IMG/VR virus record: IMGVR_UViG_3300020473_000011
Coordinates: 124,001 to 188,000 of that record
DNA: 64,000 bases
Reading direction: 5' to 3' (one strand)
Positions 1 through 64,000 of this stretch are shown here, piece after piece. Within the stretch, counting starts at the first letter, position 1, and every line of letters starts with the position of its first letter. The position numbers and the translations under genes were made by a program. A model generated the notes under the pieces. The model was not told where the DNA came from. It worked only from the letters and a program-made list of their open reading frames with translations, and made no database searches.

Positions 1-285
1 CCACGTGCCCATACCTATCCCTGTTGCTTTAGCGAGACGCACAGCGAACGCAGGCTCGATATTCACCTTCTCATTAAGGAAGTTAGACAGGTGCTTCGGC
101 GTGACGCCTAGGTGCTCGGCCACGGCTTTATTCGTCATATTGCCTACACGCGTTAGGCAATGGCGTTTAAAGAAATCAGACGGGTGTTTACGGAACCCAC
201 CGTCTGGGCGCTTCTTAACCTCTAGGCCGTCAAGCGGCAAACGAGGTGCCAGCTTAACGAAGTCAGGAAATGTAGAGTTAGTCAT
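1..285 (-). CDS. higA: HigA-family antitoxin / XRE HTH (3' end runs off the window)
   Basis: Not in the ORF track. Manual translation MTNSTFPDF...KHPSDFFKRHCLTRVGNMTNKAVAEHLGVTPKHLSNFLNEKVNIEPAFAVRLAKATGIGMGTW has the HigA pattern (HP, HTH, A.RLA...W). GGAGGT RBS at 291-296. Confidence 0.85.
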   Translation of the reverse strand, partial: MTNSTFPDFVKLAPRLPLDGLEVKKRPDGGFRKHPSDFFKRHCLTRVGNMTNKAVAEHLGVTPKHLSNFLNEKVNIEPAFAVRLAKATGIGMGTW

Positions 286-295
286 TGTGAACCTC

Positions 296-661
296 CTATG
301 GCTCGTTTTTGTGCAGTTGCACTTCGATTTTGTACAGGCGGTCAGGCTCTATCTCAAAGTCAGTCTTGATGTCGGACTTTGCCAGTACAGAGCCGAGTAC
401 GCAAACAAAGGTAATTGCAGCAAGTGGCTCAGCGCCGTTGATTGTGATCACCGCACAATAGCGGTCAGGATCAGACGCATCGTGATTGTATGAAGGAAGG
501 TCTTGCAGTTCCTCAATCTCTTGAATGGCATCAAGATCATTAAGGATGTCGTATGCCTTTACCTGTACAAGATACGGCGCGTCTATCAAACGGTACGAGT
601 CAGGCTGCTGTTCAAAGAACGCAGCTTCTAGGTCTTTCGAAATAAAGTGGATTACTGCCAA
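296..661 (-). CDS. Divergent HigB/RelE-like toxin
   Basis: Directly upstream of higA in toxin-first order. MAVIHFISKDLEAAFF and LNDLDAI.EIEELQDLPS resemble the HigB N-terminus; C-terminal His present. Confidence 0.6.
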   Translation of the reverse strand: MAVIHFISKDLEAAFFEQQPDSYRLIDAPYLVQVKAYDILNDLDAIQEIEELQDLPSYNHDASDPDRYCAVITINGAEPLAAITFVCVLGSVLAKSDIKTDFEIEPDRLYKIEVQLHKNEP

Positions 662-693
662 GTGTGTCGCCCTTATTTAGTTGATTATTGCTG

Positions 694-760
694 TTAACCT
701 TTGAGGTTATCTTAGCAAGGCACACGGGTACCGTCAATTAAAATTAACCTTAGAGGTTAT
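694..760. promoter_or_regulatory. Two palindromic operators (TAACCT-N3-AGGTTA) upstream of the higBA-like operon
   Basis: TTAACCTTTGAGGTTAT at 694-710 and TTAACCTTAGAGGTTAT at 744-760, 50 bp apart. Confidence 0.7.
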
Positions 761-929
761 CTTTTGGGTCTGACCCGAGGACAGACAGGTCAGCACCATT
801 AGGCTGTGCTACTTGGGTTACTGCAAGTTGTACTCTGTAATGTACAAGGCGATGTACAAAGCCGCTGGTTTCTACTTGGATGGGGTGAGCCTGCCCCGAG
901 GTCAGACGGGGCAAAAGAGGTGAACAGCC

Positions 930-2249
930 CTACTTAGGTTCGAACTGTTTGTGACAGGTGATGATATGGTCGGCCAAGACAGGGTCTAGTTTGTGCTCTT
1001 TGGCCAAGTCGCCGAATTTAGCGACTGCATTACGTACCTCGTCGATGATGGTCTCGGCGCGGCGCTTAGGCACATTACAGTACTGGGCAAACGCGTGTAT
1101 ATCATCCAGCGTATGACCAGCACTCTTACCATTCAGCGTCAGCTGGTGGCTCTTCGTCCAGCGCCCGCTAGGGTCGTATGAGAATGTCATATCGTAAGCA
1201 GGTGATAAAGACCACTGGCCACGTTTGTTCATCAAAAAGCCGAAGTTCTTAGAGTGGTCGTCAAAGTTAACTGCAAAGTGATTGAACACCGTGCGTCGAA
1301 ACTGTTGCTCAATATCAACTTGCGGTAGTCTTAATTCTCGCATCGACATAATCAATTGTTCGTAGCTATACGCGGCGACATCATCACGGTCGATATGCGC
1401 CAGCCCGCACCAGCTAACGAAATGTACCTTATTGCCACGCTCATCACGGTCGAAGCGCTCGGTAACAAAGTGGCGGGCGCTGCCATCATCCAGTAGCTCA
1501 CAATGCGCCATGTTGATCCCCGCCTCTGCGCACAGTAGCGAATAGATGTATTCAACCACCGTCATATCATTCGGGTCGACGCCGTCTCGGTCTTTATTAT
1601 TAGATATTCCATCGAACTTAATAAGATAGTAGCCAAAACCCTCGGGTGCTTTTACTTGGCCTGAGCGAACTTCGTTACGCTCTTTGTGCCATGCAATCAA
1701 TGCCTTTGCTCGTGCGCCACCAGCCCCTGACGTACCAACACGAATAGCATCACTTAGGTTATCATGCTGATCTGCGGCCAGTGTTGTCTGGAACGCTTCA
1801 CGCTCATTAACGATGTCATTCGCGAACTGGGCAAGGTCGGCCACGTCGAACGCTTCACTTGTTTCCAGTGCACGTGATGACGGGTCGAACTCAAGTGCAC
1901 CCATACCACGCTGACCGATGTAGCATAGTTTCTCTACAGGGTTCAACGAGTCGGGCTTGCGACCGTTCTTGGCCAACCACTGGTTAATGATTTTGTTACC
2001 GTAGGTATCAGGAAGGCTGTCTATGACCATTCCGTTAAGCCCACTGAACGTACGCTTTGAAATGTTATCGAAGACGTAGGGTTCATCCCTTAGTGGCATA
2101 ATAAGCGGTGCTACCTGTATACCACTTTTTTGAAAGCGTGGGTCGTATCGAAATACGGCCACGTCGTTGCGCTCATCCCATGCCAGTGCGCCTATGCGTG
2201 TGCCCCATAAGCGAACCGTTGCACTGTGAACAATTTTATTGCTCGACAT
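930..2249 (-). CDS. hipA: HipA-family Ser/Thr kinase toxin
   Basis: N-terminal coupled domain (LWGTRIGALAWDE...FRYDP), Gly-rich loop SGAGGARAK, YLIKFD, catalytic DDHSKNF, LSPAYD. Confidence 0.95.
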   Translation of the reverse strand: MSSNKIVHSATVRLWGTRIGALAWDERNDVAVFRYDPRFQKSGIQVAPLIMPLRDEPYVFDNISKRTFSGLNGMVIDSLPDTYGNKIINQWLAKNGRKPDSLNPVEKLCYIGQRGMGALEFDPSSRALETSEAFDVADLAQFANDIVNEREAFQTTLAADQHDNLSDAIRVGTSGAGGARAKALIAWHKERNEVRSGQVKAPEGFGYYLIKFDGISNNKDRDGVDPNDMTVVEYIYSLLCAEAGINMAHCELLDDGSARHFVTERFDRDERGNKVHFVSWCGLAHIDRDDVAAYSYEQLIMSMRELRLPQVDIEQQFRRTVFNHFAVNFDDHSKNFGFLMNKRGQWSLSPAYDMTFSYDPSGRWTKSHQLTLNGKSAGHTLDDIHAFAQYCNVPKRRAETIIDEVRNAVAKFGDLAKEHKLDPVLADHIITCHKQFEPK

Positions 2250-2326
2250 ACTTGATCCTTATACTGTATCTATGTACAGTAGTATTATTCAACGAAAACA
2301 ACTGTGATGCAACCTATTTCATTAAA

Positions 2327-2488
2327 TATCATATTTGATACTTAACTTAATTTTTAAACAGTAAAATGTCAAATATGACACTTAATACCCTTTAGTTCTT
2401 CCACTAAGGGGCGCTCTGCGTTCCTTTTCTTAAATATCATATATGATAATTAACGCTTCTTAATTGTTCTTATGTGTCATATATGCTA
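2327..2488. promoter_or_regulatory. Four 14-bp palindromic operators between divergent hipA and the HTH gene
   Basis: TATCATATTTGATA 2327, TGTCAAATATGACA 2367, TATCATATATGATA 2435, TGTCATATATGCTA 2475; two pairs, each 40 bp apart. Confidence 0.75.
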
Positions 2489-2524
2489 TATAACGTCCTA
2501 GACTAATTAAATGGAGCGAAGGCC

Positions 2525-2890
2525 ATGAACCTGACTCTTTTAACGAACAAACAAATCATTGCAGATCTCGCCGAGCGGGTTGATACACTACGTGTCCAAA
2601 ACGACATACAGGTGCGTGACCTTGTTGCGGCAGGTGTCAGTAGCAGTACCTATGCCCGTTTCTTGAAAGGCAATACAATCGGCTTGGATAAACTGATCAT
2701 CATTCTTCGTGAGATCGGCTGCTTAGAAGATCTGAACAAGCTGTGCAACGTCGTGACGATTGACCCGATTGCAGTAGTCGAGCAGCAAACGACGCGTAAG
2801 AAGCGTGTTGCTACGAAGTCTGACGCGATGGCCACCAGCGACGGTGACGACGATGAGGTGTTTGTGTGGGGTGAAGACGCCGACGATTAA
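2525..2890 (+). CDS. HipB-like XRE HTH antitoxin/regulator
   Basis: LAERVDTLR...AGVSSSTYARFLKGNTIGLDKLIIILREIG HTH, P..V...RKKRV motif and a C-terminal Trp tail (FVWGED); adjacent to hipA. Confidence 0.75.
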   Translation: MNLTLLTNKQIIADLAERVDTLRVQNDIQVRDLVAAGVSSSTYARFLKGNTIGLDKLIIILREIGCLEDLNKLCNVVTIDPIAVVEQQTTRKKRVATKSDAMATSDGDDDEVFVWGEDADD

Positions 2891-2932
2891 GGCATGCTGT
2901 TGCAGTACAAGCATGCCTTTGACCTGTTCGGT

Positions 2933-3031
2933 TTAGTCCCGTTTACACTTGTTGATTTCGATTCGGATAAGTTCAAGTAGAAGTAATGCAGAGGTACCAG
3001 CCAATAGATGTAATAGGCCAAAGGTTTCCAT
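2933..3031 (-). CDS. 32-aa hydrophobic peptide (type I toxin-like)
   Basis: Manual translation METFGLLHLLAGTSALLLLELIRIEINKCKRD; AAGGAA RBS; about 200 nt non-coding upstream. Confidence 0.5.
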   Translation of the reverse strand: METFGLLHLLAGTSALLLLELIRIEINKCKRD

Positions 3032-3196
3032 TTAGTGTTTCCTTAGTTGGGTGTCTTAGTATCGTGTTTCGTTCGGGTCAATGACCCTGTCTCAATCCCT
3101 GCGGTAATTATAAAAGTTTCTGTGCCTACAAACCATACGCTCGGTCAATGTTTCCGTCGAGTTTCATAAATAGTTCACATACGGCCAGTCAGTCAC

Positions 3197-3221
3197 AAAA
3201 AAGCCGTCACGTGGACGGCTT
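3197..3221 (-). terminator. Rho-independent terminator
   Basis: AAGCCGTC/GACGGCTT stem with a T-tract on the minus strand, downstream of 3246..3692. Confidence 0.7.
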
Positions 3222-3245
3222 CTTATCGTGTTGTAGGGCAGTCTA

Positions 3246-3692
3246 TTAAGACCACCAGCTACAACGTAAGCGCTCTTCTGGCGTATTCCAATGATTAAGC
3301 ATGATACCTTGGGCACGGGATGAAAGCTTAGGCTTCTTCTCTGGATCTGCTGATGGGTCAATCCAGCGCCACTTGCCGTTATCCGTATCACACGTACCAA
3401 CGTAGTAATTAAACAGTGAGTCACGTACGTCATTCATCGTGAAGCGTGTTGATACAAAGATATGTGTAACGTCTAGACCCATTGTGTCTTTAATGTGCTC
3501 GGCTTCTTCCTTCGGGCATTCAAAGACAAACCACGTTGGGGTCTTCTTTGTCTTCCATGGTTGCAGCAAGGCGATTGGCGATTTGTTACGGTCGGTCAAT
3601 ACTTCACGTACTGAGTTCGGTAAGAAGTAAGCGCCTTCTGAAAGTGTACGAAGTGCTTGTACAGTTGGGTTCTGGGTCATAGCAAGTCTCAA
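3246..3692 (-). CDS. Hypothetical protein
   Basis: 148-aa ORF; probable start at MTQNP after a GAGAC leader; terminator downstream. Confidence 0.65.
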   Translation of the reverse strand: MRLAMTQNPTVQALRTLSEGAYFLPNSVREVLTDRNKSPIALLQPWKTKKTPTWFVFECPKEEAEHIKDTMGLDVTHIFVSTRFTMNDVRDSLFNYYVGTCDTDNGKWRWIDPSADPEKKPKLSSRAQGIMLNHWNTPEERLRCSWWS

Positions 3693-3824
3693 ATCAAAAA
3701 GTAATTAGGAGTTGCTAGTATTGTACAAGAGTTTGTGTGGGAGTGCTACTATGTCTGTTCTGATTAAGTCTGTGTGCCCCGCGTCTGGCTGGCGGGGCTG
3801 GTGGACTGGGTCACGTCTGCTTGG

Positions 3825-4235
3825 TTAATTGTATATCGGTGACAGGTACTCGCGTATGTGACGTATACAGTCGGCGCGTAGTTCCCGCTGCTTACCCTCA
3901 TACAAGCCCTCCCCCGTTGATGGGACAGGATTTAGAAAACTACCACTGTAATGCTGCCATGTTGCAAAGATATGGCGTCTGTGTGCCTTATGCACGGTAC
4001 TGATGAAACCTGTCTCACCGCAAATGTTACGTACGTCTGACATGTCACCTGTACCCTCGGCGCGGTTAAGTAACACTTGTAGATTTAGGTCAAGCTTGCG
4101 TAACTTCTTGTGACATGACCTGTGGGTGCAGTTTGGTTCAAAGCATACAAAGCAAAGTGGGTCTTTCGTCAACGCGAGGATTTGGTCATCAGTCATGGTG
4201 GCCATGTTATCAGTGTCTCTTTTACTACTATTCAA
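3825..4235 (-). CDS. Hypothetical Cys/His-containing protein
   Basis: CFVC...C.H..C motif; likely start at MATMTD. Confidence 0.6.
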   Translation of the reverse strand: MNSSKRDTDNMATMTDDQILALTKDPLCFVCFEPNCTHRSCHKKLRKLDLNLQVLLNRAEGTGDMSDVRNICGETGFISTVHKAHRRHIFATWQHYSGSFLNPVPSTGEGLYEGKQRELRADCIRHIREYLSPIYN

Positions 4236-4275
4236 TAAAAATCATTGTACAATGATTTGGTTATAGTGTCTACAG

Positions 4276-4904
4276 AAAACGACTGCACCCGAGTGGTTTA
4301 CAGCTAGATCTAGTTTAGACGCGCATGACCCTGATCAACCCCGTACTGCCCTGCCAACGTCGCTGGTAAAAGAGAAAGAAAAGGAAGATAAGGAAAAGGC
4401 GCAGGGGTGTCCTCAAAAAGACGACTGCATAAAAGACGACTGCACGGGTGAGGCTCCGCGAACTGTGTTCCTTTAGTGGGTCGAGTGTTGTACAATGCAA
4501 TCTGACTTTTGTTATGAGACCTAGAGAGAGCAAGACTATGAGTACATTAAGCGCACATCAACTTTTAGAAGACCACGGCCTTACGGCTGAGCAGTTACTA
4601 GAAACAGGTAGCAGCCAGCAAAAGTTGATTGACCACTATACGAAGAACCTTGAAAAGGTGCTAAAGAGTCACGGTGCCACTAGCGATTACTTCACTAACG
4701 CCTTCTTTATGCTACAGGGTGTGAACATGGGCTTGAGTGTAGGCGAAGCTGCACGTTGGACAACCGATGAACTTGAGCGTCTTCACGACATCAAAATCGA
4801 CAACGCGTAATACCACCCTTCCCTAAAGATAGACCTTATCTAAAGGCAGTGCACTACTGGGCTGCCTTCTTTCCAAAAGACGACTGCATAAATGACGACT
4901 GCAC
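4276..4904 (+). repeat. Iteron-like GACGACTGCA direct repeats flanking a small gene
   Basis: AAAAGACGACTGCATAAA(A/T)GACGACTGCAC at 4416-4445 and 4875-4904; partial copy at 4276-4288; inverted partial copy at 5832-5843. Confidence 0.8.
4538..4810 (+). CDS. Hypothetical protein
   Basis: MSTLSAHQLLEDHG... with a GAGAG RBS; part of track ORF 4448..4810. Confidence 0.65.
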   Translation: MSTLSAHQLLEDHGLTAEQLLETGSSQQKLIDHYTKNLEKVLKSHGATSDYFTNAFFMLQGVNMGLSVGEAARWTTDELERLHDIKIDNA

Positions 4905-4935
4905 TGCGTGGTCACACACCATTGGTGTTGATGTG

Positions 4936-5088
4936 TCAGTCAACCTTCATTAGGACATAGACACCTGCCAGTACGCCGAAGAGGGCAAAGAGAAAGCTCG
5001 TGATTGATTCGTTGTACATGGCCATAATAAGGCCGATGCTGCCTACGATTAGACTAAAAAGTCCAAGCGCCGATACTAGAAAGCTCAT
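4936..5088 (-). CDS. Small two-TM membrane protein
   Basis: MSFLVSALGLFSLIVGSIGLIMAM...FLFALFGVLAGVYVLM. Confidence 0.55.
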   Translation of the reverse strand: MSFLVSALGLFSLIVGSIGLIMAMYNESITSFLFALFGVLAGVYVLMKVD

Positions 5089-5161
5089 AAGGATTACCTG
5101 TCTCGTGTAGTTCTCCCAGTCTAGCACCGTTTGGACATGCCTGCACCATTGGCTCTGTGAA

Positions 5162-5680
5162 CTAGCGTGCCAGTCCGTATACAAAAGCTGACCACCACAG
5201 GGCTGAGGCTAGTACAACGATTAGGTGTGGCTTAGCGGTGACCGCAGGCGTGTGCTGGGTGACCTTGGGGTCAGGCTCTTTTCCCATGTACTGGTCAAGC
5301 GCGCATGTACAACGCTTATACCATGTGCAGGTTTTGTTATGATGTACGTACATCAGTTTCTCAGGGCTGTTCCGCGTCAGCTCGTCCAGAATGACCTTAC
5401 CGAAGATAGACATTACCTGTCCCCTTGTTATTTGGCGGTTAATTGCGTCGGATGTCTTGCTATTAATTGTACAACGTAATTGGAGTAAATACACATTTAC
5501 TTCATTCACTGCGCCCGTATTTAAAGGGCTGTAGCGGTTCCTACTTTTTGTAAATGAAGCGAACACTTCCATACCACAGTCATAGGTAAGAGTCTCCCAC
5601 CAGCGAGCGCCTAAACCACTGCGGTGCAGGTGCTTTGCATAATTATTCATGCCGTATTCACCCCTAAAATAGCCCTGCAT
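5162..5680 (-). CDS. Hypothetical protein
   Basis: 172-aa ORF with a hydrophobic C-terminus. Confidence 0.55.
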   Translation of the reverse strand: MQGYFRGEYGMNNYAKHLHRSGLGARWWETLTYDCGMEVFASFTKSRNRYSPLNTGAVNEVNVYLLQLRCTINSKTSDAINRQITRGQVMSIFGKVILDELTRNSPEKLMYVHHNKTCTWYKRCTCALDQYMGKEPDPKVTQHTPAVTAKPHLIVVLASALWWSAFVYGLAR

Positions 5681-5910
5681 ATTTATTCAAATCGTTGTAC
5701 AAGACTTAGTGAATAGCTATTCACCTGTGGATAACTGGGGCGCAGCGCTTTTTGCTGTCGACAATACTGACCCACCTCCACATCAATCATTGTACAACAC
5801 TTCAATGGTGCAGACTTCTGTCCCCAGCCTATTTATGCAGTCGAGTGAATAGGACTTATCCACAGAAATCCGAGTGAATAACACCGATAAATAAGAGTGA
5901 ATAAAACGCC
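5681..5910. other. Candidate plasmid-type replication origin
   Basis: Perfect DnaA boxes TGTGGATAA 5726-5734 and TTATCCACA 5856-5864; (G)AGTGAATA repeats at 5708, 5843, 5872, 5895; lies where gene orientation diverges. Confidence 0.55.
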
Positions 5911-6061
5911 TCAATCCGTTGCTAATGACCTGCGTCTCACTGGTTCACACAATATAGCTTGAGTTATCACTAGTACAGGTGATACCCTTCGCACCCTGAA
6001 ACAGGGGGCTGGTCTTTTAAAAAGATGTGAGGCCGCCCGATGAACTTAAATTAACGTATAA

Positions 6062-7342
6062 ATGAGACGCAAGATGACTTGTAGAAATCACTGTAGTTAT
6101 CATGATGGTACCGACCCTACTTCAAATAAGGGTAATGGTAGGTATGTATGTGACCTTTGTGATAGTGAAACCCAGCTAAGCTGGTGGCCTTCGGTAGATG
6201 AGTTTTTCTATAGACCAAAAAGGCTTTCTCGTGGGCGTAAGGAATTTAAGGAAGCCGAGCACATCAAAGTGGGCTTTGACCCTGCGCGCAAGAGTGAACG
6301 CTACACAGGTCTTTACTACATACTGTGTGAGAACTCACAGCCTCTTACGTATGATGATGTACTCTGGGTGCAGCAACACACGACACCGCTTGAGCTGTTC
6401 GGCCACTACATCAGCCCTGACGAGTTCGACACCCATGATGAGGATGACGTTGCCTTGTGGCATAACCTTTGTGAAATCTACAGTGACTGGCCGACTGACC
6501 CCGAAAGCGAGGAAGGTGCTGCTAAGCGAGAGTGGTACTATGAAATCAGAGAGGGTACCAGCCCTTTCTTGTACGAGGCAGATTCTGTTCTTAGTGTGTA
6601 CAGCCTCGACGGGCATGGGCGTTATCCTGTGCCGAGTAACAAAGGGCAGCTCAGAGGTCTTGCCCTCGATATTGCCTACGACGAGCTAAACTTGATTGAG
6701 CATACTGATGCACAGGGCAACAACACCGACTACGGACTCGTTACCGAGTACGACACGACTAATTGCACATGCGAAGTAGATCGCGTCGAGTTGTCATTTG
6801 ACCCTCTGCAATGCGACGCAGCCTACAATGACAATATGACCGCAGGTGTGAGTGCTATCGCGTATGCACAAGAACCTACACGTAGCCAGAAGCACCCTTG
6901 TGGTACAGTCATTACGCATAAGCGTGTAAAGCCTGACACTGATACCTATCTTAGGGAGCTGTCGTCTATCGTAGAAGAACATCAATCCACCGTGGTTAGC
7001 GCTCTTGAACGCCTGAGTAAGCGTCTATCTGTCAATGAGGGCAAGCGTAGCCTTGTCGTCGTCGAGAACGTGTACCCTACTGCTGTTGCTGCCACAGATA
7101 CCGCCGAAATGGAGAAGCGTCGCGACGAAACCATAAAGCTTATGGCGCTCAGACAGGGTGTCCCCCTTGACCAAGTGGAATACACCCACACGGCACTGGA
7201 AATGGAATCAGCCCCCGTAGGTCAATGGGAGTTGTACACTGTGATAAAGGATAGAAGCTACCTGATAGTCACGGCACCCTATGCTACTAAGATAATACTG
7301 AGTGACAAGGGCTATAAGCCAAAGGCTGGTGGTCGTCTCTGA
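6062..7342 (+). CDS. Hypothetical acidic protein with N-terminal Cys/His motif
   Basis: 426-aa ORF, CRNHC...CDLC; no family recognised. Confidence 0.75.
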   Translation: MRRKMTCRNHCSYHDGTDPTSNKGNGRYVCDLCDSETQLSWWPSVDEFFYRPKRLSRGRKEFKEAEHIKVGFDPARKSERYTGLYYILCENSQPLTYDDVLWVQQHTTPLELFGHYISPDEFDTHDEDDVALWHNLCEIYSDWPTDPESEEGAAKREWYYEIREGTSPFLYEADSVLSVYSLDGHGRYPVPSNKGQLRGLALDIAYDELNLIEHTDAQGNNTDYGLVTEYDTTNCTCEVDRVELSFDPLQCDAAYNDNMTAGVSAIAYAQEPTRSQKHPCGTVITHKRVKPDTDTYLRELSSIVEEHQSTVVSALERLSKRLSVNEGKRSLVVVENVYPTAVAATDTAEMEKRRDETIKLMALRQGVPLDQVEYTHTALEMESAPVGQWELYTVIKDRSYLIVTAPYATKIILSDKGYKPKAGGRL

Positions 7343-7445
7343 GACGGCCTTATCTTACGCGAATAATTGAAACAGGTGGCCATTTTACAGCGATAAGCAC
7401 ACGGGTAATGGCGCACTGAGAACTAACCGAAAGGACATTGTCATC

Positions 7446-8246
7446 ATGACACAGAAGACCGACACTATACGCATGGTAAAGGTAAACCACCCTGCGAAGA
7501 ACCGAACGTATTACTTGACCGAAGGTAACTACCACTATCTCTTTGCGAGCCGTGGACACCTACCCCAGTCAGACCCTGCTGCGCATGAAAAGACACTGGA
7601 TGCGCAGTCCTCTGTTATCCTTGAAGACGGTGCGCTGTGGCTTAACCGTCTTTGGCCAGCGGCTACCGTCAATGAACTGATGGCGTTGATTGGCGAGCCT
7701 GCCCTGCCAAACGACCAGTCGCTGCCCTATAAGAGCGCCACGTATCAGGGTACCACGTACTTTATCACTGACGCTGTCTGGGATGAGCAAATAGCACCGA
7801 CCTTCGCGCGCCTTGGAAGCTTCCCTGTGGAACGCGCAGCGCTTTATTGTGACTATGCCTACAAAGCAGGGAGCACTGTGAAGTGTACGTATTCATGTGT
7901 CGTCGGGAGCTACCACCAAATCTTGCTACAGCTCAAAGCACTGGCCGAGGTCGTTGACCTTAACGAAGAGCCTGAGCTGGTACACATCGAGCCGTACAAG
8001 GAAACCTATACACTTGATGAGGTGAAGCAGCTACTGGACGAGAACACCGCACTTAAAAAAGATGTTGAGCGCTTAGAGACAAATCAGGTCTGGTACGTCA
8101 ATGCACTAGAAGCACTCTCACCGTTCCGCTATGCAGCCCACCAGCTGCTCACTGAGCCTGAGCGTTTGTCACACCGTGAAGCCCTTCAAAAGGTTCTCGA
8201 TATGGCCGAAGCTTATTTTGCGAAGAAGGATAGCCAGTCTAGCTAA
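7446..8246 (+). CDS. Hypothetical protein
   Basis: 266-aa ORF, AAGGA RBS, C-terminal coiled coil. Confidence 0.75.
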   Translation: MTQKTDTIRMVKVNHPAKNRTYYLTEGNYHYLFASRGHLPQSDPAAHEKTLDAQSSVILEDGALWLNRLWPAATVNELMALIGEPALPNDQSLPYKSATYQGTTYFITDAVWDEQIAPTFARLGSFPVERAALYCDYAYKAGSTVKCTYSCVVGSYHQILLQLKALAEVVDLNEEPELVHIEPYKETYTLDEVKQLLDENTALKKDVERLETNQVWYVNALEALSPFRYAAHQLLTEPERLSHREALQKVLDMAEAYFAKKDSQSS

Positions 8247-8327
8247 CACCCGCCGTGGCCTTGTACTCTATTGTGGTCAGTTGTACAATCAACTGACCCT
8301 AAACACTACTATAGAGACTGAGATACA

Positions 8328-8699
8328 ATGACATCACGCGCAAGTAAGATCCTTGAAACCCACCAGCACACGTTAAGCGAAGACGCTGCCAAGACGTATG
8401 CCCGTCAGCTTAGTGACGTAATCCCTAATTTTAATCATGCTGCAACGAGCCAGCGTGCTGACGCAGGCTACCTAGCCTTGGCACTACAGCACGGCTTAGC
8501 TGCCCAGCTAGAAGGGATTAAGGCCACAATCGAAGAGCTTTCAGACGAGTACTACGCTGACGACGTGAATGCCCAACGCAAACTATGGCTGCTTAAACAA
8601 GTTTTCGCTGAGTTAGATATAAAGCAGTCTAAGGTATCAAGCCTAGACCGCTTACTGACGGCTGCCTATAAGGGTGACTGGCCAGACGACCTCGCTTAA
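8328..8699 (+). CDS. Hypothetical protein (possible internal head protein)
   Basis: 123 aa; N-terminus MTSRASKILE...LSE resembles those of 23411..23755, 41168..41758 and 41805..42197. Confidence 0.7.
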   Translation: MTSRASKILETHQHTLSEDAAKTYARQLSDVIPNFNHAATSQRADAGYLALALQHGLAAQLEGIKATIEELSDEYYADDVNAQRKLWLLKQVFAELDIKQSKVSSLDRLLTAAYKGDWPDDLA

Positions 8700-8841
8700 A
8701 ACCTGCACCCCAGCCGTTTAGCTACAATTTGGGCTTGCCCGAATTGTACAACGGTGTATACTCTTAGCCCATTAGAATAGAAGCCTACCGCCTGATGTAC
8801 TCGTAGGCTTCCTTGCCGTAAAGACAACTAAGGGCTATTAC

Positions 8842-9522
8842 ATGACCGATAAAACGACCCTAGTAAAGCAACCTGTCATTGACGTCAGGTCGCTTAAACA
8901 CTATAAGTCCGTCACCGTGACGGAGTACCACCCGAAGACCATCACGGCGCAGTACTTCATCGAGAAGCCACTGTATGCTAAACACGTAAAGGCCGAGGTC
9001 TTCTCAGCCCTGTACAGAGGCAAGTCTGTCGCGTCGCTGATGGACTTAATGAGTCGCGTCGCATCCGTGGTGCGCGTGGGCAATAACATTATTAAGTGCC
9101 GTTATGATCTTGGCCACATGCTTGACGTATATCATGAACACAACGAAGCTGAAAACGCATTAGATGCTGCTATCTTTGGCGAAGCACAACTAGATACACA
9201 AACCGACAGCTCAGCTCCAAAGGTTGTGACGAAGTCAGACTATCTTGAAACGCTCTATAACATTACTCAGCGTAAGCATGCCTTCACAAGTATGGCCTAT
9301 GGGAATACCGACATCGACACGCTAACGAACCTGCTTGACTCGCTGCCTGCTCAATCAGAAGGTATGTACTTGATGAGCGACGTGGGTAAGCTCTTAGTGA
9401 GCCTGACGTCTAAGTCGCTGGTGGATGGCGCAGATTATGTGCTTGACTGCCTTATCGCGGAACTTGAAATAAAGGCGGTTAAGCTGCCACCCACTTTCAT
9501 TAAAACGGTAGATGAACTATGA
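8842..9522 (+). CDS. Hypothetical protein
   Basis: 226-aa ORF downstream of the TTGCCC-N16-TATACT promoter (8735-8762). Confidence 0.7.
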   Translation: MTDKTTLVKQPVIDVRSLKHYKSVTVTEYHPKTITAQYFIEKPLYAKHVKAEVFSALYRGKSVASLMDLMSRVASVVRVGNNIIKCRYDLGHMLDVYHEHNEAENALDAAIFGEAQLDTQTDSSAPKVVTKSDYLETLYNITQRKHAFTSMAYGNTDIDTLTNLLDSLPAQSEGMYLMSDVGKLLVSLTSKSLVDGADYVLDCLIAELEIKAVKLPPTFIKTVDEL

Positions 9523-9719
9523 AGCGACCACAATTAACCCCAGCACAGAAGTCATGCCTTATCGTGGTTTTCACTGATGGACAGTTCCGCTGTGCTAATA
9601 ACTATAAGCCTGCCCAGAAGCTAATAGCGCTGGGCTTAGTTGACTCGACCGAAGATAAGTTCGGTTCTGTCACACTTTTAAGAACGGAGAAGACTGTTGA
9701 GTACGCGCGCACTTTGTAA
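9519..9719 (+). CDS. Small hypothetical protein
   Basis: ATGA-coupled to the upstream gene. Confidence 0.6.
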   Translation: MKRPQLTPAQKSCLIVVFTDGQFRCANNYKPAQKLIALGLVDSTEDKFGSVTLLRTEKTVEYARTL

Positions 9720-10131
9720 CCCTATTATAGAAAGGTCTCATACTGAACACACCGTGGTGCTTTGTGACACGGATGACCTACGCGTGACCCGTGAGTCTCA
9801 TGCACGCTTCACGTACTTCACAATACAGTCTGTGTTCAAAAAAGAGCCTGTCTCTATTCAGTGCTATACCGATGCTGCTTACGTTAAACCACTGGCGGAG
9901 CGTATCAAGAAGCTGACGGCCAAAGGTTACTTCGACCCACACCCACATTCGATTAAACGTCTTGGCCAGTACTGTGCGTTCCTTGTTGTGAATAACAAGC
10001 TTGTTAAGTACCGTAATAGTCTCGACACTGTGATCCGCGCTTATTACGAAAGAGACACGAGCGCTCACTTCATGAGTTCATTAGAGTCCATCATGGGTGA
10101 TATGCCTAACCCAGCGGGACTAGACACTTAA
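9697..10131 (+). CDS. Hypothetical protein
   Basis: 144-aa ORF within the operon; start uncertain. Confidence 0.6.
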   Translation: MSTRALCNPIIERSHTEHTVVLCDTDDLRVTRESHARFTYFTIQSVFKKEPVSIQCYTDAAYVKPLAERIKKLTAKGYFDPHPHSIKRLGQYCAFLVVNNKLVKYRNSLDTVIRAYYERDTSAHFMSSLESIMGDMPNPAGLDT

Positions 10132-10280
10132 TCCAGATAATTACTCTAACCACCTTCCACCAGCCCTTTGCGGGACTATTACCCTGTCCCGCAGACTATT
10201 ACATCTAATAGCTGTTGAAATCGTTGTACAACGCTGCTAGTATGCAATTCATTACTTACTAAGACCGATAAGCGCACACA

Positions 10281-10847
10281 ATGAGCCATGTAGCACTCCC
10301 ACCAGCTAATTATGCTGAACTAGAACAGATGACCGCCACGCCAATTGAAGGTAGCGGCTGGGAAGAGCTGTTCGACTACACAACCTTCGAAGCAAAGATG
10401 TGCTACACAAACGTAGCAAAGGTCATGCTTAATAACCCTGACCGTGAACTACGCTACGTACTGGGCTATATCTGCTCAGGTAACTTAGCAAAGAACATCT
10501 ATATTGCACACGCATGGCTTGAAACGGCTGACGGCACGCTGCTTGACCCAACCTTCGACCTTGTTGAACGTAACCACTTAGACATGGATGATACCCGTTA
10601 CGTCTACTTCCCACGTATTAAGATGACGGAAGCTGAGTTTGATGCGTATTTGGAGAAGATGGAGCTTGAGCGCGGCGCAATGTACGCACCTGATCACAGT
10701 AACATTCAGACATCCCCTGAGCTGGTGGCTAAACTGGCACCGTTTGAAGATTGTGATGGGTTGACCCGTATGATTAACCATGTGGGTCACCACGACCTAG
10801 GCTGGTCTCAAGAAGAGCAGCGCTTCACAAAAGAAAGAGAGGATTAG
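10281..10847 (+). CDS. Transglutaminase/papain-like fold protein
   Basis: CYTN...YVLGY...HAWLE...LLDPT gives a Cys-His-Asp triad; promoter TTGAAA-N17-TAGTAT at 10215-10243. Confidence 0.6.
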   Translation: MSHVALPPANYAELEQMTATPIEGSGWEELFDYTTFEAKMCYTNVAKVMLNNPDRELRYVLGYICSGNLAKNIYIAHAWLETADGTLLDPTFDLVERNHLDMDDTRYVYFPRIKMTEAEFDAYLEKMELERGAMYAPDHSNIQTSPELVAKLAPFEDCDGLTRMINHVGHHDLGWSQEEQRFTKERED

Positions 10848-10848
10848 C

Positions 10849-11082
10849 ATGAGTACTGTACTGACTATAGTGGCTGCCCTTGCGTTGTATGGGGTCATCG
10901 TTGTGTGGCCACTGTCTAAAGATTTCCGACTAGCCCACAGGCACGTCGCGACAGGGTATTTACCACATGCAGTCAACCGCCGTTACCTTCGTAACACATA
11001 CATCATCAATATAGGACTTGCTGTGCTAATGGCGCTTATCTTCGCGTACATTACGTACGTCGTCTTGGCCACCAGCGCCTAG
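10849..11082 (+). CDS. Small two-TM membrane protein
   Basis: Two hydrophobic segments, GAGGA RBS, terminator at about 11100-11126. Confidence 0.65.
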   Translation: MSTVLTIVAALALYGVIVVWPLSKDFRLAHRHVATGYLPHAVNRRYLRNTYIINIGLAVLMALIFAYITYVVLATSA

Positions 11083-11149
11083 CACTTGCTAGAACGAACA
11101 GAGACCGCTTTTAAGGCGGTCTTTTTGTTTCTGGGTCTCAATGGTCGGC

Positions 11150-11740
11150 TTAGGCGTATTGAGCGGCTAGGACGTCGTATGAGTCGACGGTGTGGGCAAA
11201 CTCAGGGTCTAACTGGCAGTCTTCGTCAAATGGTTTGTTGTGCAGGCGAGCTGCAACGCGTCGAATACCTTTACTGGTTGGGAAGCCACCACACACCACG
11301 GGAGCTGTGAAGTACTTGCGGGCAATCGGTGCACCGTTCGGGTCAGCCATCACACTGTAGCGGTTGTAACGCTCGCTACGCTCTTCAAAGTAACACTCTA
11401 GGCGTTCGCCCAGCTCTTCGGTCATCATTTCAGCGTAGCCCTGTTTACGGTGCTCTGGTAGCACGTAGGCTGAGTAGAACGCATCACTGTAGTAGTGTAA
11501 GTCATCTTCATGGACGTGCCCGACGATTTGCTCCACCAGCATACACAAACCAATGATGCGGTTATCCAGTGTCAGGGTTACATAGTGTAAGTAACGTCGG
11601 TAGTCTTCTTTCGGGCGGTCGGCACGGCTGGCCATCACATAGTTCAGTGATTTTTCGTCAATGTATAGTTTGTTCTCTAAGATCAGGTGACCCAGTTCTT
11701 GGATGTCACCTTCTCCATACGCAAGTTGGAGTTCGGTCAT
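11150..11740 (-). CDS. GNAT-family acetyltransferase
   Basis: Motif A-like SAYVLPEHRKQGYAEMM. Confidence 0.75.
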   Translation of the reverse strand: MTELQLAYGEGDIQELGHLILENKLYIDEKSLNYVMASRADRPKEDYRRYLHYVTLTLDNRIIGLCMLVEQIVGHVHEDDLHYYSDAFYSAYVLPEHRKQGYAEMMTEELGERLECYFEERSERYNRYSVMADPNGAPIARKYFTAPVVCGGFPTSKGIRRVAARLHNKPFDEDCQLDPEFAHTVDSYDVLAAQYA

Positions 11741-12142
11741 CGTTTATGTCTCAAAGTATCGGTTCAATGCCCATCGGGCTAGTACACCGCCATAGTAGCT
11801 TGAGACCATCTTTTTCGCAATTAATTAAATCTTTTTCGAGGATTAATTGGTTAGAATAAAATCCCTGTATTTACGGTAGTTTTCCACCGAGTCCCTGATA
11901 CTATTATATAGAAAACCCTTTCATCACAGTGGGTTATAGCGTTTCAGCTGCTTGACTCTGCTTTTTGCTGTGGTACACCTAAAGTAAGCAAGGATAACGC
12001 GTACTTTACATAGGCGTTACTGTGCAATCGCTTAACGTAAAGACAGGCGGTACCAAGGCATGAACTAAAGTCGTTCCACCAGCTAGATTGCGCGGGTGGC
12101 TTTACCGAGGGATCCACTGTTGTGACAAAGGAGGGACTTACA

Positions 12143-12289
12143 GTGTTAGAGCTTTTAGTAACATTAGTAGTCGCGCTCGTACTGTGGTTTATACCCGCAC
12201 CGCACGTGAAGGATAACGAAACGTGTCGAGTGTGTGGAGGAATGCGACATGACGGCAGCGTCTGTGAAACAGACAACAATAAACAATAA
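12143..12289 (+). CDS. 48-aa membrane peptide with C-terminal CxxC-H-C motif (type I toxin-like)
   Basis: Manual translation (GTG start) MLELLVTLVVALVLWFIPAPHVKDNETCRVCGGMRHDGSVCETDNNKQ; AAGGAGG RBS; terminator at about 12311-12343. Confidence 0.7.
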   Translation: MLELLVTLVVALVLWFIPAPHVKDNETCRVCGGMRHDGSVCETDNNKQ

Positions 12290-12356
12290 ACAATAAGAAA
12301 CGGGAGTGGGAAGTGGTAGTTGCTTACGGGCTGCTACCCTTTTCGGCCTGCTTAAA

Positions 12357-12480
12357 TGAAAATGGGCTGACCCGTGGCCAACCCATTCAAATAAAGTACA
12401 GTCTGCGCTCACGGAGCAGACCTGTTGTTTAAGTATAAGTATAAGTAATCAGCTCATACTTATGCACCTAGATGCCCAAC
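12357..12480 (-). ncRNA. Putative sRNA 2
   Basis: Minus-strand promoter TTGCAA(12516-12511)-N18-TAGTAT(12492-12487); internal hairpin GTCTGC..GCAGAC; terminator AATGGGTTGGCC/GGTCAGCCCATTTT. Confidence 0.55.
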
Positions 12481-12538
12481 ACCCCTATACTAGTCTACAG
12501 AAATATCTTTTTGCAACTAATGACGAGTGACCTAAACG

Positions 12539-12625
12539 AAAAAGGCCAACCTTTCGGTCAGCCTCTTATCAATGCAGAGAAGGTTTCTCACGTCTTCTCT
12601 TGCCCCCGCTCGCGGAAGCAACACA
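12539..12625 (-). ncRNA. Putative antisense antitoxin sRNA 1
   Basis: Minus-strand promoter TTGCAA(12659-12654)-N17-TATGAT(12636-12631); its 5' end is complementary to 12904-12922; terminator AGGCTGACC-GAAA-GGTTGGCCTTTT. Confidence 0.75.
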
Positions 12626-13001
12626 AGCCCATCATAATCGCACTATCTTTATTTTGCAACATCATTCGGGACGCATACGGCTAAATTTTTTATAAATTAG
12701 TTGAACACTAACTAGGCAAAAAATCGAGAAAGCCGCAGACCCAAAGTGCCCAATGGTGCGTGTAAACCCCTGTCCTGCAACGAATTTAATCTGCAAAAAG
12801 CTTTCGTTGTACAATGGTTGTGGTATAATGGTTTTACTGTTTAGGCAGGAGGTGGCAGCCCTCTCAAGCTGTAGTTCGAGACTTTGAAAACGGGTAAGTA
12901 CCTGCTCGCGGAAGCAACACAATTTTTAGCGTTCCACCTGCTTTTAGAGTCGAACAAACGCTAACCGTGACAGTGAAAACCCATAGCAAAAGGATTCAAC
13001 T

Positions 13002-13190
13002 ATGTTTGATTCACTTGTTATGTTCCTAGCTGAGAATGGCTGGAATCTTTGGGGCGCTGTAGGCACTGTTATTGCAGTTGTCGATAAGCTGGTGGCTTTT
13101 TACTTCAAACGAGCTGATAACAAGCTGTGTAAGGAGTGCGAAAAGCCGAAGAAACATTGCCAATGCACACTAGGAGGTGATCAACACTAA
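13002..13190 (+). CDS. 62-aa membrane peptide with C-terminal CxxC-HCxC motif (putative type I toxin)
   Basis: Hydrophobic N-terminal half, CKEC...HCQC; extended -10 TGGTATAAT at 12821-12829 implies a ~170-nt leader; terminator at about 13205-13231. Confidence 0.75.
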   Translation: MFDSLVMFLAENGWNLWGAVGTVIAVVDKLVAFYFKRADNKLCKECEKPKKHCQCTLGGDQH

Positions 13191-13509
13191 CCGATAAACA
13201 CCACAGAGGGTAGTAGCCGCTGCCCTCTTTTTCTTAGTCATATCGACTTTTCGCGTTACCCAGTATAGCCCTTACCTTGTGACTTTTCCACACCGCAGTC
13301 CTGTTGCGTCGCCTGCAATGCACTTTTTGCAAACTTTCTGCACCATTGACCTTCCAATGTACAACAGTTCAGGTAGAATACCCGTGACTAATTTGAGACA
13401 AACCGCTGACACACAAGGTACTTAGACCTTGCTGTAGAGCTGTTTATGAGATATGAGACAAACCGACTATGAAACGATGCTACCCATGTAGCGTGTTAGG
13501 CGTTCCTGC

Positions 13510-13923
13510 GTGTGCAATGGTGATACGCTAATGGAAGATATACCAAGCCTAACTGAGTACTACCCACCGATGGACACGACCGAAGAACGTGTCGTTGATG
13601 CACTGCGCACGATACGCGAGCAGCTTAGCAATAACGAGTGGCGCTGTGAGCCTAGCAACGATGCCTGCTATACGCTGTATGTACGGGGCAACCTACGTGT
13701 GCGCCTAAACACAGTCTTAAAGACAATCACCTTTGAGAGCGTTAAAACCAACCGCCATCTTGTTTTGCGTATCGACGTGCAACACCGTAAGGATTTGTAC
13801 GACGCGTTTAGTCGCTACAGCCCGCCGCCCTATGTACCCGACCGCGATGGTGCTGACCTCGATGAATGGCTGACGTGCGTACATGAGAACCAGTACGGCC
13901 GTGCTGTCTACCAAGAATACTAA
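13510..13923 (+). CDS. Hypothetical protein
   Basis: 137-aa ORF, start uncertain. Confidence 0.6.
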   Translation: MCNGDTLMEDIPSLTEYYPPMDTTEERVVDALRTIREQLSNNEWRCEPSNDACYTLYVRGNLRVRLNTVLKTITFESVKTNRHLVLRIDVQHRKDLYDAFSRYSPPPYVPDRDGADLDEWLTCVHENQYGRAVYQEY

Positions 13924-13940
13924 TTGAACTGAGACCTTGA

Positions 13941-14318
13941 TTGATGAAGAAATTACTTTTAGCAGCTGCCTGCACCATTGGCCTTACGGGCTGCTTCTCT
14001 GATAAACCGAAGGTTGTCTACGTGGATAGCCAAACAGGCAAGACCCTGAGCGAGGCTGACATACAGCTACGTCCACGCATTGTATCTAACCGAGACTACA
14101 GCGTCGTGTGCTTGAACAACGTACTCTACTACCGCTATCAATACTTTAGACAGGCATCGCTTGCCCCTGTAATGGTACCTCTTGAAGGTGGCGCTGCTAA
14201 GGTGAAGCCCGAACACCTGCTCAAGAAATTAGAGACACCCGACCCATTCAACAAAGATGTCCCTGCCGAGCTGCCTGCTGACAGTGTCTATACACAGCTT
14301 GTGGGAGTGACGTGCTAA
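13941..14318 (+). CDS. Lipoprotein
   Basis: Signal peptide MKKLLLAAACTIGLTG-C (lipobox); paralog of 19572..19988. Confidence 0.8.
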   Translation: MMKKLLLAAACTIGLTGCFSDKPKVVYVDSQTGKTLSEADIQLRPRIVSNRDYSVVCLNNVLYYRYQYFRQASLAPVMVPLEGGAAKVKPEHLLKKLETPDPFNKDVPAELPADSVYTQLVGVTC

Positions 14319-14872
14319 TGATCTCAATCGTCAACGTATCGGATGAGTCCGCCCCGCTGGTGGGGGATAACCAGTACGAGCTGCGTATTAACAACAGAGT
14401 CATGACGACGTTTCAGCATGAGCGTAGCGTTGATGGCCTGTCACGCTGTTTACGTGATGCAGCTGACGCGATGGACGCTAAACTCGCGAAAGACGCTCAG
14501 CGCTTCAATGAGGACACGCTAAGGCAGCTGGCCGCTATTCTAAGTGACGGCGTCGCTGATAGCCCCTCTCAGGCACAAATCAAGAAAGCCAAGAGAAAAG
14601 CTGACAGGCCACCAGCGTCACCCAGTGAGGTGCTGTTCAAATTCTTTGCTGATCAAGGACTCACAATTGAGCAGGCAGCCGAGCGTATGGGTGTCTCAGT
14701 CATGATCCTTTACCGCCTAAAGTCATCGAACTCAATGTCGGTAAAGCTGGCGGTGATGCTTGAAGAGCATTTCAACATTAAGGCAAGTCAGCTGTTTTAC
14801 ATTGAAGAGCAGTACAAGCGCCATAAGCTGCAACGTGCCTTAGAGCGTGCCAAGCAGAGGGAAGAACTCTGA
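14312..14872 (+). CDS. Protein with C-terminal HigA-like XRE HTH domain
   Basis: SPSEVL...GLTIEQAAERMGVS...MSVKLAVMLEEHF...LF.IEEQY. Confidence 0.7.
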   Translation: MLMISIVNVSDESAPLVGDNQYELRINNRVMTTFQHERSVDGLSRCLRDAADAMDAKLAKDAQRFNEDTLRQLAAILSDGVADSPSQAQIKKAKRKADRPPASPSEVLFKFFADQGLTIEQAAERMGVSVMILYRLKSSNSMSVKLAVMLEEHFNIKASQLFYIEEQYKRHKLQRALERAKQREEL

Positions 14873-15192
14873 TGGGTGTTGTTGAGGATATGCGTAGCAT
14901 GATAGAGCTTACCGATGAACCTGCATGTGAAGACCTACAAACGTCACTGGGTGCAGGTGTATTCCTAAAGAAGTACCTTGAGTCATTAGGGTCTAACCCA
15001 ACGCAGGCTGCTGCCGTATTAGGCGTGAATAGCTCCACGACTAAGCGCCTGTGTGACGGCGGTGCCCTGACTATCGAAATGGCGGCCAAGCTGCATAAGT
15101 ATTATAACCTGTGTTCGTACGACTTGTTCGAACTGGAAGCGTCACGCAAGGCCACCAAGGCACGACAACTAATTGAACAAGGCTTAGTGTAA
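14872..15192 (+). CDS. HigA-like XRE HTH protein
   Basis: GVFLKKYLESLGSNPTQAAAVLGVNSSTTKRLCDGGALTIEMAAKL. Confidence 0.75.
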   Translation: MGVVEDMRSMIELTDEPACEDLQTSLGAGVFLKKYLESLGSNPTQAAAVLGVNSSTTKRLCDGGALTIEMAAKLHKYYNLCSYDLFELEASRKATKARQLIEQGLV

Positions 15193-15200
15193 GCCTTTAA

Positions 15201-15446
15201 TTGAGACGGGAAAGAGACATGACAAACAAGAGTAAAATAGCCCTAGGCATCCTATGCGTTGTCCTAGTTATCGGTGGTGTGAGCGCAGCAAGCCGTTATA
15301 TGTCGCGCTGGACATCAACGTTTAGTATTCAGCACAAGATTATTCAACCCAAGGCAGGCAAAGAGTGTGTTGTTGTCTCAACCACCAGCGCTGTTGCGAC
15401 AGACTGCTGGGATGTACCTGCGGCTAAGGTAGGAGGTCGTCACTGA
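15201..15446 (+). CDS. Small membrane-anchored protein
   Basis: N-terminal TM segment; C-x-VV...DCW. Confidence 0.6.
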   Translation: MRRERDMTNKSKIALGILCVVLVIGGVSAASRYMSRWTSTFSIQHKIIQPKAGKECVVVSTTSAVATDCWDVPAAKVGGRH

Positions 15447-16321
15447 TGGACACGAATGAGTTAGCAACCCGAATGAAGATGTACGAGCTGTCTACGCCTC
15501 ATCGGATCCCGAGCCTGATGCCGATTGTCGTCCGTTTGGATGGGCGTAGCTTTTCGACGTTTACGAAAGACATGAACCGTCCCTTTGATACACAGTTCCA
15601 TGAGGCGATGTGTGCTCTCACAGCCTTCTTAGTGGAGCGGACTAACGCAACCATTGGCTACACCCAGTCTGACGAAATCAGCCTTGTCTTTTTGAACACG
15701 AACTATAAGTCAGATCACCTCTTCGGTGGGCGTAAGCAGAAGATTGAGTCATTACTCGCTGGTATGGCCTCAGCCTTCTTCATGACACAAGTTCAGCAAT
15801 ACTGGCCAGATAAGCTGGTGGACTTCCCCCACTTTGATGCGCGTGCGGTTGCCTTCCCCAATGAAGTAGAAGCCTATAACTGTATTGTATGGCGCGAACA
15901 GGATGCAACTAAGAACAGCGTTCAGTTACTGGGTCAGTCCTACTATAAGCACAGCCGCTTGGTGTTGCTGTCTAACAAAGCGATTCAACACGCGCTCTTT
16001 ACTGAGCACAACGTTAATTGGAACGACCTAGAACCATGGCAAAAGCGCGGTACCTACTTTCAGCAACGTAAGGTAGACGGCGTTCGCTGTGCTGTGGCTC
16101 TCGATATGCCACCCATCACGCGTTGCAGTAATGCCATGGGTGTCTTGCTCCGAGGTGAGCAGCCTGCTGAGTTATTCATGAGCTGGCCAAAACCCCTTGA
16201 TACGAATGAGGCTCGTATGGAAGACGGTACGTTAGCTAGTCTTGAGAAGAGAAAGCAGCAAGTTCTTGCGTCTATGGGCGTGCCATCAGACATTATCGGT
16301 GCGAACGGAGGGTATAAGTAA
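15446..16321 (+). CDS. tRNA(His) guanylyltransferase Thg1-like protein
   Basis: VRLDGRSFSTFT, PFD, YTQSDEISL, FGGRKQK, FDAR, WREQDATKNS, KRG motifs. Confidence 0.95.
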   Translation: MDTNELATRMKMYELSTPHRIPSLMPIVVRLDGRSFSTFTKDMNRPFDTQFHEAMCALTAFLVERTNATIGYTQSDEISLVFLNTNYKSDHLFGGRKQKIESLLAGMASAFFMTQVQQYWPDKLVDFPHFDARAVAFPNEVEAYNCIVWREQDATKNSVQLLGQSYYKHSRLVLLSNKAIQHALFTEHNVNWNDLEPWQKRGTYFQQRKVDGVRCAVALDMPPITRCSNAMGVLLRGEQPAELFMSWPKPLDTNEARMEDGTLASLEKRKQQVLASMGVPSDIIGANGGYK

Positions 16322-17130
16322 TGTACAGCGCCCCTTATATCCCGTTACAGGTGACTATCGCTAGTGTGGCTGACCATTGGACGTTCCCAGTCTTACTAAA
16401 GATGTCACGTGATGTTGATCCCGCGCACAAACACAACGAGCGTGTCTGGGCAGTGTTCCCGACCTTCGAGAAAGCGATACCGTATGCCTCGGTTATTAAC
16501 GGTATTGCACTGCCACGCTACGACGCCGCAGGTAAGGAACTGGATTTAACTGACATGCTGGCACTGGCGCGTGACCACCTTGTCCACCAGCTGTCGCGTT
16601 TCTTGCTAACGGGTGCTGGCCATTTACAAGAACTGGTACCGCATACGCACGCGGACTACGCCGAGCAGTACCCTGCACTCTACCAAGGGTCGGATAACGT
16701 ATCGTTATACAAAGAGCGTATTACGTTACGCCCTGACGAGTTGGATTACACGTACTACGAACAGGGGAGCTTTGATTTTGAAAAGTTCGACGTCGTGAAC
16801 CTGTTAGCTAAAGAGCTGCTAGATGACGTAACCGTGTCGGCCTTCTGGCACGTGGATTTCACACCGAACCGTCTTGTCATGCGACGCGAGCACCTGACAG
16901 TGAGTCTGATTGGTCACACAGTGAGTGTTGAGGTCGGGTTACCTCATACGCAAAAGTGCGCGTTAGACTTCGATTTGTGGGAGACTGTACGTTTATACAG
17001 TATACTGCGCCGTAGGCACTTTCGTGAGAACGCGCGTTATGAAAAACGGTCTGCAAAGTACACAGGCCGCAGTACGTTCTATGCCCTGCGCCTACTTAAA
17101 TCAACACATAGGAACCCTAATGAACTTTGA
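16321..17130 (+). CDS. Hypothetical protein
   Basis: 269-aa ORF coupled to the Thg1-like gene. Confidence 0.7.
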   Translation: MYSAPYIPLQVTIASVADHWTFPVLLKMSRDVDPAHKHNERVWAVFPTFEKAIPYASVINGIALPRYDAAGKELDLTDMLALARDHLVHQLSRFLLTGAGHLQELVPHTHADYAEQYPALYQGSDNVSLYKERITLRPDELDYTYYEQGSFDFEKFDVVNLLAKELLDDVTVSAFWHVDFTPNRLVMRREHLTVSLIGHTVSVEVGLPHTQKCALDFDLWETVRLYSILRRRHFRENARYEKRSAKYTGRSTFYALRLLKSTHRNPNEL

Positions 17131-17332
17131 GCTGGCTCTTAAAGTTGAGCTGTACTTTGTTATCGGTGCGGTGCTGTATCTCATGTACACGCGCATCGAG
17201 CAGTACTTTCCGACAATGGCCGATGTTAACAAGCGGCTGACGTACGCCCTGCTCTTTTTCTTCTGGCCACTTATGGTCGTGGTACTGGCAGAGGAATATG
17301 TCAAAGGTAAACGCAACGGGGAAGACCAATGA
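17120..17332 (+). CDS. Small membrane protein
   Basis: MNFELALKVELYF...FFFWP; resembles the next gene (VEFY...CFWP). Confidence 0.6.
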   Translation: MNFELALKVELYFVIGAVLYLMYTRIEQYFPTMADVNKRLTYALLFFFWPLMVVVLAEEYVKGKRNGEDQ

Positions 17333-17679
17333 CGCTATACCAAGTATTGAGTAGTGACATGCTGATGAATGTCTTGATGGGTGTTGAGTTCTATGTGGCG
17401 CTGGCGTCATTGGTAAGTTTGTTCGTTAAGCACGAGGACTACCGACTCTACCCCATCCCTATGTGGACGACGACCCGCTATGCGACAGTACTGGTTTGCT
17501 TTTGGCCTGCTTTGCTGGTGGCACTACCGTTCCTTCGCTACAAGAATCGTAACCGAACGGCAGAGTCGGTTCGCAATGAGATCAAGAAACGGAACCTTGC
17601 TCGGAACGCTGCTATGTTCCGTCACCATGGGATGGACTTCACAGCTGACCTGCTTGAAGGCAAGCACAAGAACCTTTAG
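17329..17679 (+). CDS. Membrane protein
   Basis: Two TM segments with an FWP motif; ATGA-coupled. Confidence 0.65.
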   Translation: MTLYQVLSSDMLMNVLMGVEFYVALASLVSLFVKHEDYRLYPIPMWTTTRYATVLVCFWPALLVALPFLRYKNRNRTAESVRNEIKKRNLARNAAMFRHHGMDFTADLLEGKHKNL

Positions 17680-17681
17680 TT

Positions 17682-17726
17682 AGACACTGAGACACTGAGA
17701 CACTGAGACACTGAGACACTGAGACA
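17682..17726 (+). repeat. Tandem repeat (AGACACTG)x5.6 abutting a start codon
   Basis: Read directly from the sequence; the ATG follows at 17727. Confidence 0.95.
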
Positions 17727-18494
17727 ATGACCGATAAAACTGAGACACCGAAAACTGACCATGAACACGTGCTGACGCTTGTACAGAGCCTCTATAACCG
17801 TGCCTACGCTGACAAGCCTGATGCAGTACCTTTTGAGCCGAGTGATACACTAGCGGGTCTCATTGACCAGTTAGACAATATGCTGGTGGGTGTATTGGAT
17901 GAGCGTGAGGAACTTACCAAGGAGAACAAGCAGCTTCGTAAGAACCAGCTAGACCTCTTTGATTCACTCGATACGTCAAGCCATGAGCTAGCTTCATTAA
18001 TAGAGCACGTCAATAACGAACTAAGTAACAATATCAGTAGTGCCGATACAGAACCGCCTGAGTACCTAGATGCTGAAACCCCGTATAAAGCCTACCACTT
18101 GTTAATGGATATTCTGCCGTTTATCTCTACACATGGCGAAGATACGAACCATCTTGTGGAGCGTATGTATACGCGCCGTACAGCTTCTCACGCTAAACTG
18201 CCAACGCCACTACCAATCCATGACCCTGAAATGTATAAGCGCTGCGCAGAGAAGACGAAGCACGCTATCGACGAGTGGAGGCTACGCATTCATGCACATG
18301 ATCAAACTTACCTAGAAACAACATTGAAGTTCCGTGCGCTGGCCAGTACGCAGCTTCACCTGCTGTACCAACAAATGGCCTGCCCACATAACGACACCCG
18401 TGTGACAGAGTACCCTGACGTGCCCGATAAAACGTTCACGTGCGTTAAGTGTCATGCAAGCTACACCGACAGTGGAGCCACTAGCCATGAGTAA
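17727..18494 (+). CDS. Hypothetical protein (coiled coil, C-terminal Zn-ribbon-like)
   Basis: CPH...CVKC near the C-terminus. Confidence 0.7.
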   Translation: MTDKTETPKTDHEHVLTLVQSLYNRAYADKPDAVPFEPSDTLAGLIDQLDNMLVGVLDEREELTKENKQLRKNQLDLFDSLDTSSHELASLIEHVNNELSNNISSADTEPPEYLDAETPYKAYHLLMDILPFISTHGEDTNHLVERMYTRRTASHAKLPTPLPIHDPEMYKRCAEKTKHAIDEWRLRIHAHDQTYLETTLKFRALASTQLHLLYQQMACPHNDTRVTEYPDVPDKTFTCVKCHASYTDSGATSHE

Positions 18495-19002
18495 CCCGTT
18501 ATCGTCTGAGGGCTGGGGTCTGCTAGCAACGGCGCTGGCAGGTCAACACACCCGTGACAACGAACCTATCACGTTACGCACCAATGCCGTAACGGGTCAA
18601 CCTGTAACCCATTACAAGTGTCAGAACCGCTACCACTATGAAGCCGTTGAAGTCTTTCACACAGGTGACCTTATAACGGGCGAGGCTGTGCTCATTGACC
18701 TGCACAGTCAGAACAGTGACGCTTATAACAAAGCGATGCGCGCTGTAACTGGTGATACCCGTCAAATGAACATCGACTTTTCACCGTACATGCTGACGAA
18801 GTTCCTACAGACGTACTTTGATAACGAACAGCTTGAAGGTGTTCAGATGATTGAATATGCCAACGCCAATGATGGGTACCCTAACTGGTTGCTACGCTGG
18901 CGCGACGATTCGCTACCGAGTGGCCACCAGCGTAAGGTCTGGGTTGACTCGCTGACGTCGATGATACCCAACACCAATGCGCACCCTGTGGAAGTGCTGT
19001 GA
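18454..19002 (+). CDS. Hypothetical protein
   Basis: Likely start at MSNPLS after a GGAG RBS. Confidence 0.65.
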   Translation: MQATPTVEPLAMSNPLSSEGWGLLATALAGQHTRDNEPITLRTNAVTGQPVTHYKCQNRYHYEAVEVFHTGDLITGEAVLIDLHSQNSDAYNKAMRAVTGDTRQMNIDFSPYMLTKFLQTYFDNEQLEGVQMIEYANANDGYPNWLLRWRDDSLPSGHQRKVWVDSLTSMIPNTNAHPVEVL

Positions 19003-19553
19003 TGAGTAAGATTGTGCTAAACAAAGGGTGTCCTATCCTTGAGACGACCCTCAAGCTGCCCAAGCATTCAATTACGCTTGAGATATGTCACCCTGCTACA
19101 GGGAAAGAGTCGCAGCTCTCAGCTCAGCTCACCCACTTAGAACTAAAGCACATCTTTCCCGACTGGGAGGCCGAAGAGCTGCTTGATTATTACTGTGCGT
19201 GGCACCGTAAACCTCAGCCTATTGAGTTCGCCCCTGCCTATGTGATGTATGGGGCACCCGATAGTCGGGGCGTGAGTATTGTGGAAGTACATACGATGTA
19301 CATACAGCGTGAACCCCTCACAGGCGGTGCGCGTCTGGTATTCCCTATCAGTCCGCAGGATGTTACCTACTATCAAAGCCGCCTAGCGAATACCGTAAAG
19401 GCGTTGTTCCCTGAGTTCTATGCAAGGCAATCACTTGATCAGGCCAAGGCCATCATTGCAAAGCTTACAAAGCGTGCACCAACGCCTAGCCTAACCAAAC
19501 CTAAGCCACCACTTAAACGCTTGAGTAACGAGCGCTGGTGGCGTAACCAATAA
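18999..19553 (+). CDS. Hypothetical protein
   Basis: 184-aa coupled ORF. Confidence 0.65.
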   Translation: MMSKIVLNKGCPILETTLKLPKHSITLEICHPATGKESQLSAQLTHLELKHIFPDWEAEELLDYYCAWHRKPQPIEFAPAYVMYGAPDSRGVSIVEVHTMYIQREPLTGGARLVFPISPQDVTYYQSRLANTVKALFPEFYARQSLDQAKAIIAKLTKRAPTPSLTKPKPPLKRLSNERWWRNQ

Positions 19554-19571
19554 ACTAAACGAGACACAGAT

Positions 19572-19988
19572 ATGAGTACTTCAAAACTTACATGGCTTGC
19601 CTTTGCAGGTACCCTCTTTTCAGCAACCCTCTTATCAGGCTGTATTGAGTCTGAGGTTAAGTACGTTGATGTCAGTACTGGGAAACCCGTACTAGTCGAA
19701 AAGCTCACGCCAGTCTATACGGCTAAGAGTAACCCTAAAGCACCTGTTCCCCACACGAGAAGCCCAAGCCGTTACATCACCCGTGATGATGGTAGTGTCG
19801 TATACATAGATAAGTCAGGTGCCCCTCAGTTCAGTGGTCTTGAACGTATCTGTATTGATGGGATTGTGTATATTCGTGGTACCCATGTATTGACCCCTTA
19901 CATGACGGTCGATAAAGGGAACCATCCTTTTCTTGAAGAGAATGACAGTGGCTCGGCTATCAAGCTTAAAGGCGTAACGTGTAACTAA
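19572..19988 (+). CDS. Lipoprotein
   Basis: Lipobox LLSG-C; shares VKYVD.STGK, C.DG..Y and GVTC with 13941..14318. Confidence 0.8.
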   Translation: MSTSKLTWLAFAGTLFSATLLSGCIESEVKYVDVSTGKPVLVEKLTPVYTAKSNPKAPVPHTRSPSRYITRDDGSVVYIDKSGAPQFSGLERICIDGIVYIRGTHVLTPYMTVDKGNHPFLEENDSGSAIKLKGVTCN

Positions 19989-19995
19989 CCCTAGA

Positions 19996-20223
19996 GTGAG
20001 AGCACTGATGAAACGTGAGTATGAATCTATTCAGGTAACGGGGAGCTGTGATTCGGGTTGTGGCCAACCTGCAACACACTGGTTTGGTAACACATCGGCG
20101 GCTACCTGTGCAAAGGCTGAGTGTATTAAGCAGATGGAAGAACGCTATGCTGAGCACTGTGCCGAAATGGATGCCCAGTTTAAGCTTGAAGAAGAAATGC
20201 GGGACATGTACGGCTATGACTAA
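19996..20223 (+). CDS. Small Cys-rich protein
   Basis: CDSGC...C...C pattern. Confidence 0.6.
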   Translation: MRALMKREYESIQVTGSCDSGCGQPATHWFGNTSAATCAKAECIKQMEERYAEHCAEMDAQFKLEEEMRDMYGYD

Positions 20224-20235
20224 AGGCCAGCTCGT

Positions 20236-20688
20236 ATGTTAAAGCCATTAAAGGGCGACTTACTACAGTTTGCTGAGCATGGTTACTTTGATGTGGTCGT
20301 CCATGGGTGTAATTGCTTCTGTGAAATGGGCGCTGGGTTTGCCTATGCAGTAAAGACCCAGTACCCGAAAGCCCATCGGGCAGATAGGCAAACACTCAGG
20401 GGTGATCGTAACAAGCTTGGAACCTATACCAGTGCCAATGTCGGTCACTTTATTATCGTAAATGCGTATACCCAGTATCATTTTGAGGGAGAAGGCCAGC
20501 GTTTTGACTATGATGCTCTTAGAGACGTCATGAAACGCATCAAACAGGACTTTTCTGGTAAACGCATAGGTTACCCTCAAATTGGGGCTGGTTTCGCTGG
20601 TGGATGCTGGCGAGAGGCTTCAAAGATAATAAATAGGGAACTGAGAGGCGAAAAACACGGTGTAGTGGTCTTTCAGCGGCACAGATAG
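20236..20688 (+). CDS. Macrodomain (ADP-ribose processing) protein
   Basis: KGDLL, VVHGCNC...MGAGFA, NAYTQ, PQIGAGFAGG.W motifs. Confidence 0.9.
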   Translation: MLKPLKGDLLQFAEHGYFDVVVHGCNCFCEMGAGFAYAVKTQYPKAHRADRQTLRGDRNKLGTYTSANVGHFIIVNAYTQYHFEGEGQRFDYDALRDVMKRIKQDFSGKRIGYPQIGAGFAGGCWREASKIINRELRGEKHGVVVFQRHR

Positions 20689-20773
20689 CCCTTTTAGTGC
20701 CTTTTAGGGCTGTATAGACGGTGTTTTTCATGTAAAAGCCTGTGTTGCAGCCCTTTTAGTCTAAATTTAATCG

Positions 20774-20802
20774 TTGTACAATGATTTTTAGTGCGCTATA
20801 GT
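20774..20802 (+). promoter_or_regulatory. Sigma70-like promoter TTGTAC-N17-TATAGT
   Basis: The -35 lies inside the ATCGTTGTACAATGAT palindrome; same geometry at 21804, 22197 and 29316 (-). Confidence 0.75.
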
Positions 20803-20848
20803 GCCAAAACGAATCAAACATTCATTATTAACCAAGGGATAGATCACC

Positions 20849-21493
20849 ATGACTGAAAAAGACATGAATGATAGCTGGTTTAGTTATTTCCACAACCAAG
20901 CAACGGCAGCGCCACCAAATGGTACCCGTGTTCTTTATCCGTGGTTACACGGACGTGCTCAAGTAGAGTACACGATAACAGGTGCCCAAGAGCAAGGCGG
21001 CACAACTGCCTACAACATCACGTGCACGCATGTACCACGTGGCGATAGTAGCGCGTCGGTCGGTACACAGTACTCGGTACCACTCAAGTCGCTATACCCT
21101 ATAGACTACCATGACCCAGCTGCGATAGCCGTAGCTGATCAGTCTGCACCTAAAGTAGCGCTTTACCGTGTAATTGATGGTAAGCCCTTTATGCCACTGT
21201 ACTACAAGATAAACCCAACGACCGCGCTTGAGGAACTTGTACTTATTACACCTAACTATGAGTATGAGACCGAAGTCGTCACAATCCCGAATGAAGAACT
21301 TGCTGAGCGCCGCTTAGCTACCCGCTTTGTATGGGGAACGTCTGACGGGGCTGCCATTGCCAGTGCCCGTGCCAAACAAAGCGCCCTTAACGCAATGCAC
21401 GCTAAACGTATTGCTGATGAAGTAGCACGCCAACAAGGTATTGCTGCTGAGTGGATAGCCTCTATTAAAACGGTGAACAACCATGAAGTATGA
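20849..21493 (+). CDS. Hypothetical protein
   Basis: 214-aa ORF downstream of a promoter. Confidence 0.7.
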   Translation: MTEKDMNDSWFSYFHNQATAAPPNGTRVLYPWLHGRAQVEYTITGAQEQGGTTAYNITCTHVPRGDSSASVGTQYSVPLKSLYPIDYHDPAAIAVADQSAPKVALYRVIDGKPFMPLYYKINPTTALEELVLITPNYEYETEVVTIPNEELAERRLATRFVWGTSDGAAIASARAKQSALNAMHAKRIADEVARQQGIAAEWIASIKTVNNHEV

Positions 21494-21737
21494 TAATGCG
21501 GATGCAGTCGCAACTAAAATCGCGGTATCGTCACTGCTGGTGGGTGCAACTAAGAAAGCATTCGACATGGGCTTTGAGCAAATGCTGGCGGGTAAGGGTT
21601 GCATGACACAACAGGTCTTTTTCAGTTCTCTTAACTATGCAGGTCTGCGTAACTACCATAAGAAGACACTGTGGTCGGCCTATAAGTCAGGACGTTTCGA
21701 AGCACAGGTTGCGTTTGACCTTAAAACGAAGGTTTAG
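21483..21737 (+). CDS. Hypothetical protein
   Basis: 84-aa overlapping ORF. Confidence 0.6.
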   Translation: MKYDNADAVATKIAVSSLLVGATKKAFDMGFEQMLAGKGCMTQQVFFSSLNYAGLRNYHKKTLWSAYKSGRFEAQVAFDLKTKV

Positions 21738-21803
21738 CACTGGCCTGCTCTACTGCGTGCGTCGTTAATCACTACGGCGCAGCACTTTTCTTTAAAATAA
21801 TCG

Positions 21804-21832
21804 TTGTACAATGATTGTGTTTCAGCTATAGT
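21804..21832 (+). promoter_or_regulatory. Sigma70-like promoter TTGTAC-N17-TATAGT
   Basis: Read directly from the sequence. Confidence 0.75.
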
Positions 21833-21870
21833 GACCCTAAATCACTAATAATTACCGTAGGAACACTACC

Positions 21871-22041
21871 ATGCACATCGTTAGAGCCTTTGAAGAAGCA
21901 ACTAAGAGCCGTGACGCACTTGTCAGCAAGTTAACTAAGTTATCAATGGACGCTGCTGCGGCTGGCAACAAGGAACTACTCGACACATACCAAGAACTTA
22001 TCAAAGATGCGAACGCTATCATTGCGCCGTTCACTGAGTAG
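21871..22041 (+). CDS. 56-aa helical protein
   Basis: Not in the track. MHIVRAFEEATKSRDALVSKLTKLSMD...PFTE with its own promoter, AGGA RBS and a terminator at about 22064-22091. Confidence 0.7.
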   Translation: MHIVRAFEEATKSRDALVSKLTKLSMDAAAAGNKELLDTYQELIKDANAIIAPFTE

Positions 22042-22196
22042 TTAAGGCACCTAATAGCATAGAGAGGCGGGCACAAGTTGCTCGCCTTTTTGGTTTTAGG
22101 CCACCAGCACCTAGGCTTATACTAGGTAACTACTGAATAACCACCCTATTTTCACCTAATCCCCTGTCCCGCAGTTATTTATATCGAATAAAATCG

Positions 22197-22225
22197 TTGT
22201 ACAATGATTTATAAGCTGGTATAGT
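22197..22225 (+). promoter_or_regulatory. Sigma70-like promoter TTGTAC-N17-TATAGT
   Basis: Read directly from the sequence. Confidence 0.75.
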
Positions 22226-22264
22226 GGTCTCAAGTTAAGAATTGAACTACAGAGACCACTAGCA

Positions 22265-22633
22265 ATGATAAACCTTATTCCTACAGCACTAACAGTATTT
22301 GGCCGTGAAGCCGTACAAGCCCGTATCAAAGCAGGTGAGCGTCCTTCGGATATTCAGTTAGACGCGTTTGATCAACGCGATGCTACAATAAAAGCTTTGT
22401 TTGAGGCTATCGAATCTAACTTACCAAAGGGCACTTACTGTTCTGAGGCTGACCACCAACTTACCGTTGATGTCCGTAACGGTGAAGATATGGACGCAGC
22501 GCTGGCTAAGTTGAATGAGCTGGTGGAAACACACGGTCAGTTATTCAAGAAGCGCGGTTGTTCTTTCCAGCTCGTTGAGACCTTTGCTAACGTGACGATG
22601 TTTGAACTTAACTACAATAGAGACCACAGCTAA
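22265..22633 (+). CDS. Hypothetical protein
   Basis: 122-aa ORF downstream of a promoter. Confidence 0.7.
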   Translation: MINLIPTALTVFGREAVQARIKAGERPSDIQLDAFDQRDATIKALFEAIESNLPKGTYCSEADHQLTVDVRNGEDMDAALAKLNELVETHGQLFKKRGCSFQLVETFANVTMFELNYNRDHS

Positions 22634-22911
22634 TGACTGAACTATCAAAAGAACTGAATGACCTAGAAGCCTCAGCAAATGAAAAGGCAGAGGCATTCGC
22701 TACCAGTGAGAAGTGGGCAAAGCTTACTAATGGCCAAAAGAACCTACTTGCTTTGCTGGTGGATGCAGGTCAGTACGCAAACATTGAAGATGCAGCCTAT
22801 CAATTACGAACAAGTGTACAGTGGGTTCATCGCCATGCGTTAGGACTATCAGCGCTGGGACTTGCACGCCGTGAACTATCAAGCGGTCAGATCTGGTTAG
22901 CAGGTGCATAA
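22633..22911 (+). CDS. Winged-HTH-like protein
   Basis: LTNGQKNLLALL...IEDAAYQLRTSVQWVHRHALGLSALGLARR. Confidence 0.6.
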   Translation: MTELSKELNDLEASANEKAEAFATSEKWAKLTNGQKNLLALLVDAGQYANIEDAAYQLRTSVQWVHRHALGLSALGLARRELSSGQIWLAGA

Positions 22912-23352
22912 ATGCGTAAGTTGTTCATAGGCGCAGCACTGGCGTCAGTTTCTTTTCTTGGTTATTACAATGTGACCAACTACCAGTATGCGGAGAATAC
23001 CGAGTATGTCGGTACGGTAGTCAGTAAACCCCAGCCTGTGTGGGCGCGTTCAGATAAGCCTCACTATGGGAAGCACTACCATGTGAGCGTCGACTTTAAC
23101 GGCATCGGTGTGCAATCAGTGAATGTACCTTACAAGCAATATACGCAGCTAAAGACAGGTGATGTCTATCGTGTAAAACCGAAGTACTGGCCAGTCGTAG
23201 GTATCTTTAATTTTGAAGGAACACCGCAGGCCGCTGACAACCCTGCCCTTCACAAGACTAACGTACTCTTAATGCTGACGAGCCTACTCGTTCTAATAAT
23301 GGGTGGATTCTTTGTCGGGATATTAGGGCTGTTCAAGTATCTTGAGGACTAG
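22912..23352 (+). CDS. Membrane protein (two TMs flanking a beta domain)
   Basis: N- and C-terminal hydrophobic segments; Y.QLKTGD. Confidence 0.7.
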   Translation: MRKLFIGAALASVSFLGYYNVTNYQYAENTEYVGTVVSKPQPVWARSDKPHYGKHYHVSVDFNGIGVQSVNVPYKQYTQLKTGDVYRVKPKYWPVVGIFNFEGTPQAADNPALHKTNVLLMLTSLLVLIMGGFFVGILGLFKYLED

Positions 23353-23410
23353 CGTTAAGTTCATGTTGGTTATATACTGGCCAAGCTAATTGAGACTTTG
23401 AGGAACTACT

Positions 23411-23755
23411 ATGAGAACACGTGCAGGCCAACTACTGGCTAATATCAAACCACACCTAACCGAGAAAGCTGGTGGCATTATCGCTGACCTTAAAGCCCTC
23501 GGACTTACTATCAGTGATGAAGACACCCATGGCCGTCAGTGGTTCGAGCTTGATGCTGACCATAGACATAACCCTATTCACGATGTATTCCTAAAGAACG
23601 GCTGGCGCTTGACCTTCAATGGTAATGTGGCTGGTGGTGTTAAGCAGGCTGCTTATCAGCATGACGCGTTCGGCGGGGGCAATGCAGTGCTGCACTTTAA
23701 ACAGAATAAGGTCTACTTCCTGACTGTTAACTTTAAGCGTGATTACCGCGACTAA
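23411..23755 (+). CDS. Hypothetical protein (possible internal head protein)
   Basis: GAGGA RBS; N-terminus MRTRAGQLL...LTE. Confidence 0.7.
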   Translation: MRTRAGQLLANIKPHLTEKAGGIIADLKALGLTISDEDTHGRQWFELDADHRHNPIHDVFLKNGWRLTFNGNVAGGVKQAAYQHDAFGGGNAVLHFKQNKVYFLTVNFKRDYRD

Positions 23756-23770
23756 TCCCTTTGCAGAAAT

Positions 23771-23866
23771 AAAAAACCCGCGAATCACTCAAGGCTGGGA
23801 GCCTAAAGGTCGCGGGCATTAACTAACCGCGTTACTGGCCGACCGATAAACTAGCCAGCAACGAGC
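23771..23866 (-). ncRNA. Putative sRNA 3
   Basis: Minus-strand promoter TTGCAG(23899-23894)-N17-TATCAT(23876-23871); 11-bp 5' hairpin with G-U pairs and loop UUUAUCGGU; terminator CCCGCGA...TCGCGGG-TTTTTT. Confidence 0.65.
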
Positions 23867-24125
23867 ACTCATGATACTTCAACGACTTACCCACTGCAAG
23901 CCCCTACCATACTGTATGCGCAATACTTAAACACGTCCCGTAAGTATGTACTAGCGTACTTGCATACCCTTAGCCTAAAGTCCATAACCCTTTTCGACTC
24001 TTTTGTACTATTTCGTAAATGACAACGCTAGCCTAAACTGTTACAGTACAGGGCATTAGGTTGTGGATTAACGTGGGCTGAATTGTCACACTTGTTCACA
24101 GTACGTGAGTTAAAGGGGAACACTG

Positions 24126-24659
24126 GTGGTTCAAAAGCAGCTTCAAGGGTTTATCGAGAGCTTAGCTGACCAGTACAACTGTGACGAAAAAGTCATAGAG
24201 GTCATTGAAACATTTGCGCAGGAATTAACAGGCCAGCAAGTCGCTGACGTTATCAAGAATCTCGCCGAGCGTGACATCGTCGTGCCTGTCGAAATACAGC
24301 GCCCTGAGTGGCAGCGGCAGGTGCTACTAAACCGACAGGGCGCAGTCATCATCAACAATACAGGGCGAGCTATCGCAAGCAGCGCCGACTTATTTGAAGT
24401 CAAAGACTATGCGCACCTCGTTGGCCTGTGTAACGAACTAGGTTTCGAGCATTCGAGCATCACGAATACGCGAATGCTTGAGAGTGAGGCAACGCGCACA
24501 GAAGCGATTGTCTATGAGCTGACCTTCCGCACGGATGGCTACTACCTACTCCAAGGACATGTGTGGGTTCATAGCAACTTCGCAGACCTAGCTGAAAGAC
24601 TTAGCCAGTTCGACCCTCAAAACAACACACTCTTAACCAAAGACGACGGTACCAGCTAG
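24126..24659 (+). CDS. Hypothetical protein
   Basis: 177-aa ORF with an AAGGGG RBS; last gene before the non-coding repeat region. Confidence 0.7.
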   Translation: MVQKQLQGFIESLADQYNCDEKVIEVIETFAQELTGQQVADVIKNLAERDIVVPVEIQRPEWQRQVLLNRQGAVIINNTGRAIASSADLFEVKDYAHLVGLCNELGFEHSSITNTRMLESEATRTEAIVYELTFRTDGYYLLQGHVWVHSNFADLAERLSQFDPQNNTLLTKDDGTS

Positions 24660-26772
24660 GCGTCACGCCTACTTACTAAACCAAACTTGATACCTCTTAG
24701 ATTTACCTGCGTAGCACAGACGTGCTCGCGCGTGTGTCACGTAATCACGCCCACTACAAAGCAAACCCGATCACACTCGCCTCAATAAAGCTAACTATAC
24801 CCGCATGACCTCGGGTCAGAGTGCTAAGCGAACCGCAATTCGTTGTACAACACTTTCGTTTTTATAGTGGTATATACCCTGCCCTGTCCTCGGGTCAGAG
24901 TATAGAGAAGCTTTCGGGTGCCCTTTACGAACTTCCTACTGCCCCACCGATATTAGATAAACGCCTGTTTAAAGGTCACTATAGTGGTTCTTTGGCTTTC
25001 CGTAAGTGACCCGAGGTCACTTAGCTGTGGTAGTGGACTCGTATAAGCAGGTCTTAGTGAACACTGTACAACGTTTTATCTGTCGGATCGTAAGGCTAGC
25101 ACTCGGCTAGCTGCGCCTTCTCGACACTGCGGTTAACTAAGGGGTGCTTGTAATACATGGGGATGTGACCCAAGGTCAGGCTCAAAGGTCGAGGTGAGGG
25201 TCAACAGTCTCACCCAACTGGCAGCGTTGTACAAGCATTGCCTAAACCCCTGCGCCGCAGTGGGCTAATTTTTCGTACCGACGATGTGAGGGTTGAGGCG
25301 ACCGTACGCCAGAAAAACCTTTAATTTCATACAAACTCTATATGTATACGCCTAGACACACTGCAAAAGTAGGCGTCATGGTGTCGGCTGAACGGTTTAT
25401 TTTGGGTTACACACTGCGGCACAGGGGATTTCGTTGAATCAGAGTGTTAGGCAAAGTGAGCTAATACCTTATGTAGCAGGGGTATAGAGTGGAACCATAA
25501 TGACAACCCCTCGCTTCGCTCGGTTTAATCACGGCTTAGTCGCAGCTTTAATTACTAGTTTCCGTCGGTTCAGTAACGTTTTTGATGGCGGTTAGGGTTG
25601 TGCTGTTACTGATATTAGATGTGCATTGGTGCGTAGTCTGCTACTCATTAGTGGTTCTGCTTGTCGATTAGTGAGTAGAGTGTTACTCATAGTGAGAAGC
25701 TATTTGTGCCTATCTATTTACATTAATGGTTCTAGTATTGCTCTCTTGCTGTCTAGTTGTGGTCTTATAGTTGCGTCAGTTAATGGTGCTGGTTTGCATT
25801 CTCTGGTTTTACTTGGCGTTACTGAGTGTCTACTTTGGTTGCAAATATGATGCACGGTTATCGCATTGCTTGTATTGCTTGAGTGTATGTAGTTATGTAT
25901 AGGGGAAATGCAAACAGGGTTTTACTAACTTTCTAGTGTTGCAGTGATATTCCGCAACTGGGTAGTTGAACCTCAGTATAGGAAAAAGTGCGTGTGACCT
26001 CGGGTCATATTGGGGTGTTTTGTGTCTACTTTTGCGATTCTAGACACTGATTTCGGTCTGACCTCGGGTCATGGGTCACTATTTAGCGGTGTATTGTACA
26101 ATGCTTTGGGGTTGTGCCCTCGGGTCAGATAACCTTTAACTATATAGGTTTCTTGCCGAATCTCGGTATAACCGCACTGGCGGCGGCAGGTTAATAACAG
26201 TAGCGATGCCGCTTGTTAGTTCATAGTGTGACGTGGAATGTTTATAGTGAGCTTTATATGTGGTCGTACATTAATAGTAACGTGTATGTATACGTATATA
26301 GAATGAATAGTAGAATGTCTGGAATAGCTTATAGTAATAGGCTTGTATGTATCTATAGAATGTAATGTATATGTGCATACTAATATTATGTATGTGTACA
26401 TGTGTAATATAGTAGATGTAGTTATAGTGTCTATAGTGAGCATAGTGTTGTTCATAGTATTTATGTTCTTACTGAGGCAATGAGTTATCGACTATCCTGT
26501 GCGGGCGCGCAAGTGTTCTTTCTTTTTAGTGGAAGGTGGCTGCTTTCTTGTGTTGGCCTGCCCTCGGGTCAGGGTGCTTGTGGGTGTTCTTTTCGTTGTA
26601 CAATGGATTTTGACTGTCCTGTGCGGGGCGCTGCGGGCTTTTCTCGTATGAAGATGAGTGCTTGTGTGGGTTTTACTTTTTAGATGGCTTGTGGGGCGTC
26701 TGAGGGCGTTTTTACGTTTTTGAGGGGGTGTGGCGACTATCCTGTGCGGCCGCCAAGCGGAAGTAGAGGCGC

Positions 26773-27150
26773 TTAACGCGTCTCTACTGAGTTATTTTCT
26801 TGTTCTTTACTATCTATCTCTTCGAGCAGCGCCTCAAGGTAAGATAGGCGGAACGCAGCGCGTATGTCGTCCATCTTGAAGTCTAGCGCGCATAACTTGG
26901 TGAACAACTCGCGATGCTCGGTTACGAACTCACGTGTTAGCTCAATCGTATTTGAAATCATAGAAAGCACATACCCATCTACTAGTTCTAGATTGTCACC
27001 GATGTGCGTCATTAACTCGGCTTTCTTACCTGTGTTATGTAACGTGGCAATTTCAGTCATAAGTTTCCAGCGCGCTTCGCGTTGCTCTTCTGTTAGTTCC
27101 TGATTAGGCACTGTTATCGTATCGGTCGTCATAGTGTGGTTAGTCTCCAT
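26773..27150 (-). CDS. Hypothetical protein
   Basis: 125-aa ORF, last gene of the minus-strand operon. Confidence 0.65.
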   Translation of the reverse strand: METNHTMTTDTITVPNQELTEEQREARWKLMTEIATLHNTGKKAELMTHIGDNLELVDGYVLSMISNTIELTREFVTEHRELFTKLCALDFKMDDIRAAFRLSYLEALLEEIDSKEQENNSVETR

Positions 27151-27340
27151 GTGTTAGTAGTTCGTTTACGGCTTCTTCGGCAGCTACTATTACGGCGTGT
27201 TCGTTCTGGGTGTATTCATTATCGTACTCGCCGTCTAGGCCGCTTACCCATTCTTGCCATTCCGCTTCCGCAATCTCCTGATCTATCCTGTGCGAGGCGA
27301 AGATGCTTAACCATTTATCTTTGTAGTTACTTACGTGCAT
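27140..27340 (-). CDS. Small acidic hypothetical protein
   Basis: 66 aa, AAGG RBS. Confidence 0.6.
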   Translation of the reverse strand: MHVSNYKDKWLSIFASHRIDQEIAEAEWQEWVSGLDGEYDNEYTQNEHAVIVAAEEAVNELLTHGD

Positions 27341-27342
27341 TG

Positions 27343-27642
27343 TTACGCTACCTTACCCGTTTGAATATACGCGTCGATGGCTTCTTGTTGAGTCTTGGCG
27401 CAACAGCCTTCACCCATACCGATTATCTCGCGCATCGCCTCTGATTCGCCTAACGTACAATAGTGGTTATCACCGTCAGTCTTTAATAAAGAGCAGGGCG
27501 CTGTTGTTTGGCCAGTTACGGTCTTACCGACTGAGCATACTTCCGTTAAGCAGCAATACCCGCAGTGATTACAGGCTTGACCATATTTAGGCTTGCGCTC
27601 GACGGCGACCGTCATGACTTTAATTAAGTTACCTTTAAACAT
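27343..27642 (-). CDS. CxxCxxCC (YkgJ-like) metal-binding protein
   Basis: CNHCGYCC...PCSLL...YC...GCC. Confidence 0.7.
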   Translation of the reverse strand: MFKGNLIKVMTVAVERKPKYGQACNHCGYCCLTEVCSVGKTVTGQTTAPCSLLKTDGDNHYCTLGESEAMREIIGMGEGCCAKTQQEAIDAYIQTGKVA

Positions 27643-27662
27643 GAGTCTGTCCTCGGGTCAGA

Positions 27663-27932
27663 TTATTTAAGTGGGGTGGCTGAGAAGATTGGCTCGTACT
27701 CACGCTCTACTGTAAAGATACCTCGGCTCACACCTGTCGCATCAAAGATTTGAACTGTGCATGGCCAGCTTGCTTCATGGCCGTCATTGTCGTGATAGTG
27801 TTCTGCTGCGGCCTCTGCTACATACTGTGGGTACTCTTCAATATCCCAGTGTGTTAGGAAGCTGTCATCAGGCTCGTGATCGGGTTTGTCATTGTAGGGG
27901 ATGCTAAAGCCATATTTGTTTTCGTTGCTCAT
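27663..27932 (-). CDS. Acidic hypothetical protein
   Basis: 89 aa, AAGGA RBS. Confidence 0.65.
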   Translation of the reverse strand: MSNENKYGFSIPYNDKPDHEPDDSFLTHWDIEEYPQYVAEAAAEHYHDNDGHEASWPCTVQIFDATGVSRGIFTVEREYEPIFSATPLK

Positions 27933-28073
27933 TGTCTTCCTTTCTCTCTGACCTCGGGTCAGATTATTTATGACTGTCCTGTGCGGGGCGCTATCTCTTG
28001 GCGTCTGCCCTTGGGTCAGACCAGTCTAGTTTCGATTAGGGAGTTTGACCCGTCTGTCCTCGGGTCAGAGTAT

Positions 28074-28307
28074 TTACTTGATGTACTGCCTGATATGGCC
28101 GTCTTTGCACAGGGCTGTTAGATTACCCAGTTCGTCGAAGGCAAAGGCATGTACTTCAACACCAGCGCCTTCCTTACTATCTTGCTTGGTGATTTTACCA
28201 CCGCGAAGGTGTCTAGCCTTTAAGTAGGTTGCCAGCTTTTTGTCACTTACCCATTTCTCATCAAGCCCTTGTAGCGCTTCCTCAATTACCTGTGCTGTTA
28301 CTTTCAT
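28074..28307 (-). CDS. Hypothetical protein
   Basis: 77 aa, AAGGA RBS. Confidence 0.65.
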   Translation of the reverse strand: MKVTAQVIEEALQGLDEKWVSDKKLATYLKARHLRGGKITKQDSKEGAGVEVHAFAFDELGNLTALCKDGHIRQYIK

Positions 28308-28350
28308 AATCCTTAACCTATCTACTTAGAGTTAGATGCCTGCCCTCGGG

Positions 28351-28842
28351 TCAGACCGACTGTCCTGTGCGGGCGGCGCGTTGCGCTTTACTTCGTTGTA
28401 CAATGTTTCTTAGTGGGTCACGTAAGTCTATGACTACAGGGGCAAACTCGATGCACTCGAAGTCATGTACCCACTGTACGTTATCACCTAAATCAAGAGT
28501 GGCCTGTGTACGTTTTGCAACGACACTCACAAGATTCTTTGCATGGTCAGCATCTAAGTCCACATAATGGCCAAAGAAGCCGTCCTTTTCTATGCGGCCT
28601 GTGTAGGCTATGTAGTACTTGCCCGCAGTCTCCGCCATTTCGCGAACAGTGACAGTCCCGACTTCAACCAGTGTAAAGGTACCTATAGGGAAACTTGGGC
28701 GGTCAAATTCATCACTCGATACATCTTTAGGCACAAGTGCTCTATAAGTCTGACCCGCGTGGCACCGCGCAAACTCTTCATCGAAAAGTGCAGAGAGTAG
28801 CCGCCTGTCATCAGTGACCTTAATAACGGTTATCGTAGACAT
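28351..28842 (-). CDS. Hypothetical protein (paralog of 28870..29340)
   Basis: TITVIKVTDD...HAGQTYRA...FPIGTF vs TITHIKVTSD...HAGKTYRA...FPVGTF. Confidence 0.75.
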   Translation of the reverse strand: MSTITVIKVTDDRRLLSALFDEEFARCHAGQTYRALVPKDVSSDEFDRPSFPIGTFTLVEVGTVTVREMAETAGKYYIAYTGRIEKDGFFGHYVDLDADHAKNLVSVVAKRTQATLDLGDNVQWVHDFECIEFAPVVIDLRDPLRNIVQRSKAQRAARTGQSV

Positions 28843-28869
28843 GTGGTGTTATTCCTCTAGTGGACGCTA

Positions 28870-29253
28870 TTAACAAAACCAAGCAGGGGCGTACGCGTTT
28901 TCCCAGACAATTGCTGAGTTAGTTTCGCCCGCCACATCAACAGCAATCTCAAAGGCGTCAACACCCTCAAGCTCGTCAGTCTGGTCACTGAAACCAAAGT
29001 CGTCGGCGCTGCCTTCGAATGACACTTCGTAAAGCTCTTCTTCGTCGTGCATTTCAGTGATGATCACCTTACCTGTCGAAAGGTCTTCGAAAGTACCCAC
29101 TGGGAACTTAACTGTTGAGCACTCAGCCCAACCATCGTTTAAAACGGCACGGTACGTCTTACCTGCATGCTGTTCAGCGTAAGTAGCATCCCATACACGG
29201 GTTAAGGCTTCTTTGTCACTGGTTACCTTGATGTGGGTAATTGTTTTGTACAT
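28870..29253 (-). CDS. Hypothetical protein (paralog of 28351..28842)
   Basis: Start placed at MYKTIT because the TTGTAC-N17-TATAGT promoter lies at 29316-29288. Confidence 0.7.
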   Translation of the reverse strand: MYKTITHIKVTSDKEALTRVWDATYAEQHAGKTYRAVLNDGWAECSTVKFPVGTFEDLSTGKVIITEMHDEEELYEVSFEGSADDFGFSDQTDELEGVDAFEIAVDVAGETNSAIVWENAYAPAWFC

Positions 29254-29433
29254 AGTGTCGGTCTCATTTATATCGGTTAATGAGGCCACTATAGCAGCTT
29301 GATAATCGTTGTACAACGTTTTTATTTGGTTTAATTCCACTGTGGGGCAGGGGTTTTCGTGACTGTCCTGTGCGGGGCGCAGTAGGGCTGAATGTCAATG
29401 GTGCAGGCTGTCTGACCCGCACTCATTTTTTAT

Positions 29434-29775
29434 TTAGGCAGGCATGTCCTCTTCGATGATCAGAAGCTCATCATCAGGACAAAGCGCTGACACATCGTCG
29501 AGCTTACCCAGCTGCTTCGCGTCGTAAAGGTCTGTTAGTGGGCAACCTGTCATACCGACGGGCAGTACCTGACCCTTTTCCGAATAGAGATAGCTCACAA
29601 ACGGTGTCGACGTGCCTTTCGTCGTAATCTCGTAGATAGCAAAGCTGCCATGAATACTATCGTCGTCTGTAGGAATACGCACACGGTTACCGAACTTGAT
29701 CAGTGTTCCTGTGCTGTCACAAAACCCTGTGCACTGCTCCGCTGTATTACTCGTCATGTGTGTCACCTTATTCAT
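29434..29775 (-). CDS. Hypothetical protein (YopX-like start)
   Basis: EQCTGFCDSTGTLIKFGNRV resembles the YopX QxTGxxDxxGxxIxEGD motif. Confidence 0.5.
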   Translation of the reverse strand: MNKVTHMTSNTAEQCTGFCDSTGTLIKFGNRVRIPTDDDSIHGSFAIYEITTKGTSTPFVSYLYSEKGQVLPVGMTGCPLTDLYDAKQLGKLDDVSALCPDDELLIIEEDMPA

Positions 29776-30109
29776 ATAAAGGGGCTAAGTTGTTACGGGC
29801 TTCGGCTTTACGGATAGCTTCTGCTGCTCTTTCGGCGCTTAGGAAAGCATCTTCATCCATCGCACCGCTCTGTGCATAGGATGCAGCTACCTCTTCGCGT
29901 ACAGCATTAAATTCATTAAGCGTCAGTTTTACGTATTGGGTCTTACTAGCCCTGACGCGGTCTTCCTGATCGGGCTTGGTGTTGGCCTTATTCTTGACAT
30001 AGAATTTAGGTGCTCTAAGTTTTGACATACATAGCCCCTTATTTATAAACCATTGAGTAACGCGGGATGTAACCATAGCCACCTGTTGGGATGTATACTC
30101 GGCGGCCAC
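29768..30109 (-). CDS. Hypothetical protein
   Basis: Likely start at MSKLRAPK. Confidence 0.55.
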   Translation of the reverse strand: MAAEYTSQQVAMVTSRVTQWFINKGLCMSKLRAPKFYVKNKANTKPDQEDRVRASKTQYVKLTLNEFNAVREEVAASYAQSGAMDEDAFLSAERAAEAIRKAEARNNLAPLYE

Positions 30110-30332
30110 GAAAGCCTGCTTCTTCTGCTGCGTCTCTAATGCGAGACTTCCACGTGTTGTGGCTCAGGGTGATAGCGTTATCCTCGCTGAACTCTTCCGC
30201 AAGTTCTTGGTTATTTGCGTCAAGACCTTCCCAGCCCTTGCCATTCTCACTGCGCTTTCTTGCTGCCCAGTCGACTAACCACTGGATCTGTTCTTTCTTT
30301 GATGTTGGCTTTCTGCCATCGTATGCGGTCAT
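30039..30332 (-). CDS. Hypothetical protein
   Basis: 97 aa, AAGGA RBS. Confidence 0.6.
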   Translation of the reverse strand: MTAYDGRKPTSKKEQIQWLVDWAARKRSENGKGWEGLDANNQELAEEFSEDNAITLSHNTWKSRIRDAAEEAGFRGRRVYIPTGGYGYIPRYSMVYK

Positions 30333-30340
30333 GATAGTCC

Positions 30341-30604
30341 TTATAAAGGGGTTAAGTTGAGAAAGGCTGCATTGTCATTAATGCCACGCTCTCGTGCAAT
30401 TTTGTTAACAAGCTTAGCAAAGAGTGGGCTTGGTATATCACTCGCTTTGAGTGTCGCCATTTGATCACAATAACGGCACATGAAGTGCACGGAAGGCGGC
30501 ATCGTGTTTGACTCGCGAAAGTCATCAACTGCTAGACCCGTGCGCTGTGCACCACACTCGTTACAGGTGGCATTGATGGTCGGTATTCCAATCTTTAAAC
30601 TCAT
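30341..30604 (-). CDS. Zn-ribbon-like protein
   Basis: CNEC...CRYC. Confidence 0.6.
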   Translation of the reverse strand: MSLKIGIPTINATCNECGAQRTGLAVDDFRESNTMPPSVHFMCRYCDQMATLKASDIPSPLFAKLVNKIARERGINDNAAFLNLTPL

Positions 30605-30612
30605 TGGCTGCT

Positions 30613-30885
30613 CTAAGGTTTTGTTTTATCCACCCAGCCTTCACTAAGTCCCAAGAACTTAGTTAGACCACTCTTGGCATCTTGTACACGCTTATAGCTG
30701 CGGCCGTCTGAGCCGAACCAGCCATCATAGCTTTGGGTACCGTTATGGCGGTTAGCTGGGTCTACACGCAACCTAAAACCATCATGAGCGCTTCGAATGC
30801 TAAAGGTCTCATCATCACATTTTAGTTCTAGGTGTACATGTTTAGACATTTTCTTTACCTGTTTTGATAGCGATTGGCACCACAC
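30613..30885 (-). CDS. Hypothetical protein
   Basis: Likely start at MSKHVH. Confidence 0.55.
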   Translation of the reverse strand: MWCQSLSKQVKKMSKHVHLELKCDDETFSIRSAHDGFRLRVDPANRHNGTQSYDGWFGSDGRSYKRVQDAKSGLTKFLGLSEGWVDKTKP

Positions 30886-31411
30886 TAAATGTTCCCGTCA
30901 TACAGCTCGTACCATGATGGCCGACGGGGGCTGTATCTAGATAATCCGATAGTTCATCAGACACCACAAAATCCTCTTTGAAAGACAACGGGATCTGATC
31001 TTGCCAGCGCTCCATTGCGATACGGTCTTGCTCGGCTAAGTCTTTATCAAAGTAAATCGCTAGCCTTATAGGGCACTCTACATCACTACAGTACAAAGCG
31101 TAAACCTCTGGTGCACGTAACCCCTTAGCGAGGCCGTGGTAGTACTCTTTCATTGCTGGGAGTACGTCAGCCAGCGACAGGTGCTGTTCTGGGCAGCGCA
31201 CAAGTCCACTTGTAAACTCCTGCACAGCTGCAACTTTCACGGCAGTAGGGTTGTTTACGTTGGCCTCTACTTGAGCCTGTAGTGCGACTACGGTGCTTTG
31301 TAGCATGTCTACGTGGTCAAGTATGTCCTGAGCTTCTGCCCCCGTTAGGCGTATACCCATCCACGTATCGACGCTTACTTGGTGTCTTAATTTTTCTAGG
31401 CCGTTTTGCAT
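30842..31411 (-). CDS. Hypothetical protein
   Basis: 189-aa coupled ORF. Confidence 0.65.
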   Translation of the reverse strand: MQNGLEKLRHQVSVDTWMGIRLTGAEAQDILDHVDMLQSTVVALQAQVEANVNNPTAVKVAAVQEFTSGLVRCPEQHLSLADVLPAMKEYYHGLAKGLRAPEVYALYCSDVECPIRLAIYFDKDLAEQDRIAMERWQDQIPLSFKEDFVVSDELSDYLDTAPVGHHGTSCMTGTFSVVPIAIKTGKENV

Positions 31412-31644
31412 CAGTGCATTACCTTGTTATCTTTGCTTGGCGGCGCGCTAAAGCGCTCGTCCAGTTCTTTATCTTCGGCACCAGCCATCCAACTACGAAG
31501 GCGATGCCACTTTTCTTCGGTGCAGCTTTCGCACTGCTCGTAGTAGAATGCTTCTTCTGCGGTCATCGTCGCGCCACAATGACAGGGCGTCGGCAAGTAA
31601 TCGCGTTCGAACTCTTTTAGGGTTTGCTTATTCTTTGTTGCCAT
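31411..31644 (-). CDS. Small Zn-finger-like protein
   Basis: CHC...CESC. Confidence 0.6.
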   Translation of the reverse strand: MATKNKQTLKEFERDYLPTPCHCGATMTAEEAFYYEQCESCTEEKWHRLRSWMAGAEDKELDERFSAPPSKDNKVMH

Positions 31645-32005
31645 CAGCTTTCTCGTTTAGGCCAGCTAGAATTTCGCTGATACGTTCACGTAAGTCACAT
31701 TTGCCGTTCTCACTATCAATAAGAGCCATGCCAAGGTAACAGGCCATGGCCGTGTTAGCTGAACGCTTGATCTCGTCATGGTTCGACATATAAGCATTAC
31801 AAAAAGAATCAAAGCGCTCTACAATTTCAGGAAGGGCAGCCTCTGCGTTAAACTTGGCAAGGATAGGCAGTAAGCCCCACTCATCGTCAGGTACGTGCTG
31901 ATGTGAAATGTTTGAATCTGCTATGCTGTTACTCATTAATACACTGCTCCGCGCTGGCGTCGACGAGTTGGTCGAGTTTGTTGTTACGGTGTGCCTCATC
32001 GACAA
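31628..32005 (-). CDS. Hypothetical protein
   Basis: Likely start at MSNSIA. Confidence 0.55.
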   Translation of the reverse strand: MSMRHTVTTNSTNSSTPARSSVLMSNSIADSNISHQHVPDDEWGLLPILAKFNAEAALPEIVERFDSFCNAYMSNHDEIKRSANTAMACYLGMALIDSENGKCDLRERISEILAGLNEKADGNKE

Positions 32006-32513
32006 TGCGTTTGTAGATGTCTTGGCCTACCTTACTTTTAGATACACGCAGATTCATTAACGTTGCCATAGCCTGATCGTATTTATGAGCATCTATCAGC
32101 GGTTGTATTTCTTGCATACAAATAGCGTGTAGTTCTTCGTATGCCTTACCCAGTGACAATAAGTTATTATTCACCGCGTCAATGGCAGCGCTTAACTTAC
32201 GACGTTTGACGTAGCTATCGAACTCGTACATATCAATAATGTGTAGGTCATCAGTATGACCCTTACAGCGTACCTTTAAGCGATTGTCATTTATCAAAAC
32301 ATAGTAGAACTCAAGCTCTGCCCAAGTAACTGTTAGGACTGTCTTATTAACGGGGTAGCCACTTAGTATCTGTGACCAAGTAGCGTTAGGCGACTCATTA
32401 AAGAGGGTACGCAGCGCGGCCTCTTTGTCGAACTCATCTATTTTCATTAGCCTCTCCAAACTGAGGTGATTGTCTATTCCGATGCCGATGGCCTCTTCGA
32501 AATTAGGTTCCAC
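31929..32513 (-). CDS. Hypothetical protein
   Basis: 194-aa ORF. Confidence 0.65.
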   Translation of the reverse strand: MEPNFEEAIGIGIDNHLSLERLMKIDEFDKEAALRTLFNESPNATWSQILSGYPVNKTVLTVTWAELEFYYVLINDNRLKVRCKGHTDDLHIIDMYEFDSYVKRRKLSAAIDAVNNNLLSLGKAYEELHAICMQEIQPLIDAHKYDQAMATLMNLRVSKSKVGQDIYKRIVDEAHRNNKLDQLVDASAEQCINE

Positions 32514-33058
32514 TAAAGCGCCTCTTCGGGGATCTGAATATCAGACGTTTGCCCGAATTTACTCGAAACCATTGGCACATGTAAATGGCGTATTACGATT
32601 GGCAGCGACGTACGGAAGTCAAACACACACTGTGTGACATCCTTTGGTATCTCTCCGCCGTCACGTGTGGTGAAGACTTCGTCAATACCACGATGAATGC
32701 TCACAAGCTCATACGACTGACCATCATCCGCTTTAACGTACTTAAATTCGAAGCAGGCTTTTGAATGGGCTTCTATAACCTGACCGCCAAACAGTTCGAG
32801 TTCTTCTTCCATTCTCGCGTTGATGATTGTGTACACGATAGAAAGCTCGTCCGTCATTTTACCGTGCTCGTAGTTGACGTGAATACGTTGGTCGGCTGTG
32901 CTGATAATATCGGGGCGTATCGCACGGCTGCTGTAGTTAAACACGTGGTAAGTGTGCTCGTAGTTAACTACGCTTGAGCTGTCCAGCGTGTTTTGGATAA
33001 CTGTTGCATTTACGTCGTTTGGCAGCTGAAATCGAAATCGTAGGGTCGTTGCGTCCAT
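32513..33058 (-). CDS. Hypothetical protein
   Basis: 181-aa ORF, GAGGA RBS. Confidence 0.65.
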   Translation of the reverse strand: MDATTLRFRFQLPNDVNATVIQNTLDSSSVVNYEHTYHVFNYSSRAIRPDIISTADQRIHVNYEHGKMTDELSIVYTIINARMEEELELFGGQVIEAHSKACFEFKYVKADDGQSYELVSIHRGIDEVFTTRDGGEIPKDVTQCVFDFRTSLPIVIRHLHVPMVSSKFGQTSDIQIPEEAL

Positions 33059-33060
33059 GG

Positions 33061-33288
33061 TTAGTCCTCGTGTTGGCGCTGGTTGTGTAGCGCGATAATC
33101 TTTTCAGCTTTCATCACCACGTCGTTAGGGCGCTGGCCACTTAACGACATTGCGTGTACGGTTGCTATCGGTGCCGTTGTAACAGTGCTGTACGTAAAGG
33201 CACGCGTGCCAGCAAAGCTCTCTTTCAGCGCTTCCTCACTCGCTAATACGTTACCACCGTCTAGGTCAATGTATATCGTTGTACTCAT
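33061..33288 (-). CDS. Hypothetical protein
   Basis: 75-aa coupled ORF. Confidence 0.55.
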   Translation of the reverse strand: MSTTIYIDLDGGNVLASEEALKESFAGTRAFTYSTVTTAPIATVHAMSLSGQRPNDVVMKAEKIIALHNQRQHED

Positions 33289-33485
33289 AGCTGATTTACC
33301 TTTGCTTCTGGGTCTTTACGACCACCGTGACCACCATACTTACAATCGGTACACTCCAAGGATGTCTGGTATTCGCAGTCAAACTCTCGCGTCCATTCAT
33401 CCGTATAGCCGAGGCACTTAGGATGTTTTGCAGGTACTGAGGTGTCCAAGCTGGGCAAGATCTCGCTTAATAGGCGGTTCTTCAT
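33285..33485 (-). CDS. Small Cys-rich protein
   Basis: C...C...CTDC. Confidence 0.55.
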   Translation of the reverse strand: MKNRLLSEILPSLDTSVPAKHPKCLGYTDEWTREFDCEYQTSLECTDCKYGGHGGRKDPEAKVNQL

Positions 33486-33598
33486 TATTTGGGTCTCGGT
33501 CTCTATTATTAAATTTTAGTATCGCTGGTAAGATAGCAGACGTTTGTTTAAGTTACAAGCGTTGTACAACGAAAAGTTCTGTGGGACAGTCAATTTGG

Positions 33599-33805
33599 TT
33601 AAATTGCGGGCATGAAGACGCCACCACAGTAGCGGGTGGTCAGGTCGTTAATGAGTGCTTGCTCAGAGGGGGTTATTTTCGGGTGGTCTACGTACCGCCA
33701 GCGAGTTTCATACATCTGTATTGCATGGTCTGGCCGAATGTAGCGACCATGCTGATCCCACAGCAAGGAATCCAGCTGCGTGTATAGCTTGCGGTCAATC
33801 AGCAT
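33599..33805 (-). CDS. Small protein resembling partners of AbiEii-type nucleotidyltransferase toxins
   Basis: QLDSLLWD...AIQMYETRWRYVD...SEQALINDL...GGVF matches my recollection of the YERNWRHVD family; no search was run. Confidence 0.55.
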   Translation of the reverse strand: MLIDRKLYTQLDSLLWDQHGRYIRPDHAIQMYETRWRYVDHPKITPSEQALINDLTTRYCGGVFMPAI

Positions 33806-33808
33806 TCG

Positions 33809-34213
33809 TTAACGTACCATCAGGGCAATGCCTGCGGCTGCGAGTAGCCCGCCAATGATAAAGAAGCCATCGGCCATCCGTCGTATGACCTTTCGATAGT
33901 TGTATTGTAAGTACAAGCGCTCTTGATGTATGCCACCGCCTTCTTCGCCGTGGATATGGAATCGTATAGACTTACCGCGTTCAATGAGTTTTTCTAGGTG
34001 GTCGTCGTCCATAAAGCGTATGTACATGACGGATTCGCGCTCGGTGAAAGGTATGGTTTCCCAATCCAGTCTGTCCCACAAGTGTGAGTGTGGTAATAAG
34101 TGGTTTGTTCTGTCAATGCCATGTGGCGGGTGTATATAGTCGACTTGCAGGTCATCGACCATTTGTGGTGTTGGAAAGCGTCTGTAATACGCCAGTATTA
34201 TTCTTTTGAACAT
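33809..34213 (-). CDS. Hypothetical membrane-anchored protein
   Basis: C-terminal TM segment. Confidence 0.6.
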   Translation of the reverse strand: MFKRIILAYYRRFPTPQMVDDLQVDYIHPPHGIDRTNHLLPHSHLWDRLDWETIPFTERESVMYIRFMDDDHLEKLIERGKSIRFHIHGEEGGGIHQERLYLQYNYRKVIRRMADGFFIIGGLLAAAGIALMVR

Positions 34214-34415
34214 AGCGATGTCTTATCGGTTTTTCTAAGTACGGGTAAAAAGAGTGATTGTACAACCAATTTGGGCAAATGGTATTAAACCAACCAGTTG
34301 TACAATCACTTAAATAAGATGAGCGCCACCCTTGTTTATCCAGTAGGGAACAAACAATGGTTTGGTTCTGGTTGGGAACTATGTCTCATCTTATCCCTAA
34401 GTATCTCTCGGTGTC

Positions 34416-35501
34416 CTAGGGGGCGAGAACTATAGCAAGGTTCTTCATCAATTTCCAGCTGATTAACGACGGAATCCCGCTGCAACGCTCGTATTGTGAC
34501 TTGATTGGCGTCTCATTATCAAAGCCCCATGTATCGGGTACCGTTTGCAGGCGCAGACTCTCGCGAACAGTGAAGCGACGGCTTGACCCATCAGACATAC
34601 GCATGATCTGTGCAGCGTTCTTACCCATCGGACTCGACATAATGGTGCGTGATGGACGGTCTTTGCTGATCACAGACAGGAACGTCGTGCGGCCACCCGA
34701 TGAATAGTAGGCTCCAAGCATGAAGTCTTTTTGGTCTTGTTCAGGTAGATTACGCCAGTTACCACCTTCGGGAACCTTATGTACAAACGGTTTCTCATCG
34801 TTACGCAGTGTCCATTTCTCGTGGTACTCATGGTTATTGTGACCGTCGGGCGTCTCAGGTAAACCTTTTAGTGCATCGGCCAGCGTGAATTGCACAGGGC
34901 TTTTCTCTGGGAACTGGAACTCACCCTCAAGGTCTTTACGTACCCCAACGATAAAGACGCGCTCTCGGCGCTGGGGCACACCATACTCGGAGCAATCAAT
35001 AACTTGCCACTTAACTTTGAACTCGGTAGACAGGCGCTCAATCATTTCCTCAAAGAAAGGCATATTCTTGCGGTCAACGAGACCACGCACGTTTTCTATT
35101 AGGAACCCTTTAGGCTTCTTGTATAGGTAGCAATCAACGAGTAGTTCAGCAAGGTTACCATTCTTTTCGCAAGCAGCGCCGTTACCCTCTCCTGATCGTG
35201 ACCATGGTTTACAGGGGAATCCGCCTGTGTAGACGTCAGCATCAGGGATGTCGTCAAAGTTAAGTGTCTTTGCATTGAGTACAACGGCAACGTTGGCAAT
35301 GTTCTTGTTAAAGTTACGTACGGCGTGTTTGTTATTATCAAAGGCGAAGATTGTTTCAAAGCCTGCGTACTCTGTCCCAATTGCCCCCACACCTGCACCG
35401 CAGTAGAAGTCCACAACTGTTAACCCGTTCTTTGGTAACTGGGTCATTTGCTCACCATTAGGGCAGCCGTGCAGCTGCGCCTCGTGCACATAATTGTTCA
35501 T
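34416..35501 (-). CDS. C5-cytosine DNA methyltransferase (orphan)
   Basis: Motif I DFYCGAG, IV GGFPC, VI ENV, VIII PQRRERVF, IX RRFTVRE..RLQ. Confidence 0.95.
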   Translation of the reverse strand: MNNYVHEAQLHGCPNGEQMTQLPKNGLTVVDFYCGAGVGAIGTEYAGFETIFAFDNNKHAVRNFNKNIANVAVVLNAKTLNFDDIPDADVYTGGFPCKPWSRSGEGNGAACEKNGNLAELLVDCYLYKKPKGFLIENVRGLVDRKNMPFFEEMIERLSTEFKVKWQVIDCSEYGVPQRRERVFIVGVRKDLEGEFQFPEKSPVQFTLADALKGLPETPDGHNNHEYHEKWTLRNDEKPFVHKVPEGGNWRNLPEQDQKDFMLGAYYSSGGRTTFLSVISKDRPSRTIMSSPMGKNAAQIMRMSDGSSRRFTVRESLRLQTVPDTWGFDNETPIKSQYERCSGIPSLISWKLMKNLAIVLAP

Positions 35502-35834
35502 ATCTTGGTCTCATTTCTTAGTCAAATTAAGTAGCTCTCTGTAGCTACTTTTTTAAGTCTATCAGTTTTGTTTGTGAGGACCAACTAACTTGTTAGATCT
35601 TTACTGGTGGGGTTGTAGTGCGGGATTGCTGAGTATTTATACTCAAATCGTTGTACAAAACTACTTGCGGTGCAGGCGATTTCGTGTACACTATATACTC
35701 GTAAAAAGGCTAAAACGTGACTAGTAACTTGCCGTAAAAATGTACTAAGATAAAGGGACTAGCTTTGCGACCAGCACTTCAAGATCGTGTTAGCCGTTAG
35801 ATGGATTTAAGAAAAAGAATTAAGGTAGACCGAT

Positions 35835-36713
35835 ATGACACACGCAATGAACCCCGAAAATTTGGGGTTGTTAAAGAAGACCCTCGATTCGCTGCCCGAT
35901 GGCGTGCTGGTCGTTTCTCCTGACCGAAAAATTGTTTATGCGAATGACCGATTTATCGCTATGTGGGGGATCCCAAGCACCGTCATGGGGACTCATGACG
36001 ACAGCAAGATACTTGATTATGTTGAGGCGCAGGTCACTGACCTTGAGACTTTCCGAAAGCAGGTAGAGGATTTATACGAGACACGCCGCGAAACAGAAGA
36101 TGAGATCCATCTTACTGATGGCCGTGTTTTTCTCCGCCGAGGGACGTACCACGTTAATGCTGAGGGTGAGACCGCCCACATTTGGGTGTTCTCCGATATA
36201 ACCAGCCTAAAAGCATTTGAGCGCTGTTCGCTTACTGGCGTATTTAACCGCCGTAAGTTCGATGAAGAGTTCGGCTTGCGCCTGCTTGGCATGACAGACA
36301 AGGATATTATTGGCGTAGCGCTACTAGACCTTGATAACTTCAAGCAGTACAACGACAGCTATGGCCACCAGCAAGGCGACCGCTTACTTTCAGAGGTTGG
36401 ACGCTTGTTCCTTGGACGCCTACGTCGTAGAGGCGACACAGCTTATCGTATTGGGGGAGAAGAGTTCCTACTAGTCTGTAAGTGCCGCACTGAGCAACAC
36501 CTGTTTGATTTCATTGATTCAATACGCGCTGATGTTCAGCGCCTTGGCCGTGAGCATGAGAAGAACGCACCTTATAATGTCGTGACCTTTTCGGCAGGCG
36601 TTGGTTTCATACAGGGCAGCGCGAAGGCTGACTACGTGTTTGCCCAAGTAGATAAGGCGCTCTACGCGGCAAAAGAAAAAGGCCGCAACCAACTCGTAAG
36701 GGCTAAGATTTAG
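35835..36713 (+). CDS. PAS-GGDEF diguanylate cyclase
   Basis: PAS domain (LDSLPDGVLVV...YANDRF..MWG), LTGVFNRR, DLDNFKQYNDSYGHQQGD, RxxD I-site (RRGD) and GGEEF active site. Confidence 0.95.
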   Translation: MTHAMNPENLGLLKKTLDSLPDGVLVVSPDRKIVYANDRFIAMWGIPSTVMGTHDDSKILDYVEAQVTDLETFRKQVEDLYETRRETEDEIHLTDGRVFLRRGTYHVNAEGETAHIWVFSDITSLKAFERCSLTGVFNRRKFDEEFGLRLLGMTDKDIIGVALLDLDNFKQYNDSYGHQQGDRLLSEVGRLFLGRLRRRGDTAYRIGGEEFLLVCKCRTEQHLFDFIDSIRADVQRLGREHEKNAPYNVVTFSAGVGFIQGSAKADYVFAQVDKALYAAKEKGRNQLVRAKI

Positions 36714-36735
36714 TCCTTACCTTTCCCCAGACACG

Positions 36736-36766
36736 AAAAAGCCAGCATTACGCTGGCTCTCTTTTT
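36736..36766. terminator. Bidirectional terminator
   Basis: AAAAAGCCAGC-ATTAC-GCTGGCT...TTTTT between convergent genes. Confidence 0.75.
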
Positions 36767-36831
36767 CCTAAGCTAATCGCTGGGCAGCGATTGGCGGTAA
36801 AGTACCACCGAACTAGCTGCACGGCAAGTAG

Positions 36832-37344
36832 TTATGCGGCTTTTTGAAATTCAATGTCTTTAAGTGATTCAATTGTAGCCTTGCTTAGCTTAATGTCTTT
36901 TTGTGCATGAAATGCGACGGCTAACCAAACGAGCTTAAAGTTAGCCACACTCGGAACAGGTTTACCGAGCTGAGCTGCGTCCCACTCATCTTTAGACTCG
37001 AAGTCGCAAGCACATGCGCCTTCTAGATGCTCGGGAGCCTCGCGTTCAACCGTATGCCCATGCTTAGCCTCTTCGGTTTCTAAGTGTGTCCAAACCTTTT
37101 CCAGTAACTCGGTGTTACCTTCTTGTTCCATGATGTAGGCATCGACGTCTTGGCGTAGCAAGCCCATCACACGTTGTGCGAGGTCTTCCCAGTCTTCTGA
37201 GAGTGCATCAGCAAAGCGCCACGTATTCTCAACAGTAGGCTCTAGCATAAGCGTCGTGTAGATGCTCGAAGCACGGTCAAACCGCGCCTGTGCAAGCTGC
37301 TCGGGTGTCTGGCTATCACGTGTGTCGTCGGTCGGAAACATCAT
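36832..37344 (-). CDS. Hypothetical protein
   Basis: 170 aa, AAGGAG RBS. Confidence 0.7.
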   Translation of the reverse strand: MMFPTDDTRDSQTPEQLAQARFDRASSIYTTLMLEPTVENTWRFADALSEDWEDLAQRVMGLLRQDVDAYIMEQEGNTELLEKVWTHLETEEAKHGHTVEREAPEHLEGACACDFESKDEWDAAQLGKPVPSVANFKLVWLAVAFHAQKDIKLSKATIESLKDIEFQKAA

Positions 37345-37355
37345 AGTACAGCTCC

Positions 37356-37781
37356 TTAATGTACGTGCTTATGATCAGGGTTGTCACAACCGCACATGTG
37401 ATAGTCAACTCTGGACTGCTTCGGTATATTACGTAAGACCTCAAGAACACCTTCCATATCTACAGGTGTCAGCTGATAGTGGGTGAAGCTCATGTGGTCT
37501 TCCAAAATCTTATCGTCTGCGTCAAAGATGCGCAGTGCCATTGCACCTAGCTCATCGCCTTTTTTGATGATGAAGAACTCAACGGTGCTCCCGTCGGTAG
37601 ATTCTAAATACATACGGTAGGTGACCTCCGCTGCTCCAAAAGGAATACTACAGCGCGTGAAGTATGTTTGGGCATGCTTCAAGCCGATGTAAGTGCCCAG
37701 TACGTAGGTCGTGAAAGCCTCGGCCACTGGGTTCTCTCTGAACTCTGGGATCTCCGAGATATGAAAGTTTTGTTTAGACAT
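37356..37781 (-). CDS. Hypothetical protein
   Basis: 141 aa with a C-terminal HMCGC..DHKHVH tail. Confidence 0.7.
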   Translation of the reverse strand: MSKQNFHISEIPEFRENPVAEAFTTYVLGTYIGLKHAQTYFTRCSIPFGAAEVTYRMYLESTDGSTVEFFIIKKGDELGAMALRIFDADDKILEDHMSFTHYQLTPVDMEGVLEVLRNIPKQSRVDYHMCGCDNPDHKHVH

Positions 37782-37790
37782 AAGGTACCC

Positions 37791-38228
37791 TTAATCTTCT
37801 GTTGATGCGCAGTATATAATAGATAGCTTGCGGGTGTCAGGCTCGATACCGTGCATGCCGAAATTACGCGAGGCATCACCCGAGTTATCGTAAACATCCT
37901 CAACAGGAAACGTTTCTTTTAGTTGGTCAACATGAACGCAAATCGAACCTAGTTCCATCATGGCAGTTAGGATTGATTCTTGCTGGCCTGCTTCAAGAGC
38001 GCGGGCAAAAGTTCGGTAGTTTCTTTCGTCGGCGGTGCTTTTTGCAGCCTTGTTTATCTCGTTGCCTAGGATTGACTCAACAGCAACATCGTTACCACAG
38101 CCATTGTCTAGCGCGCTCGATAGTGATTCGGTGGCTTCAACCAGTGCGAGGGCAAGTGTCATCGGGTCTTGCTCTGCTAGTAACTTAATAGCGCGGGCTT
38201 TCTTGTCTTCAAATGTTTGACCTAACAT
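37791..38228 (-). CDS. Hypothetical protein
   Basis: 145 aa, AAGGA RBS. Confidence 0.7.
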   Translation of the reverse strand: MLGQTFEDKKARAIKLLAEQDPMTLALALVEATESLSSALDNGCGNDVAVESILGNEINKAAKSTADERNYRTFARALEAGQQESILTAMMELGSICVHVDQLKETFPVEDVYDNSGDASRNFGMHGIEPDTRKLSIIYCASTED

Positions 38229-38257
38229 AGTTAGTGTCCTTATCGGTTAGTTAATTT

Positions 38258-38476
38258 TTATAAGTACGGTGCGAAGAGTGCTGCTAGAAAGCACATTATA
38301 AGCGCAGCACAGTAATAGTCGACCATGTCAACTCGTTGCTTCTTGCGTGTCGGCGCTTTACTCTTCGTTACCGTTCGAGGCCGTGTCGGGGACACTGACC
38401 TTGGTACCACATAGCGTCTAGGTCGTACCTTTCTGGGTTTCGTCGGATCTGCGCTCGGTACTACTTTGCGCATCAT
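38258..38476 (-). CDS. Basic protein with a C-terminal TM
   Basis: Arg/Pro-rich N-terminus and hydrophobic tail. Confidence 0.55.
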   Translation of the reverse strand: MMRKVVPSADPTKPRKVRPRRYVVPRSVSPTRPRTVTKSKAPTRKKQRVDMVDYYCAALIMCFLAALFAPYL

Positions 38477-38490
38477 CAGGCGACCCCTTC

Positions 38491-38835
38491 TTAATCTTTG
38501 CGCACCCAGCCTATACTTAGTACATAGCGCGTGCCCTTTTCTACGCGGGTAACGCTATGTGAATACAGGTCAGGTCTGAATACTTTTAGTCTCGGCCAAT
38601 TAATTATACAGCTGCTACACTCGAAGTTACCACCGTTGGCTGCGTGCTTTAGAATGATGTTTACTCTAAAGTGACGCCCAGCCTTAACTGCATCAACATG
38701 AGGTTTAATCTCACTGTTCGCAGGAAAGCGTAATAGATAGCAGTCCGCTTTAATTAGCGTCGAACGAAAAAGTAGCATTCGCTGATAGCCTGACTCTTGT
38801 CGGCCGTTTATCCAGCGGAACAGTTCTTTAAACAA
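38491..38835 (-). CDS. 2OG-Fe(II) oxygenase
   Basis: HVD...GGNF...HSV...RYVLSIGW gives the HxD/H facial triad and the RxS-like 2OG site. Confidence 0.85.
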   Translation of the reverse strand: MFKELFRWINGRQESGYQRMLLFRSTLIKADCYLLRFPANSEIKPHVDAVKAGRHFRVNIILKHAANGGNFECSSCIINWPRLKVFRPDLYSHSVTRVEKGTRYVLSIGWVRKD

Positions 38836-39024
38836 AACCGTGCTCCTTCCGTTAGTCTCATATCACAACCCTAACGTTGTACAACGATTCTAAACTCCTG
38901 CGGCGCAGGTGTCAACGACGAATTTTAAAAATTATCACAAAGCATGCTTAAACGCTGATATACTGAACAGGCTGTATAGAGACAGCACTAGAAAAACATT
39001 AATTGAGACTAAAGAGGTACCCTT

Positions 39025-39534
39025 ATGGGAATTTTTTTCACGGGTTTTGCCCGCCATGGTAAAGACAGCGCGGCTGAAATCGTAAAGAAGCATTTTGGCT
39101 TAACGTTCGCTGCGTCGTCAGAGTTTGCATGCGACCTGTTTTTATTCGATAAGCTTAAAGATGAGTTTGGGTACGCGACAAAAGAGCAGTGCTTTGCGGA
39201 TCGTGTTAATCATCGTCAGCGATGGTTTGACGAAATTGTGGCGTTCAATTCACCTGACCTAGGCCGTCTAGGCGAGCTTATTTTTGAGAAGCACGACATC
39301 TACTGCGGGATCCGTAATCTCGACGAACTGAACGTATTACGTGAGAAAGGATTAGGCAATCTTGTTATCTGGGTTGATGCAACTGAGCGCCTAGGCTCGG
39401 TCGAGTCGGGAAGCAACACCATTGGCAAAGAGCACGCCGACATCATCATTGAAAACAATGGCACGCTCGAAGAGTTTGAAGAGAAGGTGTTCAACTTATT
39501 CGCATTACTCACGTCTAAGAAAGGTACCGTATGA
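39025..39534 (+). CDS. Deoxynucleoside monophosphate kinase-like P-loop protein
   Basis: GFARHGKDSAAE P-loop, GIR...E, DIIIENNGTLEE. Confidence 0.75.
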   Translation: MGIFFTGFARHGKDSAAEIVKKHFGLTFAASSEFACDLFLFDKLKDEFGYATKEQCFADRVNHRQRWFDEIVAFNSPDLGRLGELIFEKHDIYCGIRNLDELNVLREKGLGNLVIWVDATERLGSVESGSNTIGKEHADIIIENNGTLEEFEEKVFNLFALLTSKKGTV

Positions 39535-39959
39535 GCGCCATAGATATTAAACAATTAACCGAGGGTCACCTGAATGGTACTCGCGTCTGGGTCTGCCACT
39601 TCAATCAACCTGACCTTTTGAAGAAGCCTTTGCGGAATGTACCGCCGACTGAAATGCTGGTTGTGTCCAATGGCAACCTTCCTGAAAACAAGAAGATATA
39701 CTACTCGACCTGCCACCTGCGTCCACTCAGTAAAAAGGGCTTACCTACGTCGCGTATAGTTCCTATCTTTGATAACACGGGCTTTCGTGGCTACACGGGC
39801 ACACCGCTGCACGTCTTCGACAATAAAGAAGAGTGTATCAAGCAATGGCACCGTGACCTCGACGTCGTCCGCGCCAAGATCGACCATGAAATTGAAGTGG
39901 CTGCCAAGGTATGGGAAGACCGACTAGCGTCGCACCGTGAGCTTTACGTCGATGCGTAA
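39531..39959 (+). CDS. Hypothetical protein
   Basis: 142-aa coupled ORF. Confidence 0.7.
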   Translation: MSAIDIKQLTEGHLNGTRVWVCHFNQPDLLKKPLRNVPPTEMLVVSNGNLPENKKIYYSTCHLRPLSKKGLPTSRIVPIFDNTGFRGYTGTPLHVFDNKEECIKQWHRDLDVVRAKIDHEIEVAAKVWEDRLASHRELYVDA

Positions 39960-40227
39960 GGCTAGCGAAACAGGTGATGCCTTTGACTACGATAAGCCAA
40001 TTTGCGTTTATGTAGGGAAGTGGTCTTTGTGGCAGCGCCTTAGTATGGCTTGGCGTGCATTCCGTAAACCTGATGCTTACCGCGCAGCCCCAATTATAGG
40101 CTGTGCTATGTTAGACGGTACAGTGCAAGCTAACGTTGTTATGACGCATGAGGATAACTCTAAGCGTGAAGTTAGCTATGTGCTTGCGTACCGCCTTATA
40201 AATGATAAGGAAAGTGCAGGGGATTAG
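39937..40227 (+). CDS. Hypothetical protein
   Basis: Likely start at MRKASE. Confidence 0.55.
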   Translation: MSFTSMRKASETGDAFDYDKPICVYVGKWSLWQRLSMAWRAFRKPDAYRAAPIIGCAMLDGTVQANVVMTHEDNSKREVSYVLAYRLINDKESAGD

Positions 40228-40688
40228 GCTGGGGCGCGCTTGCGCCTCACTCTTCCTGATTGTTTACGATGAGCAGGCACCTCATTATTTGGTCGGTACC
40301 GTGCACACAGCTGAACAGTTAAATCACACATCGCGACATCGAACATCCCAATGTGACAATCATCAACTTGAATGCCTAGCTCACCTGCCAGCCACGCGTA
40401 GGCTTGTTTACGCTTCATGAGCTTGTCTTTCCAAAGAGGATCAAACGCACGATGCGCTCGACTCTTTGCGGCTCTAAGTTGAGCGTTAGCCAGTCGACCT
40501 AGTGGTCGTATACCGTTCCCGTCATCTAAATGGCAGCCAACATACGCGCCGCATTCTTTTTCGCATTGCCAAAAGTTTCTAAAGTGTAGGTCAGGGCGGT
40601 TGGGGTAGATCTCACGACCTGTCACAAGCTCAGCAAGTACGGTTTCACTTACTGTCGAACAGTAAGGACACGCTAACGGTTTTTTCAT
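40224..40688 (-). CDS. DUF3268-like zinc-finger protein
   Basis: CPYC...IYP.RPDL...CGAYVGCH...PLGRLAN..LR...AH.AFDPLW...AYAWLA...CHIGMFD. Confidence 0.85.
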   Translation of the reverse strand: MKKPLACPYCSTVSETVLAELVTGREIYPNRPDLHFRNFWQCEKECGAYVGCHLDDGNGIRPLGRLANAQLRAAKSRAHRAFDPLWKDKLMKRKQAYAWLAGELGIQVDDCHIGMFDVAMCDLTVQLCARYRPNNEVPAHRKQSGRVRRKRAPA

Positions 40689-40864
40689 GCACTGTCCCCT
40701 CGGTCAATAACGACGACTTGGCCAGACACTAGGCGCTCATAGATTTCAGTTGGTTTAAGCTTTGGTACGGGCACCCATCGGCCATCTTGTTTCTCAACAG
40801 CACCAACTGGGCGTATAACGCTTTCAGTTTGGCCACTGTACATGACGTGCATTGTTCGCTGCAT
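40685..40864 (-). CDS. 59-aa hypothetical protein
   Basis: Manual translation MQRTMHVMYSGQTESVIRPVGAVEKQDGRW...; ATGA-coupled to the next gene. Confidence 0.55.
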   Translation of the reverse strand: MQRTMHVMYSGQTESVIRPVGAVEKQDGRWVPVPKLKPTEIYERLVSGQVVVIDRGDSA

Positions 40865-41167
40865 AGCAGATTCTCATATCAGTCTCGATTGCGAAGCATT
40901 CTAACTCATGCGTCAGGTTTAGGAAAGTCAGGTTCCTCGCGTCGAAGGCGCTCGACAAAAGCACAGGCTGCCGCTAACCGTTCATGGTCATCAGCTGTCC
41001 ACTCATGCGGCTCTATTGGACAACCGACTGTCACGGTACCGTCGGTTAACTTTTCACGTACTTCATTGGCCAGTGGGTGCTCATTTATTGGGGTTGGTGT
41101 CATGGCAGTTGGTCTCCAAATAAAAAAAGCCCTAACACGTCGGCTAGGGCTTGGGCGGATCACTTGA

Positions 41168-41758
41168 TTACTTCCCGTAAGGCTCGTCTGAGAAGCCTTG
41201 TCGACGACGTGCGCCGTCCTTACCAATAACGACTTGACCTTCTTTGACGTACTTAGGAACGTCGTAGGCTGGTACAAGTGAGTATTGGTTTTTCAATGGG
41301 TGTGTCATGGCGATGTTTGGCATGACATAAGGAATGCGGTTGTTCTTGCGTGCAAGCTTTGCAAGGTCAGTCTTTGCAGATTTGAAGATCCAGTACTTAG
41401 GGTCTTGCTCTGAGGCGTCGGCCACATCAATGAACGGTACATCGGCTGGCGTGAAGGCACTATATAGTTCGACTTCGGTGTCGCCCTGAGACGCTGCAAC
41501 GAGTGGTGCAATAGTTGGCATCTGGTACTTTGCAAGTAATACAGCATTTGTGATTGCCAACTGTTTACTTGGTGCTTCTACAATAATGTTCTGCTCGCCA
41601 TCAGTCGTGTGAAACTTTACTTTGAAGAACATACGACGCTCACGCTTACCTGCAAGTGCTGCCTCATTTAGGGTCGTCACTGCGGCGGGCGTTAAGCTTT
41701 CTAATACTTGTGCAATTCGTGTAGTCATGGTTGTTATACCTCTTTCATTCTCATACAA
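41168..41758 (-). CDS. Hypothetical protein (possible internal head protein)
   Basis: Probable start MTTRIAQVLE...LNE after GAGG; followed by a terminator. Confidence 0.7.
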   Translation of the reverse strand: MYENERGITTMTTRIAQVLESLTPAAVTTLNEAALAGKRERRMFFKVKFHTTDGEQNIIVEAPSKQLAITNAVLLAKYQMPTIAPLVAASQGDTEVELYSAFTPADVPFIDVADASEQDPKYWIFKSAKTDLAKLARKNNRIPYVMPNIAMTHPLKNQYSLVPAYDVPKYVKEGQVVIGKDGARRRQGFSDEPYGK

Positions 41759-41804
41759 AAAAGGCTCGAATTAACGAGCCTTTCTTTACCACTTAGACGT
41801 GTAA

Positions 41805-42197
41805 TTACTTACGACGAGTCTTAGCAGCTTGACGAGCTTTCTTAGAAAGTGCTAGGTCAATCTTAGCAGCAACCCAGTTGCCTGTCTCGTCGTCGCGCTG
41901 TACGCTGTACTTAGGCTTATCAAGACCTTTGTTTAGCTTCGCCGCTTGCTTAACAGCCTTACGGTAGCTAGGGTCGCGCTTTAACTGTAGACGACGCTTT
42001 TTAGCAGCGATACGCTCTTGTGAAGACATGCGACGCTCTTCGATTTCAGCTTTAGCTTCGTCTGACTCAGCCTTTTCAAGCTCTTCTTCGATAGCAGCGT
42101 GCTCTGCTTCAAGTGTCACTAGCTCTTCTTCAAGTGCTACTACACCTTCTTCAATTGCGTGCTTCTCTAACATTTGACCAATGATTGTCTTAGACAT
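41805..42197 (-). CDS. Acidic coiled-coil/basic-tail protein (possible head core protein)
   Basis: Glu-rich N-terminal half, Lys/Arg-rich C-terminal half; terminator at about 41757-41784. Confidence 0.7.
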   Translation of the reverse strand: MSKTIIGQMLEKHAIEEGVVALEEELVTLEAEHAAIEEELEKAESDEAKAEIEERRMSSQERIAAKKRRLQLKRDPSYRKAVKQAAKLNKGLDKPKYSVQRDDETGNWVAAKIDLALSKKARQAAKTRRK

Positions 42198-42426
42198 CGT
42201 CTCATCCTCTATGTATACATAATTAATAGTTTAGCTATAACTAAATGGGTCGCGTTTATCTGTGTTTCCGCTTCCCGTTCGCGGCCTGCTTAAACGTTGT
42301 ACAAGCCGAGAATTACTAGGTAATTCAGTGTTTATACTATCGCATAAACTCGCCTTGGTTGGAAGCATTGTACAATAAAAAAATGTAAAAATATACGGTG
42401 TACAATGCCCCTCAATGGTGCGTGTT

Positions 42427-43467
42427 TTAGCTAAGTAGACATTCGACTAATGTATCAGTAACTGCAACACAGACACTTTCGTCGAAACTAGGTGATTGCT
42501 CCGCATTACTCGTCAAAAGTGTCGGGAACACATTCAGCCAGTCAGCCGTACCTGATGCCGTGTTTTTCTTAACCAATTCAAGAATTGATTCTGGCATATT
42601 GCCCTGTCGAACCAGCTCTTGCATTAAGGGTAATAGTGCACGGCGGTGAAGCGTTGGCAAATCCGCTAGTGCCTGCATGTCTTCAATAAGTGTCGGGTGT
42701 GTGGCTTGCCAACTCATCATAGCTTGGCGCGCGATGTTACTAACGTCTTGCAGTGACTCATAGTGCATAGCAGCACCTGCTTGAAGTACTTCACGTACAA
42801 CCGCTGGTAACTTACCGTATGGGTTGTCTTCGTGCCATGTCATTTCCATGACGTCTTCTTCACCATCAAGGTTAATCGAAGCACTGTCACTGAATGCTTC
42901 CCAGCGTAGTAACATTTCTTTGTACAATTCAGCTAGGTCACGTGCGAGTGTCTTCTCCGCGTCAGACGCGTCAGGTGGAAGATTGAACTTATCCTTATTG
43001 TCACCCAGCGCCTTACCGACTGCGGCTTTGCTCGGCGTTACCTTTGGCTTTTCGTCTTGCTCAGGCTCAGGCTTTTCCTTTGTGTCAGGCTTGGGTTTTT
43101 CTTTTTTCGGTTTAGGCTTCGGGAGTGTGCCATCAGCGGCTTGCTTTTCTTTACGCTGCTGATTGGCCTTTAGCTTCTTTTGCATAGCGCTTTCTTCATC
43201 TAGGTTTAAACTCTCTAGGTGGCGGTAGCGTTCAAGTAGTGCCTCAGCGCGGGGTAGGGCAAGTTTGCCTTCTTTGGTGAGCTTTGCGTCTTCGTCGTCA
43301 GCGAGTAAGCGCTTGAATATACCTGTTACGTAGGCATAAAAGTTTGAGTTCTCGGCGTTCTTGCCGTTCTTCGCCGCAATAGCGAGTGATTTTTTCCAGT
43401 AAGTCTCGACGTGGTCTACGTCAAGCTTTAGCGCCTTGGCGACGCTAACTACGAAATTATTGGCCAT
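42427..43467 (-). CDS. Hypothetical (putative virion) protein with a K/P/E-rich linker
   Basis: 346-aa ORF in the late block. Confidence 0.7.
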   Translation of the reverse strand: MANNFVVSVAKALKLDVDHVETYWKKSLAIAAKNGKNAENSNFYAYVTGIFKRLLADDEDAKLTKEGKLALPRAEALLERYRHLESLNLDEESAMQKKLKANQQRKEKQAADGTLPKPKPKKEKPKPDTKEKPEPEQDEKPKVTPSKAAVGKALGDNKDKFNLPPDASDAEKTLARDLAELYKEMLLRWEAFSDSASINLDGEEDVMEMTWHEDNPYGKLPAVVREVLQAGAAMHYESLQDVSNIARQAMMSWQATHPTLIEDMQALADLPTLHRRALLPLMQELVRQGNMPESILELVKKNTASGTADWLNVFPTLLTSNAEQSPSFDESVCVAVTDTLVECLLS

Positions 43468-43529
43468 GTATCTCAGTCTCGATTGTTGTTATAAAGTTGG
43501 CGGCCTCGTTAAAGACCGCCCACGGGCTA

Positions 43530-44222
43530 TCACAAATGTGCCTCGGGTAGATGGCTGCGCAACTGTGTGCGCAAGCCTTCGGGTACGTGGCAATCAGTGT
43601 AGCTTTTCACTTTCCAAGTAGCCTCTTGTGAAGCTCCTTGCGTACTCTTGTACAAACGTACTCGTTCGCCTAAGAGGTCTTTACCCTGTTGATTGTACAC
43701 GTCACAAACGTAATCATCGACAGAAATAAAGGATGTCTTTTTAGGATTATACAATAAGTCATCCACCTCATGTAGCGCGAACAACGTATGCTGCATAAAC
43801 GACAATAGCCTCTCAGCCAACTGTGAGTATACAACGCCTACATCCTGATCCAATGCCAACGTGGCCACATAGGCCACATAAGCATCATGAGCAGGCTTGT
43901 AGACGCGTGCCCATAGCAATTTAACCTTACTATCCATTAGGCTATGTTGCGCAACAGCTGATTGATATTGCGCCTGCACATCCATGGTGGCCTTCACCAG
44001 CGCGGTTCGGGTCTCTTCGTCAAACGTACCACTCGTACTTAGCTGCTTCTCAATTGTAAGCAGCCAAGTGAACCAATGCTCATAAAGGTTTAGTAAGATC
44101 TCTTGACTAGTCGCTTGGAAAGGAAAGTCTGCTCGCATTGTTTGGTTCAATGCGAACGTCTGATTTGCCTTAAAAGCTTCTAACCACTTGCTTGTAGTTA
44201 GGCTAAACGCGATCTTATCCAT
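43530..44222 (-). CDS. Hypothetical protein
   Basis: 230 aa, AAGGAG RBS. Confidence 0.7.
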   Translation of the reverse strand: MDKIAFSLTTSKWLEAFKANQTFALNQTMRADFPFQATSQEILLNLYEHWFTWLLTIEKQLSTSGTFDEETRTALVKATMDVQAQYQSAVAQHSLMDSKVKLLWARVYKPAHDAYVAYVATLALDQDVGVVYSQLAERLLSFMQHTLFALHEVDDLLYNPKKTSFISVDDYVCDVYNQQGKDLLGERVRLYKSTQGASQEATWKVKSYTDCHVPEGLRTQLRSHLPEAHL

Positions 44223-44233
44223 CGTGCTACTCC

Positions 44234-44764
44234 TTAACTCAGGGGCTTGTTGTAACGAGATACCGACGTGGCCATTAATAAGGTGGACAAGTTACGGATC
44301 TCCGATTGGATCACAGACAGCTCACGTAGTGGGTCAGCCATACGATCTTCAGACCGTTCTAACCAATCCAAGATAGAGCGCTGAGTCGCAGCATGCAGTG
44401 ACTCTGTGATCGTCTGGACAGATTTCTCTGCTAGTTTAAGTTGGGCTTGCAGCTCACGAAGCAATTCCTCGTTGTCCTCGCGGCCAACATCAAGCTTCTC
44501 AGCCTTGGCCTTGATACTATCGACAACCTCATGGATCGTGCTAATAGTGGTGATAGCATCGTCTAAGCGCGCAGCACGTTGCTCCCATGCGGGCATTAGC
44601 GTATCAAGCGACTTGAACAAGGGCACCAGCTTAAAGCGATATAACGCAGCAAAGGCAACTAAAGTTATGCACTGCAACAGCACGTCGATTTGCATCTCGA
44701 CCTGACCTGCTGCATTGGGCTTGAAAATGAAACCCAATAGGGCTTTTAACAGTTCTTCGAACAC
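44234..44764 (-). CDS. Membrane-anchored coiled-coil protein (possibly lysis-related)
   Basis: N-terminal hydrophobic segments followed by a long coiled coil. Confidence 0.6.
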   Translation of the reverse strand: MFEELLKALLGFIFKPNAAGQVEMQIDVLLQCITLVAFAALYRFKLVPLFKSLDTLMPAWEQRAARLDDAITTISTIHEVVDSIKAKAEKLDVGREDNEELLRELQAQLKLAEKSVQTITESLHAATQRSILDWLERSEDRMADPLRELSVIQSEIRNLSTLLMATSVSRYNKPLS

Positions 44765-44825
44765 TGGATATACCTCGTATAATCCGTAGGGTTCCCGATA
44801 GAACCCTACAGGTGATTAAACAGGT

Positions 44826-45890
44826 TTAGCCGCGTTTAAAGACAAACGTTAATGCGACATCGCTAAGTTGCGGGTCGCCTATGCTTGTAGACTTTAACAC
44901 GAGGCGTTCACCTACGTTAAACACAGTCTCAGGATATGTCGCAGTCACAGCCCCATTTGAGTTAATAGTAAGGATTCCAAGCTGGATAGACCCCTTATAG
45001 ACCTCAATACCAAGGGCACTCTTTGGTCTAGTCATACACTTACCCACGCAGTCCTCAAAGTTAGCTTTCAATGTTAGCCGCTGTGGTACCCTAAATTGGA
45101 GTAATCGCTCGCTAGAAGGAATGCCACCCTCTATGAATACTGATAAGTCATAGGACTCACCCACCAGCTCATTGATTCGGTTACCCTCGTCAGCCCCTAG
45201 AAATCTGTCGACTAAAACAGGGGAGTGAGAAACAGCCACCTTCGTTATCGGTAGATAACCTCCCTCATCTATCTTACAGTACGCATATTGGTACGGTGTC
45301 GGATCCGTAACGACCATGACCAACTCTTTCGCACCTCGCCCGCCGTGCTCGGCAGGGCGGTAGGTTAGCGATTCGACAATCGGAAATGAAGAACCCGTGT
45401 GACCCGCACGCAAAGTAAAAGTATACTCGTCGGAAGCTGACTCAAAATGGTCGGGTAACTCAATACGTAAGTAATTTATTACACGAGGCTGTCCGAAATC
45501 AGAATCATCATTTCCTATATTGTCAGTATTCTTGCCTGAATCTCTGGGGTGTGGGTACCAGTACTTTTCAGCCGTTGGGTTCGCCTCGTCGGTATGTAAG
45601 ACGTCTTCTTTCAGCACTGCATTCGAGTAGACTGATGACATGTTACGTATGATTGTCTCTAAATGACGAAGGTCGCCACGGTCGCCCGAAACAACCAGTG
45701 AGTTGATGTTATCAACCTGCTGGTTAAATTCGCCATCGTCATCCACATTGTCACCCGAAGCACTAACTTCAATCAGGTCACCTTGTCGGGACATGATGTA
45801 GCGCTTGTTCGGATCTAACACGTTCTTTTTACCGTCCCGTCCCATAAGGAATAGGTCACGCAAACTATGCTTACCTGACTTAGTTGTCAT
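44826..45890 (-). CDS. Putative virion structural protein (paralog of 45900..46952)
   Basis: Shared GDRGDLR..ETI.RN.S and YDLS.FI.G motifs. Confidence 0.75.
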   Translation of the reverse strand: MTTKSGKHSLRDLFLMGRDGKKNVLDPNKRYIMSRQGDLIEVSASGDNVDDDGEFNQQVDNINSLVVSGDRGDLRHLETIIRNMSSVYSNAVLKEDVLHTDEANPTAEKYWYPHPRDSGKNTDNIGNDDSDFGQPRVINYLRIELPDHFESASDEYTFTLRAGHTGSSFPIVESLTYRPAEHGGRGAKELVMVVTDPTPYQYAYCKIDEGGYLPITKVAVSHSPVLVDRFLGADEGNRINELVGESYDLSVFIEGGIPSSERLLQFRVPQRLTLKANFEDCVGKCMTRPKSALGIEVYKGSIQLGILTINSNGAVTATYPETVFNVGERLVLKSTSIGDPQLSDVALTFVFKRG

Positions 45891-45899
45891 ATAGTCCTC

Positions 45900-46952
45900 C
45901 TAGTAGCTGTCAGCCTCAACACGGTCGAAACTGAGTGTTGCTGATATATTACTTAGCTTGCTGTCGACATCTGATGGAGCTTTTAGGACAAGCCAGTCAC
46001 CTGCATCAAGGATCGTTTCTTCTATTTCGCTAAAAATCACAGCACCTGCTGCTGTGAAAGTTATACTCCCTATCTCAACGTCATTCAGCTGAACTGACAC
46101 GGTGGTATCGGCCGAAGGTAGTGTCGCGGGTGTGAAAAAGAAACCATCAAAGTTTCTGCGAATACGCAGCTGCTTTGGCACCGCCAATACATAAAGATAC
46201 TGATCGGCCGTCAAAGTGCCATCAATGAAAAGGCTCAGGTCGTACTCTTTGGCCACAAGGCTTTCTAAGTTACCTGCTTTGTCTTTTTCAAAGAAGCGTG
46301 GCACTGATTTGTCTCGAAGCATAAACACGACACCTGTTATTGGTGTTGCATTTAATGGATCAGGCTCGACGGGTTCTTCTCCCTCAGCTGGTGGCTCTAC
46401 CTCACCTAACGGCTCTTCATCACCCTGTACAATCTTAAAGAAACGGTACTTAGGCGCTGTCGTATCTACATCGACCGCTTGCGCTGTCGAGGCTGTGAAG
46501 GTATGCGTTACGGCGTCACCGATTTGCTCCCACACGACATTGTCGTTACTTCCATAGAGTGTGAATGACACTGACTTACCGTTGGTACCCACAATGCGAA
46601 CCTTATGACAGTAGGCAAGACCACCCACAGCAAAAGACGCGTTGTTGTTAACCTGTGCCGACATTGACTCAGGTGTGATCGTGTAAAGCTCACTCTGGTC
46701 TACCATACGGTTAAACAGTACCGATAGGTTACGCGTGATGGTCTCTATTTGACGCAGGTCACCACGGTCACCGAGCATCACAAGCGCGTTCGGGTCGTCG
46801 ATATAGCTATCGAAGTCGGCGGTGTCCGCTAGCGGCATAGCTTTAAGCGCTCCTGAACTAGTCAACGCATAGCGTTTACCTGCCTCAAGCTTTGTTGAAC
46901 CACCACCACGACGAATTACGAATAAGTCATTAAGTTTGTTTGTATTAGACAT
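45900..46952 (-). CDS. Putative virion structural protein with a discoidin-like segment
   Basis: FTLYGSNDNVVWEQI...YRFFKI; paralog of 44826..45890. Confidence 0.75.
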   Translation of the reverse strand: MSNTNKLNDLFVIRRGGGSTKLEAGKRYALTSSGALKAMPLADTADFDSYIDDPNALVMLGDRGDLRQIETITRNLSVLFNRMVDQSELYTITPESMSAQVNNNASFAVGGLAYCHKVRIVGTNGKSVSFTLYGSNDNVVWEQIGDAVTHTFTASTAQAVDVDTTAPKYRFFKIVQGDEEPLGEVEPPAEGEEPVEPDPLNATPITGVVFMLRDKSVPRFFEKDKAGNLESLVAKEYDLSLFIDGTLTADQYLYVLAVPKQLRIRRNFDGFFFTPATLPSADTTVSVQLNDVEIGSITFTAAGAVIFSEIEETILDAGDWLVLKAPSDVDSKLSNISATLSFDRVEADSY

Positions 46953-46983
46953 ACTGCCTCCTAACGTATGACAGTGACAGCGG

Positions 46984-48150
46984 TTAAGCTGTCACAATTT
47001 CTAGTTCGTCATTTGCAGCAAGGTCTACTAGTACTTCAATCGTGGTTTCATCGACGATGTTATACTCGTTCTTACGCAGAAGCTGACGATTAAGGTACAC
47101 AGTCACAAAGTTAGGTTTAATAACCACAGGCTCAGGTAGGCCACCCTCTCCATCGAAGGTGAAGGTGTGCATCGTATCAGAAGCTGAACTCACGTATTTT
47201 ACGTTTGAGTGCTTCATGATCATTTCTGACGCAATTTGTGCAACGAAGTCAAATTCACCCGTTTCACCGTTTTTCTTCTTAACGATAGTAGCGTCGCCAC
47301 TGGTATCGAACCAAATATCGTTCGTCCCTGCTGATTCTACGTCAGGCTCGATGTCGCCACCATACACGATGGTTTGTGTCATGGTTTCACCCGTAGCAGA
47401 CTTACCGCTTCGAAGGTTGGCCACCTCTACCTCAGTAAAGGTTTGCGCTGGGTGAGCTTCTAATGTTTCGATGTCTGGTGCGTCAACAATGTCTGACCAT
47501 TGGACAGTCGTTAGCTTTGACTCTAGGTCGGCTAGGCGTTGCGCTGTGATCTCAGGGTCAACGTTATTCTCTAGCATGTATTCAAGAATACCGATGCGGT
47601 CGCTGTTCTCTTGGATCCACGTACTTAGATTCGTACCGCCAACCGTCACACCTGATGCGTCAAGTATCACGTGGTCACTTGCTACATTTAAGTGTTGATT
47701 AAGCGTCAGCTTCTCTGCATAACCATCCGTCGTTTCAAGGCGTGGTACCCACAAATCTGAGTGAGCAAATACAACAACCTTACCCTTCATCGCTGTACCG
47801 AGTGTTAGCTCGAAGTGGTCATCGTCTACAAAGTTAGCATTGGCCTGCATTAGGCGACCGTTTTGGTCGTATACAAAGTAGATTAAGTCAGTCGTACCGT
47901 AGTTATGCGATACATTCCACACTTGTGCCGCAATCGCTTGATAGTGGACATGTGATGATTTTCTGTTCGTTAGTGGGAACCACGTCTCAACTCCACCAAG
48001 CGACGCGTAGATGTACAAAATACCATCTACCAATGCAAACTGTCCCGCAGACGGTGTAAGCGGGAACTCAGTCATATCGTCGAAACTTAGTGATGCGTTG
48101 CCGTGCATTCGCAGGTGCGTGCGTACAAGCAATTCTTGCGGTGCTGCCAT
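46984..48150 (-). CDS. Putative fibre/decoration protein
   Basis: WNVSHNYG module, WSDI, DIWFDT and VYLNRQLL...EY motifs typical of phage fibres. Confidence 0.7.
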   Translation of the reverse strand: MAAPQELLVRTHLRMHGNASLSFDDMTEFPLTPSAGQFALVDGILYIYASLGGVETWFPLTNRKSSHVHYQAIAAQVWNVSHNYGTTDLIYFVYDQNGRLMQANANFVDDDHFELTLGTAMKGKVVVFAHSDLWVPRLETTDGYAEKLTLNQHLNVASDHVILDASGVTVGGTNLSTWIQENSDRIGILEYMLENNVDPEITAQRLADLESKLTTVQWSDIVDAPDIETLEAHPAQTFTEVEVANLRSGKSATGETMTQTIVYGGDIEPDVESAGTNDIWFDTSGDATIVKKKNGETGEFDFVAQIASEMIMKHSNVKYVSSASDTMHTFTFDGEGGLPEPVVIKPNFVTVYLNRQLLRKNEYNIVDETTIEVLVDLAANDELEIVTA

Positions 48151-48221
48151 AACATCTGTTCCTATGTTAAGTAAGTTAAAGTGTTAAGTTCTCGTGCTCA
48201 TACTCATTAATCTTTTACTAC

Positions 48222-48491
48222 CTATTCTTTGGTAGTGGCTTCGCGACTGATCAGGTCTGCGTCTACGCCTATAATCCGTTGCACTACGTCTGGGTTGTCA
48301 TAACCCAGCGATACTTCGTATAACAGACTGAGTAATTCATACTGCTGCTGTACGAAGATTATCTGTTCTTCCATAGATGGCTGCTCGTCGCCATCCTTGT
48401 TTAGGTCGCCATTGAACTGCTTTATTTGTTTTTGTAGCTGGCGTACCCAGCCTGATAGTTGAACGTCTTTGGCATTTGCTGTTATACGCAT
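48222..48491 (-). CDS. Hypothetical protein
   Basis: 89-aa ORF in the operon. Confidence 0.6.
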   Translation of the reverse strand: MRITANAKDVQLSGWVRQLQKQIKQFNGDLNKDGDEQPSMEEQIIFVQQQYELLSLLYEVSLGYDNPDVVQRIIGVDADLISREATTKE

Positions 48492-48500
48492 GACTAGTAC

Positions 48501-48806
48501 CTACTGCTTGTTTAAAAGTTTTTGCTGACGCTCAAAGCGACGTTTGGCTTGTTTAAGCACAGGGTCTTCGGCCTGCATCTTTAGCAGCTTGGCATAGTCA
48601 ATCTTGCCCTCACCCAAGATAAGGCGCTCAAGACGCTCGTAGAAGCGTTTAAGGAAGGTGATAGCCTCAGATAAGTCTGAGGAAGATACGTTACCCGCAA
48701 TGATGGCCGCTTGTACTTCTTCTAGGGCTTCATCTAATGCGCGTAGGACATCTTCTTTTGTTCGTAAACCTGTAATTGGCTTACGGTAAAAATCGAAAGT
48801 AATCAT
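48501..48806 (-). CDS. Hypothetical protein
   Basis: 101-aa ORF in the operon. Confidence 0.6.
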   Translation of the reverse strand: MITFDFYRKPITGLRTKEDVLRALDEALEEVQAAIIAGNVSSSDLSEAITFLKRFYERLERLILGEGKIDYAKLLKMQAEDPVLKQAKRRFERQQKLLNKQ

Positions 48807-48903
48807 TGTACAACTGCCTCAGTAGTCTCATAAAAAGAAAGGGGCGGGCACCTTCGCACCTGCCCCTCGCTAGATAGCTTACGCTAGGCTACTAACCCAA
48901 GGC

Positions 48904-51204
48904 TTACGCCGTAGGATCAGTAAACTGACGGATAGCATCAACTGACACTTTAACGTTTGCCGCAGCTGATAACGTTACTGTGATTTCGTTGTTGCTCTCT
49001 TCCGTTACAAGCGCCAAGTCATTGTAGAACTTGCCGTCTTCACGCTGGATCCAAACTGTGATGTCCACAATCGGCGCATCTAGGTTGTGCTGGATGCTGT
49101 GCACAAGCGATTCGCCTGCTGATACATACGAGAACTTGTTCGCGTTAAGCTGTGACACAACGTTAGATGTGTCTGTCGCCGCTTTAACAAGACCTGCGTT
49201 TAGTGCCGCATCCAAGTCAACCACAGCACCAAAGATGCTTGCTGAATCCTGTAGGTACGTTGTTGCACTTGTGTCAGGCATAGCGCCTGTTACAAGTAGA
49301 CCTGCACCTGCTCGGATAGCCGTATCTTCTGACGCACGGTCTGAGATTTCTTGAGCTAGACCATCAGCTACTACTTTAAGCTGCGTATCTAAGATCATAT
49401 CAGCGTCTTTCAATGACGTTGCTGTGTTAACGTAGTTCGCTTCTGGTACAGCTACAAACGTGCCATCTTCTTCAAGACCTGCACCCGTCTGAGTTGTATT
49501 AAGCTCATTTTGAAGAGCTGTGTCAGCATCACCACGTGCTGTTACTTCGGCAGTCAGGCCATCAGCCACAGCTTTTAGCTCGGCATCTAGCTTCACGGTA
49601 GAACCATGGATAGATGTTTCAGCCGCAATGTAGTTTGCACCTGTCGCTGGAACGTAGTTACCTGCGGTATCAACACCAACACCAGCTTGCGTCAGGTCTA
49701 ACTCAGACTGTAGATTACTTGACGCGTTCAGTACTTCGTCTGCTACGCGTAGACCGTCGGCGGTCTTAACAAGCGTTGTACCATCAATCTTCACTTCAAG
49801 CTTAGAAGCAGCCGTCGTAGAAGCTGTCATACCATCTTCTGTAGTAAATAGACCCGCGCCGAAGTCAATACCGATCTCATCTTCTGGTGTCTCAACAATA
49901 CCTGCACCGAAGTTTAGGAATAGTTCGTTACCTTGTTTTGAGATACCAGCGCCTGCGATAACTTGACCTGCACCCGAGAACTGCTCGAAGTTAAGTTCTG
50001 ACACGCCGACCTCTACAAGGCCATCGGTGATCAGTACATAACCGTTGTTCTCCGTTACCGTACCTTCTTCAACAAACGTAAAGAAGCCACTAGTTACTTC
50101 AACATCTTCGTTTGCATCTTCTGAGCGCTCCCACGCGCCTTCGGCAGCAATGTAGATACCATTTTCAGCTGGGTTAGTCTGACCCATTAACAATACGCGG
50201 TCGCCTGCAACGGTCTGAACGTCATCTACGATAAGTAGGCCACTAGTCACAATGTCGATGTTGTCTAGTGCACCAACACGTACCGACTTCTTAACGTCAA
50301 GACCTGTCGCTACTGAGTCAACGTATGCCTTGTTAGTTAAGTCATCAGCTTCCTGTGGCGCATAAGAAGACTTAACGGCGTTATCACCCATGTTCAGGTT
50401 ACCCGTCATCGTATCGCCAGCTTTGTTCACGCGCTCAGCTACGGCTGCGTCATTGGCTGTCTTGTACGACGCTAGGGCATCACCAACTTTCTTTACTTCT
50501 GCATCTAGCAGCGTATCGGCAGCTTTCAAGCTGGCAGTTTCACCTGCGCTTGTGAAGTCCGCCGTTTTAAGGAAGTTTGAGGCTTCATTAGGCGCATAGG
50601 CACCTGAGGCTTCAAGACCTGCTGCGGCCTGCGTCGCATCTAGTTCGTCTTGAATACTCTGTGATGACACTGAACTTGCTTCGGCATTGGCGTCGATTTG
50701 TGCAACCATCGCGTCTAATGACGATTTTAGTGTACCTGCTGCTAAAGTGAAGAAACCTTTCTCACCTGTAGCGCCTTCGTAACCGATTGCGTTAGCGCCT
50801 TTACCAGCCGCAGTATCAGCTAAGTCGGCTGTAGCCTTCTTCTCTGCATCAATGGCTTGTACAAGTGCATCAAGTGCTACGTCAAGCGTACCAGCTGCAA
50901 CCGTAAACGAACCGTTAGCGCCTGCGGCACCGTCGTAGCCAACTTTCTTAGCACCCGAAGCATCGGCTTCTGTAGAGGCAAGCTCTACTAGGAACGCTGC
51001 GAACTCTTCGCCTGTTTGGAAAGTCAGTGTCTGCTGAGCACCACCGCTGTCTGTGACAGACATGCGATATACTTTGTCGGTACCGTTATACCAAATGCGG
51101 CCTTCATCTGGTGCAATTGGGTCGGCATTTAGGTTTTCGATAACTAGGTTTTCAAACGCGGCATTCGCTGCCAGCGTAATACCGTGATAAATTGGATATG
51201 TCAT
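48904..51204 (-). CDS. Ala-rich fibre protein with internal repeats
   Basis: Repeats ELD.TQ.GAGL...G.Y...NY...TS...AD..LD..LK; NKAYVD; GDRVLL.GQT...ENGIY domain; C-terminal HNL module. Confidence 0.8.
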   Translation of the reverse strand: MTYPIYHGITLAANAAFENLVIENLNADPIAPDEGRIWYNGTDKVYRMSVTDSGGAQQTLTFQTGEEFAAFLVELASTEADASGAKKVGYDGAAGANGSFTVAAGTLDVALDALVQAIDAEKKATADLADTAAGKGANAIGYEGATGEKGFFTLAAGTLKSSLDAMVAQIDANAEASSVSSQSIQDELDATQAAAGLEASGAYAPNEASNFLKTADFTSAGETASLKAADTLLDAEVKKVGDALASYKTANDAAVAERVNKAGDTMTGNLNMGDNAVKSSYAPQEADDLTNKAYVDSVATGLDVKKSVRVGALDNIDIVTSGLLIVDDVQTVAGDRVLLMGQTNPAENGIYIAAEGAWERSEDANEDVEVTSGFFTFVEEGTVTENNGYVLITDGLVEVGVSELNFEQFSGAGQVIAGAGISKQGNELFLNFGAGIVETPEDEIGIDFGAGLFTTEDGMTASTTAASKLEVKIDGTTLVKTADGLRVADEVLNASSNLQSELDLTQAGVGVDTAGNYVPATGANYIAAETSIHGSTVKLDAELKAVADGLTAEVTARGDADTALQNELNTTQTGAGLEEDGTFVAVPEANYVNTATSLKDADMILDTQLKVVADGLAQEISDRASEDTAIRAGAGLLVTGAMPDTSATTYLQDSASIFGAVVDLDAALNAGLVKAATDTSNVVSQLNANKFSYVSAGESLVHSIQHNLDAPIVDITVWIQREDGKFYNDLALVTEESNNEITVTLSAAANVKVSVDAIRQFTDPTA

Positions 51205-51230
51205 ATCAAGTAGGTCCTTGCGGTGTCAAA

Positions 51231-53486
51231 TTAAATGTGAAACTCAACGTCAACCCACCCAGTCATTGCCTCGGTGAGCGTAACCACAAAACTCGTCTCA
51301 TTGACCACTTCGATTGAAGCGTACATAGGTCTACCCGAACTATTGTACAATCTTTCATTAAATGGTGCACCTATAAATTCGTGCTCCACCACCCAAACTT
51401 GCTGGGGTGTCTCAAAGTAGTAGCGTCTATAGACCGACGGTCTCGCTTCGCCAAATCGCTCAGTAAGCTGCTGGTCTACCATATCAGGTAGTGAAGCTGT
51501 CATTTGCAGATTTACGACGTTAGGTATTGTGTTATTCACTAACGCGTCAAGTTCTGGCTGTAGTGCTTCTTGCACCGTATTTTCTACTAGGCTAGGTAGC
51601 ACCGTTTCTAGCTGGTCTGCGACCTGCTGCTCGACAATTGGCGGTATAATTGCGTTAGCTGTGCTCTCGACCTCAGACCCTATCATAGGCAAGATCGTAC
51701 CGTTTAGCGCCTCAGTAATAAGAGTATCAGCCCGTGCATCAACCCGTGTCTCGATAGCCGCAGTAATAAAGCCGTCCTCTGCAAGGGCTATCTGTAAATT
51801 CGTGAATACCTGCTCTTGTACGGCCTCGGGTAGTACTGCATCAAGTACCTGTGCTATCTCACTCGGTAGTAGTGCTGGTAATTGCAGCTGTAGCTCGGCT
51901 GATACAGCCTCAGCTAGGTTCTCTAACAGTACGCCTTGCGCTAAGCTTGGAAAGGCTTCGCTGATGGTTGTCTCAACGGCCTCTTGAAGCTTACCGTTAA
52001 TGAGTTCCCATATTTCCTCGGCAGTCATGCTGCCACTTTCGAGGTCAAGCCCTGCCAGCGCTGCTGAGATAAGGCCGTTTGCCTGAGTCTCACTCAGACC
52101 CGACACGAGTCTCCAAATGTTATCCTCAGTGAGCACTGATGCTAGTTCAGTAGCGACGACCTCTGATGACTGTAGCCCTGACACTTCCTGTATAATTGGC
52201 CAGATAGTTTCCGCGTTGAGATAACCCTCGACGATGCTAGTTGCTTGATTACCCGCAGGGTCTCGCAACAGTGGCCAAAGCGTCTCCGCTGTGAGGTTAG
52301 CCTGCATTTCAGCTTGAACTGCATTTGGTACGACCGCGTCGACGTAGCCGCTCACAACCTCGTCGAGCGTTAAGTCAAGGTGTGCCTTAACCGCCGATGG
52401 AATTTGCAACGACACCTCGTCTCTTACAAAGACAGGCAGATCCGTCGCTAGCTTTTCAGCGACGGATTGGTCAATCTCGCTTTCTAAAGACGCAAGAATT
52501 GTTTCGCTGCTACTAGTGATCCCTTCCTGAATCGCATTAGGTAACTGCTCGGCAATCTTCGATTCAACAATAGGCGTCGCATACGTATTAATCGCCTCTG
52601 GCAGAATTGACTCAAGGGCTGTTTCAATAAGGCTCGGTAAACTACTGTCAATAAGTGCTACGACTTCGTCAGGCGTTAGCGACTGGTCGGCCGCAAGCGC
52701 CTCAGCTATACGTGCCTCAAACTCTGAGCGTAAGTCGTTCTGCAATGTCGTTAGTAAAGGCGTAACAATGCCTTGTGTGCGCTCATCAAAAAATGGGTAG
52801 ACGTTGCTCGTCATGTAGCCTTCGATGGCTACAGGTAAGCGTGCGTCAATAAGGCTATTGACCTGTTCTTCTGATAAGCCTGAGCCACCTTCACCGCCTG
52901 TGCCACTCCCTGTCGCAGCCGCGATACGGCGGTCTACTTCTGGGAAGATTGTACTTAGCGAATAATCATCCAAGATAGAAGGAAGCACGTCATTTAGTAC
53001 GACAGGTATTGCATCGGGAAGCTGTATGCTTATTTCGCTGGCTACGATTTCTTTTGTAGTGTTTGTTACGTAATCAACAGCAAAGTAAAGGTTTTGGTCT
53101 ACGTAGTCTTTAACGTCACCAATTGATACGGCGGTTCGTAGTTGAACTTGGTCAGGCCACGTTGCAAGGTCGTCAATATCCCATAGCGATAGAGACTCAC
53201 CTAGGTAGGGGTTATTTTCAAAGTACGTGCGCACATCACTCATAAAGGTGACAGTGCTATTGAACTCTACATTGTTTCCTTGTGCGAAGATTTGAGCGAC
53301 ATAGTCACCTACATAAGAGACGACTGTGCCCGCGTTAACCGCGCGCAAGGCTTGTTCTGATGCAGTAATGTCAACACTGTATTCAAGGATGACATTAGAA
53401 TCAAAAGTAAAGTAGTGCTCGCCGCTCCATTCATAATCGGAAAAGCTATCTACATCACTTCCTGATCCATAATCTAAACTTGCCAT
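51231..53486 (-). CDS. Very acidic helical-repeat virion protein
   Basis: Repeated LP..V/I...V/I motifs; C-terminal W.VEH module shared with neighbouring genes. Confidence 0.75.
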   Translation of the reverse strand: MASLDYGSGSDVDSFSDYEWSGEHYFTFDSNVILEYSVDITASEQALRAVNAGTVVSYVGDYVAQIFAQGNNVEFNSTVTFMSDVRTYFENNPYLGESLSLWDIDDLATWPDQVQLRTAVSIGDVKDYVDQNLYFAVDYVTNTTKEIVASEISIQLPDAIPVVLNDVLPSILDDYSLSTIFPEVDRRIAAATGSGTGGEGGSGLSEEQVNSLIDARLPVAIEGYMTSNVYPFFDERTQGIVTPLLTTLQNDLRSEFEARIAEALAADQSLTPDEVVALIDSSLPSLIETALESILPEAINTYATPIVESKIAEQLPNAIQEGITSSSETILASLESEIDQSVAEKLATDLPVFVRDEVSLQIPSAVKAHLDLTLDEVVSGYVDAVVPNAVQAEMQANLTAETLWPLLRDPAGNQATSIVEGYLNAETIWPIIQEVSGLQSSEVVATELASVLTEDNIWRLVSGLSETQANGLISAALAGLDLESGSMTAEEIWELINGKLQEAVETTISEAFPSLAQGVLLENLAEAVSAELQLQLPALLPSEIAQVLDAVLPEAVQEQVFTNLQIALAEDGFITAAIETRVDARADTLITEALNGTILPMIGSEVESTANAIIPPIVEQQVADQLETVLPSLVENTVQEALQPELDALVNNTIPNVVNLQMTASLPDMVDQQLTERFGEARPSVYRRYYFETPQQVWVVEHEFIGAPFNERLYNSSGRPMYASIEVVNETSFVVTLTEAMTGWVDVEFHI

Positions 53487-53599
53487 TCACAATCTCACAT
53501 TCTCATATTAAGCGGCCGCCGAAGCGACCGCATCACCAAAGCACTTGTTTAGTTCAGTTCTAATGTCCCTCGCATAACGCGTGCTTCACGTCCCACGGA

Positions 53600-53809
53600 T
53601 TAACCGCGTGGCGTGCTTGGGTAAAGCTTGCGAAGTTCGCAAAGCTCTAGGTCGTGGCGGTAACAACAAGAATTTGAGTAAGCTACTTCCCACTCAGTTA
53701 AGTCTTTGTCTGTTTCAAAGAAGAAACGACGGTTTTCAAATTTTTGTAGTACACAACCTTGCATTTTCATAAACGCCGCAAGGCCAAGACGATGTGTGCT
53801 GATCACCAT
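53600..53809 (-). CDS. Small hypothetical protein
   Basis: AGGAG RBS; LGLAAFMKMQG...FFFE. Confidence 0.6.
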   Translation of the reverse strand: MVISTHRLGLAAFMKMQGCVLQKFENRRFFFETDKDLTEWEVAYSNSCCYRHDLELCELRKLYPSTPRG

Positions 53810-53917
53810 AACTGGCTCCTATCATTCAATTCGGTATAAAAGATTACGTCTCACTTTCACATTTACTACGCGCAATCATATTTGCGTGACCTTGGCGCAA
53901 TATCGCCCTCAATCTCA

Positions 53918-54550
53918 CTATTTGTACAAGATGTAGATCCCATACAAGTTTCTTTTCGTGCTGCCTGCCACTGCACCTGCATTGACAGGAAGGGTTAGTC
54001 TAAGCTGTATCTTTGAGAACCCATCGGATGCGCGTATTTCTGTGTCAGCATCAATGCTGTACCACGTATCTTCATCGTTAATGCGGACTTCGATAACCAT
54101 GTCTTCGTAGTTAGGGATGGTCGACACCCAAAAACGTCTAGGCATTCTATCTTTATAGTATCGGCTAGATACTGCTAAGCGTCGTGTGACTAGCTTTGCT
54201 AGCCCGTTGGACGTATCAAACTCTGCATTATAGGGTTCGAGTGTACAATTCTCTGAGCTTTCCATATCGATCAGTTGCAGCTCGTCAAACTTTATGAGTT
54301 CCAGTAACGGCAAACCCGACACGAGCGAAACGTAGGTCGAGTAGCTGTACACCAGATAAGGTACCAATAGTAGATCACGGTCGCGCATTGCTTTTTTCAG
54401 CAAGGCTTCGTCCACCATTGGGATCCCGTTAAAACGCAAAGTATTGTTCGCGTCGGAGTCCAGACTATCAAGCACGCGTTGGTTCGGATGACGATGGTCA
54501 CGGCTACCCGTTTTAGACGGTATAACAACGGTTTTTCTGCTTACAGTCAT
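53918..54550 (-). CDS. Putative structural protein
   Basis: HRHPNQRVLDSL motif; C-terminus similar to that of 54719..55585. Confidence 0.65.
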   Translation of the reverse strand: MTVSRKTVVIPSKTGSRDHRHPNQRVLDSLDSDANNTLRFNGIPMVDEALLKKAMRDRDLLLVPYLVYSYSTYVSLVSGLPLLELIKFDELQLIDMESSENCTLEPYNAEFDTSNGLAKLVTRRLAVSSRYYKDRMPRRFWVSTIPNYEDMVIEVRINDEDTWYSIDADTEIRASDGFSKIQLRLTLPVNAGAVAGSTKRNLYGIYILYK

Positions 54551-54718
54551 GTCTCATTACTCTCGATGTCTCAGTTCTTTTGTACAATGTCTACAGCGTT
54601 GGACTGCCCTATAACAGCGGTTAGTCCCGAACTAGTAAAAACTCTACTCGTTCTATTGTACAACGATTGCGTTAAGCTAAGCTACCGAATATCGGCCGCA
54701 AGTTGCAAAAAACGCACT

Positions 54719-55585
54719 TTAGTTATGTACAATGACATAACCATTAAATGTTCTACGCATTGGGTCGCCATTAGCAGGTGCGTAAATAAAGCGTAGAGTG
54801 ATTGTGTCGCTACCCTTCGTAAAGATCACACCACCAGTGAAGCTTTCCCACCGTGTACCACCATCGAGTGAATACTCGATGTTTAAATTGTTAGTATCAG
54901 GTAGCATCGCAATGTGCACAGAATTTGCCGTCGTACGCTCAAGCAACCTGTGCTCGATAGTCTGTAAGATTGGCGCTTCTGCGGTACCTGCTGTGAGGTC
55001 TACCCTAAACGGTGCATGTTCAAAACCTTTCGACTTTTCAACGTTGATGCCTTCTGTGGTCTGGAAATCATCAATTACGGCATAATCCAAGTTATAGCGC
55101 TGTGCTGCATACGACGCGTAAGCACGTAGTAGCATTGCATTTGTGTCCCCGTCACCACTAGGTATCGTACGTCCTAGGCTATCAGGGTCACCGATAAGCG
55201 CACGCTGATTAGGCGTATTAGCCTCAACAAGCTTATTGTTTACATGACGCTCTTGCGCGGCTAACTTACCGTACATTGTCTCTAAGCGCTGTATGTTCGG
55301 GTACTTAATCGTAGCACCCGCCACCAGTTGGCTAGGAATAACCAAGTTGTTATAGGCCATTAAGATCCACCAGTACTCGGTAGAGCCAAATAACTTATAA
55401 GCGATGACGTCAGGGCGACCTTCGTCTTCTACAACAACGTAGGTACCTGCCATCGGCATACGTGCCAACTCTGCAAGAAAGTGCGAGTCTAAGATGTCGT
55501 ACACGCCACCTTTTTCACTGTAGCGTATCAACTTCTCTGGCGCATAGCGCTTTTCGGTCTGTTTGTTTATGTCAATGTAAAACAA
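54719..55585 (-). CDS. Baseplate wedge protein, T4 gp53/LysM-like N-terminus
   Basis: EGRPDVIAYKLFGSTEYWWILMAYNN...GATIKYP. Confidence 0.8.
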   Translation of the reverse strand: MFYIDINKQTEKRYAPEKLIRYSEKGGVYDILDSHFLAELARMPMAGTYVVVEDEGRPDVIAYKLFGSTEYWWILMAYNNLVIPSQLVAGATIKYPNIQRLETMYGKLAAQERHVNNKLVEANTPNQRALIGDPDSLGRTIPSGDGDTNAMLLRAYASYAAQRYNLDYAVIDDFQTTEGINVEKSKGFEHAPFRVDLTAGTAEAPILQTIEHRLLERTTANSVHIAMLPDTNNLNIEYSLDGGTRWESFTGGVIFTKGSDTITLRFIYAPANGDPMRRTFNGYVIVHN

Positions 55586-55589
55586 ATGC

Positions 55590-56018
55590 CTAGTCCTCTA
55601 ATACTAACCATACGAGTTCGGCGCTGACCTCAATCGGCTCGTCGTACGGGTTGGCCACTTCAATGTAAAGCTTGCCACTTGGGAAGCGGTCTTTATTTGC
55701 TAGGGTAGGGTGGCGGTTGTTACCCCACACAGTCCCTAGCGTGTCAAAGACTGCCCCTTCATACGTTAAGTAATTGGGGTAAGCCAAAAACTCAAAGGGA
55801 TTCACATCTGAGAAATCACTCGTACCGAAGACCCTGATCAAACACGGTTCGCTAACAGCCAGCTTCAATAACGTGATAGACCTTCCCATCGACATGCTTA
55901 GTCGCTCGTACTGCTTAGGGTAGATAATCCCAGTAGAGAACCTGTCTTCACGTCGGTACGCTGCGCCACCGCCGCCGCTACCGCCTCGTGATATTTGAAA
56001 GTCATTTAATAACGCCAT
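55590..56018 (-). CDS. Putative structural protein
   Basis: 142-aa ORF in the baseplate block. Confidence 0.65.
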   Translation of the reverse strand: MALLNDFQISRGGSGGGGAAYRREDRFSTGIIYPKQYERLSMSMGRSITLLKLAVSEPCLIRVFGTSDFSDVNPFEFLAYPNYLTYEGAVFDTLGTVWGNNRHPTLANKDRFPSGKLYIEVANPYDEPIEVSAELVWLVLED

Positions 56019-56112
56019 TGGGCAATACCTGTTTTAAATGAGTTCTAAGATGAAAAAGGGAGGGGCAAGCAGTGCCCACCCATCCCATATATGTTCAGCG
56101 TGGGATGGCGTA

Positions 56113-59100
56113 TTAGTACGCCATCGCTCTTAGGTTAGCTACGACTGGACGGTGAAGCGCCGAGCCTGACAGTACAAGCATGATTCGAGTCTTGTCGTCA
56201 TTAAAGTCTGACGCTTTGTACTCGTACTCGTATAAGTCAGTGTCTAGCTGTGACTTCTCAGGGTTAATCATTTCAACCCATTGAGAACTACCGCTTGACT
56301 CGTCTTGGTAGTAAACCGAGACGGCTGCTTCGCCTTTCAGTTCTGCTTCAAACTTAACTGAAAGCGTACTTGGGTCGTCGCCTGCGCGGAAACTACGCGT
56401 ACAGTACACGGCTTTCCCTGCTTGCGATCCCAGCATCATTAGAAGCTCTGGCCACATCAGCGGCGTTAGATGCTTCGTACCTGTCAGCTTGGCTTTAACC
56501 GCGATAGAACCTGACACCTCTTCGTTAAGACGTAGTGGGGTGTTTTCGTTCATATCATAGTTACGACCATCCTCATCGGTGAACGTAATTGTGATGTTGC
56601 TGTCCTGTGACGGACGCATCGTACCACCTACTACCATGGCATCTGATAGCTTGTTCACGTTGAAGCTGCCTAGCGGGATCTCACGCTCAGTGTTCACGAA
56701 CTCAGCACGTAGTAAGCGGAACGTTAAGTCTGCTGACTGGTGCGGTGTCCACGTTGTCGCATTCGAAGACGAAAGCATTACACCGATTTGGTAAGCCTGC
56801 GCACTGATCACCTGACCGTCTTCTGATACACCACCTAGTTCAGCGATGGCCATTTCGTGGTCTGGGTCATCTGTAAGTACTACGAACGCATACTCAGTAC
56901 CTGCTTCAATGAATGTTGGGTCAAACGTAATACGCGTCCAACCGTGCTTAGCAGGGTTTGCGTATGACTCTGGCTTACCATCAATCACAGGGTCTTGAAT
57001 GTGGTGCGTATTCGTATCATAAAGCAGTAGGTCTTGCGGGTTAACGCGTACTTCTGCAATCGTCTTATCAGGAATACCTACTGATGTCGTACGTAATTGA
57101 ACAACGATTTGGTCGCTACCAATTGTCGTCATCTTAATGTCTACGCCTGACATGTAGTGGTCTTCTTTCAGCGTGAATGTCTGTGCTAGTGGATCCCAGC
57201 GCTGGAAGCCACCTGAGAACTTAGTTTGCCATTCTTCTGTCGTAACCGTACCTTTGCCTGTGAAGCTTGCTTGAGCCTCTGTGCCAAGCGTACCTTTCAC
57301 ATCAACTAGCTTACGGCCAGCTGTGAACGTGTTACCTTCAATTGAAATCTTACCTTTGATTACACCGTTGTTGTCAGCAACAACTGGGTTACCATCAACT
57401 TCAAGTACAGGCATTGTAACTTCGTCAAACGTTAAGCTTTGGATTTGCTCAGTCGGGCGGAAGCCTTCAATTGTGAACTCGATGTCCAGTGCACGAAGGA
57501 ACTCTAGTGCGCGCGTTGTCTCACCCACTTTAGCCGAACTTACGTTACCTTGGAATTTAAAGCCGTATACGCCGTGGTTCACAACTGTTGAGTTGATTGA
57601 GCCACCTGACTTCAAGTTCATCTTAGTTTCTGTCCAAACGTCAACCGCTGGCACCAGTGTCATTTTAGCTGGGATTGGCTTAAATGCCGCATAAGGGTTC
57701 ACCTTCATTGAGCCTGTCATTTCTGTTTGCTCAACTGGGTTACCAGCATCAATTAGTACCGTGTGCTCATATTCAAGCGTCCAAGGTTTTGTTTCCTTGG
57801 TTGGGTTCAAGCCGTTCGGGTTCATGTCGATAGGCAAGATAAGCTCTTCACGGGCAGGGTTGATTGTTGCACGAGCATCAATGTCACCATCTTGGCCAAT
57901 GATTAAGTTTTCCATACCTAAGTCACGCATGTCGTCGTCAAGCATTGGGTCTACGAATAAGCCATGCGTAGCACTTGGTGCATTACGAGAGGTGTCACTC
58001 TTTAAGCGCTCTAATGCGACTAAGTCATACAAGTCTGAGATACTGCGCTGCATCTTGTTCAGGTCTTGCATCTTAACAACTTTTACGCCGTCAAGTTTAA
58101 GCTCTGGGTCTTCCCACCACGTATGATAGATTTCAGCCAGTGATAATGCTTTGTTTGGTAGTGTTGGCGCTCTAGGTGGCGCAAAAGCACTCGCCATACC
58201 ACGCGCAAGCGTAAGCTGACCTTCTGGGTTTAAGTACAGACGGTCAATACGCGGCATACGCCAGCGGTAGTCAACAGAGATATATAGTTGGTCACCTGCA
58301 ATCTCGTCTACTTCTGCAAGCTCAACAGGTTGGCCATTCGGGCTATCAACAGGCACGATGTTAGCTGGAATGTCGAAACCTTTACGGTCACCCGTCGCTG
58401 TCACAAATGAGGTAATGTCCGTGTAGTAGATAAACTCCACGAAGAACGTACCACCCTTGCCAGGTCCCTCACTAAGCCAGTAAATAACAGACTCATTGGT
58501 GCCGCCGTTACCGTATTCCCAGTCAATACCTTTCTGGTATTCAGTGCCTGCGCCATTATGAACACGCGTGATAGCTTGAACCGACGTAACACCTACAGGG
58601 TTCTCATTGATGTCACCTAAGTCACCCACGTTACGACGTGATAGCTGGTGATTTGTCACCTTCGCAGGTGCAATAACTTCAATGATTTCCTCAACAGGTC
58701 CAAAATCAAGTGCCACCGTCATCGTGCTGTCAGCACGCGGTACAAAGCCCACAGGCTCAGCATTTGTCTGGTATGTTGTAGCTGCATTCATGTACTCACG
58801 ACGTAAGTCGTGCAGTAGGTCAATCTCACGGCCACCAACGTGTGCACGGCCTGATGAAATCGAGTAAGTCGTCGTGTCTTTGGTATCGTCCCACGTGAAG
58901 TTATCAAGACGTACATCTAAGCCGTTTACAGCATAGTTACCGTGTGCGTCTACATCATAGCGAACGATTGTACCGATAAGCTCTTGGGCTTCGTCAGACA
59001 GTAGTGCTTCTTCTTCAAGTACAGCACCTTCTGAGATCTTATACACCTCATAGAAAGTACCTTTCGCGTCAGGGTCATACGACGTGCCCCACTTAGCGAC

Positions 59101-59871
59101 TGCGTCAGGTGATGTTAGGTCTTGGTCACCACCAACCTCTGCACCTGAGTTATCTACCCATACACCGAAGCTGATCACACCCGATGCCGACCCCATTAGT
59201 TGTGGTGACTCAGGCACGTAGATAACAGCACCATTTACATACATGGCGGCAGCTTCTGCGCGGATAGTAATGTCACCACCGACAGGTGTTGACGTGTAAA
59301 GTGAACCGCCTGATAGTAACTGGCCGTTACGTAGTAACGCGTTACCTAGACCCTTAACCCATTGAGAAACTGCTTTAAGCAGCTTAGGGTGGGCATCAGC
59401 ATCCATATTATGCTCGTCGATGTCGACTGAGTCTTCGTACTGGAATACAAACAAGTCACTGATGTTAATGTTCGTTAGCGTCACGATTAGACGAAGCGAG
59501 ATCGAGCCATCGAAGTAGTACGTTAGTGCCTGTGACGGCTGACCTAGCGCAAGTAGGAACTCTTGCGGCACTTCTTCGCTAGACTCACCGAATAGGTAAA
59601 TCTCACCGATTTCTTTATCTTCATTTGTAGCGTTCGGCGGAATATTACAGATAAACTCAATTGAGTTATCTGATATTACCCGACGTGACGTGACAGGTGC
59701 TTCAAACCATAGGTTGCCCACTGAGTCAGTGTCACGGCTTGGTGATAGCGAACCTTTGTTTGTGGAAATCGCAAACTTAGTAGGGTAGATGTTCCAACCT
59801 TCTTTGTTCGCAGCATTGATGGTCTTACTCAGACCCTCATTTGTTATGACTCCAATTACGGCCATGCTCAT
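56113..59871 (-). CDS. Large baseplate/tail-associated protein, DUF4815-like
   Basis: GLFVDPMLDD, VNPYAAF, DPLAQTF, GVMLSSSNATTWTPHQSADLTFRL motifs. Confidence 0.85.
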   Translation of the reverse strand: MSMAVIGVITNEGLSKTINAANKEGWNIYPTKFAISTNKGSLSPSRDTDSVGNLWFEAPVTSRRVISDNSIEFICNIPPNATNEDKEIGEIYLFGESSEEVPQEFLLALGQPSQALTYYFDGSISLRLIVTLTNINISDLFVFQYEDSVDIDEHNMDADAHPKLLKAVSQWVKGLGNALLRNGQLLSGGSLYTSTPVGGDITIRAEAAAMYVNGAVIYVPESPQLMGSASGVISFGVWVDNSGAEVGGDQDLTSPDAVAKWGTSYDPDAKGTFYEVYKISEGAVLEEEALLSDEAQELIGTIVRYDVDAHGNYAVNGLDVRLDNFTWDDTKDTTTYSISSGRAHVGGREIDLLHDLRREYMNAATTYQTNAEPVGFVPRADSTMTVALDFGPVEEIIEVIAPAKVTNHQLSRRNVGDLGDINENPVGVTSVQAITRVHNGAGTEYQKGIDWEYGNGGTNESVIYWLSEGPGKGGTFFVEFIYYTDITSFVTATGDRKGFDIPANIVPVDSPNGQPVELAEVDEIAGDQLYISVDYRWRMPRIDRLYLNPEGQLTLARGMASAFAPPRAPTLPNKALSLAEIYHTWWEDPELKLDGVKVVKMQDLNKMQRSISDLYDLVALERLKSDTSRNAPSATHGLFVDPMLDDDMRDLGMENLIIGQDGDIDARATINPAREELILPIDMNPNGLNPTKETKPWTLEYEHTVLIDAGNPVEQTEMTGSMKVNPYAAFKPIPAKMTLVPAVDVWTETKMNLKSGGSINSTVVNHGVYGFKFQGNVSSAKVGETTRALEFLRALDIEFTIEGFRPTEQIQSLTFDEVTMPVLEVDGNPVVADNNGVIKGKISIEGNTFTAGRKLVDVKGTLGTEAQASFTGKGTVTTEEWQTKFSGGFQRWDPLAQTFTLKEDHYMSGVDIKMTTIGSDQIVVQLRTTSVGIPDKTIAEVRVNPQDLLLYDTNTHHIQDPVIDGKPESYANPAKHGWTRITFDPTFIEAGTEYAFVVLTDDPDHEMAIAELGGVSEDGQVISAQAYQIGVMLSSSNATTWTPHQSADLTFRLLRAEFVNTEREIPLGSFNVNKLSDAMVVGGTMRPSQDSNITITFTDEDGRNYDMNENTPLRLNEEVSGSIAVKAKLTGTKHLTPLMWPELLMMLGSQAGKAVYCTRSFRAGDDPSTLSVKFEAELKGEAAVSVYYQDESSGSSQWVEMINPEKSQLDTDLYEYEYKASDFNDDKTRIMLVLSGSALHRPVVANLRAMAY

Positions 59872-59968
59872 TCCTCTGCTATTTCAAGCGTTGCACTTGA
59901 GTTGTACAACGCATATCAATGTCTCAATACTTTATTAAGTATACAGTATCGTTCTAATCGTTGTACAA

Positions 59969-61183
59969 CTAGATGACCACTGTTCTTAATTTACGTACCC
60001 TTGGTAAATCACGTGCGGTGCCTTCAAGCTCCAACTTAACGCGGATGGTGTCACCCGATACGTCATCAAGCTTATAAGTACGTTCGATAAACCCGTCTTC
60101 TAGCGACACGCTGCCAGCCAGTGGCAACTCTTTCCACTCGCTGCCGATTGCATAGAATGCTTTGACCTTTGAGGTAATACCTGTACGAGACTCAAAGCTA
60201 ACGCGTACGTCAGCATTATCGCCTAATGGGATGTGCTTCGTTACGTAGTCGCCTGTCTCAACAACACCAGCACTTACAAGCGTTAAGCCCGTTAGAACCG
60301 TCGGTGATTTACTTGAAGTACCTGTCAGCTCTAATTTAGCCTCGGCTTTACCCGTGATCTTAGTAGGCAGTGATGTGATAGAGTCCTCTTTCAAGCGGTA
60401 CTGAGTACGGCCGTCAGGCATCATCAGTACGATAGCTGCGTCGGTCTCTTCATCAACACGGTCAGCGTTGAACTGCGCGTGGATAAGGTCAGCGTTATAC
60501 AAGTCGAAGGTACCTAATGAGTAACTACGCTTATTTGTGCTGTAAACAGCTTCGTGCAGGGTGAAACGCATATCAGTCTTCTGGTGTGGCGTCCATGTTG
60601 ACGCGTTAGAAGATGATAAGAGTGTCCCAATCTGGAAAGCTTGTGCCTTAATCCACTTGTCGTTACGTTGGTCGTACTCGCCAAGTGTCGCCACCTCTAC
60701 TTCCCAATGTGCGTCGTCGGCCATCAAGATGAAACAGTACTCAACACCGCGCTGTAAGCGGATAGGATCAAACGCAATACGTGTGTGCTTGTTGTTATCA
60801 ACGTTAGTAACTTCATCAAGTTCCACACGCTGACGTCTAAGGATCGTCTGCGTCGGTATACCGTTCTCACACGTACGGATGTCGAGGGTCATTGGCGTAT
60901 CGCCTTTCACCTTAACCCATACGTCAACAGCGGCTAGATCCACATCACGGTCAAACGTGAACGTTTGCGCTAGTGGGTCGTAACGCTGGTACGTTACCAG
61001 CGTGTTTGTCACGATGTTCTGCACCTCAGAGATCTGAGCGGTACCCTGACCCGTGAAAGAGGTTAGGGCAGTCGTGCCCATATCACCGTCTACACGTACT
61101 TCGTGTGTACCAGCCTTTTGATTAGCTGGGATTTTGAAGGAACCACGGATGGCTCCTTTTTCATCTGCAATAAATTCTGCCAT
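59969..61183 (-). CDS. C-terminal half of a second DUF4815-like protein
   Basis: DPLAQTF and GTLLSSSNASTWTPHQKTDMRF align with the C-terminus of 56113..59871. Confidence 0.85.
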   Translation of the reverse strand: MAEFIADEKGAIRGSFKIPANQKAGTHEVRVDGDMGTTALTSFTGQGTAQISEVQNIVTNTLVTYQRYDPLAQTFTFDRDVDLAAVDVWVKVKGDTPMTLDIRTCENGIPTQTILRRQRVELDEVTNVDNNKHTRIAFDPIRLQRGVEYCFILMADDAHWEVEVATLGEYDQRNDKWIKAQAFQIGTLLSSSNASTWTPHQKTDMRFTLHEAVYSTNKRSYSLGTFDLYNADLIHAQFNADRVDEETDAAIVLMMPDGRTQYRLKEDSITSLPTKITGKAEAKLELTGTSSKSPTVLTGLTLVSAGVVETGDYVTKHIPLGDNADVRVSFESRTGITSKVKAFYAIGSEWKELPLAGSVSLEDGFIERTYKLDDVSGDTIRVKLELEGTARDLPRVRKLRTVVI

Positions 61184-61205
61184 GTCTCAATTTACCTACT
61201 CAGTC

Positions 61206-64000
61206 TTAACCAATGTTGCCTTTGTTTGAGTGCGAAAGCACTTCAAATGAACATGGCTGGCTTAGTGCTGCAAAGCCCCATGAACACGGCTTCTTAAATA
61301 CCTTTAGCGCTGCGTGGTCGTCTAGGCTAAAGCTGAATGTACTAGCTGGCTCGATAGCACGCTCGCCCATCTTCGATGCTGAAACCTTGAAGGTATTGCC
61401 TTTACGCTCGATTTGAATAGTTGACCCGTCAGGGAATGTTGACCACACACCTTTCTTGTCAATTGATTCATGTCGGTTTTGGTTCTCAAAAAGATTAACC
61501 TGACCCGACTGACCCGCGTTGATGATTAGACGCCATGCGCTCTTACCTTCACGCGTAGCACGAAGTGCCATTAACGTATGTGTTTTACCGCTCACCGTAA
61601 GGCTCGCTAGAACAACACCTACCCAGTCATCGTCGCCATTTGTACCGCGTACGCGTACTGTCGCGTCGTAGTTATCAAATGTGTCTGGTGACGTTAAGGT
61701 GACGTATGTGCCGCTGTTTGCACCGTAATTAACACGGCCACCTTTAAGGCTCCATGGTGTTAGCTCATTAGGGCGTGCGCCACTTGAACTGTATGAGCCA
61801 CGTTGCCAGTCAGTCACAGCTTTGCTTGCACCGTCATAAAGAGGACGCGTATCTAGTTCACTATTACTACCCGCAAGTAGCGTTGTATCAAGTGGTGGTA
61901 AACCAAATGAGTCTAGCGACGGTGTCACATCGGTAGAACCGAACTTAATGCCTGAAACCTTTTCGTTTGGCTTAAAGCCTGCGATTTCGAAGCTAACACG
62001 TAGCTCACGTAAGTGTGGAAGCTCTTCTGTGCGCTCTACCAAGTTCTGTTTAGTGTTAGAACCTGTAAGACGCGTCAGTGTCGACGCACTTGTATTAAAC
62101 ATACGGCTAAACGTCGAAGAACGAACCCTTTCAGTACGCGTACGTGTTTGTGTGATCGTACGACGTAAGTTCTGCGATACCGTCCAGTTATCCAGCGCAG
62201 GCGATAACTTAATCGCTGGCGGGATTGGGTCGAACGCTGAGTACGGGTTCACTTTCATCGACGATGACGAAAGATTCTGCGATAGAACTGTACGTAGCGT
62301 GTAAGGCAGCATTGCTAGACCGTTAGGTGCATCGTTTTTACTGATGTCTTTCGTGTCCATCGTATGCACGTCAGAAGAAAGCGTAAGCTCGCCTGCTGCT
62401 GAGTTAACCATCGCTGTTTGAATAGCGCCACCATCACGTTGACTGTCGTCGACAAACGCATCGACAAAGATACCACGCTTCGTACGTGGGTCGTCGCCTG
62501 CTGCCATGCGAGCAATACGCTCTTCGGCCATCATATCGAATAAGTTCGTGATGTTCTGCTTCATAGCCGTCAGCTCATCAGCACGGATAGCAACTACGCC
62601 TGTGTTCTGCACAGCTGGGTTAATGCCCGATGTCCAGTGATGGCCAAGCTCAGCAATCGCGAGTGTGCCCGCTGGTGCTTTCGGAGCCGATAATGCGCGA
62701 GTGTCGCCTTTACCACGAATACGGTTAATCGCACCATTACGCTCAAGGACAATAAGGTCTTTACGCGGTAGTAGTGTTTCGTACTCAATGTGGAAGTTAG
62801 ACCCAACAATGGCACCCTCAAAGGTAAAGCCTGACTCAAGTACATCACTTTCTGGGATTGTGCGCTCAACGATGTGCTCACAGTCAATTGTGAATAGTGA
62901 CCCCGTTGGCGGCTCGGCACCTAGTGGTGACCAATCAATTAGGCTTCCCTTAATTAGGAAGTCTCGACCTTCTAAAAATGATGATGTACCGTAGCGAATG
63001 CTGTGTACCGTCAGTAAGTTTTCAACGATAAAGTCGCTAGTGCCTGACACTTGGCCACGCTCTATACCCAGCGTCGAACGCTTCGTATACGTCACCTTCA
63101 CAGGTTCGTGCGTTGCAATTGGCATATTATCAACGACAACACCCATCTGGCCTTTTTCATCTGGTTGGAACTGGTGAAGCTCTGCAACTACGCGCTCAGT
63201 ATCAGGGTCAAAGTTGTAAGTGCGCTCAACGATACGTGGCTGGTCTATCTCAGTACCATCAATGTGTGCTTTACCTTCACCGATCTGAACCACATAGTGG
63301 CTATCACCAGTCTCTGTAATGCGCACATCCATACCGTGTACGACGTAGCTACCGTTTGCATCGCGGTCATAACGCGCAACGCTCGTATGCACAGGCTCTT
63401 CTTTGATTGTCCCATCAGTTAGGGTCATCAAGAAGCCATCTTGGATAATGTGAACTTCATGATAGGCGTCGCCTGCTGCTGAGTAGCGTGTACCCCATGA
63501 CAGCGTCTCTTCGCCTTTCTCATCAACACCTGTCCAGATACCTAACGATACCGTGCCACTTAGCGGAATCGCGAAGCTTGCGGCTGGTACGCGTTTAAGG
63601 ATGCCCTTATGGTAGAACTTAGCGTCGTCCACTTGTGCTGTGCCACTTTTGCGGTCGATATAAACGGCACCGCCGCTTGATACTTGATTTTCCACAAGAA
63701 TAGCGTCACCCAGTGACTTGATCTGATCCGACAACGCACCGAATAGCTCTTGGTGAGCATCGCTGTTTTGGTTGTGGTCTTCAATGCTACGATGGCCTGC
63801 ATACTTAATTTCAAATACTTGTGAAGCCTGTACGTTCGCGAGTGTTACGTGCATACGCAACGTGATCGTACCGTCTTTAAAGTAAGTGATAGTGTCGGTT
63901 GGCTGGCCTACTGCAAGTAGAAATTCAGACTGGTCTTCTGAGTTCTCACCAAATAGGTAGATTTCATTGATGCGCTCGTCCGTCTCAATTACCTGTGGCG
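61206..64000 (-). CDS. N-terminal part of the second DUF4815-like protein with an appended lectin-like domain (starts beyond the window)
   Basis: The frame stays open beyond 63860 (INEIYLFGE...EFLLAVGQP, matching 56113..59871); RYDRDANGSY, GIFVDAFVDD, VNPYSAF; C-terminal DDDWVGVV domain. Confidence 0.85.
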   Translation of the reverse strand, partial: PQVIETDERINEIYLFGENSEDQSEFLLAVGQPTDTITYFKDGTITLRMHVTLANVQASQVFEIKYAGHRSIEDHNQNSDAHQELFGALSDQIKSLGDAILVENQVSSGGAVYIDRKSGTAQVDDAKFYHKGILKRVPAASFAIPLSGTVSLGIWTGVDEKGEETLSWGTRYSAAGDAYHEVHIIQDGFLMTLTDGTIKEEPVHTSVARYDRDANGSYVVHGMDVRITETGDSHYVVQIGEGKAHIDGTEIDQPRIVERTYNFDPDTERVVAELHQFQPDEKGQMGVVVDNMPIATHEPVKVTYTKRSTLGIERGQVSGTSDFIVENLLTVHSIRYGTSSFLEGRDFLIKGSLIDWSPLGAEPPTGSLFTIDCEHIVERTIPESDVLESGFTFEGAIVGSNFHIEYETLLPRKDLIVLERNGAINRIRGKGDTRALSAPKAPAGTLAIAELGHHWTSGINPAVQNTGVVAIRADELTAMKQNITNLFDMMAEERIARMAAGDDPRTKRGIFVDAFVDDSQRDGGAIQTAMVNSAAGELTLSSDVHTMDTKDISKNDAPNGLAMLPYTLRTVLSQNLSSSSMKVNPYSAFDPIPPAIKLSPALDNWTVSQNLRRTITQTRTRTERVRSSTFSRMFNTSASTLTRLTGSNTKQNLVERTEELPHLRELRVSFEIAGFKPNEKVSGIKFGSTDVTPSLDSFGLPPLDTTLLAGSNSELDTRPLYDGASKAVTDWQRGSYSSSGARPNELTPWSLKGGRVNYGANSGTYVTLTSPDTFDNYDATVRVRGTNGDDDWVGVVLASLTVSGKTHTLMALRATREGKSAWRLIINAGQSGQVNLFENQNRHESIDKKGVWSTFPDGSTIQIERKGNTFKVSASKMGERAIEPASTFSFSLDDHAALKVFKKPCSWGFAALSQPCSFEVLSHSNKGNIG

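What the first reader, a model, noticed from the sequence alone, without database searches (positions are those of the whole stretch)
12539..13231. Probable new type I toxin-antitoxin system: divergent sRNA with 19-nt perfect complementarity to the leader of a membrane/Zn-finger peptide
Seen: a 19-bp direct repeat GCTCGCGGAAGCAACACAA at 12608-12626 and 12904-12922. The first copy lies immediately downstream of a minus-strand promoter (TTGCAA-N17-TATGAT) and is followed by a hairpin and an intrinsic terminator, giving a ~85-nt RNA. The second copy is in the ~170-nt leader of the 62-aa hydrophobic peptide 13002..13190, about 80 nt upstream of its ATG. Known: this is the architecture of tisB/istR1, dinQ/agrB, shoB/ohsC and zorO/orzO, where a divergent sRNA blocks an upstream standby site. 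Inference: an analogous phage-borne system whose toxin has an unusual CxxC-HCxC tail that I do not recognise. Its promoter carries a TTGTACAA box, as tisB and dinQ carry LexA boxes.
Basis: partly seen in the sequence, partly recalled or inferred. Interest (0 to 1): 0.9.

Follow-up and report, generated by a model that had tools for sequence, protein, structure and literature searches.

The report
Phage antisense sRNA controlling small-protein gene
An uncultivated marine giant phage carries a small RNA gene whose first ~19 bases match, by base-pairing, the leader of a neighbouring 62-residue protein gene, and the match has been kept by paired changes in three diverged phage lineages. The RNA-RNA control switch is therefore real and resembles bacterial type I toxin-antitoxin pairs, but whether the protein is toxic is untested.

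Summary
The exact 19-nt direct repeat (12608-12626 / 12904-12922) is unique in the window.

The window is a marine jumbo-phage contig (assemblies of 281-419 kb). I found five further variants of the peptide (50-53% identity in the multiple alignment, 53-60% by BLASTP) on syntenic contigs. They form three lineages, and each keeps the whole module.

- The complementarity is 19, 18 (15 in one variant) and 24 nt in cognate pairs, and at most 9 nt in non-cognate pairs.
- Eight positions changed in both copies together.
- The flanks of the two copies are unrelated.

This is strong comparative evidence for RNA-RNA pairing.

The architecture matches the tisB/istR-1, zorO/orzO and timP/TimR class: divergent genes, a target far upstream, and an SD/AUG held in a conserved hairpin.

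Not supported:
- The TTGTACAA box is a phage-wide motif (36 copies), not a LexA-like operator.
- The His in the tail is not conserved. The invariant motif is C-x2-C-x2-PK-x2-C-x-C.
- Hydrophobicity is borderline.

Toxicity, and repression as the direction of control, remain inferred. The module matches no known toxin family or Rfam family.

The parts
12631..12659 (-). sRNA promoter: -35 TTGCAA (12659..12654), 17-nt spacer, -10 TATGAT (12636..12631)
   Evidence: Found by the consensus scan. In the alignment of 8 loci, GTTGCAAA is invariant and the 17-nt spacing is kept. The -10 hexamer stays TAnnAT (TATGAT / TACTAT / TAACAT) while the spacer sequence diverges.
12538..12626 (-). Predicted sRNA ('sRNA-A', ~87 nt; 102-106 nt in relatives): short 5' single-stranded tail, SL1 (12620-12601), SL2 (12600-12576), terminator
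   Evidence: The minus strand folds at -36 kcal/mol (z -3.8); the + strand folds at -22. The RNAalifold consensus has 5 pairs changed on both sides, mostly in SL2. The covariance model R1 finds one strong copy per locus (63-119 bits). No Rfam family matches.
12608..12626 (-). sRNA 5' seed UUGUGUUGCUUCCGCGAGC, complementary to the leader
   Evidence: The complementarity starts within 1-2 nt of the predicted +1 in all three lineages. Cognate complements are 15-24 nt; non-cognate ones are at most 9 nt.
12538..12567 (-). Intrinsic terminator of the sRNA (stem 12567-12540, then a U-run)
   Evidence: The stem contains G.U pairs, and lineage differences are G.U<->A-U exchanges that pair only on the minus strand. 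This fixes the direction of transcription.
12750..12782 (+). Conserved non-coding element CCAATGGTGCGYGTAAACCCCTG..GCAACG upstream of the peptide promoter
   Evidence: 81-83% identical between lineages. It is not an ORF: the L016 group has an in-frame stop after 16 codons (sequence). The CCCTGTCCYGCA part recurs 35-42 nt upstream of two other TTGTACAA boxes.
12807..12829 (+). Peptide-gene promoter: TTGTACAA box (12807-12814), 9 nt, extended -10 TGgTATAAT (12821-12829); predicted +1 near 12836
   Evidence: 85-92% identical between lineages. The box is one of 36 in the window.
12836..13001 (+). Structured 5' leader (~166 nt; 158-167 nt in relatives)
   Evidence: Alignment and consensus fold. The first ~45 nt are 71-89% identical between lineages.
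12904..12922 (+). sRNA target site in the leader, 79 nt before the ATG; its 3' half is CA-rich and predicted unpaired
   Evidence: The distance to the ATG is 74-80 nt in all lineages. Unpaired probability is 0.8-0.99 over ...CAACACAAUUUUU.
12966..13022 (+). Structure enclosing the translation start: outer stem CGUGAC (12966-12971) / GUUAUG (13017-13022); inner hairpin CAUAG (12982-12986) / CUAUG (13000-13004) around the SD AAGGA (12990-12994)
   Evidence: Consensus fold. The outer stem has 2 pairs changed on both sides. The inner hairpin is invariant.
13002..13190 (+). 62-aa ORF: N-terminal helix with invariant FLAxNxWNxxGAxGTVIAVVDK, a basic linker, and invariant C-x2-C-x2-PK-x2-C-x-C
   Evidence: The 95%-identical variant L005 has 4 synonymous and 0 non-synonymous differences. 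Five homologues are 50-53% identical in the multiple alignment and 53-60% by BLASTP. The AF2 model has low confidence (pLDDT 53) and shows a helix over residues 2-42.
13205..13233 (+). Intrinsic terminator of the peptide gene, making it a monocistronic unit
   Evidence: An equivalent hairpin plus T-run of different sequence is present in relatives.

Best explanation
This is a two-gene RNA-control module carried by a clade of uncultivated marine jumbo phages.

A sigma-70-type promoter drives a minus-strand sRNA of ~87 nt (102-106 nt in relatives) that ends at an intrinsic terminator. About 190 bp away, and in the opposite direction, a monocistronic gene for a 60-64-aa protein is transcribed with a structured ~160-nt leader. 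The protein has an N-terminal, moderately hydrophobic helix and a basic tail with a Cys4 knuckle.

The first 15-24 nt of the sRNA pair with a CA-rich, largely unpaired stretch of the leader, 74-80 nt upstream of the start codon. The SD and AUG themselves sit inside a conserved hairpin.

Most likely the sRNA represses synthesis of the protein. It could do so by occupying an upstream ribosome entry (standby or enhancer) site, by creating an RNase III substrate of about 20 bp, or both. This is how tisB/istR-1, zorO/orzO and timP/TimR work, so the module is a type I toxin-antitoxin-like pair.

What is shown (computationally):
- both transcription units and their structures;
- the complementarity and its co-variation;
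- the coding status of the ORF.

What is inferred:
- that both RNAs are made;
- that the effect is repression (my estimate ~0.6-0.65, given pairing);
- the standby/RNase III route;
- that the protein is membrane-active or toxic (~0.4).

My probability that the antisense pairing itself is functional is about 0.85-0.9.
For: The repeat is exact, unique and non-random.

Relatives found through the peptide have a neighbouring GNAT-like protein only 58-64% identical. They still keep every part of the module:
- the invariant -35 and 17-nt spacing;
- the sRNA hairpins, with compensatory changes, and a minus-strand-only terminator;
- the promoter, leader, SD hairpin, ORF and terminator.

Seed and target differ between lineages but match within each:
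- complements of 19 / 18 / 15 / 24 nt against at most 9 nt for non-cognate pairs;
- duplex energies of -46 to -52 against -23 to -37 kcal/mol;
- eight columns changed in both copies with identity kept, and unrelated flanks.

The complementarity begins at the predicted +1 in every lineage. The target's distance to the AUG is constant at 74-80 nt. Its 3' half is predicted unpaired.

The ORF is under purifying selection: 4 synonymous and 0 non-synonymous differences against L005, and 9-10 synonymous among 15-16 differing codons in the comparisons with the L018 lineage.

The known class with this layout and mechanism is described in PMC4147584 and PMC11228461.
Against: There is no expression data for either RNA.

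The promoter match alone is not above chance: 4 sites were found in 6 kb, against 7 expected.

Only three independent lineages exist, so the structural covariation in the leader is thin. Most conserved stems are invariant.

The peptide is not clearly a membrane peptide (maximum KD 1.2-1.6). It matches no toxin, defence or holin family above threshold. It also carries a Cys4 knuckle, which known type I toxins lack as far as I know (own knowledge).

In relatives the sRNA terminator lies only ~60-140 nt upstream of the GNAT-like gene on the same strand. The RNA could therefore also serve as that gene's leader.

The sign of regulation cannot be read from sequence.
Confidence: 0.7

Rival explanations
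1. The antisense pair is the same, but it is not a toxin-antitoxin system. The sRNA times or tunes expression of a harmless phage protein during infection, for example a membrane-anchored or nucleic-acid-binding zinc-knuckle protein.
For: The peptide has borderline hydrophobicity and a strongly basic Cys4 tail: net tail charge is +8 to +10 in relatives and the motif is invariant. It matches no toxin family. The gene lies among small accessory or regulatory genes (HTH proteins, a Thg1-like protein, a lipoprotein-like ORF) in what appears to be a giant phage. The peptide promoter carries the phage-wide TTGTACAA motif while the sRNA promoter does not, which would fit different timing of the two RNAs.
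Against: The layout is the signature of type I toxins rather than of ordinary regulated genes: a stand-alone monocistronic unit, a long structured leader with a sequestered SD/AUG, and a dedicated divergent sRNA (PMC4147584, PMC11228461). Nothing here excludes toxicity.
Confidence: 0.35
2. The sRNA activates rather than represses. Pairing would remodel the leader so that the sequestered SD/AUG opens, an anti-antisense mechanism as with DsrA and rpoS.
For: The SD/AUG is predicted to be sequestered. Several invariant leader segments (GCUGUAGU, CCAUAG, ACUAUG) can form alternative pairings. A 5-bp pairing between the target core and AUGUUU is possible in all lineages.
Against: The target is not the main partner of the SD/AUG region in the consensus or in the single-sequence folds. 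The possible 5-bp contact is weak and is one of many. A perfect duplex of about 20 bp more typically leads to RNase III cleavage and silencing (PMC11228461).
Confidence: 0.1
3. The minus-strand RNA is mainly the 5' leader or attenuator of the downstream GNAT-like gene. The pairing would couple expression of the two divergent genes rather than define a free-standing sRNA.
For: In the L016 and L018 lineages the terminator lies ~60-140 nt upstream of the GNAT-like start codon on the same strand. I saw no obvious separate promoter in between.
Against: In the window lineage a + strand 48-aa gene and a second sRNA-like unit lie between the sRNA and the GNAT-like gene, which has its own TATAAT-type element. 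The sRNA therefore travels with the peptide gene, not with the GNAT-like gene. The terminator is strong and conserved in all lineages.
Confidence: 0.1
4. The two copies act at the DNA level, either as twin binding sites for a sequence-specific protein or as recombination sites kept identical by gene conversion.
For: They are direct repeats 296 bp apart that stay identical within each lineage.
Against: - Identity stops abruptly at 15-24 nt with unrelated flanks, which is too short for conversion.
- In L015 the sRNA-side copy has drifted at its edges while the leader copy has not, so the copies mutate independently.
- The repeat begins at the predicted +1 of a conserved promoter and is followed by conserved hairpins and a strand-specific terminator.
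- The site is long and non-palindromic, and a binding protein would have had to change specificity at 8 positions.
- No deletion variant between the repeats was seen among the 9 places shown of 22 contigs.
Confidence: 0.04
5. A mok/hok-like sub-mechanism: the sRNA blocks a leader uORF whose translation is needed to open the peptide's start site.
For: In the L016 and L018 lineages an AUG lies at the 5' edge of the target. In the L016 group that uORF stops 4 nt after the peptide AUG.
Against: The window lineage has no start codon at that place. The uORFs have no SD and differ in length and stop position. From my own reading of the uORF translations, the few differences within the L016 group in that frame are all amino-acid changing. 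The timP uORF precedent was tested by mutation in PMC11228461.
Confidence: 0.07

Closest known systems
tisB/istR-1 (E. coli type I TA)
   Same: - The genes are divergent and do not overlap.
- The sRNA 5' end pairs with about 20 nt of a long 5' UTR, far upstream of a structurally sequestered RBS.
- In tisB/istR-1 the pairing competes with standby ribosomes and the duplex is cut by RNase III (PMC4147584, PMC11228461).
   Different: - There is no LexA/SOS box.
- There is no sequence similarity in either the RNA or the protein.
- Dependence on 5' processing is unknown.
- The protein is longer and less hydrophobic, and has a Cys4 tail.
- The module is encoded by a giant phage.
zorO/orzO, shoB/ohsC, dinQ/agrB (E. 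coli)
   Same: [quoted passage not shown]
   Different: The families are unrelated. The protein here is only borderline hydrophobic. Toxicity and RNase III dependence are untested.
timP/TimR (Salmonella type I TA)
   Same: In timP/TimR the sRNA binds about 50 nt upstream of the RBS in a multi-stem-loop 5' UTR whose last stem-loop traps the SD, and no direct RBS block occurs (PMC11228461). The leader here likewise has several conserved stem-loops, with the target in a weakly structured one and the SD/AUG in the last.
   Different: I could not show a pseudoknot requirement. There is no sequence relationship.
Prophage-borne type I TAs (bsrG/SR4 and yonT/SR6 of SPbeta)
   Same: Both are phage-genome-encoded pairs of a small protein and an antisense RNA (PMC8270828).
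   Different: The SPbeta pairs are cis-encoded, overlapping antisense RNAs in a temperate Bacillus phage. Here the sRNA is non-overlapping, acts in trans, and comes from an uncultivated marine jumbo phage.

Membership tests
Type I toxin-antitoxin system (generic definition) | An antisense RNA with complementarity to the toxin mRNA | tested here: met
   A perfect complement of 19 nt. It is maintained through eight two-sided changes across three lineages.
Type I toxin-antitoxin system (generic definition) | A small, hydrophobic, membrane-active protein (typically under ~60 aa) | tested here: inconclusive
   The protein is 60-64 aa. Maximum KD over 19 residues is 1.2-1.6, which is borderline. The helix contains polar residues. 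The AF2 model has low confidence and shows a helix over residues 2-42.
Type I toxin-antitoxin system (generic definition) | The protein is toxic when expressed without the RNA, and the RNA neutralises it by blocking translation or destabilising the mRNA | not testable with these tools
   This needs expression experiments.
Known type I toxin and antitoxin sequence families (Pfam, NCBIfam, PADLOC, Rfam) | A significant match to a curated toxin HMM or an antitoxin covariance model | tested here: not met
   Pfam gives only P21 holin S at 15 bits, below the 26-bit cut-off. NCBIfam and PADLOC give nothing relevant. Rfam gives nothing at gathering score; the best match is ctRNA_p42d at 21 bits against a cut-off of 50.
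tisB/istR-1 architectural class (divergent, trans-encoded) | Divergent, non-overlapping genes, with the sRNA complementary to a long 5' UTR and not to the RBS or the coding sequence | tested here: met
   The sRNA spans 12626->12538 and the mRNA starts near 12836. The target at 12904-12922 ends 79 nt before the ATG. The layout is conserved in all lineages.
tisB/istR-1 architectural class (divergent, trans-encoded) | The RBS is sequestered in secondary structure, with an accessible upstream site | tested here: met
   By prediction only. There is an invariant CAUAG/CUAUG hairpin around the SD/AUG, plus an outer stem with 2 compensatory pairs. The 3' half of the target has an unpaired probability of 0.8-0.99.
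tisB/istR-1 architectural class (divergent, trans-encoded) | 5' processing of the primary transcript into the translatable, sRNA-sensitive form, and RNase III cleavage of the duplex | not testable with these tools
   This needs RNA end mapping.
tisB and dinQ specifically | SOS control through a LexA box in the toxin promoter | tested here: not met
   CTGT-N8-ACAG is absent from the locus. The three matches elsewhere in the window are at chance level. The TTGTACAA box is a genome-wide motif with 36 copies.
Phage holins (PF04971 / phrog_4237) | A family-level sequence match shared by the homologues | tested here: not met
   Only 1 of 6 family members hits phrog_4237 (E 6.7e-4). The Pfam hit is below its cut-off. 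No lysis genes were recognised next to it.

The most novel reading that the evidence does not exclude
The module may be a phage-versus-phage device rather than a bacterial-style addiction system. The three lineages carry mutually orthogonal sRNA 'keys' and leader 'locks' (cognate complements of 15-24 nt, non-cognate at most 9 nt). A co-infecting or superinfecting relative could then not silence, or be protected from, the resident phage's membrane-active zinc-knuckle peptide. That would be kin discrimination or exclusion among giant phages, written in an sRNA seed. A related option is an sRNA-gated timer for a membrane-permeabilising peptide in the lytic cycle.
Probability: 0.1. Interest if true: 0.85.

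Novelty: new member of a known kind. Interest (0 to 1): 0.62.

Why it matters
Divergently encoded type I pairs of the tisB/istR-1 kind are described in the papers I read from E. coli and Salmonella chromosomes (PMC4147584, PMC11228461). My literature searches found no such module described in a jumbo phage.

Here an unrelated sRNA/protein pair with the same logic turns up in uncultivated marine giant phages. Natural compensatory evolution supports the RNA-RNA contact almost as a mutational experiment would.

It adds a new sRNA family and a new small-protein family (helix plus Cys4 knuckle). It also supplies three natural, orthogonal seed/target alleles that could be used directly as cognate and non-cognate controls. 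It suggests that far-upstream (standby-type) antisense control is more widespread than the known examples.

If the protein proves toxic, this is a type I TA on a giant phage. If not, it is a clean example of sRNA control of a phage gene.

Tried and rejected
- **Close phage relatives in GenBank:** none by megablast. Only distant protein hits were found.
- **Exact 19-mer and conserved leader patterns:** IMG/VR returned only the source contig. GTDB genomes returned nothing.
- **Peptide homologues:** the word-indexed single-sequence search found only the peptide itself. Full HMMER found one true homologue plus two low-complexity false positives, P0003 and P0004. A profile search added four more, and a further profile search none.
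- **Holin assignment:** rejected.
- **Paralogy between the 62-aa locus and the neighbouring 48-aa locus:** rejected at both the DNA and the protein level.
- **Conserved upstream 'MVRVNPC' ORF across the promoter:** rejected. It was called as an 82-aa gene on L013, but the L016 group has an early in-frame stop.
- **Conserved leader uORFs:** not conserved.
- **A second contact through the invariant SL2 loop UGAGAAAC:** no conserved complement was found.
- **A target for the second sRNA-like unit:** none in the window or the 281-kb contig. Its pairing with the 48-aa mRNA is only about 2.4 sd better than shuffles.
- **AlphaFold model:** confidence was too low (pLDDT 53) to justify a fold search.
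Full report
**1. What the window is**

The region belongs to IMGVR_UViG_3300020473_000011, a 281,557-bp contig. Other assemblies of the same genome reach 419 kb. Several of the samples are marine, including Tara Oceans samples.

Large ORFs hit phage families: virion structural and tail-fibre-like proteins, phrog_877 (VrlC-like), a DNA methyltransferase and a Thg1-like enzyme. Nothing in GenBank phages is close at the DNA level. This is an uncultivated marine jumbo phage.

**2. The observation**

GCTCGCGGAAGCAACACAA occurs exactly twice in the window, at 12608-12626 and 12904-12922. No further match appears even with three mismatches allowed, and none of 100 shuffles gave two matches. The repeat extends to 21/22.

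All other exact direct repeats of 19 nt or more in the 64 kb belong to multi-copy motif families or a tandem array.

The first copy lies directly downstream of a minus-strand TTGCAA-N17-TATGAT (12659..12631). The minus-strand RNA from about 12624 to 12538 folds into:
- a short 5' tail;
- SL1 (12620-12601);
- SL2 (12600-12576);
- a terminator hairpin (12567-12540) followed by a U-run.

Its energy is -36 kcal/mol (z -3.8). The + strand gives only -22 (z -1.5).

The second copy lies in the leader of ORF 13002-13190. That gene has an extended -10 (TGgTATAAT, 12821-12829) and its own terminator (13205-13228). The predicted leader is about 166 nt, and the target ends 79 nt before the ATG.

**3. Comparative evidence (the decisive part)**

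The peptide has no hit in a word-indexed search of 5.8 billion proteins except itself. A full HMMER scan found one 62-aa homologue. A profile search found four more. Against the window peptide they are 50-53% identical in the multiple alignment and 53-60% by BLASTP.

Their contigs are syntenic: a GNAT-like gene on the minus strand, an intergenic region of 550-620 nt, then the peptide gene. The GNAT-like proteins are only 58-64% identical to the window's, so these are well-diverged phages.

They fall into three lineages:
- window and L005;
- L016, L017, L024, L015 and L013;
- L018 to L023.

Every locus that reaches far enough upstream has the whole module:
- the invariant GTTGCAAA -35, a 17-nt spacer of different sequence, and a TAnnAT -10;
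- an sRNA of 102-106 nt, with one extra hairpin;
- the same terminator;
- the TTGTACAA/TGgTATAAT promoter;
- a leader of 158-167 nt;
- the ORF and its terminator.

Seed and target sequences by lineage:

| Lineage | Shared sequence | Perfect complement |
|---|---|---|
| Window / L005 | GCTCGCGGAAGCAACACAA | 19 nt |
| L016 group | CTCCACGGGAGCAACACA | 18 nt |
| L015 (L016 group; sRNA copy drifted at its edges) | CCACGGGAGCAACAC | 15 nt |
| L018 group | TGTTCCCTCACAGAAACAACATAA | 24 nt |

The L016-group duplex can be extended by G.U pairs; this is my own reading of the sequences, not a tool result.

Non-cognate sRNA/leader combinations share at most 9 nt. Cognate duplex energies are -46 to -52 kcal/mol, against -23 to -37 for non-cognate pairs.

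Eight alignment columns changed in both copies with identity kept, and the sequences flanking the two copies are unrelated. Between lineages the target segment is only 56-63% identical, like the rest of the 3' leader.

In every lineage the complementarity starts within 1-2 nt of the predicted +1 of the sRNA promoter. It lies 74-80 nt upstream of the AUG.

In L015 the sRNA copy has changed at both edges while the leader copy has not. The two copies therefore mutate independently and are not being homogenised.

Taken together this is the pattern expected from selection on an RNA-RNA duplex. I consider the pairing established as far as sequence analysis can go.

**4. Structures**

The sRNA consensus fold has five pairs with two-sided changes, mainly in SL2. 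The terminator stem differs between lineages only by G.U<->A-U exchanges, which pair on the minus strand alone. The direction of transcription is therefore not in doubt.

The SL2 loop UGAGAAAC is invariant and unexplained.

In the leader, the SD (AAGGA, 12990-12994) and the AUG lie in an invariant CAUAG/CUAUG hairpin. That hairpin is enclosed by an outer stem (12966-12971 / 13017-13022) with two compensatory pairs. A hairpin just 3' of the target also shows compensatory changes.

The 3' CA-rich half of the target (…CAACACAAUUUUU; …ACAACAUAACC in the L018 group) is predicted to be unpaired, with probability 0.8-0.99. It faces the single-stranded 5' tail of the sRNA.

The first ~45 nt of the leader are better conserved (71-89%) than the 3' half of the ORF (42-43%). 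They contain GCUGUAGU, which can pair either with CCAUAG or with ACUAUG. This could be a switch, but because all of these segments are invariant it cannot be tested by covariation.

**5. The protein**

The ORF is real. The 95%-identical variant L005 has four differences, all synonymous. In the two comparisons involving the L018 lineage, 9-10 of the 15-16 differing codons in the N-terminal 29 are synonymous; window versus L016 gives 4 of 14.

Hydrophobicity is borderline for a transmembrane helix: maximum KD over 19 residues is 1.2-1.6. The tail is strongly basic in relatives. AlphaFold gives a low-confidence model (pLDDT 53) with one long helix over residues 2-42.

There is no Pfam, NCBIfam or PADLOC family. 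The weak holin hit (phrog_4237) is seen in only 1 of 6 members and is below threshold in Pfam.

'Small helix plus zinc knuckle' is what can be said. 'Membrane toxin' is a hypothesis.

**6.

TTGTACAA is not a gene-specific stress operator.
- It occurs 36 times in the window, against about 1 expected. It is often part of the 18-bp palindrome AATCGTTGTACAACGATT.
- Sometimes a TATAGT/TATAAT hexamer lies 9 or 15 nt downstream.
- A second motif, CCCTGTCCYGCA, lies 35-42 nt upstream of three boxes, including this one.

These are phage-wide promoter or regulator elements. The peptide gene is simply part of that regulon, while the sRNA promoter lacks the box. No LexA box is present at the locus.

**7. 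Mechanism**

I commit to negative control in the manner of tisB/istR-1, zorO/orzO and timP/TimR. The primary evidence is positional:
- a perfect duplex of about 20 bp forms at an accessible CA-rich site far upstream of a structurally closed start site;
- the 5' end of a structured, terminator-ended sRNA forms that duplex.

In the known systems such a site is a ribosome standby or entry element, or part of a structure needed for initiation. The duplex is cut by RNase III (PMC4147584, PMC11228461).

The alternatives are given with probabilities in the rivals section: activation, a role as leader of the GNAT-like gene, DNA-level sites, and uORF coupling.

The window lineage helps against the GNAT-leader idea. 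There, a + strand 48-aa gene and a second sRNA-like unit have been inserted between the sRNA and the GNAT-like gene, yet the sRNA has stayed next to the peptide gene.

**8. Comparison and novelty**

By function and layout this is a type-I-TA-like pair of the divergent, trans-encoded class. By sequence it belongs to no known toxin or antitoxin family, and no Rfam family matches.

Two defining properties of a TA system cannot be tested here: toxicity and neutralisation. One tisB/dinQ-specific property, LexA control, is not met.

Phage-borne type I TAs are known from temperate SPbeta, but those are cis-overlapping (PMC8270828). My literature searches found none described in jumbo phages.

I file it as a new member of a known kind, with an unusual protein partner and an unusual carrier.

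**9. Scores**

- Observation: confirmed.
- Interpretation: partly supported.
- Probability that the antisense pairing is functional: about 0.85-0.9.
- Whole best explanation: 0.7.
- Probability that the peptide is a bona fide toxin: about 0.4.
- Interest: 0.62.

Noticed in passing
window 12356-12516 (minus strand): A second sRNA-like unit ('sRNA-B') lies directly downstream of sRNA-A. It has TTGCAA-N18-TAGTAT (12516..12487), an RNA of ~120 nt with three hairpins, and a minus-strand-only terminator (stem 12387-12367), with z -3.7. It gives a weak full-length hit to the sRNA-A covariance model (16 bits, E 0.02), so it may be a tandem paralogue with a different seed. The whole unit (about 12358-12536) is absent from the 95%-identical variant L005. 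No target was found in the window or in the 281-kb contig.
   Followed up: partly
window 12143-12289 (+), terminator about 12311-12345: An uncalled 48-aa ORF, starting with GTG here and with ATG in variant L005. It has an AAGGAGG-like SD, a strongly hydrophobic N-terminus (KD 2.41), a C-x2-C...C tail and its own terminator. It is present only in the window/L005 lineage and is unrelated in sequence to the 62-aa peptide. It looks like a second stand-alone gene for a small membrane protein with a Cys motif.
   Followed up: partly
whole window, e.g. 4245, 10224, 12807, 20774, 21804, 22197, 29309, 35651: The palindrome TTGTACAA occurs 36 times against about 1 expected. It is often part of AATCGTTGTACAACGATT. 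About eight copies have TATAGT/TATAAT 9 or 15 nt downstream. This is probably the site of a phage-wide transcription regulator, or a -35-like element.
   Followed up: partly
window 10182, 12768, 22162 (+): The motif CCCTGTCCYGCA lies 35-42 nt upstream of TTGTACAA boxes. At this locus it is part of a 33-nt element (12750-12782) conserved in all three phage lineages.
   Followed up: partly
window about 24800-29400 (and 780): There is a cluster of repeat families: CCYCGGGTCAG hairpin-like units (9 copies) and GACTGTCCTGTGCGG (4 copies, up to 22 nt identical). They lie in a stretch with strong negative AT skew (-0.26) and few long ORFs. They could be repeated terminators, small RNAs or regulatory sites.
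   Followed up: no
window 17682-17718: A tandem array of the 8-mer AGACACTG (37 nt).
   Followed up: no
window 13391-13405 and 13451-13465; L013 about 660-735: The direct repeat AT(T/A)TGAGACAAACCG occurs 60 nt apart in the leader of the next gene, downstream of a TGTACAA-N9-TAGAAT promoter-like site at 13356-13379. Both copies are recognisable in the diverged relative L013.
   Followed up: no
window 13944-14318, 14318-15192, 15446-16321: The neighbours are a 124-aa ORF with a lipoprotein signal (LTGC lipobox, by eye), two small HTH proteins (weak Pfam HTH_3 hits) and a Thg1-like tRNA-His guanylyltransferase (phrog_4717, E 4e-73).
   Followed up: partly
sRNA SL2 loop, window 12591-12584 (minus); leader 12869-12876, 12981-12986, 12999-13004: The invariant SL2 loop UGAGAAAC has no conserved partner. 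The invariant leader segments GCUGUAGU, CCAUAG and ACUAUG can form mutually exclusive pairings around the start codon, which could be a structural switch.
   Followed up: partly

Follow-up and report, generated by a model that had tools for sequence, protein, structure and literature searches.

A marine jumbo phage of roughly 420 kb appears to encode a small RNA (sRNA) of ~93 nt whose two unpaired segments are antisense to a short tag at the 5' ends or start codons of about 30–40 of its own early genes, so that, as inferred from sequence, one RNA may control a whole gene class. The candidate locus lies on the minus strand of the window, by which we mean the whole 64,000-nt stretch analyzed (bases 124001–188000 of the 281.5-kb IMG/VR record IMGVR_UViG_3300020473_000011, 47.7% G+C). 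The protein encoded next to the locus (gene 23411-23755) also occurs on contigs of up to 419,624 bp, so the source is a jumbo phage of about 420 kb found in marine metagenomes. No near relative was found among curated phage genomes by megablast, nor in IMG/VR using the neighbouring protein, a structural protein and an exact hairpin word as queries. Virion-type DUF4815 proteins are located at 56–64 kb of the window.

The original prediction described a minus-strand promoter, an 11-bp hairpin, a loop antisense to a word recurring at start codons, and a terminator, and every one of these elements proved to be present, so its observation is confirmed. The predicted RNA folds at -40.9 kcal/mol (z = -3.5 against dinucleotide shuffles), and the hairpin includes 2 G.U pairs that would be A.C mismatches on the plus strand. 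The sigma-70-like promoter matches only 8 of 12 consensus positions, below the threshold of the promoter scan, and its support comes instead from conservation in relatives. The loop-complementary word ACCGATAA occurs 14 times in the window, compared with 1.57 expected, and 36 times in the 281.5-kb record, compared with 9 for the reversed word. All the predicted target sites exist, at 8845, 17730, 10264, 34223, 38240 and 13190, together with near matches before 29253 (ATTAACCGATAT) and 11740 (AACCGATAC). The positional test proposed with the prediction gave 8 of 36 copies within ±25 nt of a predicted start in sense orientation, against 1.29 expected (p = 3e-5), although six of the window's 14 copies lie inside genes and this residual excess may reflect codon usage.

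To investigate whether the locus is an RNA gene, and on which strand, we searched for homologues of gene 23411-23755 and found them at 76–77% protein identity on four short marine contigs, designated L009/L010 and L011/L012, whose downstream intergenic regions align with the window. The terminator hairpin, the loop core UUUAUCGGUC and the linker core CGGUUAG are invariant, whereas the promoter spacer and the flanks diverge and the stem of hairpin 1 is almost completely rewritten: the window has CGUUGCUGGCU/GGCCAGUAACG, L009 has GCGGUUGGGA/UUUCAACCGC, and L011 has GCUAUCGAGA/UUUCGGUAGC. Because the three stems were out of register in the MAFFT alignment, pairs were counted directly from the sequences. 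All 31 stem positions pair on the minus strand across the three lineages, and 8 of 10 positions differ between lineages. Six of the pairs are G.U pairs that would be A.C mismatches on the plus strand, and no pair favours the plus strand. The three lineages fold in the same way, with minus-strand MFE values of -38.5, -37.8 and -37.8 kcal/mol (z = -3.7 to -4.3), compared with -29.9, -31.3 and -24.0 kcal/mol for the plus strand, a difference of 6.5–13.8 kcal/mol. A conserved small ORF within the RNA was rejected, since the ATG overlapping the -10 box opens different frames in L009 and is absent in L011. Rfam returned no match at gathering thresholds over the whole window, nor at E <= 10 over 23700–23950. 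Together, this is good comparative evidence for a structured, independently promoted, minus-strand non-coding RNA, although it rests on only three lineages, without a formal statistical test of covariation.

More distant relatives added little. Homologues of gene 23411-23755 at 41–54% identity (contigs L158–L161) have no sRNA-like element beside them, and L158 (54% identity) shares only the TTGTACAA boxes described below. A homology search with the downstream gene 24126-24659 retrieved only itself. A pattern scan for CTAACCG-N9-14-GACCGATAAA gave only chance hits in IMG/VR and, among the metagenome contigs retrieved, added only an identical copy; a stricter pattern in genome contigs gave nothing.

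We next examined the context of ACCGATAA. The genome contains 149 copies of the palindrome TTGTACAA, 99 of them intergenic, which mark a family of sigma-70-like early promoters. In one class the palindrome supplies the -35 box (TTGTAC, a 17-nt spacer, then TATAGT), and in the other it lies in the spacer between TTGCAA and TATACT. Aligning the sites revealed that ACCGATAA is not a free-standing start-codon site, as originally proposed, but the 3' half of a 12–16 nt leader tag, (ATTA)ACTAACCGATAA, with the longer word reading ACTAACCGAT(A/T)(A/C) and often preceded by ATTA. Of 43 matches with at most two mismatches, 26 are intergenic, against 2–8 for control words. Among 25 start-proximal copies, 11 (44%) begin 4–9 nt after a TAnnnT box (background 11%), and 60% have a TTGTACAA box within 75 nt (background 17%). 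In about half the cases the tag begins 6–8 nt after the -10 box of the TTGTACAA-type promoters, and it is therefore usually the first dozen bases of an early mRNA, as judged from predicted rather than mapped transcription starts. It peaks 30 to 18 nt before the ATG, just upstream of the position where the RBS-like word GAGAC peaks. The tag is optional: only about 7 of 17 TTGTAC-N17-TAnnnT promoters carry it at +1. Shorter versions occur elsewhere in the initiation region, including copies just after the ATG and GAGACCGATATG-type fusions with GAGAC at several genes, a behaviour that fits an RNA-level tag better than a promoter element.

To link the RNA to the tag, we slid every 7- and 8-mer of a 108-nt segment (window 23872–23765) along the genome and counted its complement at -60..+20 of 403 predicted genes. 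Only two stretches stood out, and these are exactly the two unpaired parts of the fold. Positions 23–26 lie in the loop, with ACCGATA giving 23 observed against 4.4 expected and GACCGATA giving 7 against 1.0. Positions 44–48 lie in the single-stranded linker, which the original prediction had missed and which is the stronger seed, matching more leaders than the loop does: ACTAACCG gave 16 observed against 1.3 expected, AACTAACC 14 against 1.0, and TAACTAAC 10 against 1.1. Of the 22 genome copies of ACTAACCG, 16 lie in these start regions (1.26 expected, p = 7e-16), all in sense orientation and none in antisense. Three leaders match the linker over 12 nt (ATTAACTAACCG, at window 38255 and at genome positions 89774 and 47743). 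In total, 39 of 403 genes carry a perfect complement of at least 8 nt to one seed, against 7.7 expected, and 32 of the 39 lie in the first 165 kb, outside the structural module. This locus is the only place in the genome where the seed sits in a hairpin loop, and in L009 and L011 the core AUCGGU occurs twice, once in the loop (UUUAUCGGUC) and once in the linker (AUCGGUUAG). In contrast to the exact-seed counts, whole-molecule duplex energies (RNAduplex) barely separated start regions from random windows, about 2-fold for the loop and not at all for the linker, and were too noisy to discriminate targets. Likewise, the total number of matches of at least 9 nt between the RNA and the genome was not above shuffles (173 against 98–185), and only their location is informative. 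PHROGs and Pfam searches of ten genes in the window, most of them tag-bearing, assigned no function except a weak GNAT hit and a HipA-like kinase.

The tag is retained upstream of diverged orthologues. Orthologues of the best target, gene 37791-38228, at only 57% protein identity (contigs L152, L154 and L156) keep AAAATTAAACTAACCGATAAGG at the same distance from the ATG, while the sequence further upstream is unrelated. A 59% orthologue on contig L150 has the shortened ATTAACCGATGAAGGA, and L150 has ATTAACCGATGAAGG as an example of a change in the tag. On the same contig, the orthologue of 33809-34213 keeps ACCGATAAGA at the same distance, although the DNA between it and the TTGTACAA box has changed. 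The tag is therefore under selection. The features of the locus and its predicted targets are listed in Table 1.

Table 1. Coordinates of the candidate sRNA locus and of tag-bearing sites in the window.
Position	Strand	Feature	Details
23894..23899	-	-35 box TTGCAG of the candidate sRNA promoter	TTGCAG in L011 and TTGTGT in L009 at the same place, preceded by a conserved GGGG (GGGG-N-box)
23871..23876	-	-10 box TATCAT, 17 nt after the -35 box	TATCAT in L009, TACTAT in L011; all fit TAnnnT; predicted RNA start near 23862-23866
23830..23863	-	Hairpin 1	11-bp stem closing a 12-nt loop
23841..23852	-	Seed 1, the loop AGUUUAUCGGUC	Antisense to (G)ACCGATAAA(CT)
23818..23829	-	Seed 2, the single-stranded 12-nt linker CGGUUAGUUAAU	Antisense to ATTAACTAACCG; unpaired in the MFE and centroid folds
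23771..23817	-	Intrinsic terminator, a compound GC-rich hairpin followed by U6	GCCCGCGA...UCGCGGG plus U6 (UCGCGGG plus U6 at 23771-23782); shared back-to-back with the end of plus-strand gene 23411-23755; T-run only on the minus strand in this phage, whereas relatives also have GTTTTC on the plus strand; inner helix has U.G pairs on the minus strand
38240..38255	-	Best target leader, ATTAACTAACCGATAA followed by GGA	About 27 nt before the ATG of gene 37791-38228; 12-nt perfect complement to seed 2 and 8-nt complement to seed 1
34223..34230	-	ACCGATAA	10-17 nt before the ATG at 34213 (ORF 33809-34213)
10263..10271	+	GACCGATAA	18 nt before the ATG of gene 10281-10847, downstream of a TTGTACAA box at 10224
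8844..8853	+	GACCGATAAA	Covers the G of the ATG and codons 2-4 of gene 8842-9522; 10-nt complement to the loop
17729..17738	+	GACCGATAAA	Covers the G of the ATG and codons 2-4 of gene 17727-18494
7422..7433	+	ACTAACCGAAAG leader (seed 2 target)	24 nt before the ATG of gene 7446-8246
29270..29281	-	ATTAACCGATAT	Begins 6 nt after a TATAGT -10 box and 28 nt before the ATG of gene 28870-29253
13186..13197	+	ACTAACCGATAA	Overlaps the stop codon of the 62-aa ORF 13002-13190 and is followed by a terminator-like hairpin
24019..24047	+	Divergent promoter (ATGACA, 17 nt, TACAGT) for gene 24126-24659	Bounds the sRNA locus on the other side; both boxes conserved in relatives

Evidence for expression was thin. 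Among three marine metatranscriptomes (X25, X18 and X19), the only assembled piece of X25 across the 5.5 kb examined is a 207-nt contig at 23677–23883 that covers the locus, but it is unstranded, has a depth of 3.9, and extends 94 nt beyond the terminator and about 19 nt beyond the predicted start. In X18 and X19, neighbouring genes reach depths of 25–119, yet there is essentially no depth and no assembled contig over 23824–24007. A contig starting at 24056, 9 nt after the conserved plus-strand -10 box at 24042–24047, shows that such contigs can follow transcript ends, while short RNAs are commonly lost from such libraries. In a run of a relative (X3), 22843–24734 differs from the window at only one base (23890, in the promoter spacer) and so adds no covariation.

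The most likely reading, to which we assign a probability of about 0.55, is that the locus is an independent minus-strand gene for a non-coding RNA, running from about 23864 down to 23771, whose loop and AU-rich linker are two seeds that pair in trans with a tag the phage places on a subset of its early mRNAs. In this view the tag, ACUAACCGAUAA, sits at or near the 5' end of the transcript, whereas shorter variants, GACCGAUA(AA), overlap the ribosome-binding region or the start codon itself; about 30–40 of roughly 400 genes carry a match, nearly all in the early-gene half of the genome. Sites covering the AUG or the RBS-like word should block initiation, and those at the extreme 5' end, 20–30 nt before the AUG, could block 30S loading, create an RNase III substrate, or instead protect the 5' end. 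The most likely outcome would be reduced translation or stability of these mRNAs as the RNA accumulates, that is, an early-gene shut-off. Our analysis demonstrates the structure with its covariation, the strand, the invariance of both seeds, and the positional enrichment, orientation and evolutionary retention of the tag; that the RNA is made as a discrete species, that pairing takes place in the cell and regulates the targets, and that the effect is negative are inferred. The original interpretation, a trans-acting phage sRNA silencing a set of early genes and comparable in spirit to P1 C4 antisense RNA, is thus supported in part: the structured minus-strand RNA and the enrichment of its loop complement at gene starts are supported, silencing is an inference, and the comparison with C4 holds only as an analogy.

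An alternative that we consider unlikely, but retain, is that the structured minus-strand RNA is real but does not silence. It might protect or activate tag-bearing mRNAs, for example by masking the 5' end from RNase E or pyrophosphohydrolase, might guide RNase III processing, or might have another main role, such as titrating a host RNA or protein, with the leader matches secondary. The evidence for structure, strand and seeds serves this reading equally well. Many tags lie 20–30 nt before the AUG, at the edge of the ribosome footprint, so repression is not the only possible outcome, and most seed-2 sites are at the very 5' end of the transcript, 20–35 nt before the AUG and not on the RBS, where pairing can stabilise an mRNA, as with the 5'-UTR-binding sRNAs of RydC-cfa and SgrS-yigL. 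However, the loop-seed sites that cover the start codon or the RBS-like GAGAC (8844, 17729, 35828) are classic repressive positions.

Slightly less likely still is a DNA-level signal, in which the tag would be part of a phage-specific promoter or initiator, or an operator for a DNA-binding regulator at +1..+12. The two copies inside 23771–23899 would then be further protein sites or a fossil of an inverted terminator-plus-leader cassette, and the hairpins would serve only as the terminator region of gene 23411-23755. The strict orientation of the tag, its intergenic position about 25–30 nt before starts, its frequent spacing from a TAnnnT box and the weak RNA evidence are compatible with this reading, and the plus strand of the locus resembles other cassettes of a hairpin followed by (A)TTAACTAACCG, for example at genome positions 89770 and 162251. 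Yet DNA sites do not explain stem covariation with six minus-strand-specific G.U pairs or the coincidence of both seeds with the unpaired parts of the minus-strand fold. The same promoter class also works without the tag, copies inside ORFs right after the ATG (+2 of ORFs 8842 and 17727) cannot be promoters for those genes, and no -10 box lies between the terminator and the plus-strand copy at the locus. The tag does not behave as an obligatory element at a fixed distance from every predicted start of one promoter class. A chance resemblance, an ordinary terminator region containing a common word, is very unlikely. ACCGATAA is only the 65th most frequent 8-mer and is not exceptional given its own 7-mers (36 observed against 26.6 expected), but the invariant seeds, the covarying stems, the confinement of enrichment to the two unpaired segments and p-values of 3e-5 to 7e-16 argue against it.

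Among known systems, the P1/P7 C4 antisense RNA and P4 CI RNA are phage-encoded immunity RNAs of about 80–100 nt in which two short unpaired segments, a loop and a single strand, are antisense to short sequences repeated in the phage's own mRNA leaders and act in trans. The candidate shares the two unpaired anti-leader segments but is not a member of this family, as the covariance model gave no match. C4 and CI are cut out of the transcript they control (by RNase P / PNPase) and have one or two target sites in one operon, whereas this RNA appears to have its own promoter, with conserved -35 and -10 boxes, and about 30–40 dispersed targets; its locus is convergent to one gene and divergent from the next, not inside a target operon. 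In architecture it resembles Hfq-type multi-target sRNAs such as GcvB, RybB and Qrr, with a length of about 90–100 nt, a conserved unpaired seed maintained while the remaining stem drifts by compensatory changes, an AU-rich single strand (GGUUAGUUAAU) preceding a Rho-independent terminator with a U tail, a layout also present in L009 and L011, and seed complements in or near the initiation regions of many genes. The closest parallel is GcvB binding to CA-rich enhancers upstream of the RBS, although here the RNA is phage-encoded and would be aimed at the phage's own early transcripts through a phage-specific tag at their 5' ends. Staphylococcal RsaE and RNAIII-type sRNAs, which have duplicated C-rich seeds, also present a short seed core twice, in a hairpin loop and in a single-stranded stretch, and address a recurrent mRNA motif, but they target the Shine-Dalgarno sequence itself, whereas here the motif is a separate tag and only some copies overlap the RBS or the start codon. 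In logic the system resembles the T4 RegB endoribonuclease and RegA translational repressor, proteins for which a short motif shared by the initiation regions of many early mRNAs lets one phage factor turn the class off; here the candidate regulator is an RNA. RegB is discussed in PMC9409239. Finally, PAK_P3 sRNA1/sRNA2 and the T4 band C and D RNAs are abundant RNAs of about 100 nt seen by RNA-seq from intergenic regions of lytic phages, proposed to act by pairing, for which only single 11-nt matches in the phage genome were found and no function is known (PMC4933390). The present candidate has a whole class of conserved, positionally constrained target sites, but its expression is only predicted.

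Trans-acting sRNAs are established in bacteria and prophages, whereas for large virulent-type phages only a few abundant small RNAs have been seen, none with an assigned regulon (PMC4933390). A self-directed, multi-target sRNA in a jumbo phage would differ from these in having a regulon that can be read from the sequence, as a conserved address tag on early leaders and a conserved RNA with two matching seeds. More tentatively, a giant lytic phage may run part of its temporal programme through RNA, tagging about a tenth of its genes, all early ORFans, with a 12-nt address at the 5' end of the mRNA that one two-seeded sRNA reads to switch the whole class off or on; this would be an RNA counterpart of T4 RegA/RegB and a rare regulon of its type in a virulent or jumbo phage. 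The model of RNA-based class control of phage genes is directly testable, and the compact tag-and-sRNA pair could be reused as an orthogonal switch. It would also show that short words recurring near start codons in uncultured phage genomes can be the visible half of an sRNA network.

We next examined sequence words that recur throughout the record. The palindrome TTGTACAA occurs 149 times, with 99 copies located in intergenic regions, and marks two sigma-70-like promoter classes. In one class it supplies the −35 box (AAAATCG-TTGTACAA-TGATTT-N9-TATAGT), whereas in the other it sits in the spacer between TTGCAA and TATACT, in the manner of an operator. A palindrome-binding regulator is likely. 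The box is shared by more distant relatives, represented by the contigs L009, L150 and L158. In addition, mini-hairpins of the form CTGC-NNN-GCAG, often followed by a T-run, recur between genes, positioned either before the promoter or between the TTGTACAA box and the −10 box. These resemble short terminators that insulate single-gene cassettes.

Genome-wide, the most enriched word before start codons was (A/T)TTGAGAC(T/A), with the core GAGAC. TGAGAC occurs 78 times, compared to 10.9 expected, and peaks at positions −20 to −1, while the classical AGGAG is rare. This word could represent an unusual ribosome-binding signal or, alternatively, a late-promoter or processing motif. At one of these sites, the unit ACTGAGAC is tandemly repeated.

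Coordinates of the sequence features and genes described in the text (positions refer to the window unless stated otherwise; strand given where reported)
Feature	Coordinates	Strand
TTGTACAA palindrome (examples; whole record)	20774, 21804, 22197, 29309	
GAGAC-type word, 1–20 nt before start codons (examples; genome-wide)	17690-17726; 53918-54550 and 59969-61183 upstream regions	
Tandemly repeated unit ACTGAGAC	17690-17726	
ORF-poor region between convergent gene blocks	24660-26770	
Metatranscriptome contigs containing parts of the ORF-poor region	24944-25134; 26611-26920	
CTGC-NNN-GCAG mini-hairpins (examples)	genome 102200-102240; window 25244-25262	
HipA-like ORF	930-2249	-
62-aa ORF with tag copy at its 3' end	13002-13197	
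Tract differing from run X3 at 22 positions	21971-22842	
Tract differing from run X3 at one position	22843-24734	
Gene with apparent L150 orthologue	35835-36713	+
Apparent orthologue carrying PAS and GGDEF domains	L150 3259-4140	

An intergenic stretch of about 2.1 kb, lying between convergent gene blocks, contains no ORF longer than 79 aa. It holds at least seven copies of the palindrome TGACCTCGGGTCA, three copies of CGACTATCCTGTGCGG spaced 122–123 nt apart, and four TTGTACAA boxes, and parts of it appear in metatranscriptome contigs. This region could be a cluster of non-coding RNAs or a replication origin. Comparison with the sequencing run X3 revealed a related strain that differs from the window at 22 positions across one tract but at only one position across the next 1.9 kb, which includes the candidate sRNA locus and both flanking genes, suggesting a recent recombination tract or strong constraint.

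The leader tag proposed to pair with the candidate sRNA was also found in a different context: a 62-aa ORF ends inside a perfect ACTAACCGATAA and is followed by a terminator-like hairpin, placing a tag copy at the 3' end of a gene with no start codon nearby. Pfam analysis of a further ORF identified HipA N- and C-terminal domains (E = 5e-48 and 5e-18, respectively), indicating a HipA-like kinase (toxin-type) gene in a phage early region. Finally, the L150 gene that appears to be the orthologue of a window gene (293 aa versus 292 aa) carries PAS and GGDEF domains and is therefore a phage diguanylate cyclase candidate. Both genes have ACCGAT directly before the start codon, making them predicted targets of the loop seed of the candidate sRNA.

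What the first reader, a model, noticed from the sequence alone, without database searches (positions are those of the whole stretch)
24660..28400. Centromere-like cluster of TGACC-TCG-GGTCA palindromes at the transcription convergence point
Seen: 13 copies of a 13-bp imperfect palindrome within 3.6 kb, densest in a ~2-kb gene-free region where the + and - gene blocks converge. They continue into short intergenic gaps and even supply a stop codon (28351). The only other copies I noticed are two between higB and hipA (771, 892). Inference: parS/tubC-like partition sites, a nucleoprotein scaffold, or packaging/recombination signals of a phage-plasmid. No cognate protein is identifiable here; 24126..24659 is the adjacent candidate.
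Basis: partly seen in the sequence, partly recalled or inferred. Interest (0 to 1): 0.7.

Follow-up and report, generated by a model that had tools for sequence, protein, structure and literature searches.

The report
Replication-initiator binding-site cluster in megaphage
Thirteen copies of a conserved 15-bp palindrome fill the largest gene-free stretch of an uncultured ~420-kb marine phage, and because the same kind of palindrome sits in front of the phage's plasmid-type replication gene here and in relatives, the cluster is most likely a replication origin or copy-control locus, not a demonstrated centromere.

Summary
Thirteen copies of CTG-N-CC-TCG-GGTCAG lie in window 24805-28354, against about 0.6 expected. 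Eight of them lie in the largest ORF-free gap of the 281.5-kb record.

The record is 67% of a ~420-kb marine myophage. Between strains about 10% diverged, the 14 fixed bases change in 1 of 126 positions, against 10% in neighbouring non-coding DNA (p=7e-5). The fourth base is free. Mismatched copies fold no better than shuffles. So the sequence is under selection, not a hairpin: this is a duplex site for a dimeric protein.

A 202.5-kb circular relative in Pseudoalteromonas umbrosa B95 has unalignable DNA at this spot. It still carries 10 or more such palindromes, plus tandem arrays of the half-site, in an ORF-poor region at the syntenic position.

In both genomes 2-3 further copies lie about 0.55 kb upstream of a conserved 548-aa protein with a primase-polymerase domain and an HTH. 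Its homologues include Pseudoalteromonas plasmid replication proteins. Three more distant orthologues carry 3-5 dyads of the same 6-3-6 geometry upstream, with different arm sequences.

Best reading: initiator-binding sites forming an origin or copy-control locus. A partition role is untested. B95 has a ParA gene 42 kb away, and no ParA, ParB or tubulin gene is in the held 281 kb.

The parts
24660..26772 (.). ORF-free region at the convergence of the + and - gene blocks. It is the largest gene-free gap of the 281.5-kb record.
24805..24819 (+). A site 1 (ATGACC-TCG-GGTCAG), followed after 23 nt by TTGTACAA
24884..24898 (+). A site 2 (CTGTCC-TCG-GGTCAG). A 5-nt duplication lies beside it in strains L135 and L136.
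25006..25020 (-). A site 3, a perfect palindrome GTGACC-CGA-GGTCAC. Its spacer is inverted (TCG) in strains L135 and L136.
25165..25179 (-). A site 4 (GTGACC-CAA-GGTCAG)
25994..26008 (+). A site 5, a weak copy ending in CAT. It is the only site with a core change in L135.
26058..26072 (+). A site 6
26114..26128 (+). A site 7. Its free 4th base is C here and A in L135.
26239..26488 (.). AT-rich segment of 29% GC, the second lowest 250-bp window of the record, with degenerate ATAGTR repeats. It starts 110 nt after the triple of sites 5-7 and is a candidate unwinding element.
26558..26572 (+). A site 8, followed by TTGTACAA (26596) and B motif (26612)
27647..27661 (+). A site 9. It fills the 20-nt gap between ORFs 27663-27932 and 27343-27642.
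27948..27962 (+). A site 10, a perfect 7-bp-arm palindrome, followed by B motif 27972
28005..28019 (+). A site 11 (spacer TTG)
28054..28068 (+). A site 12, 5 nt from the stop of ORF 28074-28307
28340..28354 (+). A site 13. It overlaps the stop codon of ORF 28351-28842, and mosaic breakpoints lie beside it in several strains.
770..784 (-). Outlying A site downstream of hipA
891..905 (-). Outlying A-like site (GGGGCAG arm) 24 nt after the hipA stop
26490..29375 (+). Span holding six copies of a second conserved motif B, GACTRTCCTGTGCGG, at 26490, 26612, 26735, 27972, 28358 and 29361. All are in + orientation, and 1 of 75 bases is changed in L135.
24843..28403 (.). TTGTACAA palindromes interleaved with the A sites, at 24843, 25227, 26094, 26596 and 28396, with the variant CTGTACAA at 25065. 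Several lie 21-23 nt after an A site.
25249..25275 (+). Terminator-like hairpin plus T-run that probably ends + strand transcription. Metatranscriptome contigs stop at 25134.
26600..26745 (-). On the - strand this would be a C-rich, G-poor, unstructured RNA (rut-like). The - strand RNA contigs end at 26627.

Best explanation
The motif is a 15-bp dyad-symmetric site, [C/G]TG-N-CC, a 3-bp spacer, then GG-N-CA[G/C]. A dimeric sequence-specific protein reads it as duplex DNA.

The most likely reader is the phage's plasmid-type replication initiator, or a protein tightly linked to its gene. This initiator is a 548-aa protein with an archaeo-eukaryotic primase-polymerase domain and a C-terminal HTH. 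It is encoded outside the window at genome 29473-31119.

Two or three sites about 0.55 kb upstream of that gene would act as its operator or a rep-proximal origin. The 13-site cluster, in the transcriptionally silent, AT-rich, ORF-free region at the convergence point, would be either the origin proper or a distal copy-control locus. A control locus would work by titration or handcuffing, as iteron clusters such as P1 incA or F incC do.

Shown:
- the sites exist, are clustered, and are under purifying selection as sequence;
- the locus and the rep-upstream sites are conserved in position in a relative whose DNA cannot be aligned;
- the arm sequence of the dyads co-varies with the rep orthologue;
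- the rep protein carries primase-polymerase and HTH signatures and has plasmid homologues.

Inferred:
- that Rep itself binds the sites;
- that the cluster initiates or controls replication.
For: 1. Selection acts on sequence, not on structure.
- Against strain L135, in the diverged part, 1 of 126 core bases is changed against 132 of 1320 in other non-coding DNA (Fisher p=7e-5).
- The 4th base is changed in 3 of 9 sites.
- In more diverged strains the flanks of site 27647 are riddled with changes, while the core keeps all bases but the 4th.
- Mismatched copies fold at -2 to -3 kcal/mol, no better than shuffles.
- Orientation relative to transcription is inconsistent: sense after hipA and upstream of the gene at 28.7 kb, antisense within the - strand block.

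2. The locus is conserved.
- The circular 202.5-kb element of P. umbrosa B95 has a tail sheath 86% identical and is collinear over about 90 kb.
- At the syntenic spot it has a 4.2-kb ORF-poor region with 10 or more GTGMCC-N3-GGKCAC palindromes in both orientations, plus tandem arrays that contain the half-site.
- The DNA there cannot be aligned to the window.
- The rest of the 6.2-Mb assembly has one match, as chance predicts.

3. There is a link to rep.
- G000 has 2 sites 516-582 nt upstream of the 548-aa gene. B95 has 3 sites 530-640 nt upstream of its 50%-identical orthologue, although the divergent neighbour gene differs.
- Orthologues at 37-42% identity carry 3-5 dyads of the same 6-3-6 geometry, 0.2-0.7 kb upstream, with other arm sequences: CCCTCA, GTCTCA and GTCTCC.

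4. The rep gene has a replication-protein identity.
- ESM-Atlas feature score is 0.96, with 199-206 shared features, to 'Replication protein' clusters carrying HTH, PriCT or RepB_primase domains.
- Homologues lie on plasmid CP072685.1 and on a P. citrea 'Replication protein'.
- A profile matches a TetR-type HTH (1.4e-5) and a PrimPol AEP domain (0.006) in the PDB.
- DNA_primase_S and HTH_7 match several family members.
- The invariant motif TGSGG-H-LYW, an invariant ID and the conserved MRLPGS-H-KTGR block fit my recollection of AEP motifs.

5. The locus has an origin-like anatomy.
- It is the largest ORF-free gap of the record.
- A triple of sites lies next to the second most AT-rich 250 bp of the record.
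- No metatranscriptome contig covers 25169-26504, while DNA runs do cover it.
Against: - No binding data exist, and the only complex prediction was not folded.
- The dyads upstream of rep could be operators of another, linked regulator.
- The cluster lies 120 kb from rep in this genome.
- Five sites sit in short intercistronic gaps of small - strand genes and two sit downstream of hipA. These are odd places for origin sites.
- GC skew gives no consistent sign. The cumulative maximum is at the cluster in G000, but the minimum in B95 is beside rep, 10-14 kb from its cluster.
- Other origin-like features exist. The record's only two perfect DnaA boxes lie at window 5726 and 5856. An array of about 18 AAAAGACGACTGCA repeats lies at genome 84.5-87.6 kb. 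A 15-bp tandem array lies at the contig start.
- The two Pseudoalteromonas plasmid homologues show no 6-3-6 dyads in the short upstream stretch that could be read.
- The absence of RNA rests on assembled contigs from one sample.
Confidence: 0.45

Rival explanations
1. Operators of a phage transcription regulator. A dimeric repressor or activator binds the dyads to control the rep promoter and the small early-type genes, and to insulate the convergence zone. Together with motif B and TTGTACAA they would form short regulatory cassettes that also act as recombination joints, like PeSL cassettes of T4-type phages.
For: - Sites lie in intercistronic gaps and 5-33 nt before start codons of three small ORFs.
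- A, B and TTGTACAA occur in variable orders (A-T, A-T-B, A-B-T) and all three are conserved.
- Mosaic breakpoints and indels lie beside sites 24884, 28340 and near TTGTACAA 28396.
- The block to the right is plastic, with gene gain and loss between strains.
- The PeSL concept is described in PMC4122927.
- Covariation with rep would also arise for a linked regulator.
Against: - A regulator does not explain a conserved 2-4 kb ORF-free, silent, AT-rich region in a genome that is 89% coding.
- No sigma-70-type -10 element sits at a fixed distance from the sites.
- Orientation is opposite to the genes on the right side, unlike PeSLs.
- No regulator gene was identified. The flanking ORFs have no domains.
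Confidence: 0.22
2. Partition centromere. The dyads and the half-site arrays would be bound by a centromere-binding protein and moved by a ParA-type ATPase, so that the phage is kept as a plasmid.
For: - The relative is a circular replicon in a cultured bacterium and encodes a 394-aa ParA-family ATPase.
- The phage carries a plasmid-type rep, hipA and tyrosine recombinases.
- Many palindromes plus tandem arrays in an ORF-free region resemble centromeres.
- Dispersed palindromic centromere sites are known in the plasmid-prophage N15 (from memory).
Against: - No ParB_N, CbiA or AAA_31, or tubulin gene is in the held 281 kb; the StbA_N (ParM) search also found nothing, but its control was uninformative.
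- The B95 ParA has no homologue in the held 281 kb.
- In B95 the ParA gene lies 42 kb from the sites, the gene after it has no ParB domain, and no ParB_N gene is on the element.
- The motif tracks rep, not parA.
- Spacing is irregular, unlike known plasmid centromere arrays.
- One third of this genome could not be searched.
Confidence: 0.13
3. RNA-level hairpins: terminators, processing or stabilising stem-loops, or translational operators in the early transcripts.
For: - Three sites lie 0-5 nt after stop codons of - strand ORFs, and one covers a GAGG Shine-Dalgarno-like sequence.
- Perfect copies fold at -5.5 kcal/mol, z about -4.
- A few copies are scored terminator-like on the + strand.
Against: - Eight of 13 copies carry a mismatch that is not compensated on either strand, and they fold no better than shuffles.
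- In B95 both arms vary independently.
- Orientation relative to transcription is inconsistent.
- Copies in the stretch without RNA contigs are still conserved.
- There is no U-tract on the - strand.
- Rfam finds nothing.
Confidence: 0.05
4. Another DNA-level role: packaging (pac) sites, an injection-stop signal, a replication terminus, or a selfish palindromic repeat spread by recombination.
For: - The convergence point and the cumulative GC-skew maximum fall at 151 kb.
- Orientation is nearly uniform in this genome.
- Spacer flips and small duplications occur at sites.
- The ORF next to the 15-bp array has a weak match to a terminase-small-subunit N-terminal HTH.
Against: - Orientation is mixed in B95.
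- Strong purifying selection and positional conservation argue against a selfish repeat.
- No read-level data are available to locate genome ends.
- Nothing links the sites to terminase.
Confidence: 0.1

Closest known systems
Initiator-binding repeats of plasmid and phage replicons, with a second control cluster (P1 oriR/incA, F ori2/incC, R6K; from established knowledge)
   Same: Multiple copies of a short specific site occur both next to the initiator gene and in a separate larger cluster. An AT-rich segment lies beside the sites. The site sequence co-varies with the initiator orthologue. Inverted-repeat versions lie in front of rep, as in autoregulated Rep genes.
   Different: The sites are 6-3-6 inverted dyads, not 17-22-bp direct iterons. 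Spacing is irregular, from 49 to 1089 bp. The large cluster is 120 kb from rep and extends into intercistronic gaps. The initiator is of the primase-polymerase plus HTH type. Binding and origin activity are not shown.
Primase-polymerase (AEP) replication proteins of plasmids and phages (PrimPol AEP domain PDB 6zp9; PriCT and RepB_primase families)
   Same: The 548-aa protein family has the TGSGG-H-LYW motif, an invariant ID and the conserved RLPGS-H-K block. It shows weak profile matches to PrimPol and PriS, has a C-terminal HTH, and has homologues on Pseudoalteromonas plasmids.
   Different: No match reaches a curated Pfam threshold. Catalysis and origin recognition are untested.
Plasmid-prophage centromeres (ParABS or SopABC; the dispersed inverted repeats of N15, from memory)
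   Same: Palindromic sites are scattered over several kb, partly within gene regions, in a phage that can exist as a circular replicon. The relative has a ParA-family ATPase.
   Different: No ParB-type protein was found. The sites are not next to parA. The motif follows rep.
PeSL promoter-terminator cassettes of T4-type phages (PMC4122927, PMC2839356)
   Same: Short conserved composite motifs lie between small orphan genes in a plastic region, and strain-to-strain indels and mosaic joints lie beside them.
   Different: PeSLs are a stem-loop followed by a sigma-70 early promoter on the gene strand. Here the stem is not conserved as structure, no -10 element follows, and orientation is opposite to the genes.

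Membership tests
Initiator-binding origin or control locus | Repeated specific sites conserved under selection | tested here: met
   13 copies. Core changed at 1 of 126 positions against 10% in the background. Conserved in B95.
Initiator-binding origin or control locus | The same sites are associated with the initiator gene, and site sequence co-varies with the initiator | tested here: met
   2-5 dyads of 6-3-6 geometry lie 0.2-0.7 kb upstream of five orthologues, with lineage-specific arms. Association is shown; binding is not.
Initiator-binding origin or control locus | AT-rich unwinding element beside the sites | tested here: met
   26239-26488 has 29% GC, the second lowest of the record, and starts 110 nt from a triple of sites.
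Initiator-binding origin or control locus | Compositional skew switches at the locus with the sign expected of an origin | tested here: inconclusive
   The cumulative GC-skew maximum is at 151 kb in G000. In B95 the minimum is at 7-9 kb beside rep. One third of the genome is missing.
Initiator-binding origin or control locus | The initiator binds the sites and replication starts or is controlled there | not testable with these tools
   The complex prediction was not folded. This needs EMSA or ChIP and origin mapping.
ParABS-type partition centromere | Cognate ParA and ParB (or ParR/TubR with ParM/TubZ) encoded by the element, usually next to the sites | tested here: not met
   None found in the 281 kb held, though the StbA_N search had no working control. 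B95 has ParA 42 kb away and no ParB_N gene. 33% of this genome is unsearched.
ParABS-type partition centromere | The sites confer stabilisation or incompatibility | not testable with these tools
   Needs a plasmid stability assay.
tubC/TubZRC | Tubulin-like TubZ, and phased 12-bp direct repeats upstream of tubR | tested here: not met
   No tubulin-family match. The repeats are inverted dyads at irregular spacing.
PeSL cassettes | Stem-loop terminator followed by an early sigma-70 promoter on the gene strand | tested here: not met
   No -10 element at the proper distance. The stem is not conserved. Orientation is opposite to the genes.
PeSL cassettes | Association with indels and mosaic joints in plastic regions | tested here: met
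   Joints or indels lie at 24884, at 28307-28340 and at 28433.
Intrinsic terminators or structured RNA | Stable stem kept by compensatory change, plus a U-tract; or a match to a known RNA family | tested here: not met

The most novel reading that the evidence does not exclude
A lineage of jumbo phage-plasmids of marine gammaproteobacteria replicates with a primase-polymerase/HTH initiator that reads 6-3-6 dyads. It keeps a large, positionally conserved, silent 'hub' of these dyads far from rep. The hub would serve at once as origin or copy-control element and as the segregation site used by an orphan ParA. This would be a combined origin-centromere of a kind not described for phages.
Probability: 0.12. 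Interest if true: 0.75.

Novelty: new variant of a known kind. Interest (0 to 1): 0.55.

Why it matters
Replication origins and maintenance elements of jumbo phages and megaphages are almost unknown, and none is known for uncultured marine ones.

This work yields a testable pair, a defined 15-bp site and a candidate primase-polymerase/HTH initiator. It also identifies a cultured carrier, Pseudoalteromonas umbrosa B95, which holds a circular 202.5-kb relative.

If the pairing holds, it would show that a ~420-kb marine phage uses plasmid-type replication control. It would also offer a route to building replicons or genetic tools for this group. Finally, it places the phage's probable host range in or near Pseudoalteromonas.

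Tried and rejected
Searches for relatives that led nowhere:
- Megablast of the region against the phage collection found no match.
- IMG/VR searches with the flanking ORFs and the tail sheath found no relatives.
- Motif scans of viral contigs gave only single chance hits, or none.
- The metagenome scan for two spaced motifs returned unrelated tandem or CRISPR-like arrays, plus one locus with this phage's motif grammar on a 281,411-bp contig, probably the same phage.

Protein and RNA leads that gave nothing:
- The small flanking ORFs have no Pfam family and no Atlas lead.
- No T7-type or N4-type RNA polymerase and no sigma factor was found, so a hairpin-promoter idea was dropped. The T7-type control rang nowhere, so that negative is weak.
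- Rfam found nothing.
- A literature search for the motif returned only primer sequences from animal studies.
- A complex prediction of the HTH protein beside the 15-bp array with an A site was not folded and gives no evidence.

Analyses that could not decide:
- Metatranscriptome contig ends were compared with A and B positions and showed no consistent register.
- GC skew could not tell an origin from a terminus.
- Walking into the missing 138 kb was not possible with the allowed inputs.

Full report
**What the window is**

The window is bases 124001-188000 of a single 281,557-bp IMG/VR virus record with 47.7% GC. CheckV rates the record 67% complete. Contigs of 419.5 kb (ENA) and 416 kb (NCBI) carry the same genes, so the full genome is about 420 kb.

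It is a myophage. It encodes tail-sheath proteins and long blocks of virion-like genes, and most of its proteins are orphans. It occurs in marine metagenomes and metatranscriptomes.

**The observation**

The palindrome is real and far beyond chance.
- Six perfect TGACC-N3-GGTCA copies occur against 0.05 expected.
- Fifteen matches to CCTCGGGTCAG with up to 1 mismatch occur against 0.57 expected.
- Thirteen copies lie between 24805 and 28354.
- Eleven of the record's 15 exact 10-mers lie in this 3.6 kb.
- Only the 3-bp spacing is enriched.

Eight copies lie in window 24660-26772. This is the largest ORF-free gap of the record, and other gene callers also leave it empty. The + block ends at 24659 and the - block at 26773.

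The full element is CTG-N-CC-TCG-GGTCAG. The fourth base takes all four values, and the rest is nearly fixed. Eleven of the 13 copies point the same way.

Two other conserved motifs are interleaved with it:
- Motif B, GACTRTCCTGTGCGG, has six copies, all in + orientation.
- TTGTACAA often follows an A site by 21-23 nt.

**Selection acts on sequence, not structure**

A strain at 94.6% identity (L135) shares a near-identical block up to about 25525 and is about 10% diverged beyond it.

In the diverged part:
- the 14 fixed bases of nine sites changed once in 126 positions;
- other non-coding DNA changed at 132 of 1320 positions (p=7e-5);
- the free base changed in 3 of 9 sites;
- motif B changed at 1 of 75 bases and TTGTACAA at 0 of 24.

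In still more diverged strains the flanks of site 27647 are saturated with changes, while the core keeps everything but the free base.

Perfect copies fold well, at -5.5 kcal/mol. The eight mismatched copies fold no better than shuffled sequence. No mismatch is rescued by G-U pairing on either strand.

Orientation relative to transcription is inconsistent. Copies are sense downstream of hipA and upstream of the gene at genome 28.7 kb, and antisense inside the - strand block. Rfam finds nothing.

One perfect copy has its spacer inverted between strains, CGA against TCG. A dimer on duplex DNA would tolerate that change.

These facts point to a duplex-DNA site for a dimeric protein. They argue against terminators, processing sites and hairpin promoters.

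**Transcription around the locus**

Metatranscriptome contigs cover 24356-24768, 24944-25134, 26627-26920 and the - strand genes. None covers 25169-26504, although DNA runs do cover it.

A canonical terminator-like hairpin lies at 25249-25275. The - strand RNA leaving the last gene would be C-rich, G-poor and unstructured, which is rut-like.

So the centre of the region looks silent. This rests on assembled contigs from one sample. The centre contains the second most AT-rich 250 bp of the record (26239-26488, 29% GC), just after a triple of sites.

**A relative in a cultured bacterium**

The tail sheath finds one relative, at 86% identity, in Pseudoalteromonas umbrosa strain B95, contig NZ_JASJUU010000009.1. 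The contig has a 121-bp exact end overlap, so it is a circular 202.5-kb replicon.

It is collinear with G000 165-281 kb. Directly at the end of that block, at the syntenic position, lies a 4.2-kb ORF-poor region. The DNA there cannot be aligned to the window. It still contains 10 or more palindromes of the form GTG[A/C]CC-N3-GG[T/G]CAC, in both orientations. It also contains several tandem arrays, two of which repeat the half-site: a 14-bp unit with GTGACC and an 8-bp unit with GGTCA.

In the 6.2-Mb assembly the strict pattern occurs 12 times. Eight are in this locus, three are at 9.8 kb on the same element, and one is on a chromosome contig, as chance predicts. The motif therefore belongs to the phage, not the host.

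In G000 a 15-bp tandem array of the half-site, TACTGACCATTGACC in nine copies, lies at the contig start. It ends in a TGACC-TAT-GGTCA palindrome.

**The link to a replication gene**

The three sites at 9.8 kb in B95 lie 530-640 nt upstream of a 551-aa gene. Its 50%-identical orthologue in G000 (genome 29473-31119) has the two outlying sites 28891 and 28943 lying 516-582 nt upstream. The divergent neighbour gene differs between the two genomes.

This protein family has no Pfam match above threshold. Other evidence identifies it as a replication protein:
- Its ESM-Atlas neighbours score 0.96, with about 200 shared features. They are 'Replication protein' clusters with HTH, PriCT, RepB_primase or DUF927 domains.
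- Its homologues include a gene at the record boundary of plasmid CP072685.1 of Pseudoalteromonas sp. SCSIO 43201, and a P. citrea 'Replication protein'.
- An 11-member alignment shows the invariant motif TGSGG-H-LYW, an invariant ID and the conserved MRLPGS-H-KTGR block. These match my recollection of archaeo-eukaryotic primase motifs.
- The profile matches a TetR-type HTH at positions 434-504 (1.4e-5) and a PrimPol AEP domain (0.006) in the PDB.
- Several members match DNA_primase_S or HTH_7 weakly.

Three more distant orthologues (37-42% identity) on other contigs carry 3-5 dyads with the same geometry, 6-bp arms and a 3-bp spacer, 0.2-0.7 kb upstream. Their arms differ: CCCTCA-CGG-TGAGGG, GTCTCA-YGG-TGAGAC and GTCTCC-GSC-GGAGAC.

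Covariation of site and protein across five lineages is what one expects of an initiator and its recognition sequence. A tightly linked regulator would give the same pattern.

**Interpretation**

The best-supported model has three parts:
- The A sites are recognition sites of this initiator.
- The sites upstream of rep act as its operator or a proximal origin.
- The large silent AT-rich cluster is the origin proper or a distal copy-control locus.

I rate this at 0.45, for these reasons:
- Binding is not shown.
- The cluster is 120 kb from rep in this genome.
- Some sites sit in intercistronic gaps.
- GC skew does not decide. The cumulative maximum is at 151 kb here, and the minimum in B95 is beside rep.
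- Other origin-like features exist: two perfect DnaA boxes at window 5726 and 5856, repeat arrays at 84.5-87.6 kb, and the array at the contig start.

A transcription-regulator or cassette reading comes second, at 0.22. The A, B and TTGTACAA modules sit at mosaic joints in a plastic block of small genes, as PeSL cassettes do. That reading does not explain a conserved 2-4 kb silent gap.

**The centromere idea**

The lineage does have a plasmid side: a circular replicon in an isolate, a plasmid-type rep, hipA, tyrosine recombinases, and a 394-aa ParA-family ATPase in B95.

Against a partition role:
- No ParB_N, ParA-type (CbiA, AAA_31) or tubulin gene is in the 281 kb held here; the ParM-family (StbA_N) search also found nothing, but its control rang in no genome, so that negative is weak.
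- The B95 ParA has no homologue in the held 281 kb.
- In B95 the ParA gene lies 42 kb from the sites, and no ParB_N gene is on the element.
- The motif follows rep.

A partition role is therefore possible but unsupported, at 0.13. One third of this genome could not be searched.

**Novelty**

Initiator-site clusters are a known kind of element. Several things appear new:
- a 6-3-6 dyad system tied to a primase-polymerase/HTH initiator in a ~420-kb marine phage;
- a large, positionally conserved distal cluster of these dyads;
- a cultured carrier of a relative.

All of these can be tested directly.

Noticed in passing
whole window, e.g. 20773, 21803, 22196, 29309; genome-wide: The palindrome TTGTACAA, usually aATCGTTGTACAAyGATt, occurs 149 times in 281 kb against about 4 expected. 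Of these, 104 are intergenic, at a median of 85 nt upstream of starts. Only 18 have a TATAGT -10 element at 15-17 nt. The palindrome is equally abundant in all related contigs (GC 41-66%) and lies upstream of the plasmid rep homologues. It is probably the site of a phage-group-specific transcription factor.
   Followed up: partly
genome 1-135 (L001:1-135), outside the window: The record starts inside nine tandem copies of TACTGACCATTGACC, which contain the A half-site and end in TGACC-TAT-GGTCA. An AT-rich stretch follows, then an ORF (415-939) with a weak C-terminal HTH. The ENA contig also starts inside this array, and the NCBI contig appears to run through it.
   Followed up: partly
window 4423-4452 and 4882-4911; genome 84540-87612: A separate repeat family, AAAAGACGACTGCA, has about 18 copies at genome 84.5-87.6 kb, nine of them within 225 bp, and two pairs in the window. 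It looks like another protein-binding array.
   Followed up: no
window 5726-5734 and 5856-5864: The record's only two perfect DnaA boxes lie 130 bp apart, in opposite orientation, in one intergenic region.
   Followed up: no
window 26490-29375: Motif B (GACTRTCCTGTGCGG) has six copies here, all in + orientation, and only two other partial copies in the record (genome 83100 and 83382, - strand). It is conserved between strains. Its function is unknown.
   Followed up: partly
window 25012-25014: The 3-bp spacer of a perfect palindrome is inverted between strains, CGA here and TCG in L135 and L136. This is the signature of a palindrome flip by template switching or gene conversion.
   Followed up: partly
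window 25526 and 28307-28433: These are sharp mosaic boundaries between strains. Window 17726-25525 is nearly identical to L135 and the DNA beyond is about 10% diverged. Window 28326-28525 is hyper-diverged, with replaced segments in several metagenomic strains.
   Followed up: partly
window 930-2249 (-), 35835-36713 (+), 20236-20688 (+), 15446-16321 (+), 34416-35501 (-): The window carries several accessory genes: a HipA-family kinase toxin, a PAS-GGDEF diguanylate cyclase, a Macro-domain protein, a Thg1-like protein and a DNA methyltransferase.
   Followed up: partly
window 56113-59871, 59969-61183, 61206-63860 (-): Three adjacent large proteins belong to the VrlC-like family (phrog_877/5986). 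About 31-32% identical homologues occur in Wolbachia WO and Acidithiobacillus phages.
   Followed up: no
genome 60691-61722 (-), 228128-229399 (-), 6553-8454 (+): Two clear tyrosine recombinases and one weak one are encoded. The weak one is 69% identical to a B95 protein.
   Followed up: no
G001:C26 (L263-L277), 37240-38424: The P. umbrosa B95 relative is a circular 202.5-kb element. About 73 kb of it (32-105 kb) has no counterpart in the held record. That stretch includes a 394-aa ParA-family ATPase followed by a 634-aa orphan.
   Followed up: partly
window 26627-26789: A discrete metatranscriptome contig of about 165 nt, with higher depth than its neighbours, spans from motif B (26612) to a strong hairpin at 26762-26788. 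It may be a small RNA or a stable 3' UTR fragment. The strand is unknown.
   Followed up: no
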